Below are positions 1-57,335 of a DNA stretch of 57,335 nucleotides, piece after piece. Made by a program: the position numbers and the translations under genes. The notes under the pieces were generated by a model. The model saw nothing but the letters and a program-made list of their open reading frames with translations. It was not told the DNA's origin and searched no databases. Source of the DNA: Octopus bimaculoides. Taxonomy: Eukaryota. Each line of letters opens with the position of its first letter. The stretch's first letter is position 1. Location: NCBI RefSeq assembly GCF_001194135.2, contig NC_068981.1:25097472-25154806 (forward strand). Direction: 5' to 3'.

Positions 1-63
1 CGGAATTGCCGCCGAATATACAATCCAGATGTAGCCGAAGAAGGTTAAAACCTTGGTGGGAAC
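1..63 (-). CDS. IL17: IL-17-like paralog B, 5' end of exon 2 (runs off the left edge); encodes the signal-peptide segment VPTKVLTFFGYIWIVYSAAIP
   Basis: Plus-strand 1-67 aligns with 30625-30696 of the complete IL-17-like gene (cggaattg...tacaatc...gtag..gaagaag...gaacctgt). Minus-strand acceptor ttccctcatacag|GTT at 64-65 is phase 0, identical in position to paralog A. The peptide matches VLVQIVILFFNYLLIVSTASIP. Symbol is family-level only. Confidence 0.85.
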
Positions 64-469
64 CTGTATGAGGGAACATATCTCGTGAAATATTGCATGT
101 ACTTTTACTTTTCATATAACATTAATTTATCAGAATAAACAATTGTAAGAAGCATTATTGCTTTGATGATGACATGAATGTATGAGAATGTTAATTTATG
201 ATTACAGCGTTTCAATGGGGGTTAAAGAACGAAGCCAAATAATATTAAAAACAAATGGTAGTTCAGCAGTGTATGACTTATATATATATATATATATAGG
301 TACAGGACGTCATAAAATGTAAACAACATGAAATACGAAAACATGGAATATGAACTTTTATGCTATTTATCTACTCAACATTTTGAGCAATTACGACAAG
401 ATGTGCCTTCAAGGAAACTGTTGCTCCCGCAAAGTAGAATAAAATTTGAGATTTGTGGGATATCAAAGC

Positions 470-795
470 TTCGTAACAAAAGCAGTTTTGTATTTGTAAT
501 TGAGTAACATTGTCTCTGTTTTTCGTTTTTTGTTTTTTTTCTCTTTGTTGTCGGACACATTTTCTTGCCTTCTCCCAGAATATTTTAAGCTCTTATTTTG
601 GATATTTAAGGCTAGCCAGATTTGGACAGTCTCAAGTGTAATTGACCGAAACTGTAAGAATAATCTGGAAACTTGACGGGGGAGAGAGGGCCACGAATGG
701 CCCGTCCTTGTTTTGTCCTATCCGTCTTTGTATTGTCTATCTGTCTGCATGCTTTATTGTCGTCTGTTGCGTACTTGTTCCGTTTCTTTTTATTT

Positions 796-863
<68 letters not shown>

Positions 864-1010
864 GTATATATATATATATATATAAATGATGTGTAATAAC
901 ACTATTCCAGTCATACAAACAATCCAACATACCTTCATCGTTAGCCGCCCCACAGATATCATTATAGTTTCGACACCTGGCCAGTACCATTCAATCCGAT
1001 AACAAGGCGA
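470..1010. repeat. Dispersed repeat (block A) with internal (CA)n(TA)n; probable Penelope-like terminal-repeat relic
   Basis: Homologous to 14860-15170 and 15650-16170 (gctagccagatttg.acagtctca..tgtaa.tg.ccgaaactgtaag...). Family assignment is inferred from a degenerate hammerhead-like motif in the 15752 copy. Confidence 0.6.
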
Positions 1011-1011
1011 A

Positions 1012-1620
1012 CAAAATTACTGAAGTTGATTTCTCAGCAGCCCTAACCACATGTAACAGAACGGTATGCACAGTTACAATATACTTAATGCAGTCATCAG
1101 CAAAAAATATAAAAAGAATACTTTATACAATATTAGTCCAATGATAGGATACAACATAATATTTAATTGTAAGAATGTATCCCCAAATTTCCAGCCCTAC
1201 CTGCTTTATAGACCATATTTTATCCATATCCTTTATCTTTGTGATGTTTCAGTTTTTTTCTGTGGCCATATATGGGGAGAAGCCTTAAAGGGTTTCGAGT
1301 GGAACTTGCGTAGAAGCTTGCTTCCCAACCACATGGTTCTGAGTTCAGTCCCTCTACGTGGCATCTTGGGCAAGTGTCCTCTACTAGAGTCTGCAGCCGA
1401 GCAAAGTTTTGAGAGTGAATTTGGTAGACGGAAACTGAAAGAAGCTCGTCGTATGTATGTATATACTGAGCGAGAATTAAGTCCGGAATCAGCTGAATCA
1501 GCTGATGGGTTTATAAAATTGGCCGGTGTGTTCGGGCGATTACAATCCCTGCCAGTACATACGTATACAATTATGCGCTTTAACTACACAGCATTAGAGC
1601 TTTTTTAACTCATACATTTA
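1012..1620. repeat. Duplicated intronic block B + tRNA/CORE-type SINE head; copies at 4012-4600 and 18107-18590
   Basis: Shared text aaaattact.aa.t.gatttctcag ... aatatttaattgtaagaat.tatccc.aaatttcca, followed by the same SINE head (aagcttgcttcccaaccacatgg...cttgggcaagtgtcctctactag), in all three copies. Confidence 0.85.
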
Positions 1621-1624
1621 GTAA

Positions 1625-1736
1625 TTATTTATATAAGGGCAGTGCTATACAATAATGCCTCACACTATGAGGGACTCTAAGGTCAGACTACCATAGCGTG
1701 AGGCATTATTGTATAGTAATGCCCTTATATAAATAA
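1625..1736. mobile_element. Small hairpin/MITE-like insertion
   Basis: Arms ttatataagggcagtgctatacaataatgcctcacactatg / catagcgtgaggcattattgtatagtaatgcccttatataa. Absent from the homologous block at 4560-4630. Confidence 0.65.
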
Positions 1737-1941
1737 ATATATATATTTTGGGAATAAATGATGGACTCTTTCCCCTATGAGGTTTTTTTCACGCTAGCTA
1801 CTTGATAAATTCTTGTAAAAGAATTCATGCTATTATCGAATTTAATGATGTAGGTTTTCTAATGCCCTAGTCATATTTAGTGACAATTATAATTATAGTT
1901 TACCCTTTTATTAAGCATTGCACACGGCTCTCTCTATTCAT

Positions 1942-1973
<32 letters not shown>

Positions 1974-2243
1974 TTATTAAAAAATATGGCAAAAAATCAT
2001 ATATTAATTAATATCGATTAATTACCAGGANNNNNNNNNNNNNNNNNNNNNNNNNNNNNNNNNNNNNNNNNNNNNNNNNNNNNNNNNNNNNNNNNNNNNN
2101 NNNNNNNNNNNNNNNNNNNNNNNNNNNNNNNNNNNNNNNNNNNNNNNNNNNNNNNNNNNNNNNNNNNNNNNNNNNNNNNNNNNNNNNNNNNNNNNNNNNN
2201 NNNNNNNNNNNNNNNNNNNNNNNNNNNNNNNNNNNNNNNNNNN

Positions 2244-2816
2244 TAGGTGAGAAAGTTGGTATGCGAAAGCACGTGGTTGGATGTATAAAAGATAATAAGA
2301 GTGAAAAAACTACAGAAGGCTTGTGTTACATGGTTAAAGTATATATTTAAATTATGTCAGAAAAATGTTATAAAAATTTTTTTTGGTATATAAACATTGT
2401 ATTTGGAGAAATAACCGGTTTCGTGTTGTCTTTTCAAATTTGTCTACTTCATTGTAACATGTGTTCGCTCTGGAGCAAACACATGAAAGGATATAATAAC
2501 AATGGGAAACTTGTTGTTTTCGCCGGTATGTCTTTAACTAAATAGAATACAAGGAGGAAGAAGCAGCGATAAGAGTAGCATTTACGATCGCATCAATTTA
2601 CTGGTTTAAGTAAATCTCTTCAGAATGTGAATATAGATATGTGCATCGGTTAGGATGCGAAAGATAATTGATAGACATTTGATGTTAATGTAAAGAAACT
2701 GGTAATTCTTACGTTAAACATTTATTCTTGCGCTGGTAAATTCGCTGGGTAGAGGTTTCAAAGAAGCTTGTCGTATATGTGTATATATACTGACAGAGAA
2801 TTAAATCCAGAATCAG

Positions 2817-2862
<46 letters not shown>

Positions 2863-3105
2863 GAACACGACACAATGAAGTAGAGAAATTTGAAAAGACA
2901 ACACGAAACCGGTTATTTCTCAAAATACAATGTTTATATACCAAAAAGATTTTATAACATTTTTCTAACGTTTTTCTTACATTTTTTCTGACATAATTTA
3001 AATATATGCTTTAACCACGTAACACAAACCTTCTGTAGTTTTTTTCACTCTTATTATCTTTTATACATCCAACCACGTGCTTTCACATACCAACTTTCTC
3101 ACCTA
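2244..3105. mobile_element. Foldback (long inverted-repeat) element, arms about 230 bp
   Basis: 2244-2470 is the reverse complement of about 2861-3105 (taggtgagaaagttgg...ccaactttctcaccta). The right end is flanked by (TA)n; the left end abuts an N-gap. Confidence 0.85.
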
Positions 3106-3473
3106 TATATATATATATATATATATGCGAGGTTTTGGGATCAACAAGGTCCAAAGGATGTTATGTAGAAGTCCCATCTCACATAGTCCCTGATGAAGGG
3201 ATATTTATATACATATATATAGTTACATACATGCACACACACACACACACACATATATATATACTTGCCTGCGTGTTCGTATACATATTTTCCCGTAAAA
3301 TGGGGGGGGGGGTTGGCAAAACCCGATAGAATAAGTATCAGGCTCAAGAAAGGCAAAAGTAATGGAGTTGATTCATTCGACTAAAATTCTTGGAGGTGAT
3401 ACACAAGCATTGTCGCAGTCAAATGACTGAAACAAGTAAAAGAATAGAAGAATATAATTTTAAGCATACGTTC

Positions 3474-3488
3474 TTTAGTTACACTCAT
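3474..3488 (-). pseudogene. IL-17 first micro-exon copy a (ATG AGT GTA ACT AAA, MSVTK) with destroyed donor
   Basis: Aligns with modules b, c, d. The donor position reads GAACGT instead of GTAAGT and the TATA position (about 3608-3620) reads TATATGATTG. Promoter homology stops at about 3720. Confidence 0.75.
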
Positions 3489-4770
3489 TAAACTGATTGT
3501 TCACTTGGAAATGAAATAACGTAGCAGTAAGATATTTTACGGTAGAACCCAAGTTTGATCGTTTCACAGTGTGATATGTTTCGCGAGTGACACTAATTCT
3601 CTAAGATCTACAATCATATAATTACCACGGATACGGATTACCAGGTTGAATTACCCAAAACGTGAAAAAAAAAAAAAAATGTGTGAAAATTTGTTAATAT
3701 AAAAATAAACCGGAAATAACAATCTTTTTCTGGTTTAGACAAAAAGTGAGTTGTTTTGAGTGAAGTGGGTTAGTCGATGATGGTGACATTCAGTACGTAA
3801 GTGCTAATTTATTTTGTCAACTCCGAAATGATGTATGGAAGGCAAAATTTCTTTCGCGGTGTTTGAAATCAAAACATGTTCTGATATTTCACCGGCTTCT
3901 GATTCAAGATTCAAACTAGTCATATAGACGTACAATAGTGAATATGAGCAAGGGTGAAATACTAACATTACATATAAGAGAATGAAAAATATAAAGAAAA
4001 TAAAAAGATAAAAATTACTAAAGTTGATTTCTCAGTCACACGGACCACATGTAAAAGAAAAATATACACAGCTATAATTTACCTAATGTTGTCATCAGCA
4101 AAATGCATCAAAAGAATAATTTATACAATATTAGTGCAATGATGGGAGACAAAATAATATTTAATTGTAAGAATCTATCCCAAATTTCCAGTCCTTTATA
4201 GAACATAAGTTATTCATGTGGTATTTGGTTATTTAAATGTAGCCATGCTGGAGCGCCGCCTTGAAGCGTTTGGAGTGAAACTTGCTAAGAAGCTTGCTTC
4301 CCAACCACATGATTCCGGGTTCAGTCCTACTACATGGCACCTTGGGCGAGTGTCCTCTACTAGAATCTCCAACCTAGCAGAGTTTTGTGAGTGGATTTGA
4401 TACAGATAAACTGAAAGAAGCTCGACGTATATATGTGTATACTGACAGAGAATTAAGTCCGGAATCAGCTGAATCAAGTGGTTCCTACTGATGGGTTTAC
4501 GGAATTGGCTGGTGCGTTCGGGCGATTACAAACCTTGTCAGTACATACGTATAAAAGGATGTGCTTTAACTACACAGCATTAAAAATGTTTAACATTTAT
4601 TTCTAGCAATCTAGGTGTTCTAATACATTAGTCATATTTAGTGACAATTATAGTTTTCCTTTTTGGTAACACATTGCACACGGCCGTTTATATTAATTAT
4701 TATATATATATGAGAGGGATTGGGACCTAGAAGATCCAAAGACTGGTATCTAGAAATTCCATCTCACATC

Positions 4771-4818
4771 GTCTCTGATGCAGGGATATCCATAGTATCC
4801 CAGAAACAGCTGTAAGGC
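4771..4818 (+). ncRNA. Minimal type-I hammerhead-ribozyme-like motif (this copy has A9 changed to C)
   Basis: gtct-CTGATGC-A-GGGATA-tccatag-TATCCC-A-GAAA-CAGCTG-TA-aggc; stem III ACAGCTGT is palindromic. The truncated sister copy at 3190 retains CTGATGAAGGGATA. Confidence 0.55.
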
Positions 4819-4901
4819 TAAATCTATATGTTTTTCCATACGAATGTCCTGAAACTCCTCAAAGCCTTGGGCTTGTTATCTCATTTTGTCTAATGTGTGT
4901 G

Positions 4902-4945
<44 letters not shown>

Positions 4946-4994
4946 TATATACACACATATATATACGTATATATGTCTGTGTAAGTGTTCGTGT

Positions 4995-5203
4995 GTCTGC
5001 GTGCATGTCCCTACCACTGCTTGAGAACCGGTGTTGGTACATCTACTTTCCCGTCAATTGGGGGTTTGGCAAAACCCGACAGAATAAGTATGAAGGAAGC
5101 GAAACTTAACGGAGTCGATTCATTCGACTAAAATTCTTGGATGTGATACGCAAGCATTGTCGCAGTCAAATGACTGAAACAAGTAAAAGAATAGAAGAAT
5201 ATA
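4995..5203 (+). mobile_element. 3' tail of an abundant tRNA/CORE-type SINE; homologous copies at about 3270-3455, 11150-11350, 20830-21050
   Basis: Diagnostic tail gcagtcaaatgactgaaacaagtaaaagaatagaagaata, also seen in the longer copies at 56231-56557 and 17069-17411. Confidence 0.8.
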
Positions 5204-5220
5204 ATGTCAAGACTACTTAC

Positions 5221-5235
5221 TTTAGTTATAATCAT
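5221..5235 (-). CDS. IL17: IL-17 first coding micro-exon copy b (MIITK); best candidate exon 1 for paralog B
   Basis: tcagtata-ATG ATT ATA ACT AAA|GTAAGT (donor 5220-5215). Phase 0 joins the acceptor at 63. Same context as exon 1 of paralog A (ctcagtata-ATG ATA ACA AAA|GTAAGT). Confidence 0.8.
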
Positions 5236-5334
5236 TATACTGATTGTTCAATTGGAAATGAAATAATTAACGTGGCAATTAGATATTTTACGGTAGAAAC
5301 GAAGTTTGATCGTTTCACAGTGTGATATTTTCAG

Positions 5335-5495
5335 CGAGTGACGCTAATTCTCTAAGGTTTACTTTTATATAATTACCACGGATAGGGATTACCAGGTTAA
5401 ATTACTCATAATGTTAAAAAATAATGAATGAAAATTTGGTAATATAAAAATAAACCGGAACTGAAACAACGGAAACTTTTATGTTGACGTATATA
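5335..5495 (-). promoter_or_regulatory. Promoter of module b: TATAAAAG (5369-5362), Inr-like TCACTC with A at 5339, kappaB-like GGGATTACC (5385-5393), CCGGAA / GGAAACTTT / TGACGT block (5455-5490)
   Basis: TATA-to-Inr spacing is exactly 30 nt; motif order is shared with the paralog A promoter. Confidence 0.7.
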
Positions 5496-6880
5496 AACTA
5501 GTAATACTATATCACTCAATCACTCAATCACTCAATCACTCACTCACTCACTCACTCTCTCTCCCTCACTCACTCTCTCCCTCACTAACTCACTCGCTCA
5601 ATTGTTCAATCTCTTTCTTTCCTCGCTTACACGCACGCACACATACACACACATATTCACACAGAGAGGTTACTTTGACCGATAAAGTCTGTGCTTTATC
5701 TATTGTTTTTCATTAAGATCTACTTTTATAACTTTTATAGTTTCATAGTGTTGTTTTGTATTCTATGCAAATCATTTCTAAACTGGCGAAGGCTTTAAGC
5801 CCCAACGATATCCCAGAGGCTAAGTTTCGATGGGCAATTTCACATCTTAATTGCTATTAATTTATGTTTACGATTGTCATTATTTTATAACTTTTTCTAA
5901 GGTACATAATATAACTAAGAATCATACACTATAATGAATATAACAGACTACATAATTTGAGAAACATAACAGAGTTCAGAAGAATCGATACTGCGCGTCG
6001 GAAGAATTGTTACTGCGCTGGGCAAAATACTTAGCGGCATTTCGTCGATATTTGCGATCTGAGTCCAATTTCCGTCGAGGTCGACTTTACCCTTCATCTT
6101 TGATAAAATAAGTACTTGTTAAACACTGGAGTCGATGGGGTTGCCTTTAGAACAACAGAAATACCGAGTAAATTTCCCTTTGAAGGCGGAAAAATTGTCA
6201 ACATCCAATCATGGACTCGATCCTGTATCCCTGAAAGACTCCGGCTGAGTGCTTTACCAGTAAGCCACACTGCCCGCGTCTAATTAGGCAGGTGAATTTG
6301 TTAGTGGGCGGTTTAACATAATAGTAAAGACTCAGCCGGAGTTTTTGTGGGATATGTGTTCGAGTCCCATGGCTGATCGTTGACAAATTTTCCCGCTTGA
6401 TAACGGTAGTTACCCAGTATTTCTGCTGTTTGAGAAAATATCAACTTATTTGTATCGTACAATATGATGTTTGAAAACTTGTGTTCAAGTATTGCCATCG
6501 CTTGATCAAAATTTTCACACATGGGAAGGCTACGGGCAGCCATTTCTTATGGCTGCATCCTTAAATATTGTCAGGTTTTCTCTCAGAATTTCCCTCTCCT
6601 AGAGAGATGTTGTGACAACAAAGGAGGGGCTTTCCGTTCCCAGTGGGCCAACCACGCGCAACCCAAATTTTTTCCATTTCCGTGCGCACACATACGTGCA
6701 TACATACACATGTACACATATTGTTGGATGGCTGTTGACTGCTCATGAGCTCTTCTGCAATTTGACAGGTCTTATTTTTCGTCCTGCAATGTGTCCAACA
6801 ATCACCCTCCTCACTGCCCATGCAGCAGGTTGTACTGAGGTACATGTTACCAGTAACGCCCAAAAGTGACCTGATATCTT
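5440..6880. repeat. Upstream block U of the duplicated module; homologous to 11590-12420 (partial) and 21290-22740
   Basis: Long colinear matches, e.g. ctggcgaaggctttaagccccaacgata and gagctcttct...gacaggtcttatttttcgtcctgcaa, in all three copies. Confidence 0.9.
6186..6396. other. Palindrome formed by two divergent tRNA-like (Pol III A/B-box) units; second copy at 21993-22193
   Basis: Left arm (minus): TGGCTTACTGG...GGATCGAGTCC. Right arm (plus): ...gactcagccggagt...GTGTTCGAGTCCC. The arms are reverse complements (gcggaaaaattgtcaac / gttgacaaattttcccgc). Confidence 0.7.
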
Positions 6881-7896
6881 ACAATCCATACATACATACA
6901 TACATACGTGCATACATACATGCATGCATACATACATGCATGCATACATATACATACATACATGCATACATACATACATACATACATATATATNNNNNNN
7001 NNNNNNNNNNNNNNNNNNNNNNNNNNNNNNNNNNNNNNNNNNNNNNNNNNNNNNNNNNNNNNNNNTATATATACATATTTGTATCTAGGGATCATTATTA
7101 CGCCAATATCAATAACATACATACCGGTTTAATTGCACTCCTTTATTATTAGTTACTTGGCTAAATATCCAATGGACTAATCGACTCTTTGTTTAACTTG
7201 ATCAAACGGTCACCTTTTTGTTTTGGAATAATTTCAGAACATAAAGAGTGACGAAATGCCGCTTAGTATTTTGCCAAGCGCAGTAATGTTTCTGCCAGCT
7301 TGCCGTATTTTCTTTAGAATATAATGCTTCACAAATGTAGTTCATTTACACTGCGTGTCACATTGAGAAAATGTCTATTAAAATAGTCCTTGACTAACAG
7401 TTGCTTTGAAAGTGAACCTGGTAGACCGAAACTGTGACTCAGAACTGAACTCAGTAGTGGGACGTTGGTACAGAAGTTCCAGCGTTTTGAAGAGTTCAGA
7501 CACACCATCCTTAACCATAATTGTTCTCAGATATACTCTGACCCAGATTAGCGTTACCTGTTAAGGTCCCAGCTGTGGGTTAATTAGCATGTGACAACCG
7601 GTTTTAGCTTGTTTACATCTCTTAATGCGATTCATGAAACCAGATTATGAAATAAGTACTAGAATTAAGATAAGTTCTGGTGTTGATTTATTCGACTAAC
7701 CGTAGCAGGAAATGCTCCAGCATGGCTGCGGTCAATGACTGAAACAGATAAAAGAGTGTATATATTTTTATATAGTGCATTTGCCAAATGTAATTAAATC
7801 CAAGGTTTGGAATCATGGTGCCTTCGTTATCATTTATTGCTGCTTTGAAACAGGAATAATTAATGTTCTACATTTGTGGAAGTTTTGTTGTATATA

Positions 7897-9141
7897 TTGG
7901 GTCATCTCATAAACAATGCGGTTTTTTATACTTCTTTTATTTTTCAAAATAAAGATAGACAAAGTTCTTTTATAATCTAAAATATACTCTCCTTCATTTT
8001 CTACAATGGTCTTCCATCTATCTGGCAGACTTGCAAGGTTCCTCTTCCAAAATCCTTTTGTTCGTGATGAAAAATATTTCTCCAGTATTGATCTGACCTC
8101 GTCTACAGAATTCATATTTTTCCCGTCCAAATGATTTTGATGACTGCAGCATAAATGATAATCATATGGGGCAATGTCAGGCGAAAATGGTGGGTGCGGC
8201 ATCATTTCCCATTCAAACTACTTCAGCCTTTGAATGTGACCCTCACTGTATGTAGCCGAGCATTATCCTGATAGAAAAACACTTTTTGTCTTGAAACCAA
8301 AGATGGTCAGTTTTCTTCTAGCGCTGACTTAAGTCGTTCAAGCTTCTCGCAGTAGATCTCCTTTGTTATCGTTTGGTTTATGTTTAAAAGTTCAAAGTGG
8401 ACTAAACAGATAACAACATCTCGGTGAAGACCTTCTTTAGCCTGGGGTGCCAGCGCTTCTTCTTTCCCTACCCACTGTCTTTGGCGCTTGACAATTTTAT
8501 AGAGAACCCGTTTCTTGTCACCAGTCACTATTCGCTTCAAAACAAGGTTCATTCGTGAGACGTGACAGTAAAGAAAAGTACACATTCACTTTGCGCGCGA
8601 TTAGACTCGAAATGTTTGTGAGGAAAGCATTGATTCAATTTGCTTACTTTTCCGATGGCATGCAGGTGCGATGAATGGTGGAATGACCAAATTCAGGCTT
8701 CTCTGCTAGTTCCTCAATAGTTACGATGGGATTTTGTTCCACCAGGGTTTGCAGGACGTCTTCGTCGAGCTCTACATGTCTTCCAGGATATGGCTCGTCT
8801 TCTAGGTTGTAGAATCTGGCTCGGAATTTCTGGAACTACCGTTGACTCTAGCTTACGCATATTGTCCGATCCCCATATACTGCATTAATATTTCTCGCAC
8901 TTTCCGCTGCGTTGTTGCCTGTATTGAACTCATAAAGCATAATATACCGAATGTGCTCCTTTGCTACTCCCATTATGGCATTGAAATCGAACTGCATTCT
9001 TCAAAACTTGTAGTAAGAATAAAGACAAGGTAAAACTACTACATGCTTTTATAGTAATTTGATGCAGGTAGTTTATCCCGTCCCGCTTCGACTTTTAATT
9101 CATGCAGTTGAGAAAACCGCATTATTTATGGGTTGGCGCAA
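7897..9141 (-). mobile_element. Full-length, inactivated mariner (Tc1/mariner, DD34D-type) transposon
   Basis: About 30-bp TIRs (ttgggtcatctcataaacaatgcggtttt / aaaaccgcattatttatgggttggcgcaa), TA on both flanks, 1245 bp. Transposase motifs RIVTGDKK, HPPFSPDIAPYDYHL and WKTIVENEGEY; multiple stops and frameshifts. Confidence 0.93.
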
Positions 9142-9599
9142 TAACTTCTGCCTTCATGTTAATTTCTTTTTCAAGAATTTTGCTGAAGGGTTGTGAAAAT
9201 TTACAGCAACTGGTTGTAAGTTGATAAAAATTTTCATTTAGTTAAACTAAATATTAATAGTTTCTAAAGTGATGTCGAACTTTGATGATAAAATCATTCA
9301 TCTAATGTGGACTTGCTAACTTCGAGTGTATGGTTTTGCTTACTTATATTTTGTAACTTTTACTTGAACTTATTAGAGTGTGTTCGTGCTGGGGCATCGC
9401 CGTGAAAGATTTAATCGAACAAATCGGCCCCAGTACTTAATTATTTTCCTTTAAGCCTGGTACTTATTCTATTGATCACTTTTTGCGGGAACGTTGTTAT
9501 GGGACGTAAATAAATCAACACCGGTTGTCATGTGGTCATGACAAACACAAACACATGAGACACATTCACATATAACACATACACACACACATACATACA

Positions 9600-9604
9600 C
9601 ATAC

Positions 9605-9637
<33 letters not shown>

Positions 9638-9647
9638 TGTATGTATG

Positions 9648-9682
<35 letters not shown>

Positions 9683-9971
9683 TTATCTATCGGTACATGT
9701 AATATATAAAGTGAGAAGTGTTATATAATTAACTACATTGTATACTGATAATACTACATTAAATACTTGAAAATATTTACTGCCGGGATCATTACATCAT
9801 CAATCATATTTCCGCCCGTTTATATTTATAAATTCCTATTTATTCACATAACATTATGTCTCAATATCATACAGGATTTCCGATGCTACTTAACAGATAT
9901 AAATGTGTAGTAGACAAATGCTATGATTTTTGATGTCTATTATAGGGACATATGAACACATACTTGGATAT
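9600..9971. repeat. Distal continuation of block U: (TATG)n(TATC)n plus unique flank; homologous to 22750-23230
   Basis: ggtacat..aatatataaagt.agaagtgttatataattaactacattgtatac ... acacatacttggatataaata is present in both. Confidence 0.85.
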
Positions 9972-10091
9972 AAATATATATATATATATATNNNNNNNNN
10001 NNNNNNNNNNNNNNNNNNNNNNNNNNNNNNNNNNNNNNNNNNNNNNNNNNNNNNNNNNNNNNNNNNNNNNNNNNNNNNNNNNNNNNNNNNN

Positions 10092-10470
10092 CCATGGGGA
10101 CAGCCAATGTACAGTTGTGCGTGTGAGAATACTTGCTCTGTTAGATTCAAACCAACTGCTTGCACTGATTGTCCCTCCGCCTTGTTGATTGTCATGGGAA
10201 AGCAGAGTTTGATGGGAAATTGCATCTGTTTAAACTTGTAGGTTGTATCGGAGTGGGTAAGGGACATGGGAGTATGTCTTAGCCAGCGGCGGTTCATTCA
10301 AGATTGCTGCCTACAGAACTCGGGAGCACAATTTTTTGATAATCATCCGCGTACCATTGCACATTATTGGAGCATGTAAATACCTTAGCAGCATGATTGG
10401 CGCGCCAACTTTCAGATGCAGTTCGTGAGCTGGTAGTTCTGCGGGTCCCCACTTTTGTCAGATTTGTCAT
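10092..10470 (-). mobile_element. Helitron PIF1-like helicase C-terminal fragment (pseudogenised)
   Basis: Translates to PAHELHLKVGAPIMLLRYLHAPIMCNGTRMIIKK and QFPIKLCFPMTINKAEGQSVQAVGLNLTEQVFSHAQLY, matching the Helitron/PIF1 motifs LKVGxPIMLLRN, CNGTR, FAMTINKSQGQS and FSHGQLY. Confidence 0.9.
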
Positions 10471-11123
10471 GGACCAGCCGGTCTATCTCAGATACATGGG
10501 AAGCTGGATTAAATTTTTCATCAACACAGGGGAGCCGAAATAAATTATTTCAATGTCCAAGGGAAGCCAAATCACGAAAAATGCTGATCTATAACGATGG
10601 TTATTTAGGCACATCGTAAAAGTGATTATAATGTATTGCTTAATATAAAGAAAAGTATGTTTTTTCAAGCAAATACAGTTCGAAAAAAATATTTACCATT
10701 TCAAGTCATCGCTAAAAACAAAGCTCATCAATTTTTGAATGAAATAATTATTTTAATCTTTTATTCTAAGTTGTAAATTTTGCCCGAGAAATAAAGCAAA
10801 TAATCACCAAATGCATTGTTAAAAATCTGCAACTCGATAGCAAATATCTCCAAATTGATTAGAAATGCATAAATTTAACAATAACAATGTTTTTGAGATT
10901 CCGGTTCGAATGACATGAATGTTTTTGTCTCACTTTTGACACGTAATACTTAAATAGTGGGGGAGATATGATGTTGCTGTGGGCTGGAAGTATGCAAGAA
11001 GTTAAGATTTGTTTTTCACTAAAACCCAACCGGGACACTAAGTAAGGCATGTGTAAAATTTGAATGAAATTGGTTGTGTAGTTCTGGAATTTTAGGGATT
11101 CACACAGACACACAGACACACAT

Positions 11124-11163
<40 letters not shown>

Positions 11164-11368
11164 GTTTGTCTGCGTGTATGTCCCAACCAAGGCTTGAGAA
11201 CAGGTGTTGGTTCATTTACTTTCCCGTAAGCATCAGGCTCATGAAAGTGAAACTTAATGGAGTCGATTCATTCGACTAAAATTCTTGGATGTGATACGCA
11301 AGCATTGTCGCAGTCAAATGACTGAAACAAGTAACAGAATAGAAGAATATAATGTCAAGACTACTTAC

Positions 11369-11383
11369 TTTAGTTATAATCAT
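11369..11383 (-). CDS. IL17: IL-17 first coding micro-exon copy c (MIITK), intact donor; candidate alternative exon 1
   Basis: ATG ATT ATA ACT AAA|GTAAGT (donor 11368-11363); TATAAAAG at 11518-11511; near-identical to module b. Confidence 0.7.
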
Positions 11384-12679
11384 TATACTGATTGTTCAAT
11401 TGGAAATGAAATAATTAACGTAGCGGTAAGAGATTTTGCGGTAGAAACCTGAATTTGATCGTTTCAAAGTGTGATATTTTCAGCGAGTGACACTAATTCT
11501 CTAAGGTTTACTTTTATATAGTTACCACGGATAGGATTACCAGGTTAAATTACTCATAATGTTAAAAAATAATGAGTGAAAATTTGGTAATATAAAAATA
11601 AACAGGAACTGAAACAACGGAAAACTTTTACGTTTACGTATATAAACTAGTAATAATATATCACTCTATCCCTCACTCTCTCCCTCACTCTCTCTCCCTC
11701 ACTCACTCTCTCCCTCACTCTCTCTCCCTCACTCACTCTCTCCTTCACTAACTCACTCGCTCAATTGTTCAATCTCTTTCTTTCCTCGCTTATACGCACG
11801 CACACATACACACACACATTCACACAGAGAGGTTACTTTGACAGATAAAGTCTGTGCTTTATCTATTGTTTTCTATTAAGTGTTGTTTTGTATTTTATGC
11901 AAATCATTTCTAAACTGGCGAAGGCTTTAAGCCCCAACGATAGCTGAGGGGTTAAGATTTGATGGGGAATTCCACATCTTAATTGCTATTAACATATGTT
12001 TATGATTGCCCTTTTTTTCCCAAGTAATGCCTACGCATGATGATTTTCTATAGTGGAGGAAGGATTTGCACAAATCCAATACCATTCACTTAACATGGAC
12101 AACATAAACTCGAAAAGAAGAACTAGTCTGCATCCTTAAATATTGTCAGGTTTTCTCTCAGAATTTCTCTTTGCTAAAGAGATGTTGTGACAACAAAGAA
12201 GGGGCTTCTTGCTGTCAGTTGGCCAACCTCGCGCCTGGGCACTAACCCAACATTTTTCCATGTCCCCGCGCACACATATGTGCATATATATACATGTACA
12301 CATATTGTTGAATGGCTTTTGACAGGTCATGAGCTCTTCTACCCTTTGACATGTCTTATTTTTCGTCCTGCAAGTGTGTCCAACAATCTCAGTGTGTCCA
12401 ACAATCACAACCAATCAAATTTCTTGTGGTAAAAGGATGCCACAGAATGTACATCACATAGTGATTCGATTACTTTTGAGCAACAATGCTTATCCCATAC
12501 ATTTTAAAGTTTATTATGACATTCTGTAACACTTTTGAGCCAGCGCATTTTTCAATTCTAGTTGCATACTTTTTAAGACAACGCTTGTAGCATTTTATAT
12601 ATGTACCGTATTTCTCCTAATGGAGTGGCAGCCTCTAATAAACTGACACCCAAACGCCAACTCATTGAAATAGTGTGAC

Positions 12680-12766
12680 TATTGAAGAAAAAACAATACT
12701 TTTCTCAACGATGCTATAGTTTAAACTATAGCATTGTTGAGATAAGTATTGCTTTTATCTTCAATA
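12680..12766. repeat. Loop-less palindrome of about 87 bp
   Basis: tattgaaga...caatacttttctcaacgatgctatagttt|aaactatagcattgttgagataagtattg...tcttcaata; centre at 12722/12723. Confidence 0.85.
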
Positions 12767-13500
12767 ATATTGTTAAATGATTTTCTATCATTGATTGGGA
12801 AAATATGTACTTTTATATTAATTCAATTGATATTTAATGTTAGCCGATACCTTATTTAACACTAAGTTAATAGTATAAAGTTTATCATTTTAGTTTAAAC
12901 CAAAACTTCGATTAGATTAGTGTTGCATTTATTTCCAATAATATTGTTTAATATTTCTTTGTGATTTATGAGATAAATAAGTAGTTTTTTATATAATTTC
13001 TTTGATTATTAGTTAATATTCTAATTAAGGTTAAGTTAATAGAACAACATTTAAAATTTTATTTAAACTAAAGATTCGATTAGAGAAATTAAATTTCAAT
13101 AATTTTGTTAAATGTTTTTTTCTTTTATTTAATGGCGATATAATTATTTTTATATAAATTAATTTATATAAATGAATTTTTTGTTAGTTTATATTAAAAT
13201 TAAAGTTATTGCGTTTATAATTTTAGTTTAACCTAAAACTTCGTTTAAATTGTATTTTAAACGAAAGATTCGTTAAGATAAGATTTGCATTTAATATTTA
13301 TGTTAGCTCAAATTCTAATAAACGTAAAGTTAATAATGTCACGTTTATAATTTTTGATAAGATTAGTATTAAATTTCTTTTTAATAATATTGTTTAACAT
13401 TTTTCTATCTTAATATAATAAGTATTTTTATATACATTCATTTGTTATTTATTGTTGGTTGATATATACATTTCTTTTATTATTATTATTGTTGTATTTA

Positions 13501-13599
13501 GACCTGAAGATTAGCTATAATTTTGAATAGAATTGATTTAATCGATTTTAATATATTTTATTTTCTATTTGAAAACTGGGTTATGAAACACGTGTAGTC
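13501..13599 (+). ncRNA. Hammerhead-like motif with long AT-rich stem II (degenerate)
   Basis: gac-CTGAAGA-ttagct...ctgggttat-GAAA-CACGTG-TA-gtc; stem I gac/gtc; palindromic stem III ACACGTGT. Confidence 0.45.
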
Positions 13600-13838
13600 G
13601 TTTTATTATTATTATTTTATGGTTTTTACTTTTTATTTTATTATACTTATTTATCGTGTATTCATTTATTAATTTTTTCTATATGTGACTGTGGATTTTC
13701 ATGGATGAGTTCATGAACTTTGGTTGTTTCCTCTAAATTATATATTTATATATTTTATACTGTGTCAGATTTGTCATCTTAATTTTTGATAAATTGAATT
13801 TAATTGAGTTTTTACCTGTAAATTTAGATTTTAATCCC

Positions 13839-13915
<77 letters not shown>

Positions 13916-13916
<1 letters not shown>

Positions 13917-14175
13917 GTCAAAATTAAAAGAAGAGTGCCATTTGTTATCTAGTGAACGATAGTTTGACATCTCGTGTGTCTTCAACTGGTTCAAAAAATA
14001 AATTTGTCAATCTACTTCATTTTGGTTAATATAGAAAGGATTGAGGTAACTCCTTTCTATACTAACCAAAATGAAGTAGATTGACAAACTTATTTTTTGA
14101 ACCAGTTGAAGACACACGTGATGCTGAAATATCGTTTACTAGATAACGAATGGCACTCTTCTTTTAATTTTGACT
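13916..14175. repeat. 260-bp near-perfect foldback flanked by (TAT)n arrays
   Basis: 13916-14040 is the reverse complement of 14051-14175 with loop ttgaggtaac. An extra inverted copy of the apex lies at about 14189-14220. Confidence 0.9.
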
Positions 14176-14226
14176 CTATATTTTCAGGAGGAGTTACCTC
14201 AATCCTTTCTATATTAACCCCCAAAA

Positions 14227-14292
<66 letters not shown>

Positions 14293-14644
14293 NNNNNNNN
14301 NNNNNNNNNNNNNNNNNNNNNNNNNNNNNNNNNNNNNNNNNNNNNNNNNNNNNNNNNNNNNNNNNNNNNNNNNNNNNNNNNNNNNNNNNNNNNNNNNNNN
14401 NNNNNNNNNNNNNNNNNNNNNNNNNNNNNNNNNNNNNNNNNNNNNNNNNNNNNNNNNNNNNNNNNNNNNNNNNNNNNNNNNNNNNNNNNNNNNNNNNNNN
14501 NNNNNNNNNNNNNNNNNNNNNNNNNNNNNNNNNNNNNNNNNNNNNNNNNNNNNNNNNNNNNNNNNNNNNNNNNNNNNNNNNNNNNNNNNNNNNNNNNNNN
14601 NNNNNNNNNNNNNNNNNNNNNNNNNNNNNNNNNNNNNNNNNNNN

Positions 14645-15953
14645 NTATATCCTTTCTTTCCACGTGACCGGTGTTCGGCCAAGCATGATCTTTCTTTCTT
14701 GAATCGACTGCCAGACACAAAACATCACTTATTTCCCTCTCCTGACTTTCATTTCTTATGTTCATCTATGCTCCTGCCTCAAGACTTTCACTCCACACAA
14801 GCCAGCTCAATTAGATTCGTCTCTATTAGTCAAAAGACACCTGTTGTTATTTTTCTTGTTTGTATTTGTAATTGAATAACATTTTCTCCGTCTTTTTATT
14901 TGGTATTTTTTGGCTTTGTTGTCGTTTACAGCCACTTGCTTTCTCCCAAAATTTTTCCCAAAATTTCTCCCAGATTTTTTGGGCCAGTCAGATTTGAACA
15001 GTCTCAAGCGTAACCAGCCGAAAATGTAAGGACAATGTAGAAACTTGACTGAGGGAAGAAGGCCACAAACGGTTCGTCCTTGTTTAGTCTCTTTGTTTTG
15101 TATCGTCTTTGTGTCTGTATATTTTGTTGCCGTCTGTTGCGTACTTGTTCCATTTTTTCTATTTATATATACATATAGCGGTGTGCGTTCACTTTTGCTT
15201 ACCTTGTAAGTACGTTTCTAAATTCTGTGCGACATTTTCACTCCTTCTTTTAGTCCGCATCATACTTTCTTCTTTCTTTCCTCCTTTCTTTTTCTCACTC
15301 CCACTCTTTTACATTTCTTGGCCTTCTCTTTCTTTAATCTACCTATTTTTCATCGTTCATCTCCCTTGGACCTTCTCTATGTCCCTTTAGTGTTTTTCTC
15401 TTTCTCCTTCTCCCCCTAGTTCTTCATTCCCTCTCCTTCCTACCTATCTTATTTCCTTCCACGTGACCGGTGTTCGGCCAAGCATGATCGTTCTTTCTTG
15501 GCTCGACTGCCAGACACGAAGAATCTCTTCTTCCTGTTTCCTGACTTTTATCTCTTATGTTCATCTATGTTCCTGTCTCAAAGCTTTTACTTCACACACA
15601 CTTCAGCTCAACTTGATTCGTCTCTATTAGTAGAAACATACCTGTTGTTATTTTCTTGTTTGTATTTGTAAATGAGTAAAATTTCCTCGCCTTTCCGGTT
15701 CTTTTTTGTTGCCTTTGTTCTTGCTTTCTTCCAAAACATTTTAAGCTCTATGCTTAAACTGTTGAGGCTAGCCAGATTTGAACACTCTCATGTGTAACTG
15801 GCCGTAACTGTAAGGATAATCTGACAAGTTGGTTGAGGAGAGAAGGCCACGCATGGCCCATCCTTGTTTTGCCCTGTCCATCTTCGTATCGCTTCTCTAT
15901 CTGCAGGTTTTATTGCTGTCTGCTGGGCACTTGTTCCGCTTTTTGATTTATAC

Positions 15954-16049
<96 letters not shown>

Positions 16050-16170
16050 CAAAAAGATGTGTTATAATACTATTCTACAGCCATACCAACAATCCAACAT
16101 ACCTCCAGCATCAGCTGCCCTACGGATATCAGTATGGTTTCGACAACTTGACAGTACCATTCAATCCGGT
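14645..16170. repeat. Tandem duplication of about 800 bp of the block-A repeat
   Basis: ttccacgtgaccggtgttcggccaagcatgatc occurs at about 14658 and about 15457, with colinear continuation through the block-A core. Confidence 0.8.
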
Positions 16171-16526
16171 GGTGTCAACAGCACTAAAATACAAACAAAC
16201 CAAAGAAACCACAACTTTCAAACACATTTACCTTATGTACAACCGTATCGACAAATAAATTCAATAATTACAACCACTCCGAAATACGTAACTAAGCAGC
16301 GACAACTCGATTAAGTCATACAAAAATTATAATCCCTACTCTCTTCCGTAATATAATATACAAGCAAAAGCTTAATAAACACATTATTAAAATATATATA
16401 TAAGCAGGATTAAGCACTAACTCTAATAAAACTACACTAAAGACACATATAAACCAATGTACATTATAACGGTATCAATAATAAATTGGAATAAGTAAAT
16501 TATATGCTAAATTACGATCAAACTTT

Positions 16527-16643
<117 letters not shown>

Positions 16644-16928
16644 AAACTGCAGTTTGCAATGTTTCACCAAAAAGGAGAATTACAAATGTCACTAAAGTTG
16701 ACTAGGGTATTAGGAAACACCTACATTGCTTGAAATAAGAGCTATACCGTTGTAACGCTGTAGTTAACGCATATGGATGAAAATATATACGTTGATATGG
16801 ACCATATATATGTGTGTGAGTATATATATATAGGGGAGAATGTACGAAAAAAACAACAACAACAGACGAGGACAGGTGGTGTGAACAACAAAAGGATGTA
16901 TTAGTTTGACGCTCGGGAATACAGAAAG

Positions 16929-16965
16929 TCTTTAACGTTTCGAGTTACGCTCTTCAACAGAAAGA
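16929..16965 (-). ncRNA. Minimal hammerhead-like motif with non-canonical core CUGUUGA
   Basis: tcttt-CTGTTGA-A-GAG-cgtaa-CTC-GAAA-CG-TT-aaaga; perfect 5-bp stem I; palindromic ACGU stem III. Confidence 0.55.
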
Positions 16966-17068
16966 ATACGGAGAAAACAAGGAGAAAAACACGGAGAAAA
17001 CAAGGAGAAAAACATGGAGAAAAAAAATTGAATAGTCCTTGGTCAACGATCTATATATATATATATAT

Positions 17069-17409
17069 CTTTTACTCTCTTACTTGTTTCAGTCATTTGA
17101 CTGCGGCCATGCTGGAGCACCGCCTTTAGTCGAGAAAATCGACCCCAGGACTTATTCTTTGGAAGCCTAGTACTATTCTATCGGTTTTTTTTGCCGAACC
17201 GCTAAGTTACGGGGACGTAAACACACCAGCATCGGTTGTCAAGCGATGTTGGGGGGACAAACACAGACACATACACACACATACATATATACATATATAC
17301 GACGGACTTCTTTCAGTTTCCGTCTACCAAATCCACTCACAAGGCTTTGGTCGGCCCGAGGCTATAGTAGAAGACACTTGCCCAAGGTGCCACGCAGTGG
17401 GACTGAACC

Positions 17410-17411
<2 letters not shown>
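17069..17411 (-). mobile_element. tRNA/CORE-type SINE (near full length, with internal AC/AT microsatellite)
   Basis: Reverse complement of the family seen at 56231-56557; B-box-like GGGTTCAGTCCC and CORE-like cttgggcaagtgtcttc. Confidence 0.85.
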
Positions 17412-17443
<32 letters not shown>

Positions 17444-18793
17444 GTATATAGATACTCTCACACACACACACACACACTCATTCACATAAACCCTCCTTAT
17501 TGAGTATGTAGATAAAAATACGTCTACTCTCAGTAAATCACTGAGATTACATGCTTTTCTTATCTACTTACACATAAGTTTAACAGAGTTACAGAAATTA
17601 TGATATTTGTTTTTAGATGTGCCACCAGTCTATGATATATTTTCAATGTATTTCTATTTCTTATACATATTATGGTTGCTGAGAGATGGAATGTAAGTTG
17701 AAGCCACTTATTCAAGTGGAAAAAAAACATCGAGAAAAATCCCGCTTCAACTCAATGACTAATTTCGATAGTTACAATAAAAGTACACATTACACAATGC
17801 TTGCCACAGTAACAATTATTTTTTTTCTGATTTAAATACAAACAGTAATTTTGAGGGAACTGGGTTAGTTGATGTTGTTGACATTCAGTACTAACTTATT
17901 TTATCGAAACCGAAACGAAGTATAGAAGGGAAAATTTCTTTTGCAGTGTTTGAAATCAGAACATATGCTCTGCCATTTTACCGGCATTTGAGTCAAGATT
18001 CAACCTAGTCATAAAGACGTACAATAATGTATATGAGAAAGTGTGAAATACTAACATTACATAAAAAAGAAAGAAAAAAGAAATCAAAAGATAACAAACA
18101 GAAAAAACTTTACTGAAATCGATTTCTCAGCGGAATTAAACACTTGTAAAAGAACGTTATACACAGTTACAATATACTTAATGTAGTCATCATTAAAATA
18201 TATAAAAGAAATAATATACACAACATTAATGCAGGGATAAGAGACAACATAATATTTAATTGTAAGAATCTATCCCAAATTTCCAATCCTTTACAGAACA
18301 TAATTCATTACTGTCTTGTATCTTTGTGATGTTTCAGTTATTTGAGTGTGGCCATTCTGCGGGCTGCCTTGAAGAGTTTGGAGTAGAATTGGCTAAGAAG
18401 CTTCCTTCCCAACGACATGGTTCTGGGTTTAGCCGCACTACATGGTACCTTGGGCGAGTGTCCTCTACTAGAGTCTTTAGCCGAGCACAGCTTTGTGAGT
18501 GGATTTGGTAGGCTGAAACTGAAAGGAGCTCGTCGTATATATGTATATACTGAGAGAGAATTAAGTCCGGAATCAGCCGAATCAAGAGGGGAGAAAGGGA
18601 GGTATAAGAATAAGAGAAAACGAAAGAGTAAAATGATAGAATAGTGGGAGAAGATGAGGTGAAAGAATAAGAGAAAGGAACAGAGAAAAAAACGAAAGTG
18701 TAATAGGAAGAATAGAGAGTCGCATTTATTAAGATAAAACTTGGAAAAGAATGCGTGTGGTGCAATCATAGTAATATAAATAATAATAATAGT

Positions 18794-18881
<88 letters not shown>

Positions 18882-19544
18882 NNNNNNNNNNNNNNNNNNN
18901 NNNNNNNNNNNNNNNNNNNNNNNNNNNNNNNNNNNNNNNNNNNNNNNNNNNNNNNNNNNNNNNNNNNNNNNNNNNNNNNNNNNNNNNNNNNNNNNNNNNN
19001 NNNNNNNNNNNNNNNNNNNNNNNNNNNNNNNNNNNNNNNNNNNNNNNNNNNNNNNNNNNNNNNNNNNNNNNNNNNNNNNNNNNNNNNNNNNNNNNNNNNN
19101 NNNNNNNNNNNNNNNNNNNNNNNNNNNNNNNNNNNNNNNNNNNNNNNNNNNNNNNNNNNNNNNNNNNNNNNNNNNNNNNNNNNNNNNNNNNNNNNNNNNN
19201 NNNNNNNNNNNNNNNNNNNNNNNNNNNNNNNNNNNNNNNNNNNNNNNNNNNNNNNNNNNNNNNNNNNNNNNNNNNNNNNNNNNNNNNNNNNNNNNNNNNN
19301 NNNNNNNNNNNNNNNNNNNNNNNNNNNNNNNNNNNNNNNNNNNNNNNNNNNNNNNNNNNNNNNNNNNNNNNNNNNNNNNNNNNNNNNNNNNNNNNNNNNN
19401 NNNNNNNNNNNNNNNNNNNNNNNNNNNNNNNNNNNNNNNNNNNNNNNNNNNNNNNNNNNNNNNNNNNNNNNNNNNNNNNNNNNNNNNNNNNNNNNNNNNN
19501 NNNNNNNNNNNNNNNNNNNNNNNNNNNNTATATATATATATATA

Positions 19545-20660
19545 TATTAATTTACGAAGCTATCATTAATTCTATTATTATCCAATGTAACTATTTTAAG
19601 AATGATAATAAAAGAATCAATGATACAGCTGACAGCAGACCAAAAAGTACCATTAAATAGCCGAGTGATTAAAATTAATCAAAGGACATACTAAGTATGT
19701 CAACCTGCTTGAAATAACAGTCAAAACTCGTTATTAAATCGCCAAAAATAAACTAGGGATAACTACAGAAATGAAACGAAGGCAAATTCGGTTAAGACAA
19801 TTTACTTACATACATTTAAGTATCTTGATTCACGTGAACTAGTTTCTGCATTGACAAAATAAGCCTTAGCTTCTTCAGCACGCATTACCAAGACAAGAGA
19901 TTCCCAACCTATCCTTCTGAAGTCTGTGCCGTTACTGGTTCATTTTGCGCCGAACTCACAGCAGCTTACCAGTGTAAAATAATATCGATATAGATTTACG
20001 AGAAAAATAATTTATTAAAATTAATTTACGAAGTTATCATTAAGTCTATTATTATCCAATGTAACTATTTTAAGAATGATAATAACAGCATCAATGATAC
20101 AGGCGACAGCAGGCCAAAACCTAGCATTAAATAGCAGAGGGATAAAAATAAATCAAAGGACATAATAAGTATGTCTACCTGCTTGAAATAACAGTCAAAA
20201 CTCGTTATTAAATCGCCCAAAATACACTGATAATAACTACAGAACTCAAACGAATAGGATAGGCTGGGAATATCTTATCTTGGTAATGCGTGCTGAAGAA
20301 GCTAAGGCTTATTTTGCCAATGCAGAAACTAGTCCACGTGAATCCAAATATTTAAATGTATGTAAGTAGATTGTCTTAACCGAATTTTCCTTCGTTTGAT
20401 TTCTGTACTTACCACCAGTGTATTTTTGGCGATTTAATAACGCGTTTTGACTGTTATTTCAAGCAGGTAGACCTATTTAGTATGTCCTTTGATTAATTTT
20501 TGTCGAATTTTTCCTGTCTTGGTTTACGTTTGCCACCTTGGAATCCTCTGTTTAGTGGGTTGATCCACTACTCAGGAAGAGACTATTCTAGAGTACGTTC
20601 TGCCTTATCTTCGAAACGTCTAGTTAGAATAGAGACAGCTGATGAATAATCCCAAGTGGC
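19545..20660. repeat. Direct + inverted repeat complex (Penelope pseudo-LTR-like)
   Basis: 19545-19780 is directly repeated at 20020-20250; 19670-19895 is inverted at 20278-20500. A degenerate hammerhead-like motif lies at 20567-20624. Confidence 0.75.
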
Positions 20661-21056
20661 TTTCTGTTTTCCTATCTGTTCGTTCCGTTGTCTGTAGTTC
20701 ATTGTTCTAACAACGTCCTGTACCCTGATATGCATCTATATACACATGTAGATGTAAGTATATACATATATGTGTGTATACATGCATATATATTCTTTGT
20801 ATTATATATATATGTATGTATGTATATATCTATATGCGTGTGTGTGTTCATGTGTCTGCGTGTATGTCCTTACCACTACTTGAGAACCGGTGTTGTGAGT
20901 TTACTTTCTGGTAAATTGGGGCGGGGCAGGGTTTCAAAACCCGATAGAAGAAGTATCAAGGAAGGGAAACGTAATTGACTAAAATTCTTGGAGGTGATGC
21001 ATAAGCATTGTCGCAATCAAATGTCTGAAACAAGTAAAAGAATGGAAGAATATTAC

Positions 21057-21071
21057 TTTAGTTATAATCAT
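21057..21071 (-). pseudogene. IL-17 first micro-exon copy d (MIITK) with weakened donor and altered TATA; function uncertain
   Basis: ATG ATT ATA ACT AAA|GTAATA after a short intronic deletion relative to b and c. The TATA position reads TATATGAAAG. Confidence 0.65.
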
Positions 21072-22857
21072 TAAACAAATTGTTCAATTGGAAATGAAAT
21101 AATTAACGTGGCAATTAGATATTTTACAGTAGAGATCTGAGTTTCATCGTTTCACAGTGTGATATGTTTATTGAGTGGCACTAATTCTCTAAGGTCTACT
21201 TTCATATAGTTACCACGGGTACGGAATACCAGGGTAAATTGCAAAATGTGAAAAAAAAAATGAGTGAAAATTTCTACATATAAGAATAAACCGAAACTAA
21301 AACAAAAGGAAAACTTCTACGTTGACGTATATAAACTAGTAATAATATATCACTCACTCTATCCCTCACTCACTGTCTCCCTCACTAACTCACTGTCTCC
21401 CTCATTAACTCACTCGCTCAATTGTTCAATGTCTTTCTTTCCTCGCATACACGCACGCACACATACACACACACATTTACACACAGAGGTTACTTTGACC
21501 GATTGAGTCTGTGCTTTATCTATTGTACTTCATTAAGATCTACTTTTATAACTTTTATAGTTTCATAGTGTTGTTTTGTATTCTATGCGAATCATTTCTA
21601 AACTGGCGAAGGCTTTAAGCCCCAACGATATCTGAGAGGCTAAGTTTCGATGGGCAATTTCACATCTTAATTGCTATTAACATATGTTTACGATTGTCAT
21701 TATTTTATAACTTTTTCTAAGGTACATAATGTAACTAAGAATCATACACTATAATGAATATAAAAGACTATATAATTTTATAAATATAACAGAGCAGCGT
21801 GTCGGATGAATTGATACTGCGCTGGGCAAAGTACTTAGCGGCATTTCGACGATATTTGCGATCTGAACCCAATTTCCGTCGAGGTCGACTTTCCCCTTCT
21901 ACCGTGATAAAATAAATACTAGTTTAAACCACCCGGTGTCAATATAGTTGCCGTTAGAACAGCAGAAATACTGAGTAAATTGCTCTTTGAATGCGGAAAA
22001 ATTGTCAACAACCAGTCATTGACTCGATCCTATGCCCTCAAAGCCTCCGGCTAAGTGCTTTACCAGCAAGCTAACCTGCTCGCGTCTAATTCAGCAGGTG
22101 AATTTGTCAGTGGGTGGTTTAGCTTACTAGTAAAAACTCAGTTGGAGTCTTTGAGGGATGTGGGTTCGAGTCGCATGGCTGCTCGTTTTCCGCTTGGTAA
22201 CGTTTATTAAGCGTTTATTATTTCTTGTGTTTGAAAAAACATCAACTCATTTGTATCGTACAATATGATGGCTGCAAAGAATGTGTTCAAGTATTTCCAT
22301 CGCCTGATCGAAAGTCCCACAGATAGGAAGGCTAAGGCCAACCATTTCTGTGATAGGTTTTATTTTTTTCCGAGTAATGCCTACGCATGATGATTTTCTA
22401 TAGTGGAGGAAGGATTTGCAAAAATCCAATCCCACTCACTGAACATGGACAACATAAACTCGAAAAGAAGAACTAGTCTGTATCCTTAAACATTGTCAGG
22501 TTTTCTCTCAGAATTTCCCTCTCCTAGAGAGATGTTGTGACAAGAAAAGAGGGGCTTCTCGCTTCCAGTGGGCCAACCGCACACCTGGATACCAACCCAA
22601 ATTTTTCCATCTCCGTGTGCACGCATACGTGCATACATACACATGTACACATATTGTTGGATGGCTCTTGACTGCTCATGAGCTCTTCTGCCCTTTGACA
22701 GGTCTTATTTTTCGTCTTGCAGTGTGTCCAAGAATCACCCTTCTCACCGGCCGTATGTATGTATGTATGTATGTATGTATGTATGTATGTATGTATGTAT
22801 GTATTTATGTATTTATGTATGTGTGCATGTGTGTATGTATGTATGTATGTATGTATG

Positions 22858-22911
<54 letters not shown>

Positions 22912-23216
22912 GTGAGCTAGCTAGCTAGCTATAGGTACATACAATATATAAAGTAAGAAGTGTTATATAATTAACTACATTGTATACTAATAATACTGCA
23001 TTAACTACTTGAAAATTATTTACTGTCGGGATCATTACATTATCGGTCATATTTCCGCCTGTTTATATCTATAAATTCATATTTATTCACAAAGCATTAT
23101 GTCTAAATATCGCAGGGGATTTCCGATGCTACTTAACAGATATAAATGTGTAGTAGATAAATGCTATGATTTTTTATGTCTATTATTGGGACATATGAAC
23201 ACATACTTGGATATAA

Positions 23217-23319
<103 letters not shown>

Positions 23320-24329
23320 NNNNNNNNNNNNNNNNNNNNNNNNNNNNNNNNNNNNNNNNNNNNNNNNNNNNNNNNNNNNNNNNNNNNNNNNNNNNNNNNN
23401 NNNNNNNNNNNNNNNNNNNNNNNNNNNNNNNNNNNNNNNNNNNNNNNNNNNNNNNNNNNNNNNNNNNNNNNNNNNNNNNNNNNNNNNNNNNNNNNNNNNN
23501 NNNNNNNNNNNNNNNNNNNNNNNNNNNNNNNNNNNNNNNNNNNNNNNNNNNNNNNNNNNNNNNNNNNNNNNNNNNNNNNNNNNNNNNATATATATATATA
23601 TATATGTGCGAGTAAAAGTAAATACAAAAAGGTGGGTTTTTTGTATGATTGTGTATAGAAGAATATATTATTTCATATCTTATGTGAAACAACAGCAACA
23701 ACCTTGATGGATCTGGGTTGAGGAGTATAAAAGATTACTTAGATGAATGCAGTATTTCCTGAAGACAACAGAGAAGGTCTCTTTGTGATGTCAACATGTG
23801 AGTAACAGGAAATGTTCAATGACTGTAAAGCATAGCATTTGACACTTTAGCGAGAGTTGAAGTGATATACATGTCCTTAATGAAAGATGACATATGGTTG
23901 AAAGTTTGGTGATGCTTGAGTTATTTCCCTTTCTCTTGTTATGATAAAGACATCGTTATCAAACTCTAATGTTTGAAACGACGGTTCAATATTCTAAGAG
24001 AAAATTGTCTCCCATTTCCACTGTTATACCTTCTTTCACTCTCTTAGTTTCTTGCTTTTGGTGCCAAACACTGCAATACCATTTTTCATCGCCATCATTT
24101 TTAGCAAGTCATTGAATCTTTTTATTAAAAAAAAAAAAAAGTTGTTTAAAAACATTTCAAGATAACTGACTCACACCGCGAACAGGATCTCGTTTCACAA
24201 AACACTCAAAATAGCACTTAGAACGTTAGGAAAATGGAAATCTTAGCGAAAACATACAGAGCTGAAAATCAGAGTGACTTGAAAGTTCGGCAGTAAATAT
24301 ACAACAACAACAACAACAACAACAACAAA

Positions 24330-24379
<50 letters not shown>

Positions 24380-24390
24380 GTTATAATAAT

Positions 24391-24572
24391 AATCCTTTCT
24401 ACTATAGGCACAAGGCTTGATATTTGAGGGAGGAATAAGTCGATTATAATTCATCGGGAGAGGTTAGATGATTATTATTCCTCGGCGGAGTTTTAACTCA
24501 GAATGTAGCGACGGACGAAATACCACTAAGCATTTCGTCCGGCTTGCTAACGACTCTGCCAGCTCGCCGCTT
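24391..24572 (-). mobile_element. tRNA-derived SINE family 1 (ggcggcgagctggcagaatcgttagc...)
   Basis: Reverse complement of the copies at 28875-29090 and 40045-40256. Confidence 0.85.
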
Positions 24573-24604
24573 TAAACCATTAATAATAATTATAATAACG
24601 CTCT

Positions 24605-24762
24605 GGTGCAGTACCTGCCCTGATGCAGTACGAGACAGTGGCTCTCAGGGCTTCTGATCTTAACTGATTGGAAGTGTTATCATGTTCATTGTTTTGTCTT
24701 GGTATAAAAGATGGGCTACAGCAAACATTCTGCTCAATACCACAGTTGTTTGACCTTAACCA
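24605..24762 (+). repeat. Truncated copy of the approximately 550-bp (TAA)n-associated element at 46078-46625
   Basis: gcagtac...cagtggctctca.ggcttctgatcttaa.tgattggaagtgttatcatg is the reverse complement of about 46480-46625. Confidence 0.8.
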
Positions 24763-24763
24763 C

Positions 24764-24802
<39 letters not shown>

Positions 24803-24989
24803 CAACAAAAACAACAAAAACAACAATAATAATATTTTTCGAACTAATACAGAGTAAACAATTCATAAGTTTAAAAATATCACAAAAAACATGCCCAGGG
24901 ATAAATCTATAAAAAAAAAGACGAATACAGATCTGTTAGCCTTAAGAAGCTATGTTACGTACAATGTTTTCATGCAAAGAACTCGGAGG

Positions 24990-26925
24990 CGGTGTTGTCT
25001 CAAACATTTAACCCTAAACAGATAGATCCGTCCGCTAATGTCAACGTCCAAGCTCGTCATGTCTCAATAATAACAAAGCAAAATACAAACCGTATCGGTC
25101 GTCACCTGGAACACCAAGCACCACGTAGTCGAATGATGAACCAGATTCTATTCGAAAATTCAGCTTCTGGTTAAAATCTTCCCGAAACACAAGTGATAGA
25201 AGTACCCCACTACCGGAATATTCCAACAGATGATCTTACATCTCGTCATCAAATAACCAAAGGAAAAAGAATGCAAAAATGGTCTAGGAGAGATAATAAA
25301 GTAGTTCTTAGGGCCTTCTATCATGCTATATATTTCGCCACAAATAGATATAATAATGTACAAACCTACTTAAACTGGAGGCAGAAACTCCTTGAAGTAA
25401 AGACCTACATAGATAGTAAGAAACTTGCCAATGTCAGAAGAAACATTATGAAAACGAAATTATTAACTGAACTAGAGATTGACCAAATTAAACATTCAAT
25501 AAGGGGTCAGCTAAAGAAGATATTATAGAGGAAATAATTATAGACCAGCCCAGGGCTGATGAAAATGTAATAACGATTGAAAGAGTTAATGTAACCGTTA
25601 AGCAAAGAGAAATAGTCTCTGAACCAACCATAAACACTAATGCAGATGAAAATCAAATAGATGAAGAAATTCCCATAGAAATTGACCCAAACGAACTACA
25701 TGATCTAAAAGTCAAATCATGATTGAATGGCTGAAAATTAAAGAAACCAGTATGAATGAACGCGACACTCTCCCAAAAATTCGCAATTTTAACCTAAACC
25801 TGAAATAATAAGTAAAATCCGCCTTGCATTTAAGGATATAATCTCAGCTAATGAATGTTGACATTACAGATCTCAACCACTATGCATTCGCGAAAATCTC
25901 AACGATTCTATTTAGTGGAAAGATTAGAAAACGACAACATTCCTACAAAAAGCCTACTTGGCAAGAGCGTATTCAACACCAAATTAAGCTACTTATGTCA
26001 AACATAGAATGCTTAAAAAACCTAAGTTAGACAAGACTATCAAACGAATAAAAATACGAAAATTTATGAAAACCATATTTGACATCGATACTATCATAGA
26101 AACCACCAAGCAAACGATATGTGCTAAAGCTGCCCGCATAGCTAGGTATGCAACAACCTAGCATGATTCCCTCTTGGGTAGTTAAGGGTGTAACATTCCT
26201 ATTTCCAAAAATGAAGAAACAAATGAACCAAAACGTTATAGACCTATAACCTCCTTAACAACAATGTTTAAAATGCTAACAACTGTCTTGACTGAATATA
26301 CCGAGAGTTTTTTTAATAGAAAGTAACATATTCCCTAATGAGCAAAAAGGATGTTAATGTTGGTCCTATGGTTGTAAGGATCAGCTACTCATCAATAAGA
26401 CGATCCTGGAAGATTTTCCCAAACGACGGAAAAGCTTGTCGATGCCTGCATAGACTATAAAATAGCTTTTGATAATCTACCATATAGTTAGATTAAGAAA
26501 TGTCTGGAAATGTATAAAATAGCACCTACTCTGCGAAACCTCTTGTCTGTAAGTATGAGATCATGGAGAACCACACTAATTTGAACAGTGACAGTGAATC
26601 TCTTGATGCTGGAGATGGAAGAATTTCATATGGCATTTTCGCAGGTGACGCTCTATCACTACTCCTTTTTTATCGAGCCTTAATACCTCTCTCGAAACTG
26701 CTTAATGATGTACAGTACGATTATAAAATGTTTGATAAAAATATAAATCATCTCATTTACATGGATGATTTAAAGCTGTTTGCAAAAAATGACCAACAAC
26801 TACAAGGCTTGAGCGATCGTTGAACAATTCAGTGATGACATCAGGATGCAATTCGACCTCGATAAATATGCAAAAGCTACCTTTATCAAAGGAAAAATGA
26901 CAGAAACATCCAATGTTAAGCTTGT
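24990..26925 (+). mobile_element. R4/Dong-like non-LTR retrotransposon, degenerate (N-terminal region and RT)
   Basis: Segments QKWSRRDNKVVLRAFY..IDSKKLANVRRNI; GCKDQLLINK; GIFAGDALSLLLF; INHLIYMDDLKLFAKND. Preceded by (TAA)n(CAA)n. Confidence 0.85.
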
Positions 26926-27695
26926 ACCAGTTATGTACTGGGGTCGATATAATCGGCTTATCTTCTCCCCCCAAATTTCATGCCGTTAGTATAAAGGGTT
27001 ATTTTTATTATTATTGGTAATAGGGAAAAAGAAAATATAAAAGCACAAAATCTCTTAGTCAAAAACTTTGGGTAAAGGTGATGAAATTCCGCTGTGATTT
27101 TGCTTTTTCTTCCAAGATGTAACGGTAGTAATTTACAAATTTATTTATTCTCATGCCTTTTGAGTATTGAAAGTGCAGTGCAGTCAGTTTATTTTCGGAG
27201 AATGTTTGCTTTCTGGCATTCCTCATATCCCTGGCCGTTTCCTTTAAAACGTTCGGGTTAGAACTACTGTTATTTTGGCGACATCATACCTATACACACT
27301 GAAAATGTTATTCAAATTTTCAGTGTGTATAGGTAAGACAACTTGAGTTGTGTTGGTTTTATAAATCAAGTTGTCTTTGCTGCATTCCGCTGTGTACTCC
27401 TAATGGGATTTCTTATAGGTCCCTCCTTCTGCATAAATCATAACTTTTCTGTTATAATTTGTGATGAAGTTGACTTCACTCATGTTGCATAAGGAATGGG
27501 GATGACCTCACCTACAACTGTTTCCAGGGTATAAAGTTGAGGAATTCCGATGAAATTTTTATTGGGATTAAGGGTAGTGGTTCATAGTTCTCCATTTTTA
27601 TTCAGTATAAATGCTATAATGGGTGGGTAAGGGAATATTTAAAAAATAATACGTTTCTAAATCTCTCAGAGAGATTTATGCAATAGTGGTACGAT

Positions 27696-28058
27696 GAAGT
27701 AGTTGTGTGCTGTCAACTTAAGGTGACAGTCCACTGAAGGGAATAATACTACTGTTGGTTAAACCTAGGAAGCTTCACCGCTTCCTGTCGGCTTGACACA
27801 TTTCCTGTGTCCTTATGTTTACAAGGGGGAGACAAGCGCCTCCACTCAGCTAATCCTGCATCCAGAGACATGTTTCTGAGTCTTTGCTTGTCATCAGGCT
27901 TAGCTGGATGGAGGTGCTTGTCTCCCACTTGTAAACATAAGGACACAGGAAATGTGTCAAGGCCGACAGTAAGCGGTGCAGCTTCCTAGGTCTAATCAAC
28001 AATAGTATTATTCCTTTCAGGGTACTGTCACATTAAGTTGACAGCATATAACTACTTC
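27696..28058. mobile_element. 363-bp foldback/MITE-like element, arms about 155 bp
   Basis: gaagtagttgtgtgctgtcaactt...cctaggaagct... is mirrored by ...agcttcctagg...aagttgacagcatataactacttc. Confidence 0.9.
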
Positions 28059-28356
28059 AAAGAAATATTTGTTTGAAATGAGAATATTTTTTCTGAAATA
28101 TGCTGGTGACTTTCATGAAAAGCTTTTGAAATAGCTGTGAAATTTCGGTGCCTATCAATCACTAAATGAATTGAGTCATAATTTAAAATTTGGCTGCCAG
28201 ATTAGACGTGGAAGTTTGACTTTGCTTTCTAATTTTAGCTATGTCATTTGCGACTTCCTTTAATCACGATCCATTATAATCGTGTTTGACATAATGGCGG
28301 ACAAAAGTATTTGCATGTTTCCAATAGTCCCAATTTACTTACTTAAATCGTTGAAA

Positions 28357-28712
28357 TGCGGCCCTGCTGGAGCCGCCTTGAAGGGATTAGTTGAACCATC
28401 AACCCCAGTACTATTTCGTAAGTCTGTCATTTATCCTATCGGTACTTTTCGCCGAACTGCTAAGTCATGGTAAACAAACACTGGTTATCAAGATGTGGAG
28501 GAGACAGACACAAAGACGAATAAACACATACATACATGCATGCACACAAACACACACAAATATATATAGAGTTTCCTTAGAGTTTCAATGAACAAAATTC
28601 ACGCGCAAGGCTTTCGTCGGCCCGAAGCTATTCAGAAGACACCTATCCAAGATGCCGCGCTTTGGGACTGAAATCGAAAACATGTGGTAATAAAGTGACC
28701 GTCCAAACCAAG
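28357..28712 (-). mobile_element. Older tRNA/CORE-type SINE copy
   Basis: Colinear with 17069-17411. Confidence 0.7.
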
Positions 28713-28767
28713 GAGTGATATATGCTCCTGTTTAGCAGTATTGAATGGTCTTTGAGAGAAACAGATG

Positions 28768-28798
<31 letters not shown>

Positions 28799-28874
28799 AT
28801 TCTGTTTAGAGATAGCTATCTAAATTTGAATACAATGCTTGTTTAATATAGGCAATATTATCAGAAATGTCTAA

Positions 28875-29090
28875 GGCAGCGAGCTGGCAGAATCGTTAGC
28901 ACGCCAGGCAAATGTGCTTAACGGCATTTCGTCCGTCTTTAGGTTCTGAGTTCAAATTCCTCCGAGGTCGAATTTGCCTTTCATCTTTTCGTGATCGATA
29001 AAATGAGTACCGGTTGAACACGGAGTGGGGTATAATCGACTTAACCATTCTCTTGAATTTTCGGACCTTGAGCAAAAATTTGAAACCAGT
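28875..29090 (+). mobile_element. tRNA-derived SINE family 1
   Basis: A-box-like TGGCAGAATCGTT and B-box-like GAGTTCAAATTCC; body shared with 38100-38310, 39872-40030, 40045-40256, 54250-54440, 5975-6185 and 21800-21990. Confidence 0.85.
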
Positions 29091-29305
29091 TTTATCAAAA
29101 GAGTCTCATTAATTTTCACTATGTACAATATCGAAAGACAATATCAATACACAAAATAAAATACCTGCCCCCCCGCCTAAAAATTTGAACATAATATTTT
29201 TCAGTAAAGATAACTAACGCAAGACAACTCCAGAAATGTATAATAAGAGATCCCTAAATATAAGAAAGAGTAAAAACAAGAAAGAAATTATGGTTTGTAT
29301 TATTC

Positions 29306-29311
29306 TTTATT
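29306..29311 (-). terminator. Candidate polyadenylation signal (AATAAA) of IL-17 paralog A
   Basis: First minus-strand AATAAA I found downstream of the stop codon, about 860 nt away; ATTAAA variants at about 29334 and 29379. Confidence 0.45.
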
Positions 29312-29489
29312 AATATGGAAATTTTGCAACAAATTTAATATAAATAACATATAAAAGATATACCATTTCATGGTAAAATTTAATAAAATATATTACGTAA
29401 ATATATTTATATAATTATCAAAACGTTTTATAGTATCCAAAAGATTTTAAAATTTCTATAAAAATATACAAAATAAAAAAAGTTATTAT

Positions 29490-29703
29490 AATAGTTATAA
29501 AAATAAATATTTTGTAATAAATAGTTATTAAAATAAATATTTTGTAATAAATAGTTATTAAAATAAATATTTTGTAATAAATAGTTATTAAAATAAATAT
29601 TTTATGATAAATAGTTATCAAAATAAATATTTTAGAATAAATAGTTATAATAAATAATTTATAATAAATATTTTATGACAGTTACAAAAATAAATATATA
29701 AAT
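29490..29703 (-). repeat. 30-bp minisatellite (about 5-6 copies) forming an AU-rich-element array in the putative 3'UTR
   Basis: Sense unit ACAAAAUAUUUAUUUUAAUAACUAUUUAUU. 14 AUUUA pentamers counted between 29504 and 29703, mostly as UAUUUAU. Confidence 0.8.
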
Positions 29704-29713
29704 NNNNNNNNNN

Positions 29714-29760
<47 letters not shown>

Positions 29761-30170
29761 TGGAACTGAATTGCTGTAGCGTAGTATATGTGTAGGCTTT
29801 GTCTTCTCACACTACACTGCATGTAACGAATCGTTAAGAAAGTAATATCTTGTATTATGAAATTTAGTCTTGATTTCTAGGTACTCATGGTGTATGTCCG
29901 TGAACTTATGTGAGACACAGGACTGTCAATTGTCTGAGAGTTGGCACGCGTAATGCCATCTGAAACAGCCTTGTGGCAAATTCGTTCTCGAGTTGGATTC
30001 CACGTCCACGAGTGATGTGGTGGAGTTAAAAAAAAAAGACAGATGTAGACATACATATACATATAGTGTGATATTTGTGAGTGCATACATTGTAATAACC
30101 ACATGGTGGTCTCGTTGCTCAATAACTTTCGCGTTACACGCTGATTGTGTGAAATATAGCTGTTTTACGT

Positions 30171-30692
30171 CTACTCTGCGTATTGATTTACTTCAGAAAT
30201 AACACTAACTTTTTGTGCACAAACACAGGCCGTTGCTACCTCAATCACACTTGGTTTATAAACATACATTCCGTCAATGCATTCACCTGTACGTTGGAGG
30301 ATAGCCATTTTACTATATATTGTAGTACAGTAATGATTGTGATCAGAGCTTAAACACTGTTTGCAGCGGCACACAACTTCAGTAAATGTTGGCGGAAAAT
30401 ACGTCGAGTTATGGATAATCTTCAGAGACCATGGACAAGTTGAGCGGTTACCGATGTCAGTGGATAAACCATCAGATGTAGGGTGAGTTTTATTTTCGTT
30501 GGTCAATAGTGCTTTACTACTTTCATTTGGAACCATTTCGGCGGGTAGAAAAAAGTCATTACTATTGACTTCACTGAGAAGACTTTTATAACGAGCTTGC
30601 AAGCTGGGTGGTATTTTACATTGGGTCGGAATTGATGCTGTGGATACAATCAAGAGGTAGTTGAAGAAGAGGATTACAATCTGGACGAGAAC
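30171..30692 (-). CDS. IL17: IL-17-like cytokine paralog A, exon 2 (173 codons + stop)
   Basis: Acceptor tttgtatatttacag|GTT at 30693-30694 extends the listed ORF by 13 codons. IL-17 cystine-knot pattern RSTCPW...EVVCRCKQC...C..I...ILQR..EC...VATACVC; hydrophobic signal segment; N-glycosylation sequons NES, NKT, NRS, NST. Confidence 0.95.
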   Translation of the reverse strand, partial: VLVQIVILFFNYLLIVSTASIPTQCKIPPSLQARYKSLLSEVNSNDFFLPAEMVPNESSKALLTNENKTHPTSDGLSTDIGNRSTCPWSLKIIHNSTYFPPTFTEVVCRCKQCLSSDHNHYCTTIYSKMAILQRTGECIDGMYVYKPSVIEVATACVCAQKVSVISEVNQYAE

Positions 30693-31935
30693 CTGTAAAT
30701 ATACAAAATATATTAGTCAAATAATATATAGAAAATAACGTAATATATATATTTAAAATATGTTTAGTATTTAAACGATAAAGATGTGTGCTTCAGACAA
30801 GAAAAAAACGAATGCAAGAGAAACAACACGGAGATATATTAAAGAGTGTTCTGTGAATCGACGCATTTGTAAGTATGTCTGAGGGGAGTTCGTACACTAG
30901 AGATGTCATACTATAAATATGAACAAACTGCTTAAGATTTAGACTAAACAAATGAGATTGCTTTCTTCGTCAGTTAATTTGTACGTTGACGAGGTTAAGC
31001 TATACTGTTGAAATCGTATATATGTCGATTTATTGTGAAAGATACACGGACAAACCAAATTTGTTTAATGTAAATGTTCAATATACTTATAAGTTTTCAT
31101 ATAATTCGGGGTGTATGCCATATACAGCATAAGATACTTAGTGTCAACAAATGTAAAATGGCAAATATAAAAAAGAAGACGTATTTCATAACAGTTATGT
31201 AGTGCAGAAAAGACAGCAAATACTCAATTTTGATAATACGAGAGGAAACTGCAGTAAGATTTGTTTTTAAGTGCTGCATACACTTCGCCTTACTTGCCTA
31301 ACTGGTGTGGACGGAATTCTTAAGTAATGTGCACATTAGTCGTTAAAATTTGCAAAGTTAAATGATATGAGAATTATTGAGAAGCAACGTCTGCGTGTAA
31401 GACTAGCGAATGTCAAAGTGTTTTATGTAGAGTATGAAATGCATAACTTGCAGCAACAAAAAGAAAAGACATATCAGAAGCTCAATGAGTAAAAGGAGAC
31501 TAATAGTTTTAGCAAGAACGGGAGAAAACTGAGAAAACTCATTATTTAGCAGAAAGGTTAAAATATATTTGAAAAATTCACCACGATATTATTTGTAGAT
31601 CCTATCTATATTTGCTTGTATGACGTGTATATTTTCTGTTTAAAAGTTAAGAAAGTATTAGCTTGGAATGTAAATATAAGAAAAATGCTTTGAAAATAAT
31701 ATGCTGAATACTATAGCATTCAAATATCATATGAATCTTAAACTACTAAAACTTTACAGGTGGGTACATATGCAACGATGCACAATGAAGTGGAATTGAT
31801 CTATGAGAATTTGTCAAAGTGACACTTCAAACTATTTCGTCAAAAAGTAAACATACAAACACACATATAAATAATAACATTTATAATTACATACAAAAAT
31901 ACATCAGATATTATCATTCATTTAAATTTACTTAC

Positions 31936-31947
31936 TTTTGTTATCAT
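31936..31947 (-). CDS. IL17: IL-17-like paralog A, coding part of exon 1 (MITK)
   Basis: ATG ATA ACA AAA|GTAAGT, a perfect donor in phase 0, matching the exon-2 acceptor. Gives a 177-aa precursor MITKVLVQIVILFFNYLLIVSTA-SIP... with a 1243-bp intron. Confidence 0.88.
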
Positions 31948-32029
31948 TATACTGAGTTAACTTGGAAATGTGATTATAAACTATTTTGCTACTGAGCCCA
32001 GAGTGTGTAATCGATGTGACCAAATTTTG

Positions 32030-32185
32030 ATAATGATTCTTAGTTGCCTGGGTTTACTTATATATAATATTTAATACCGGTAATGCAATTTCCGCGTAAA
32101 CACCAGGGGAATAAATAATTTTTATTGATACAACCACACGGAACTAATATGAATACGGAAATTTCCATAAGCGGTGACGTTAATA
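32030..32185 (-). promoter_or_regulatory. Paralog A promoter: Inr-like TCATTA (A at 32034), TATATATAAG (32066-32057), palindromic kappaB site GGAAATTTCC (32157-32166), CRE-like TGACGT (32175-32180)
   Basis: Motifs read directly; TATA-to-Inr spacing is 30-32 nt; the same motif order occurs in modules b-d. Confidence 0.75.
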
Positions 32186-33619
32186 TAACACTTATCGAAA
32201 ATTGGCTTCTGTTGCCCTATATTATTATTATTCAGTACAATGCGTAGGATGGAACTCAAGTAAGCAGGACATGTTCACATCTATGTACCATTTTCATAAA
32301 TACACAACCAATGTGGGGATGATAAGTGTCATTATTCGTTGATGGTGCTGATTGTTCTAACTATACTTGAAGTTCAAATGTAGTTGAAGTAGAAGGCTTC
32401 ATTTAGAATTGCTTTAAATTTGGAATTTTGGGGAAGGACTTGACCTTGATAATTGTTTGCGTGTTTGTTTTGTGGAATTATATGCATTCCATTTGAGCTT
32501 TCTCTGGAACTTGCAAATAGTGTTCCTGTTGTCAATGACAATTTACATACACTCTTTCTGTACTTTAACGGGTTTTATTTTTACACTTTCATGTCTAATG
32601 TTATTGTTTTATCTATTTGTAAAATAACCCTTTACCGGCATTGTGTATCATTGCGTTCATATATTATACATGATACATATTCCTAATTTTTTTTCTACGA
32701 CTAGATTAAATTAAGAGTTATGAAAGGGAAGTTTGATATTACTCAAAAATTCTAAAAAGACGTAGGAACATTTAGGACAAACTTATGAAAATGCTTTGGA
32801 AAGTTAAAGGGTTAAAAAATTATTTATATTCGCATAATGATATCTTAAACTTATAAAGCAACAACGTTGCCTTATAGATTAGCTTTACATTTCAAAGAAA
32901 AAAAATTAATAAATTATCTGCAAATGATCGTTGATACATCTTTCAAATGATATTATTTTACAGACTTTTCTAATTTAAATTACGCAACCCTCAATATAAC
33001 AAAAAGTAAATTTCTTAGTAAAAGGTTTCTTCCTATTAGAGAAATTCCTAAAGATATTTTTGAACTAGCTTTATTCTCTCTCATGCGTAATGTAATTTTG
33101 CATTTCTCATAGTTAATTTACTTCGACTATCAGGTGATTTATTTACGTGTTTATATATATATTTGTCTTGTAATTATTAGGAGACCTCGGCGGTACTGGT
33201 GCCACGTAAAAAGCATCTACTATAATCTGTAAACTGGTTGGCTTTAGGAAGGACATCCAGTGGTAGAAACCACCCCAAAGCAATCACTAATGCTTAGTAG
33301 TGTCTTCTAACTTGCCAGTCGCTGTCAAACCATTCAACCCATGTCAGAATGGAAGGAGGATTTTAAGTGATGATAATGATGATGGTAATTTGTATATCTA
33401 TGTGAGTATATGTCTGTGTGTGTATTTATATGTATTTTCATATATGTATGTATATGCTTAAATATATATTGTATAGCTATCTATGTGCACACAAACACAC
33501 ACACAAACACACACACAAATGTTAGCTATAAACTTATCTGAAAGTATATAAATATATGAAAGTACATTATTTACTTTATTTACAATTGACGGATATTTGT
33601 CCTCATCTTGTTTGTTGTT

Positions 33620-33665
33620 AACACAACGTTTCGGCTGATATACCCTCCAGCCTTCATCAGGTATC
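33620..33665 (-). ncRNA. Minimal type-I hammerhead ribozyme motif with intact core
   Basis: gatac-CTGATGA-A-GGCTG-gagggtatat-CAGCC-GAAA-CG-TT-gtgtt; predicted cleavage after GUU; palindromic ACGU stem III. Lies in the tail of a Penelope-like element. Confidence 0.7.
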
Positions 33666-33717
33666 TTGGGGAAATTTTGAACCTGGGTTCTCATTCCTAA
33701 GGTGTTTTCCGATGTTG

Positions 33718-33780
<63 letters not shown>

Positions 33781-33781
<1 letters not shown>

Positions 33782-33854
33782 GGTCACTGCCTGGAATCGA
33801 ACTCGGAATCTTGGGATTAATAGGCTGCGCTCTTAACTACTACGTCATATGCCC
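33781..33854 (-). other. tRNA-like Pol III head embedded in the Penelope-like tail
   Basis: GGGCATATGACGTAGTAGTTAAGAGCGC...GAGTTCGATTCCAGGCAGTGACC (A-box-like and B-box-like), followed by (AAT)n. Confidence 0.7.
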
Positions 33855-34560
33855 GTGGGCAATTATCGGTTCCCATATGCTGTTCATATCTGCACTCAGT
33901 CTGCTTAGGAGGTTGTTGTGTCCTAGCATATGTGTTGCTTCTTTTAGTCTTCGTATTTTCCAGTGGTGTTCTCTGTCTATTATTTTAACTTCATCCCACA
34001 GGGGGAGGTGGTCTCCATTTTTCCATACATGATCAGCTATACCCAATTTATCAATATCTCTCCGTGTCACGGCTTTGCGATGTTCCTCTACCCTTATTTT
34101 GAGGGGACAGCATGTTTTGCTTTTTTTATAACCTACCACAGCTGCATGGGATGGAGTACACGCAGTTCTTCGTCATATTCTCTTCTGTTAGTGGTTTTAC
34201 TCGAAAGATATATTTGCGAATTGTTGTATTACTTTCGAATACTGTCCTGATGTCATATGGGCCGCATATTTTTTGTATCTTTTCGGAGAGGCCTTTCACA
34301 TAGGGTAGACAGAGTGTGAACAGTTTATCGGTTTCATCCCCTCCTTTCTTCACAATTGGAGTGGAGAGTATGCTTTTGGGGTAGTTGTTACTGAGCTTGA
34401 TCATTTCTTCGTGGTGTGTACACGATCGCTACTTATATTCATTGCTCGATGTTTTAGGCACTGAGCAATCCCTCTCTTTACACTGTATGGATGGTGGGAG
34501 TTGAAGCTGAGGTATCGTCTAGAGACAAGTATGGTTTACTTAAATCTTTGATATTTGGTC
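33855..34560 (-). mobile_element. Penelope-like element 3' fragment (RT thumb + GIY-YIG endonuclease), frameshifted
   Basis: Segments LSFNSHHPYSVKRGIAQCL, LPYVKGLSEKIQKI, CVYSIPCSCGRL, LKIRVEEHRKAV, IADHVWKNGDH and RRLKEATH. Confidence 0.9.
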
Positions 34561-34959
34561 ATTGGTACAATAACGCATAGTGGGGGAATTGTATTTGAAG
34601 ATGTATGAAAAATCAGCAGTAACTATATTATGATGGGAACATTGAGAAAGCTTTAATGAGCTTAGATTTTAAATAGAGACGGGGTTAAAATTTAAGGTTA
34701 AAATAAAATAAAATCAAGTAAAGTTATAGGCCGAATATAACTTTAAGTTGAATAAAAAAAAAATTCTTTTTTAATTAAACCATTAAATAGATTAAGGCTT
34801 AAAATTCAAAATTAAAAAAAATTAAATTAAAAATTTAAAACTGAAGTGAATTAAATTTAAAAATTAAAAGAACTTGAAAAATACTTCAAAGGTAATAATA
34901 GAAGAATAACAATAACAATAGCTTTTACTTCATTTAGAACTGCTGGTCCTCTTCCTGCA

Positions 34960-35640
34960 ACCTTTCTGTTCTTCTGGCATTAAATTCTGGTTGTCAAGAT
35001 GCTCGTAAATGCTTTCTGAAAGCATCTCTTTTAACAGCTTCCACACTAATGGTAAGCAAGTAATTGGTCTATAGTTGCTAGCTGTATTACCCTTGCTCTT
35101 ACATTCAGAAAAGTATTGCTCTCCCTCTAGTCATCCAATCTGGTATTATTCCTCCATTAAGATAACCCTGAAGTTGTTCCCTCAGCTTGCCATGTAAACT
35201 ACTAAATTTCTTTCGCAAGTAGCCTTGAACTAAATCTAGTTGTAGGCCCTTCCAGTTCGACATTTTTCCTAATACTTTATTCATTAATGATTTAGTTAGT
35301 CTTAGATCTGGTTGCTTCTCGCTCTCTATTTCTTCCCTCACTTTCTTTAACCTTACCGCATCTCCATTATGTTTCTCATCTTCAGTACATCGTTCTCCAC
35401 TATTTATTTGGTTATAAAATCTCCTCTGGTCTGTCTCAAATAATCTGTTGTTGATACTGATTATTCTTTTCTTATATCTGGAGAGCTTGCATTTTGCTAT
35501 TTATGGGGAGCATCCTACTCTCTGGCGGTCCTACCATATGAATTTTTGAATTTAATTTCTTATTGTATCTATTCCCTCTACAGTTCTAAATCCCACCTCC
35601 GCTACCCATCTGGTTGGAATTTGAATTAAGTTTTGTAGAT
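34960..35640 (-). mobile_element. R4/Dong-like non-LTR fragment (pre-RT region)
   Basis: NRLFETDQRRFYNQI and KMSNWKGLQLDLVQGYLRKKFSSLHGKLREQLQGYLNGGIIPDWMTRGRAIL resemble the R4-clade 'APGPD...W.KKF.SLH...P.W.T.GRT.LI' region. Confidence 0.75.
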
Positions 35641-36791
35641 TATTTGATGTCATTACTCTTACATGAATCTCCATGAGGGATATATAGGATTTTTCTGCTA
35701 TAACCAGCCTCCGTTAATGCCGTGTTGTAGTATCTCTTTACTCTTTACTCTTTTACCCTTTTACTTGCTTCAGTCATATGACTGCGGCCATGCTGGAGCA
35801 CCGCCTTTTGTCGAGCAAATCGACCCCAGGACTTATTCTTTGGATGCCTAAAACTTATTCTATCGGTCTCTTTTGCCGAACCGCTAAGTTACGCATATGA
35901 CTTTTTAAAGTTACGCTTATGACTTTTTAAAATTTTGCCATTTGCAGATAACCTGAAGACTCTAGTAGACAACCCCAATGGGAATGGAGTTTGTGATACT
36001 TTTTGGATGATCAAATTCTCTATTTACATATTAATGGTTTTGATTTTGCTTATGAAAAGGATGATATAATCCAGTGCTAAGACCGAGCGTGGTATCCAGA
36101 AAATTAGCTCTACTATACTCAGTCTCTATCTTAAGTCCTAATCCTTTAAATAATTATATGAGCTTCTTCTTATACTTCTCTAATATGCGTATGCTACAAT
36201 TCCTTTATTGTAAAGAATGCGTCGTCTCTGTACAATCCGCCCCTTGCTTCGGAATCTCTGCACCTAAGCATTATAAAATGTATCTGTCCCTTTTTCTATC
36301 GAATGATTTCCATCCGCTTTTCTTTCTATTTCTTCCTCACTTCCCTTCTTTCCTTCATTACACCTAGTCCTTTTCTTCCAAATCATCACTTCTTTTCCCC
36401 CTTCATCTTTATGTCCCTGACGAAAATAGTATCAACTTTTTAGGTAGTTCAATTTTTTTCTCAACCGATCAATGGACCGATTGAGTAGACCTATCAATAA
36501 CGAACCTATAGTGGCTACTGGAAACAGCTCTAAGGCAAATTTACTATAATAGAAAAAAATATCTAATGACCACTGTATATTTACAATATAGAATGGTTTA
36601 TAATTATAACGTCGGTCCCTGGCACATGAATATGCAGAGTTCTTTACTAATTTATTAATATTGTTAGTATTGTGTACGTTAGAGAGCTTATTAAATATTT
36701 TGCCCGTAATGATACTCCCTCATTAATAGCTCTGTTAAACACTTCATCATGGTTGCAGTCACATGACTAAAACAAATAAAAGAATAAAAGA

Positions 36792-36831
<40 letters not shown>

Positions 36832-38520
36832 ACATACATATACACGCATTCCTACATACATGCATACATAGATGTGTGTGTGTAGGTATTTATACATTCT
36901 TTCTCAGCAGTGTGTTAGTACAAGTCGACGTATGAGTAAAACGTTTTATTTTTCAGCACCACGGACTTTATCCATTGACATCATTCCTATATGACATTTA
37001 GGGAATTTACGAATCAAGCACAAAAACAGAGACACCGCCACGAAAAAATTTATTTATTTATAATAACTTTTCACGTTTGTAATCTAAGGAAAATGGCTTT
37101 ATAGATATGAAAAAAGAAAAGGCTTTATAGATATGAAAGAAAGAAAAGTAAGTATTCTGTTTTATTTACCAATATTAGTCGAGCATATGTATAATTCAGT
37201 CTATGGTGATTTTTAGATATCTATATATTATAGCTTCTAAGCAACTAAAGCTAATATCCTGCATCTCTGAAACACAAAAGTCCGGTTGACTGATTATCGA
37301 CATTCATTAACTCTCTAAGTACTTAGCTTACGACAATGCGTTCTTCAGGATTTTTTCGTTTTACTATGTATTTAGTATAACAGACATATCCTTTAACTAT
37401 TTCTTAAACGGATTGATTGGATGAATAAGGATTTCCATCTTTTAGTATTTAACAACTTATGACACATCGTTGATTGACGTTACCCAGTAGTTGTTGTTTC
37501 CTGGCAAAATACGTATTTAAAAAAATATAGAGTTGACTGATGCTATCCATTATCTATTTGCTATTCATTTTGCCAATCCTGAGATGATAAAAGAGACAAT
37601 ATTTCTTGGTACAAAATCGAAATCAAAGTCCGTTAGGTAATTGAAGAAATGTATATCGTTAGTTTTTTACGGGTTCTTACACTTGTAAAACCCTTTACAG
37701 AACATATATTTATTCTGTATGTTTATTGGAACCTTATTTTATGATGTCAACGCGATCTACTATAGTACAATCTTTGAATGTGATCCTGTTGTTTTTAATG
37801 TTTAACGCTGAATCGGCTCTTATCAATTAGACTTAGAATCAATGACATCAAAGCCTTGGTAGTCCTTACTTAATTTAAGTCGTAGTGTATCTAGGACTCC
37901 GTATTTCAGCATGACCTAACTTTTGAAAGCTAATGTTTTTGAAAGTGAGAGATATGGCAAATCTTTTTAGCAGGTCAAGCACTACCGAGATGATATGAGA
38001 TTGGCTCCTAAGATACAACGTAACTGTATTTTCCCTTGATCACATTAGTGCATTTCAAGTTTAAGTTACTACGTAATTAGGTATTATTTTATGTTGTAAG
38101 GCAGCGAGATGGTAGAAAAAATTGCTTAGCGGCATATCATTCATCTTTACGTTGAGAGTTCAAATTATGTAGAGGTCGGCTTTGCTTTTCATCCTTTGGC
38201 GTCGATAAAATAAGAAGCAGTTAAGCACTGAGAGTGGAGTGTCGATATAACTAAATTACCCACTCCTGTGAACTTGCTGGCCTTGTGCCAAAATTTGAAA
38301 CCAATATTGTTATATGTTGTATACAAATGGTCGAATTATTTTATTTCGATAAGTTACCATGTTATTAAATACTATTATTGTATATTTGATGTGCCTCTGT
38401 ATTCGCGTTATTACATTTTACGTCTTATCTAATAATAGGTTGTATGCATGATATGTAGTTATTACATATTTCTTGTATTTTTATTTCACACGATTCCGAA
38501 CATAATATCCATTATATTCT

Positions 38521-38895
38521 TTTACTTGCGTTAGTCATTGAACAGCGTTATGCTAGGGCACTACCTCAAACTGTTTAGTCGAACAAATCGATACCGATAT
38601 CTTTTATGCCTGGTACTTATTCTGTCGATCCTCTATGTCGAACTCCTAAGTTCGTCAACAAATCAGCTTGTTTTGGAGAAATGTGGGGGACAAACTGAAA
38701 GACAGGCATACACACCTAAATAAATACATATGTATGTACGTACAGGTTCCACGCGGGTCTCTTTCTACCAGATTCGCCCGAAAGGCTTTGGTTGGCTTGG
38801 GGCTATAGTAGAAAACACTTGTCGAAGGTTATACATAATGGAGCTGAACTTGATATCACATAGTTTCCAAGTAAACATAGTAGCCCAATCACGCA
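38521..38895 (-). mobile_element. Old tRNA/CORE-type SINE copy (another partial copy at 35765-35895)
   Basis: Colinear with 17069-17411. Confidence 0.65.
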
Positions 38896-40044
38896 TACGA
38901 TTGTATTGTGAAAATTATTTTATATGCGATAAATTTTACAAATTTTTCTTATCATATTACTATAGATTTTTGAAATACTATCTTTTCTTAAATATATCCT
39001 TCTCAGTAAATTCCCTGTATGTGTAAAAGACAGTACTAAGTACTTAAAAGCCTGACATATTTCATAACAAGAGTGGATGGAAATGTGCAGAGATATATTT
39101 TTAACAGTGCTGTTTAAAATGCTTATGCACTTTTGGCAATTGGATAAAGTACATACTGACGCAATGGGTTTTCTAAACGGTGAAAGAGAGAGAGAGAGAG
39201 AGAGAGTGAGGGACAGAGAAAAAGAAAGAGAGACAAAGTAAAAGAGAAAAAAAGGAAAGGGAAGGAGGAGTGAGAGATCACTGTGAATGTTGTAAGTTGA
39301 TAGTTTCATCGTGATCAACGAATTCTTGGATTACACTTTATAAGCATCAATATTAATATATTACTTTATACACACACACACACAAACACACACACACACT
39401 CGCAAAGCAAAAGAAAGTTAAAGTCATGATAATTGAAAAGAATGTGGAGTGTTTATTCATATAATATGAGTAATTCTTAAATGCAAATATTATAAGCCGA
39501 CATTAAATATGTAATTGGTTTTCTGCGAAAACATACATGAGTAAGCACACCGCATTCCTTTCAAGTTGTTAAATGAGATATGGATTGTGCAGGGCAGCTT
39601 CAAGTTTCATAGCATTATCTTGTCTCAACAAAAAGATTCTCATTTCCTATTTTCGATTTCGTCTTGTGATAATTTTCTCTGGTTGTGTTTTAATTATTTT
39701 TTTTTTCTGCTATTCCCATTTTATCTAGCCTTCTTCTATTTTCTATGTCAACTGGAGGAAAAGTTCTTTTCTTTCTTACAAATCGCTTCTCTTCTAGTGA
39801 TTTTGAATTTGCTTTAAAAAAGTTTAAACCTGAAACAGTGTTGAAACAAATGTTATATTTGAGAAGAATCTAAGGTAGTGAACTGGCTGAATCATTAATA
39901 CGACGAGCAAAATGCTTAGCTGCATTTCGTTCATCTTTGAGTCTTAAGTTCTAATTCCGCTGAGGTCGATGTAATCAAGTTTCTCATTCGCCCTATATTG
40001 CAGGCCTTGTACCAAAATTTGAAACCAATATTAATCCTAAATAA

Positions 40045-40256
40045 GGCCGCGAGCTGGGAGAATCGCTAGCACGCCGGAGAAAGTGCTTTCTGGCATTTCG
40101 TCCGTCTTTACTTTCTGAATTCAAATTCCACCGAAGTTGACATTATCTTTCATTCTTTCACTAAAGTAGTTACCTGCCATGTACTGGGTCGTTGTAATCG
40201 ACTAGCCCCCGCCTCATCCAAAATTTCAGGCCTTGTGCCTATAGTAGAAAGGATAT
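40045..40256 (+). mobile_element. tRNA-derived SINE family 1
   Basis: ggccgcgagctgggagaatcgctagcacgccgg ... ggccttgtgcctatagtagaaagga. Confidence 0.85.
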
Positions 40257-40489
40257 TTGGGAAGAGTCTTAATTGATAAAGACTATGAACTCACTCACCG
40301 ATTGTAGCTTGTTTATAGTTCACTTCACTTTCTTTTTTTAAACTGCCCCCTAAAATATTATTCACTACAACAAACTGTAGCTTTCTCAATGTGTATACAT
40401 GTCCTCTTTTAAATGCTTGGTTTTTCAGCTTAAGGCTAATTTTGGATCTAATCTGGAGCCTGGACACTACCATTTGGAATTCTGAAACT

Positions 40490-40715
40490 CCTAGAGCCGA
40501 TTACTCGGTTTCCATAGTGTATTAGTGACCGAGATCATAACACATTCCCTAAACCGGACGCCACCCCGCCGCAGGGTTACTCACAGCTGAGTGGATTGAG
40601 GCCGCATGAAATGAAGTTATTTGCTTAAGAACACAGCACAGCGCCGGCCTGTGTATCGACACTACGACCATGATATCGTATGTGCAACATCCTATCCATT
40701 AGGCCATGCGCTTTC
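40490..40715 (-). mobile_element. tRNA-headed CORE-like SINE (same family as 51419-51680)
   Basis: Reverse strand: gcgcatggcctaatggatagg...tgtgttcttaagcaaataacttcatttcat...ccactcagctg. Confidence 0.7.
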
Positions 40716-41055
40716 ATTTTTTTCTAAGCTACTTTCTTCTATTTCTTGTTGCAAGGGATTACCTCTTTCACGTGAAACTTCACTTCATTTTCTCAGTTAA
40801 TAATGCACCACCTTTTACACGTTTTTAAAAAATTGTTTCTTCTGACAGTATTTAATTCATATGCACCTTCCTGTAAAAGACCGCTTCCTGCGTTGGGAGA
40901 CCTGCAGTTCTTGCTGTCTCGCTTGAACATGTCTACTCACCACTCTGAATTCAATTCTACCCGGGATTACATGTATGTATACGACGAATTTTCAGTTTCA
41001 GTTAACCAAATTTATTACTAGACATTATTCGGTCTGGTGCTATAGTATAAGTTGT

Positions 41056-41437
41056 GGAGGCGCAATGGCCCACTTGTTAGGGCAGCGGATTCGCGGTCAT
41101 AGGATCGCGGTTTCGATTCCCAGACCGGGCGTTGTGAGTGTTTATTGAGCGAAAACACCTAAAGCTCCACGAGGCTCCGGCAAGGGATGGTGGTGAACTC
41201 TGCTGTACTCTTTCACCACAACTTTCTCTCACTCTTACTTCCTGTTTCTGTTGTGCCCGTAATTCAAAGGGTCAGCCTTGTCACACTGTATCACGCTGAA
41301 TATCCCCGAGAACTACGTTAAGGACACACGTGTCTGTTGAGTGCGCAGCCACTTGCACGTTAATTTCACGAGCAGGCTGTTCCGTGGATCGGATCAACTG
41401 GAACCCTCGACGTCGTAAGCGACGGAGCGCCAACACA
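41056..41437 (+). mobile_element. tRNA-headed SINE, distinct family
   Basis: A-box-like TGGCCCACTTGTT and B-box-like GGTTTCGATTCCC, followed by a 300-bp non-tRNA body. Confidence 0.8.
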
Positions 41438-42084
41438 TAGTGTAAGTTACTTTCCAAAGGTGTCGCGCAGTGGACTGAACACAAACCCACATGATTATGA
41501 AGCGAAATTCTTCTCCACAGCAATATGCCTTCGCTTGTAGGAATGAATCAGAATATGTTCATAATGACTTTACTACACCACTACATTATTGTCTCTACAA
41601 AGTAAAAAAATAAAACAGGCAATCTCAACCGTTTATTGTTTTACTAAAATGTTGTGATACTATATCTCATATAATGAGCAACTTCCTTATATTACAGAAA
41701 AATTGTCAAAGTATGGCTGTTTCCTTCCGCATTCACAGTTATAATGCTTCTACTTACACTCCTGTTTGACATATATTTGTATATTGTTTCTCTCGCGGCC
41801 TTTCTCTACTATTAATGACATTTATCCTTTCTCCTCTCGACTAAAACATTGATAAATATATAACAAACACACTTTGTATTTTCTTTTATACATTAGTTGA
41901 CTCTGCTCTTTATCTTAGAATGAATAATAAACGCTATCAGACCACCAATATTGTTATGCGTTCATACATACAACCACACAGACGCGTATGCACGCACACG
42001 CATAAATACACATACACATATACGCACAAACATAAATACATACACAAATACATGCAAAAATACACTGTTGATGTTGAAATCTAG

Positions 42085-42500
42085 GTTAGAAACCGGATCT
42101 TTCTCTCTTGGCGAGAAATCTTGAAATAAAACTAAATAAAGACATACATACATACATACATATATACATGCATACATATGAACAAAGGGGCAGAGGTATG
42201 TACCACCATAGAAGTCAGCTGGCCTGCAGATATGAATATAACTTTGAAAACCAAAGAAAAAGATGATATCTATGGACAACTACCTCGAAACCTCCAGCTT
42301 CTGTTTCCAGATTACGAATTCCTATTCATACAAATAATAATTGAAGCACTAGGTTTTGTTAGTAAACATTTAAATGAGAATCTGGATAAACTGGGATTTT
42401 CAGAAAGAGAAATCGATCGGCTGATTCATATATTGCAAGTGGAATCTGTAAGTGGAACAGTAAAAACATACAAGATTTTTCTCAAATCCGAAATGTGAAA
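42085..42500 (+). mobile_element. 3' end of a non-LTR retrotransposon with restriction-like endonuclease (R2/R4/NeSL-type)
   Basis: IEVSWPADMNITLKTKEKDDIYGQL...IQIIIEALGFVSKHLNENLDKLGF resembles the REL 'IDV..P...K.KY...PIIIGALG' end. Confidence 0.65.
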
Positions 42501-43468
42501 TTGTCTGTGTTAACTACATCTCAGAGATGGAGCCTTGTATCTTTGTTGGAAACCTGCTTGGCTCCCTCCTCAGTGGAACATTTATAATAATTAAAAACGG
42601 AAGAGGCATACATACATACACCCACCCACCCACCNNNNNNNNNNNNNNNNNNNNNNNNNNNNNNNNNNNNNNNNNNNNNNNNNNNNNNNNNNNNNNNNNN
42701 NNNNNNNNNNNNNNNNNNNNNNNNNNNNNNNNNNNNNNNNNNNNNNNNNNNNNNNNNNNNNNNNNNNNNNNNNNNNNNNNNNNNNNNNNNNNNNNNNNNN
42801 NNNNNNNNNNNNNNNNNNNNNNNNNNNNNNNNNNNNNNNNNNNNNNNNNNNNNNNNNNNNNNNNNNNNNNNNNNNNNNNNNNNNNNNNNNNNNNNNNNNN
42901 NNNNNNNNNNNNNNNNNNNNNNNNNNNNNNNNNNNNNNNNNNNNNNNNNNNNNNNNNNNNNNNNNNNNNNNNNNNNNNNNNNNNNNNNNNNNNNNNNNNN
43001 NNNNNNNNNNNNNNNNNNNNNNNNNNNNNNNNNNNNNNNNNNNNNNNNNNNNNNNNNNNNNNNNNNNNNNNNNNNNNNNNNNNNNNNNNNNNNNNNNNNN
43101 NNNNNNNNNNNNNNNNNNNNNNNNNNNNNNNNNNNNNNNNNNNNNNNNNNNNNNNNNNNNNNNNNNNNNNNNNNNNNNNNNNNNNNNNNNNNNNNNNNNN
43201 NNNNNNNNNNNNNNNNNNNNNNNNNNNNNNNNNNNNNNNNNNNNNNNNNNNNNNNNNNNNNNNNNNNNNNNNNNNNNNNNNNNNNNATCAAAGGCAAATT
43301 GAAATTAATAAAAATTTTCGCTTCCAAGTACACCAGCGTATAAAAGTTTCGTCCAAAGACTATGAATTACACTTAAGGTATAATGTATATTTAAATACAT
43401 AAGAGGAATCCACTCATGGGATCCCTTACGCTAGAAAGAACTGTTAAGTTCTAGAACACACACATACA

Positions 43469-43536
<68 letters not shown>

Positions 43537-43823
43537 TCTAGGAAGGAATCTATAAATATTTAATACATTGCTACGTACGTTTTCACAAAACTCATGATTT
43601 TGACATGAGAGTTGGTATCCTTGGAATTAATACAGTGTAGTCCGTATTATCCCTGGGCATCCGGTCGATCATCATCATTGATTGGCCTTCATACTGCAAG
43701 AAGGGGATAAACATTCCTCTGTGATTCATCCAATAATGCAGTATCACTGCTGAAATGAATCAATGAGGATGATCAACAGGATGCCCACGGATAATACGGA
43801 CTATACTTTATTAAATCAAAAGG

Positions 43824-43873
43824 ATACCGACTCTGATGTCGAAATCACATGATTTCGACATCAGAGCCGGTAT
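43824..43873. repeat. Short perfect hairpin (17-bp core stem)
   Basis: ctctgatgtcgaaatca-ca-tgatttcgacatcagag, extended by taccg/cggta. Confidence 0.85.
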
Positions 43874-44087
43874 ACTTATTGGGCCTGAATCCGGAATCAT
43901 GTCGTAGTAAACTGCTTACTACACAGCGATGCTAGCGTATAAACCAGGTAGTATGCCGAATAAAACACGGTCATTGTCTATGGCTGCATCATGTCATCCA
44001 CAGTATTGATATAAATGCTAGTGGATCTACCTCAGTAATTCCTTAGCTTCGAATTCGGAACCGAAAATCCTATAGGCATTACTATTT

Positions 44088-46043
44088 TTATGCTGGCTGA
44101 ATCGTTAGCACGCCGGGGAAAATGGGCATCTCTTTCATATCATACTTACGGCACACACAATTACAGGAGCAGTTCTTTTGTATTTCGATTTTCAGGTCCT
44201 TATATTTACTTAATTTGTCAAATTGCTTTACAGATATATATTTGTCAGTGAGAATACTTACGTCTATCAATTTACAAGTATTTTCTTTCTTGTCTTTAAT
44301 GACTGTCTGATCGATTGGCCTTGATTGATCTGTCGGTATTGACTGGAAAATCCCAGAGGATAATGACATCTTTACCTTCAGCGACTGGCTCAAGATGATG
44401 TTCATACCTGTAAGCAGAAGTGCTGATATTTCCAATGTAAATACTGTCCTACCCTATCGTGGCGACTTTTGTATTTGTTTGGTGTCAGTACAGGACATCT
44501 CGAGACAAGATGGAGTATTGCTTCATTAAATTTATAGCAGAATCTGCATTTAGGGTCAGAACCGTTTCGAAGAACGATAGCCTGGTAGTTTTGGTAAGTA
44601 AGCTTTAATCTTGTGTCGTCAATATGAAACCTTTAGTCTCTGCTTTCAGCCCTGAGCTTCTCAGCTACCTCGAGACTGGATGGTCTATTGCTTCGTCAAA
44701 TGCATCACAGAATCTGCATTTAGAGTCAGAACCGTTTTGAAGAAAATTAGCCTGGTAGTTTTTGGTTGGCAAGCTTTAATCTTGTGTCGTCAATATGAAA
44801 CCTTTAGTCTCTGCTTTCAGCCCTGAGCTTCTCAGTCNNNNNNNNNNNNNNNNNNNNNNNNNNNNNNNNNNNNNNNNNNNNNNNNNNNNNNNNNNNNNNN
44901 NNNNNNNNNNNNNNNNNNNNNNNNNNNNNNNNNNNNNNNNNNNNNNNNNNNNNNNNNNNNNNNNNNNNNNNNNNNNNNNNNNNNNNNNNNNNNNNNNNNN
45001 NNNNNNNNNNNNNNNNNNNNNNNNNNNNNNNNNNNNNNNNNNNNNNNNNNNNNNNNNNNNNNNNNNNNNNNNNNNNNNNNNNNNNNNNNNNNNNNNNNNN
45101 NNNNNNNNNNNNNNNNNNNNNNNNNNNNNNNNNNNNNNNNNNNNNNNNNNNNNNNNNNNNNNNNNNNNNNNNNNNNNNNNNNNNNNNNNNNNNNNNNNNN
45201 NNNNNNNNNNNNNNNNNNNNNNNNNNNNNNNNNNNNNNNNNNNNNNNNNNNNNNNNNNNNNNNNNNNNNNNNNNNNNNNNNNNNNNNNNNNNNNNNNNNN
45301 NNNNNNNNNNNNNNNNNNNNNNNNNNNNNNNNNNNNNNNNNNNNNNNNNNNNNNNNNNNNNNNNNNNNNNNNNNNNNNNNNNNNNNNNNNNNNNNNNNNN
45401 NNNNNNNNNNNNNNNNNNNNNNNNNNNNNNNNNNNNNNNNNNNNNNNNNNNNNNNNNNNNNNNNNNNNNNNNNNNNNNNNNNNNNNNNNNNNNNNNNNNN
45501 NNNNNNNNNTGGTAGTTTTTGGTTGGCAAGCTTTAATCTTGTGTCGTCAATATGAAACCTTTAGTCTCTGCTTTCAGCCCTGAGCTTCTCAGCTACCTCG
45601 AGAGTGGATGGTCTATTGCTTCGTCAAATGCATCACAGAATCTGCATTTAGAGTCAGAACCGTTTTGAAGAAAATTAGCCTGGTAGTTTTTGGTTGGCAA
45701 GCTTTAATCTTGTGTCGTCAATATGAAACCTTTAGTCTCTGCTTTCAGCCCTGAGCTTCTCAGTCATTGATGGGTTGTTGCTTAGTCTACATCAGCATTT
45801 TGGCGTCGAAGTATATACTGTCTGTGTAGAGGCTTCTGGCCTCGCTGCTCCTCAATTTGTTTCTGCCCGTTCTTTTCTGCAGTCTATTTGATCCGTTTTG
45901 CTTGTTTGGTGGTAGTGGTTTCAAGTTATTCATCTAATTCAGGGTTAATGCTAAGTTTCCTTGCGAATTTACAAGCTTCCTTGGCAATAGAATGTGACTT
46001 TTGCTGTTTTTCCTGTTTGCACACAAGCCGTAGCATCCAATCC

Positions 46044-46050
<7 letters not shown>
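44088..46050 (-). mobile_element. R4/Dong-like element 3' part: post-RT region, CCHC zinc knuckle, REL endonuclease
   Basis: LRSSGLKAETKGFIL, KCRFCYKFNEAILHLVSRCP, RHDRVGQYLHWK, and IKDKKENTCKLIDVSI...KLSKYKDLKIEI. Confidence 0.88.
44500..45766. repeat. 171-bp (57-codon) tandem repeat inside the R4-like element, spanning an N-gap
   Basis: ctggtagttt recurs at 44582 and 44752, and tggtag at 45510 and 45681; the copies differ at a few sites. Confidence 0.85.
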
Positions 46051-46077
<27 letters not shown>

Positions 46078-46622
46078 GAGTGAGAAAGCCGTGCATGCTA
46101 TCAAAGTGACGCTGGGGTAAAATATACGAAGCCCATTATACCCATCATGACTACCCGTCTGATAAGGGTACACCAGGCACATGCATCACAACCATATGAG
46201 CGCGACATGGTTATCTCATATCAAGACAAACAGCGCATGACCTCGCAGGTGGGACCCAGTTAGAATTTTCTTCTGGTCGAGTAGCCCATCCCTCTCAAAA
46301 GGTCCCTGAATAAGGTTTGTTTAAGGATGTTGAGCAAAACACCCATGTTTCCACAGGTGAATTATTCAAACCCCAAAGAATTCCTCTCAACACATGGCTA
46401 TGATGCTCCTCCACTATTTCTGCTCATGATCAGAGATGCACATATCGTCAGCCACCAAGGGACATGCTCAACTGGTTAAGGTCAAACAACTGACAAACAA
46501 ATCTGTGATATTAAGCAGAATATTTGCTGTAGCCCATCTTTTAGACCAAGACAAAACAATGTACATGATAACACTTCCAATCAATTAAGATCAGAAGCCA
46601 TGAGAGCCACTGCCTGGTACTG

Positions 46623-46625
<3 letters not shown>
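46078..46625 (-). repeat. Non-coding element of about 550 bp, flanked by (AAT)n on both sides
   Basis: Bounded by TAA arrays; partial second copy at 24605-24762; no ORF or tRNA head recognised. Confidence 0.7.
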
Positions 46626-46689
<64 letters not shown>

Positions 46690-46692
<3 letters not shown>

Positions 46693-47110
46693 GTCTTTGC
46701 ACAGCTTCTAACACTGGAGAAATACTACGGTGTCAGCTGTTCACTACCAGTGAACTAAGGTATCACCCATTATTTTTCGAGCACTTTCCGGAGTATTCGA
46801 GCGGTTCCAAGCAGTGCTGTTTTCTGCAAGTGCTCCACACTTATTGCAGCCCATATTTGTTCCATGCACCTCTCATAATTTTTACTCCCTGTTCTTAGGG
46901 CTGCGAAAATTATTGGTACTACTACCACCTTTTTCATCGACTACAACTGTTTAACCTCCCAAGCTGACCTGTCATGTCTATCGAATTTTCTTTCTTCCTT
47001 ATCGCATACCTTGCTGTCAGCTGGGCATGCTCTATCTATGATCCAGCATAGTTTGCTTTCTTTCTTAATTAAGACTATGTTTGGCTTCTTATTCTCTATC
47101 TCATGGTCAT
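46690..47110 (-). mobile_element. 5'-truncated R4-like 3' end (REL domain + 3'UTR)
   Basis: DHEIENKKPNIVLIKK...WIIDRACP...VVVVPIIFAALRT...LQKTALLGTARILRKVLE, followed by a short UTR and (AAT)n. Confidence 0.8.
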
Positions 47111-47200
47111 TATTATTATTATTATTATCATCATCATCATCGTCATCATCATCATCGTCGTCGTCGTCGTTGTTACTACTACTACTACTACTACTACTAC

Positions 47201-47239
<39 letters not shown>

Positions 47240-47244
47240 CATCA

Positions 47245-47790
47245 CAGTTTTTGTTGGAACGTCTGGAGTCTTGCATGTATGGCGGACTTTCTATCTGCAG
47301 CCGACGATATCATGCTATCCGTTTTTTGTTTCCAGCTATTTAATACTTTCCTGATTATCCTAGCCGTGCCATAGAGGCAAAACTTTTGTAACAGTTCTAC
47401 AGGGCCCTCGATTCCAATTTCCTTGATGTTCCTCTTGATTTTTTTTGATACTGCCCTCAAGGACCAAACAATAATTGGCACTATCTTCACTTTGTTCATT
47501 TTCTATAGCCGTGTTGTATTTATCTATTTTTTTTTGTTGCCTTCCTTCTTGACTATTCGTTGGTCAAATGGGAACGTAACATCAACTATATAGCACATGT
47601 CGTGCATCTTGTCGACCACCACTAGGTCTGGTCTGTTATTCTCTAGCACCTGATCTGTTTGGATTGGGAAATCCCGGATGATTTTCCTAGTCTCTGACTC
47701 CGCCACTCTCTGCAGTTTTTCTCTTATACCACGTCTTCCTTTTATCTAGCCCCCACTTTTCACTCAGATTCCAGATTATTATTATTATTA
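47245..47790 (-). mobile_element. Second 5'-truncated R4-like 3' end (REL domain)
   Basis: DFPIQTDQVLENNRPDLVVVDK...YIVDVTFPFD and IVPIIVWSLRAV...LLQKFCLYGTARIIRKVL. Confidence 0.85.
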
Positions 47791-47801
47791 TTAATATTAT
47801 T

Positions 47802-47846
<45 letters not shown>

Positions 47847-47999
47847 GCTGCTGCTGCTTCTGTCGCTGTTGCTTTTGTTCTTCGTCTATTGACACGTGTT
47901 GCACATCGTTCCTGTAAGTTTGTTTGATATGTTTACACATTGTGATACATTGCCGATTTGTTAACGTTAAATAGATATAGATTAATTAATAAGGACCTT

Positions 48000-48188
48000 A
48001 GAGTGTTTAGTTCTTCTGCAACTGTAGCCCTTAGCGGCTAATTTGGGGTTTATTTAAGCTGATATAGCCATCAATTTTTTTGCTAAAAAAACAAAGAGAT
48101 GGCGAACGAGAATTGTTTGTCCGCTGAAAGGAACAGCTAGTCATCCGCAAAACAGAACAGCCAAGTCGTAAAGACAACAACAGCTGTA

Positions 48189-48219
<31 letters not shown>

Positions 48220-50740
48220 GAATAATAGCGCACGTGAAATATATAAAAGTAACTTTCCAATGCTTTCAGCACCACCTTCGCCATTGCAGGAACAAAACTG
48301 TCAATGACAACAAAAAGCAACAATACCAGCGAGAAGACTGCCATCTCCACCACCAGCAACAGCCAACAATTTCCAAGCCTCGAACAACGATATCCCGACA
48401 CTGTATGGACTTCGCAAGGACCACAAAGTAACCACTGATCCTGTGGCGGGACCACCAACAAGACCAGTCTGTGGAGCGAATATCGCTAGCAACGACAGGA
48501 TTTCCTACTTCCTCTCGATCATAAGCCCCATAATCCGGATGTCAATTGATGTTTGTGACAGCACGGAAGATCTCCTCAGCAGGATCAACGACTGTAACAA
48601 CACCTGCGACCTGACAGGATGTATAGTGGGTAGCATGGATGTGGTATCCCTACACCCATCTATCGACGTGGAGAAGTGCGTGGAGATGATCAACGAGAGC
48701 GAAGTGGAGTTCCGCAATGACGACACATAGAAACTGGGCTTCCTACTTAGACTGACATATGGCAATGAATATCTAGATAAACACGACCTTAGAAGTTTCT
48801 GCCCTAGTAGACGTTTAAGAGGTAGATCACCCACAATTACTTCTATGGCTAGGAAGACCCCTATAGAGAGATGGAGCGGATGAACCAGAGCCATACGGCC
48901 CTCCCGTAAGTGTTTATCAGGTAAAGAAAATGATCGCACATGCACTAGGAGCTAGTATAAGAGTTACCCAAAAGGCCACACGTTTATGTTTAACAACAAA
49001 ATATACGCCCAGGACGAGGGGGCAGCCATCGTCGTTAGTATCGCCGGTGATGTGGCCAACCTTTTCATGGTATGATGGGACAGAAGGCTTAAGGAACGCC
49101 TCACACAGAACATGTACTCTCGCTATGTCGATGATATCAACGTAGTGGTAAATGCACCCCCACAAGAGAGTACTCTTGAAATAGAAATAGAAACTAATAC
49201 TATGGAGAGCATCCAGCAAATAACCAACTCCATCCACCAGAGTTTTAAGGTCACGATAGACTACCCTACAAAACACCCTAGCCATAGACTACCAGTTCTA
49301 GTTACAGAACTCTGGCTGGAAACTGAGAATAATAAAACCCGAATCCTTCATTCACACTATGCCAAACCCATGGCCTCCAAATACTTGATCCACCGGAACT
49401 CAGCTATCGCGGACAATCCCAAATTCAATATATTGATGGCAGACCTCGTCAGTGTGTCCCGCATGTGCGACTCTACAGAGTTAAAGATACACATACAACA
49501 TTTTGTTCACCGCATGCAGTTCTCAGGTTACAGCCATAAAGAAAGGATCAGAGTATACAAAGGAGCCATGAGGAAATTTGAAGCTATCATACGTAACGAT
49601 AGGAATGGGAGCAAGTTATGGAACACCATCTATAGGAGCAAGTTATGGAACACCATTGAAAGGACTAAGAAGAAAATAGGGAAGACCAACTCATGGTATG
49701 ATAGCCACAAATACCAGAGTGTCGTGTTCGTCGACACCACCCCTAGAGGCGAACAGGCGTACCACTGTAGAAGGGCCCTAGACAAACTTAAGCTATGAAT
49801 TAAGGTTGTTGAAAGGCCAGGCAATCCTATCAAATCCCTAATCGGTAGAACCTACCCTCTTAGTAGACCCCCTGTACTGATAGGAACTGTATTGCATGTA
49901 GATTTATCCCACAAACAAACTGTAAAGCCAGAAATGTAGTCTATAGTATAAGAGGGACGGTGCAGTAACAAGACAACGACGTACGTAGTGGAAACAGCAC
50001 GGATCATAGGAGAGCGGGTAAATGTGCATTGGAGGGAACTTAAGGAAGAGAAGAGCTCATCGGTTCTGTAACAGCACACCGAGCAGGAACACGGGGGCTC
50101 ACTCAACAACATAGAAGTTAAAATCTTATCCACATATAGAACAGACGCAACGCTTAGACAAATTACAGAAGCTACACACATAATGGACGATAAACCTAGC
50201 CTGAATAAGAAACTGGAATGGAACACTAGCGCACACCCCCAACATACCACAAAATATGACAGAATAAGATCCCCATAAACTGATAACAAAATGAACAGAA
50301 TAGAATACAATATACAAATAAACAAATGGAATTAAATAGCTATATACGTTAACAAAATTATATTAAATTAAATACAATAACGAAAGAAAATAAAAAAATA
50401 ATGAGTAGGTATAACCACATGAACAAAATAAATGAAAGCAAATGAACTAACGTGTATAAGTAGGAGATACAGATAATGCAGGTACTCACCACACACACGC
50501 ACTTACTAAGCATAGACACACATGGGGGTATACGCATGCTCAAATAAAGACGCATACAATAGGCATACAAAATACAAAATGGCTGATCGTTAGTAAGTAA
50601 GACACACAAATAAGAAAGAAAGAAGCAAAGGACCACTGATGAGGTCACAGAAGTGTGACGAAAGAACTCTGGTCGAAATGCACGATTAATGTAAAAAAAT
50701 AAAATAAAGGTGAAGCAAATTAGCACCAAATATATAGTGC
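48000..50740 (+). mobile_element. Near full-length Penelope-like retroelement (RT + GIY-YIG), inactivated
   Basis: PTLYGLRKDHK, PPTRPVCGA, GSMDVVSLHPSI, SRYVDDINV, HYAKPMAS, SGYSH, NVVYSI...TYVVETAR...VHW and LRQITEA...PSLN; several stops and frameshifts. Confidence 0.92.
50631..50674 (+). ncRNA. Minimal type-I hammerhead ribozyme motif at the Penelope 3' end
   Basis: gacca-CTGATGA-G-GTCACA-gaag-TGTGAC-GAAA-GAAC-TC-tggtc; perfect 5-bp stem I and 6-bp stem II; predicted cleavage after C50669. Confidence 0.75.
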
Positions 50741-50784
50741 GTGTGTTTTTATTGGCTAAACTTGCAACATGACCATCCCCAAAT

Positions 50785-50830
<46 letters not shown>

Positions 50831-51199
50831 TTCCTTTCCTGAGCGTCCAATAACACTATCCGTATCACGTCCTCACTTTGTTGTATTTTGTTATTGTTTT
50901 TTAAACTTATATATATATANNNNNNNNNNNNNNNNNNNNNNNNNNNNNNNNNNNNNNNNNNNNNNNNNNNNNNNNNNNNNNNNNNNNNNNNNNNNNNNNN
51001 NNNNNNNNNNNNNNNNNNNNNNNNNNNNNNNNNNNNNNNNNNNNNNNNNNNNNNNNNNNNNNNNNNNNNNNNNNNNNNNNNNNNNNNNNNNNNNNNNNNN
51101 NNNNNNNNNNNNNNNNNNNNNNNNNNNNNNNNNNNNNNNNNNNNNNNNNNNNNNNNNNNNNNNNNNNNNNNNNNNNNNNNNNNNNNNNNNNNNNNNNNN

Positions 51200-51269
<70 letters not shown>

Positions 51270-51418
51270 TTATATATATATATATATATGTATTTATGCA
51301 TGTATGTATGCGTATGTGTGTATATAATATACATACATACGTATGAGTACGTGTACATACTCCTATTAATAACACGCCAACACACTTCTGGTTTTGAGTA
51401 GAGTATTCATATGATAGT

Positions 51419-51680
51419 GGAGGCGCGTGGCCTAGTGGTTAGGGTATCAGCACCATGATCGTAAGATTGTGGTTTCGATTCGTGGACCGAGTGACGCGTT
51501 GTGTTCTTGAGCAATACACTTCGCTTCACATTGCTCCAGTCCACTCAGCTGGTAAAAATGGGTAACGCTGCGATGGACTGTCGTCCCGTCCAGCTGGGGC
51601 ACACATACGCCATTGAAACCGGGAAACCGGGCCCATGAGCCTGGCTAGGCATTAAAAGGGCGCATTTATTTATTTATTTA
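51419..51680 (+). mobile_element. tRNA-headed CORE-like SINE with (ATTT)n tail
   Basis: TGGCCTAGTGG A-box, GGTTTCGATTCG B-box, and CORE-like ttgtgttcttgagcaa...ccactcagctggtaaaaatgggt. Confidence 0.85.
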
Positions 51681-52688
51681 TTTATTATTCATATGATAAT
51701 CAAGTTCTGTGTGGTGCATTACTTTCCATTGCAATTGTTCGTTGTTGTGCTTCAGTTGTAAAATATCACAACCATATAATTATGAAATATATTATACTGA
51801 TAAAAATGGTCGGTGACATTTCAAAAGTTTTATTTTCAACTTTAAAAAAATCGAATCCGGGAATGAGATCAGCATTAAAAAGTATGCCTTCTGGTCCAAT
51901 CCAAGTCATTTCCGATGGAGAAGGGAATGATATATTACAAATGAGACCTGAACATTTTCATTTCTATAAAGTGGTATAGTTTCTTCAATTAATAATCTAC
52001 TAAGGATTTAATGACAATATCAGATACCGGTAGCAAAAGAGATAAAAGCAGGAGACACAAAGTAAATCCTATCTATTTATTTCTTCTTGCCAATTGTAAA
52101 CTGCTGTAAAGAATTACTTATACTTTCCTATCGATCACTTGCAAGGCTGTTTCCAGTTATTTTCTAATTAAACACCCACTTCACTGTTCTCTCATTAATT
52201 GCCCCCTCCCCATTTTCTCTCGTTAAACGTTTCCTGGTGTTTAATGTTGAGTGTCCTACAGTGTTCTCGCTTTAAGTATCTTCCAGGATTGACTTGCTAA
52301 AAACCTCCTACTAGGTGTTTTCTCTTTAATCGTGCTTTTCTATATCGCACTCAAAGTGTCTGTTATTGTCATTCATATTATCTACAATTTGAGAAATATG
52401 CATTTCTTTCCTTATAAGAAGCATTAAGTACATAATGGAAAAAAAACACACAATAAGACTGTTTAAAAACATACATGATAAGCCTGCTTAAAAAGTAAAT
52501 TCATTTTTCAAGGTGAACAAATATCCAAATTTAAAAAGGATATTTAAGGTTTAAGAATGTCAACATATCTTAGAATTTCACATATCTATACCAATTCTTG
52601 TTGGCTATTACCAGGATTTTTCTAACGAATATAGCTATGTATGACTTTGTTTGTTGCCAGTTACACATGAAACAATTGAGACATTCGT

Positions 52689-52908
52689 TAGGTGATGATG
52701 CTGAAAAGTTCCTGGCTTTAAAGGTATTGCGAAAGGCCTGGTTGGAGGCACGACCTTCCAAGTTATTTTACAGTACGAAGAAAAACTGAAAGATCGCTGC
52801 AATAAGCGTGTGAATCTGAGAGGGGGATATGTTGAATAAAATCATAATTAACTGAACCTCCAATATTTTCTTTTACCCAAAGCGAGGATCATTTCAGCAC
52901 CCTTCGTA
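52689..52908 (+). mobile_element. Mariner-derived MITE
   Basis: Imperfect TIRs gtgatgatgctgaaaagttcctggcttt / aaagcgaggatcatttcagcacccttcgta; internal remnant KLKDRCNKRVNLRGGYVE resembles the mariner transposase C-terminus. Confidence 0.7.
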
Positions 52909-53040
52909 CTTGTCATAATGTCTTCATTTCGACTTGTTGTTGTAATTCCTAGACTTTTTAGCAAACTTCTGCAATATTTTATAGCCATTCGCTAGTGCTG
53001 TGCACATAAAACATTATCATTTTTAGCCATGACATAGAAA

Positions 53041-53258
53041 ATAATCCTTTCTACTGAAGGCACAAGGCCTTGAAAATTTAGGGGAGGAGACTAGTCGATT
53101 ACATCGACCCCAGTGTTTCACTGGTACTTAATTTGTCGACCCGAAAGAGTGAAAGGCAAAGTCGACTCCAGCAGAATTTGATCTCAGAACGTGAAGACGA
53201 GTGAAATACCGTTAAGCCCTCCGCCCGGCCTGCTAACGATTCTGCCGACTCGTCGCCT
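53041..53258 (-). mobile_element. tRNA-derived SINE family 1
   Basis: Reverse complement of 40045-40256. Confidence 0.85.
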
Positions 53259-56230
53259 TCAATACATAGAAAATAATGCCGGGCTTATTATTTCATCTCT
53301 CCTTGTCCGTCATTATTCTAAATTTTTGATAACTTTTAATATTGTCATGTTCTAACACAATCAAATTATCGCCAAGAAGCTTTTTCATAAAGCAATTGAA
53401 ATTGGGTGACTGTATATACAGAACTGGACGGTCACGTTATTCTTTATCCTTCTCGAATTTCCTATGAGGCATCCTGATAGAGTGTGGTGTATTGTGTCAG
53501 AGGGTGCGCCACATAGATGACATGATAACGTATATCAGCTATATTGTACGAATTATGATGACTTGCTTTTTTTATCGCTTCGGTTCTGTTGCCCTATTCA
53601 TCTGGATTAGTTTATATAAAGAATAGTTTTTATTTATATGTTCTTTGCATTAATTACGGGAATCATGGTGTATGTAAAGGCGTTCCTTTACTCTTACTTC
53701 AGTTCAGACTTGAGATCTTCGAAGTCGAAGACAATTTAATGTGATAAGTTTGTTGTTACGGATATAATCGATTTGCTACATTATTTACAATCATATCCAA
53801 CACGAAAAAATTCGCTAGAAAGAGATAGTAGGTACCATATTTTCTGATATTACTCTCTAAAGTTAAACAGTTTCCTTCATCTCATTTTCTAGGATAATGT
53901 AATCGTTGGCTGTCAGATTATTGTATAGTATATGAGCTTTTTCGCAGATTTAGTAGACATAAGCTCTATAGATTATACTCTATAGAGTTTCTGTCTATCA
54001 TGACCCATTGCAAAATAACATAATTATACGTTATAGGTATCGCTACAAAACAGTGGAAGACACCTATTGTAGTGAGACAAATAAAACGAATTAAAAATGT
54101 TTTATTTTTAACTTTGCCAAAGAATTCACTGTTCGTTCCCGTTCGGATAGCTTTTTCTCACGCAATTTTATTCCCATCTACACTTAAAAGCTTTTACGAC
54201 ACGGAATTGTCCAGTGTTTATATTATCTTCCTTCCCTTGGTCTGAGAATTGGCAGAATCGTCACAACGTCGGGAAAAGGCCTTGCGGTATTTCTTTCGGA
54301 TCTGAGTTCAGTTCTTGTCGAAGGTAAATTCACCTTACCCTCTTTCGGAGTCGATAAAATAAAGTAGTAGTCAAGTCCTAAAGTCGATGATGTCGACAAT
54401 CCCTTACCACTCGAGAACGCTAGCCTCGTTTCTAAATCAGAAAGCTTTATATTCTCTTCCTGGACTTCCCAATCATGTACAAGACAGGTCAGTAAAACGT
54501 TTGATATGTTATCTTGTATTTCTTCACTCCAAATGGCAGCTTGATGTCACTGATAAATTGTTTGTTAATGCTAAAAAGAAACCAAGCTGATAGACCATTA
54601 GGTTTTCAAGGTGAATAAAATGTCCTAGGTTAACAAAGATATTTAACCCATTACCTACCAGTGATCCCATATGAGACCACTTTCAAATTGCAAATTTCGT
54701 AATTATCTGTCAATATTTACACATATCTAACCTTTGTACTATATCTACTAGGTATATTTCTCTGATATTCAAATGAGGCTTGCTAATTTTTCACCCAATA
54801 TCTCGCTTATTTCTATCTAAAATGTTATTTTGAAGTGTTATTTTGAAATGTTATTTTGATCATTCCAGCGTGTTTCTAAGGCTGTTTTATGCTAGAAATC
54901 AAAGTTTCACAAAAAATTCCAGTTAATAGAATTATGGGAGGTAATGCGTTAAGGTTCAAGAAAATATTCAAGATTAATAAAACTCATGTGTTATAAAAAA
55001 AAATTCTTAATGTCACGTGGGAAGGGTGTTCTACGCATATGGCAATAGATGCCAGTTATGAGCTTTCTGCCTTGAAAACTTTAAAGAACAAAACTACAAG
55101 CAAAAGTTTGGAGACTGAAGGTCTGAAGGACGACTTTGACATAAATATAAAATCACAGAGGTGAAAAATGTACAACAAAATACGAGAGAAAGGTAGCTGC
55201 AGTGCAAAAAGTATAAGAACGGTTACTGTTTGCTCTGGAATGATATCCTTTTCATTCGAAAAAGTTCTGTGTACAGAAATGAGGCTAAGGGGATAAATTA
55301 TACAGAGAAAAAGCTACAGGACCAATCTCTAGTCGGAATTGAGAAGCTCTCGGAAGAAGTGAGTCCTTCATTAGTATATACAGCCAGAGAAAACGAACAG
55401 GACGCTGGCTGCCATCTGCTCGAAGTGTTGCCACAACAACATACAATACATACAAAAAAGTTTAAGATATTGTATAAAGAAACGTCATGTGAACATAGTC
55501 AGATCACCAGTGTCCGACTTTACAGCGACTATGGCAATGGAAATGCTAAATGGGTACAGATAAATAACTAATATGAAGAAGAATGTCAATGAAGTTCTAT
55601 GTTCTGGCCGGAAGACGTTTATGGCATTGTTACACTTCTTTTATCTTGGAGAATGCAAGCAGAGGCGAGTAGTGGAGTAGAGTAGAAAAGGCAAAAGTTA
55701 AATTCATGGAAAAATAAACACAGTAAAAAGGAAAGTGTGGAGCGTCACACAGCACCGATGCTGCCAACACCAAATCAGCTGCAATTTCAGAGAAGGCGGC
55801 AGATGCAATCATGATAATAATAACAATGAAGAAACACTCTACGCAAACATATGAAGAAGGATTCAGGAACAACTCCACACCTCACATTCACCACCACCAC
55901 CACCACCTACAATATAAGCAAATGTCTCAGAACAAAATGAAACCCCAAGCGATCTAAGTTTTTAGATATGGAAGAGACCACGGACAATAGAAAAGTGTCT
56001 AAATGGCCTATAGTTGAACGTCCATTAAAAAGGAAGAAATGTCAGTTCGTAAATCTAGTGATCTAATCTACCTTCTCCTTCCTCTTCAAGCACAAAGGTA
56101 GCACCAAGTGAAACACTACGAAAACAAAACAAAAAAAAATGTGCAACTAAACTCACAAAGCAGCTTCAGAACAACGAAAACAACAGCGAAGACGACGACT
56201 GTAACAATAGCAAAACCGACATCACAATCT

Positions 56231-56557
56231 TCCACTATAGCCTCGAGTCGACCAAAGCCTTGAGTGGATTTGGTAGACGGAAACTGAAAGAAGCCCGTCG
56301 TATATATGTATATATATATATGTGTGTGTGTGTATGTGTGTTTGTGTATCTGTGTTTGTTCCCCCAACAATGCTTGACAACCGATGCTGGTGTGTTTACG
56401 TCCCCGTAACTTAGCGGTTCTGCAAAAGGGACCGATAGAATTAGTACTAGGTTTACAAAGAATAAACCTTGGGGTCGATTTTCTCGACTAAAGGCGGTGC
56501 TCCAGCAGGGCCACAGTCAAATGACTGAAACAAATAAAAGAGTAAAAGAATAAAAGA
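56231..56557 (+). mobile_element. tRNA/CORE-type SINE, 5'-truncated, young-looking copy
   Basis: High similarity to the reverse complement of 17069-17411. Confidence 0.85.
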
Positions 56558-57009
56558 GATATACATGGACATACTTATACAGACACACGTATATATGAGT
56601 ATGTTGGATGTATGTGTGCGCGCGCGCACGTATCTATGTATCTACGGTTTTCTCCGCCACGATTTGACAACCGATGTTGGTTTGTTTACGTCAACGTAGT
56701 TTAACAGTCAAGTGAAAGAGATTTATAGAATAAATATCAGACTTAAAAATAAATGCCGGGAGCAATTTCTTCCACTAAAACCCTTCAAAGGCGGGGAGAG
56801 CCAGCATGATTAAAACAAATAAACAAAGAACAAAGATAAAATAAAACATTTTGTAAATTATTATTTTGGATCCTCCCACTCTATATAAGTCAAAACAGTG
56901 CCATGCCTTAGTTATTGCATCCATCTGTTACTAAATTCATTTAATTCATTCTCTTTACGTTGTTTAATGTCACGTTGGATTTGCTTTACATCTACTGGTG
57001 TCCAACAGT

Positions 57010-57045
57010 TATATAAGTAAATCAAGGACGGCCGATAACATTACA
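57010..57045 (+). promoter_or_regulatory. Core promoter of paralog C: TATATAAG (57010-57017) and Inr-like CATT with A at 57040
   Basis: TATATAAGTAAA matches paralog A (TATATAAGTAAACC); TATA-Inr spacing 30 nt; TATA-to-ATG 138 nt versus 134 nt in module b. Confidence 0.7.
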
Positions 57046-57147
57046 GAAGTGTACCACACTGAGAAACAAACACGTCTTAACAGTAAAATATCTTACTGAT
57101 TTTCTCCTCTTTTCAATTTCCAAATTTCCACGTGAACAATCAGTATA

Positions 57148-57162
57148 ATGAAGATAACTGCT
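57148..57162 (+). CDS. IL17: IL-17-like paralog C, coding part of exon 1 (MKITA); exon 2 expected beyond the right edge
   Basis: tgaacaatcagtata-ATG AAG ATA ACT GCT|GTAAGT. The 15 nt before the ATG are identical to module b (tgaacaatcagtataATG). Confidence 0.8.
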
Positions 57163-57267
57163 GTAAGTAAAATTAAGCTAATAACATTATCTGAGATATT
57201 TCTAAATGTTATTTGATTTCATTCTAATATATATTATATACAATATATGTATATAAACACACACAAT

Positions 57268-57299
<32 letters not shown>

Positions 57300-57335
57300 C
57301 ATACATACATACATACATACATACATACATAAGAT

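What the first reader, a model, noticed from the sequence alone, without database searches (positions are those of the whole stretch)
29490..29703. A minisatellite that mass-produces AU-rich decay elements in the IL-17 3'UTR
A 30-bp unit with two UAUUUAU motifs is tandemly amplified about 5-6 times, giving 14 AUUUA pentamers in 200 nt between the stop codon and the first AATAAA. ARE-mediated decay (TTP/ZFP36 family, HuR) of cytokine mRNAs, including vertebrate IL-17A, is established. Inference: repeat copy number could be a heritable dial of cytokine mRNA half-life.
Basis: partly seen in the sequence, partly recalled or inferred. Interest (0 to 1): 0.75.

Follow-up and report, generated by a model that had tools for sequence, protein, structure and literature searches.

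The report
AU-rich minisatellite behind octopus IL-17 gene
A real 30-bp AT-rich tandem repeat lies about 500 nt downstream of an Octopus bimaculoides interleukin-17-like gene and would add 14 AUUUA decay motifs to its mRNA, but nothing here shows that the mRNA reaches it, and similar arrays occur in intergenic octopus DNA.

Summary
TRF finds a 30-bp unit repeated 6.4 times at 29483-29670. The minus strand of 29490-29703 carries 14 ATTTA and 13 TATTTAT, against a maximum of 6 ATTTA per 214 nt anywhere else in the window.

The gene is real. It is a two-exon, minus-strand interleukin-17-like gene of Octopus bimaculoides (XP_014769322.2, Pfam IL17), with its stop codon at 30173-30171. The array lies 468-689 nt downstream in the sense orientation. 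It precedes the first canonical poly(A) signals: ATTAAA at +787 and AATAAA at +860.

Inclusion in the mRNA could not be tested. A 10-N assembly gap and an (AT)24 tract separate the stop codon from the array. Weak poly(A) variants sit at +303 and +315, exactly where similarity to another octopus species ends.

None of eight paralogue 3' flanks carries such an array; the related-species contig ends before that position. Two other ATTTA-dense AT-rich stretches lie away from gene ends. The array is single-copy in about 186 kb sampled.

Best reading (about 0.4): a young slippage-born minisatellite inside a long 3'UTR isoform, acting as a multi-site AU-rich element. Near-equal rival: inert DNA beyond the real poly(A) site. 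The "heritable dial" idea has a precedent in the CTLA-4 3'UTR (AT)n repeat. Interest is modest.

The parts
31936..31947 (-). Exon 1 coding part of the IL-17-like gene (ATG ATA ACA AAA = MITK), followed by a GTAAGT splice donor
   Evidence: Sequence read. The gene range 31947-30171 comes from the NCBI model found, and locus L001 is identical to the window.
30171..30692 (-). Exon 2: 173 codons plus the TAG stop (30173-30171), encoding the IL-17 cystine-knot domain; preceded by the splice acceptor ttacag
   Evidence: ORF; Pfam PF06083, 47.7 bits; 100% identity to P0001; invariant cysteines C90, C112, C117, C126, C142, C160 and C162.
29762..30170 (-). Single-copy proximal 3' flank with no ATTTA and no canonical poly(A) signal; alignable to another octopus species only up to about +300
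   Evidence: 76% identity excluding gaps, similar to the 78% of the intron, and similarity ends near +300. Searches also apply.
29851..29868 (-). Weak poly(A)-signal variants ACTAAA (29868-29863, +303) and AATACA (29856-29851, +315); a candidate proximal cleavage region that would exclude the array
   Evidence: TTCATAATACA is also present in L002 just before its (AT)n tract.
29714..29761 (.). (AT)24 microsatellite between the stop codon and the array
   Evidence: (TRF, period 2, 24 copies).
29704..29713 (.). 10-N assembly gap directly abutting the array, so the junction and the true copy number are unverified
   Evidence: The same gap is present in GCA_001194135.2.
29482..29703 (-). AT-rich minisatellite with five 30-nt units, one 27-nt unit and degenerate edges; on the sense strand it carries 14 AUUUA, 13 UAUUUAU and 8 WWWUAUUUAUWWW. 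On the plus strand it reads as 12 AATAAA and 3 ATTAAA
   Evidence: RNA fold: -26.1 kcal/mol for 221 nt, with the MFE structure at frequency 0.0002 in the ensemble.
29306..29384 (-). First canonical poly(A) signals on the sense strand: ATTAAA at 29384-29379 (+787), ATTAAA at 29339-29334 (+832) and AATAAA at 29311-29306 (+860)
29255..29297 (-). Inferred distal cleavage site (CA at 29297-29296 and 29292-29291) followed by a T-rich, GT-containing downstream element (tttctttcttgtttttactctttctt)
   Evidence: Read directly. This is an inference, not transcript evidence.
28870..29075 (+). SINE-like dispersed repeat, antisense to the gene and beyond the inferred poly(A) site; not part of the array
   Evidence: at least 7 further copies in the window at 72-90% identity. 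ARAGORN and Rfam find no tRNA.

Best explanation
Shown: this is a young, locus-specific AT-rich minisatellite, a 30-nt unit that is itself a diverged dimer of roughly 15-mers. It lies 468-689 nt downstream of the stop codon of one member of the expanded Octopus bimaculoides IL-17-like gene cluster, with the T-rich strand in the sense orientation. Its most likely origin, by inference, is replication slippage or unequal exchange in AT-rich DNA next to an (AT)n tract. Inferred: the gene's major or distal mRNA isoform reads through to the first canonical signal, AATAAA at 29311, with cleavage near 29291-29296 and a 3'UTR of about 880 nt. The array would then be part of the 3'UTR. There its 13 UAUUUAU heptamers, spaced 14-16 nt apart in weakly structured AU-rich RNA, would act as a multi-site AU-rich element. 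They would be bound by the mollusc ZFP36/TIS11-type tandem zinc-finger protein, and competitively by ELAV/HuR-type proteins. That would recruit CCR4-NOT, speed up deadenylation and decay, and make expression of this paralogue transient. Copy-number change by slippage could shift the number of sites, but with 12-14 sites already present the effect per unit is probably small.
For: The array, its register and its motif counts are established. Gene identity, strand and stop codon are established. There is no AATAAA or ATTAAA on the sense strand until +787, +832 and +860, and the +860 site has a textbook context of CA at +10 to +15 followed by a T-rich tract. First canonical signals of the paralogues range from +140 to +913, so +860 is not an outlier. 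The array RNA is predicted to be nearly unstructured. All variable positions among the six in-register units (positions 8, 9, 10, 14, 25 and a 3-nt deletion) fall outside both heptamers; p is about 0.01-0.03, which is weak and post hoc. A sense-oriented ATTTA-dense array within 900 nt of a given stop codon is expected in under 1% of genes at the density seen in about 186 kb (three such arrays). Literature: IL-17A (CTLA-8) was first described as bearing AU-rich instability sequences (cited in PMC8353272). Fish IL-17A/F 3'UTRs carry ATTTA motifs (PMC8276262). Molluscs have a zfp36 gene (PMC3546996). Octopus cleavage and polyadenylation do not depart from other invertebrates (PMC9699675).
Against: There is no transcript evidence. 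No Logan or other contig from O. bimaculoides carries this exon apart from the reference genome. An 880-nt 3'UTR is about 2.4 times the octopus median of 350-380 nt. The weak signals at +303 and +315 coincide with the end of cross-species similarity. The absence of a canonical signal in the unique 457 nt is expected by chance, with P(0) = 0.65. None of the paralogue flanks examined has an array, and most have few or no AREs. The edge units have broken cores. Similar AT-rich ATTTA-dense stretches exist in intergenic DNA. A 10-N gap separates the array from the coding sequence. With 31-36 IL-17 genes in the genome, one such coincidence has roughly a 20% chance.
Confidence: 0.4

Rival explanations
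1. Inert intergenic minisatellite. The mRNA is cleaved at a proximal, non-canonical site near +320 to +340 (ACUAAA or AAUACA), giving a 3'UTR of about 330 nt with no AUUUA at all. The array is then just a neutral slippage product in AT-rich spacer DNA that happens to lie downstream.
For: Weak variants sit at +303 and +315, exactly where similarity to L002 ends, and AATACA is conserved in L002. A 3'UTR of about 330 nt matches the octopus median of 350-380 nt. The paralogues have no array. ATTTA-dense AT-rich stretches occur far from gene ends at L008 19407-19620 (11 per 214 nt) and L003 479-692 (9 per 214 nt). A random AT-rich unit of this composition has two or more ATTTA on one strand 16% of the time.
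Against: Non-canonical hexamers are minority signals in animals (general knowledge). A strong canonical site with good context lies just past the array. Substitutions among the units avoid the heptamers. Two full UAUUUAU per unit is rare by composition, at 0.9%.
Confidence: 0.4
2. The array acts on the plus strand or at the DNA level. Read on the plus strand it is 12 AATAAA and 3 ATTAAA. It could serve as a poly(A)/termination pad against antisense or read-through transcription entering the IL-17 gene from the SINE-rich left flank, or as an AT-rich matrix-attachment or unwinding element.
For: One search counts 12 AATAAA and 3 ATTAAA on the plus strand. The array is 94% AT.
Against: No plus-strand gene is called within 10 kb on either side. 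Nothing indicates plus-strand transcription. The plus-strand motif count follows automatically from the same repeat.
Confidence: 0.05
3. Assembly artefact. The array-bearing contig is misjoined across the 10-N gap, or the repeat is collapsed or expanded, so its distance from the gene, or its copy number, is wrong.
For: The array abuts the N gap at 29704-29713, and the other side of the gap is an (AT)24 tract. The window has ten N gaps, typical of a short-read scaffold. The chromosome-level record carries the identical gap.
Against: A short estimated gap implies read-pair support. The flanks on both sides are single-copy in the sample. Degenerate, unique edge units anchor the array.
Confidence: 0.07

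Closest known systems
AU-rich elements of cytokine mRNAs (IL-17A/CTLA-8, TNF, GM-CSF), bound by ZFP36/TTP and HuR
   Same: Both involve AUUUA and UAUUUAU motifs in an A/U-rich context downstream of a cytokine coding sequence. The array has 8 perfect ARED-type 13-mers. IL-17A was first described as bearing AU-rich instability sequences, and fish IL-17A/F 3'UTRs have 2-3 ATTTA.
   Different: The array has no overlapping AUUUAUUUA and only one strict UUAUUUAUU nonamer inside it, so it is not a class II ARE. Its motifs are evenly spaced 14-16 nt apart because they are copies of a 30-nt unit. It has many more sites than the 2-3 ATTTA reported for the fish IL-17A/F 3'UTRs. Membership in a mature 3'UTR and destabilising activity are untested.
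CTLA-4 3'UTR (AT)n microsatellite
   Same: It is a length-polymorphic AT-rich tandem repeat in the 3'UTR of an immune gene. Longer alleles give a shorter mRNA half-life (PMC555850). This is the same 'heritable dial' logic. An (AT)24 tract also lies just upstream of the octopus array.
   Different: The CTLA-4 repeat is a dinucleotide repeat without canonical AUUUA, in a vertebrate gene, and its polymorphism and effect have been measured. Here the unit is 30 nt with explicit UAUUUAU sites, and neither polymorphism nor effect is known.
Neutral AT-rich minisatellites and low-complexity AT-rich arrays in intergenic DNA
   Same: The array has 94% AT, a short unit, near-identical central copies with degenerate edges, and a position next to a microsatellite. 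Comparable ATTTA-dense stretches lie away from gene ends in O. sinensis and O. bimaculoides.
   Different: It is the best-defined array in about 186 kb sampled, with score 285 and the only period of 20 or more with five or more good copies. It sits in the sense orientation between a stop codon and the first canonical poly(A) signal.
Classic ARE in the paralogue P0004 3' flank (L003, +347 to +360)
   Same: It belongs to the same gene family and cluster. It has overlapping ATTTATTTA immediately before an ATTAAA signal, which shows that at least one octopus IL-17 paralogue has a conventional ARE.
   Different: It is a single compact element, not a tandem array, and shows no sequence similarity to the array.

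Membership tests
IL-17 cytokine family (Pfam PF06083) | IL17 domain match above the curated threshold | tested here: met
   47.7 bits against a cut-off of 24, E = 2.1e-12, covering profile positions 1-80 of 81.
IL-17 cytokine family (Pfam PF06083) | Conserved cystine-knot cysteines and an N-terminal hydrophobic signal sequence | tested here: met
   C90, C112, C117, C126, C142, C160 and C162 are invariant among 10 octopus IL-17-like proteins. The hydrophobic N-terminus VLVQIVILFFNYLLIVSTAS was read. No signal-peptide predictor was run.
IL-17 cytokine family (Pfam PF06083) | Orthology to vertebrate IL-17A specifically | not tested
   Only octopus homologues were retrieved. The gene belongs to a lineage-specific expansion of 31-36 genes (PMC8353272).
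AU-rich element (ARE) | Location within the 3'UTR of the mature mRNA | not testable with these tools
   No transcript data were reachable. The position is compatible with the first canonical signal at +787 to +860 but not with the weak signals at +303 and +315.
AU-rich element (ARE) | AUUUA pentamers in an A/U-rich context (ARED 13-mer WWWUAUUUAUWWW) | tested here: met
   the putative 3'UTR holds 16 ATTTA, 14 TATTTAT and 8 perfect 13-mers; 14, 13 and all 8 of these lie in the array. Background is 0.21 per kb per strand.
AU-rich element (ARE) | Class II: two or more overlapping UUAUUUA(U/A)(U/A) nonamers | tested here: not met
   no ATTTATTTA, and only one strict nonamer inside the array.
AU-rich element (ARE) | Binding by ZFP36/ELAV proteins and accelerated decay | not testable with these tools
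   Only indirect support is available: a zfp36 gene is reported in molluscs (PMC3546996), and the predicted RNA is weakly structured.
Minisatellite / VNTR | Head-to-tail copies of a 10-100 bp unit, five or more copies | tested here: met
   period 30, 6.4 copies, 90% matches; units in register.
Minisatellite / VNTR | Copy number varies among individuals | not testable with these tools
   Only one assembly is available, and it is identical to the window. The array abuts a gap.
Dispersed repeat, or satellite derived from a transposable element | Other copies of the unit or its flanks elsewhere in the genome | tested here: not met
   blastn found no other copy in the window or in L002-L006. Motif-density and TRF scans of L007-L009 found no comparable array in any 3' flank. 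The sample is only about 186 kb, so the whole genome was not tested.

The most novel reading that the evidence does not exclude
The array is a selection-maintained, copy-number-variable ARE cassette that arose in a single paralogue of the expanded octopus IL-17 family. It would give that paralogue its own burst-like expression kinetics. Minisatellite slippage would then be a route by which duplicated cytokine genes acquire, and heritably tune, post-transcriptional control.
Probability: 0.12. Interest if true: 0.6.

Novelty: new member of a known kind. Interest (0 to 1): 0.3.

Why it matters
If the array is in the mRNA, it would be a clean natural example of AU-rich decay elements created in bulk by tandem amplification rather than by point mutation. 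It would sit in an invertebrate cytokine family whose regulation is essentially unknown. It would also offer a simple genotype-to-half-life test: unit number against decay rate. It could show how one copy of a 31-36-gene IL-17 expansion diverged in regulation rather than in protein sequence. If the mRNA ends before the array, this is an ordinary AT-rich minisatellite with no consequence.

Tried and rejected
1. Transcript evidence. I looked for Logan or other contigs encoding the protein. Only the reference chromosome carries it, so no cDNA-like contig was found.

2. Orthologue comparison. Isoform X1 (P0014, XP_029649194.1) is not on record. tblastn of L007-L009 found only paralogues. The one related-species contig, L002, stops in its (AT)n tract before the position of the array.

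3. A newer assembly to close the gap. L001 from GCA_001194135.2 is base-for-base identical to the window, N gap included.

4. Origin from a transposable element. The array and both flanks have no other copy in the sample, so this was rejected within that limited sample.

5. A 'poly(A)-signal desert' as evidence for read-through. This was rejected because 65% of shuffles of the unique 457 nt also lack a canonical signal.

6. Known RNA families and tRNAs. There is no Rfam hit in the window and no ARAGORN tRNA.

7. Pfam on seven other ORFs in the window that looked like transposable-element remnants found nothing.

8. Open-access papers describing ATTTA motifs in mollusc IL-17 3'UTRs. None was found with the search terms used. 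I recall such statements in oyster and pearl-oyster cloning papers, but only from memory.

9. I ran no further search on 3'UTR pseudo-ORFs or on a ZFP36 query. One search showed that the database holds no O. bimaculoides read-derived contig for this locus, and a query with the tandem zinc-finger domain would return thousands of unrelated taxa.

Full report
**1. What is in the sequence**

The window is eukaryotic, 30-37% GC over most of its length (22-45% in 2-kb windows), and full of microsatellites and N gaps. TRF reports a tandem array at 29483-29670 with period 30, 6.4 copies, 90% matches and score 285. The motifs of interest read on the minus strand, where the unit is TATTTATTACAAAATATTTATTTTAATAAC.

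Cut in register, the array has these parts:
- five full 30-nt units at 29643-29494, two identical and the others with 1-3 substitutions;
- one 27-nt unit at 29670-29644;
- degenerate edges at 29703-29671 and 29493-29482.

The unit is itself a diverged dimer of roughly 15-mers that share TATTTATT. No other 214-nt stretch of the window, on either strand, exceeds 6 ATTTA, and the mean is 0.66.

**2. The gene**

A minus-strand ORF ending at 30171 matches Pfam IL17 at 47.7 bits, against a cut-off of 24. It is 100% identical to the 177-aa 'interleukin 17-like protein [Octopus bimaculoides]', XP_014769322.2. The only contig on record encoding it is chromosome CM046601.1 of GCA_001194135.2. The fetched locus is base-for-base identical to the window, so chromosome position equals window position plus 25,097,471.

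The gene has two coding exons. Exon 1 is ATG ATA ACA AAA at 31947-31936, followed by GTAAGT. Exon 2 is 30692-30171, preceded by ttacag, with a TAG stop at 30173-30171. The cystine-knot cysteines are invariant among ten octopus paralogues. The gene belongs to a cluster: paralogues lie about 65 kb, 240 kb, 345 kb and 395 kb away on the same chromosome. The literature reports 31-36 IL-17 genes in this species (PMC8353272). Only this one IL-17 gene lies in the window.

**3. Position of the array relative to the gene**

Counting from the stop codon on the sense strand, the layout is:
- +1 to +409: unique sequence with no ATTTA;
- +410 to +457: an (AT)24 tract;
- +458 to +467: a 10-N assembly gap;
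- +468 to +689: the array;
- +787 and +832: ATTAAA;
- +860: AATAAA, followed by CA at +10 to +15 and a T-rich, GT-containing tract.

This is weaker evidence for inclusion in the mRNA than it sounds. Dinucleotide shuffles of the unique 457 nt lack a canonical hexamer 65% of the time. Recognised weak variants (ACTAAA at +303, AATACA at +315) are present.

A Logan genomic contig from another octopus species (L002; its exon-2 ORF product P0003 is 82% identical in protein) aligns to the 3' flank only up to about +300. Identity there is 76% excluding gaps, no better than the 78% of the intron and below the 88% of the coding sequence. The contig retains TTCATAATACA shortly before its own (AT)n tract, where it ends. 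A proximal cleavage near +330 would give a 3'UTR close to the octopus median of 350-380 nt (PMC9699675) and would contain no AUUUA at all. On the other hand, the first canonical signals of the paralogues range from +140 to +913, so +860 is not unusual for the family.

**4. Quality of the motifs**

The putative 880-nt 3'UTR contains 16 AUUUA, 14 UAUUUAU and 8 perfect ARED-type 13-mers (WWWUAUUUAUWWW). Nearly all are in the array, and the background is 0.21 13-mers per kb per strand. There is no overlapping AUUUAUUUA and only one strict UUAUUUAUU inside the array. It therefore fails the definition of a class II ARE. It is better described as an unusually multiplied set of dispersed sites spaced 14-16 nt apart.

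The array RNA folds weakly: -26.1 kcal/mol for 221 nt, with the MFE structure at frequency 0.0002. Its z-score of -2.7 reflects the repeat symmetry. The sites would therefore be accessible to proteins that bind single-stranded RNA.

**5. Chance and selection**

The 14 pentamers are one event amplified, not 14 independent events. A shuffled unit of the same composition carries two or more ATTTA on a given strand in 16% of trials. It carries two or more full TATTTAT in only 0.9%, although the dimeric substructure makes that figure too generous.

Among the six in-register units, every variable site (positions 8, 9, 10, 14, 25 and a 3-nt deletion) lies outside both heptamers. The probability is C(16,5)/C(30,5) = 0.03, or 0.013 if the deletion is counted. 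This hints at preservation of the motifs. It is post hoc, rests on few events that may share descent, and the edge units do have broken cores.

**6. Comparison with paralogues and background**

I examined the 3' flanks of eight paralogues: four from O. bimaculoides, three from O. sinensis and one from O. vulgaris. I also examined the L002 contig, which ends about 500 nt past its stop. None has a minisatellite. ATTTA counts within 900 nt are 0-7, against 16 here, and TATTTAT counts are 0-3, against 14 here.

Only P0004 has a conventional ARE, an overlapping TATTTATTTATTA directly before an ATTAAA signal. The array and both its flanks have no other copy among the loci searched by blastn (the window and L002-L006). 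It is the top-scoring array with period 10 or more in about 186 kb.

Two other ATTTA-dense AT-rich stretches exist away from gene ends. One is L008 19407-19620, with 11 ATTTA per 214 nt, 6 kb from the nearest stop codon. The other is L003 479-692, with 9 per 214 nt. At that density, a sense-oriented array within 900 nt of one given stop codon is expected in under 1% of genes. Across 31-36 IL-17 genes the chance of one such case is about 20%.

**7. Mechanism and weights**

Shown: the array is a real, single-copy, young AT-rich minisatellite downstream of, and in the sense orientation to, a bona fide IL-17-family gene.

Inferred, with confidence about 0.4: the mRNA, or a distal isoform, runs to the AATAAA at 29311. 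The array then acts as a multi-site ARE for the ZFP36/TIS11-type protein. A zfp36 gene is reported in molluscs (PMC3546996). Binding would promote CCR4-NOT-dependent deadenylation.

Near-equal rival, about 0.4: cleavage occurs upstream and the array is inert. Minor rivals are a plus-strand or DNA-level role (the array reads as 12 AATAAA and 3 ATTAAA on the plus strand) and an assembly problem at the abutting gap.

**8. Relation to what is known**

[quoted passage not shown] A length-variable AT-rich 3'UTR repeat that sets mRNA half-life is documented for CTLA-4 (AT)n (PMC555850). The octopus array would be a new member of this kind, with an unusual 30-nt tandem organisation. It is not a new principle.

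**9. Limits**

Transcript data, the O. sinensis and O. vulgaris orthologous flanks, population copy number and any functional assay were out of reach. The copy number and the junction with the gene rest on a gap-ridden scaffold (ten N runs in the window), with a gap directly at the edge of the array.

Noticed in passing
window 29704-29761: A 10-N assembly gap and an (AT)24 microsatellite sit between the IL-17 stop codon and the array. If transcribed, the (AU)24 tract alone could form a long self-complementary AU hairpin, and it resembles the CTLA-4 3'UTR (AT)n repeat.
   Followed up: partly
window 29482-29703, plus strand: Read on the plus strand, the array is 12 AATAAA and 3 ATTAAA hexamers. 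This is a dense run of poly(A) signals facing any transcription that enters from the left.
   Followed up: partly
L003 12336+347 to +360 (paralogue P0004 3' flank): A conventional ARE with overlapping pentamers (TATTTATTTATTA) lies immediately before an ATTAAA signal. It is the only paralogue examined with a classic ARE.
   Followed up: partly
L008 19407-19620 (O. sinensis) and L003 479-692 (O. bimaculoides): These are AT-rich low-complexity stretches with 11 and 9 ATTTA per 214 nt on one strand, located 6 kb or more from any IL-17 stop codon. They show that ATTTA-dense arrays also arise in spacer DNA.
   Followed up: partly
O. sinensis chromosome CM016859.1 (no DNA returned): The orthologue is annotated with an isoform X2 whose first exon lies 204 kb away and is shared with another IL-17 gene, spanning five further IL-17 genes. 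This is either cross-paralogue splicing or a chimeric gene model.
   Followed up: no
window 4903-6547, 11116-12018 and 20758-22349 (also 6553-6814, 12128-12388 and 22478-22747): A segment of about 1-1.7 kb, with its own TCAC, CA and CATA microsatellites, occurs three times at 80-88% identity upstream of the IL-17 gene. It is either a dispersed repeat or local segmental duplication.
   Followed up: partly
window 28870-29075 (+), also 53093-53259, 40042-40159, 6000-6132, 24480-24574, 38119-38232 and 7234-7303: A SINE-like element of about 170-200 bp occurs in at least 7 diverged copies (72-82% identity). It looks tRNA-derived by eye, but ARAGORN and Rfam report nothing.
   Followed up: partly
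window 44499-44835 and 45510-45765: A 170-bp tandem repeat (88-98% identity between copies) continues on both sides of a 672-N gap. It is probably a longer satellite block that was collapsed in the assembly.
   Followed up: no
P0001, P0002 and P0003 (window 30171-30692): This orthologue group has His where the eight other octopus paralogues aligned have Cys (KTHPTS against KTCPTS, residue 74). This is a lineage-specific loss of one cysteine upstream of the knot.
   Followed up: no
window 7834-8205 (-), 9890-10297 (-) and 49112-49798 (+): These ORFs look by eye like remnants of a mariner-type transposase, a helicase and a reverse transcriptase (YVDD motif). Pfam gave no hit at E <= 0.01.
   Followed up: partly
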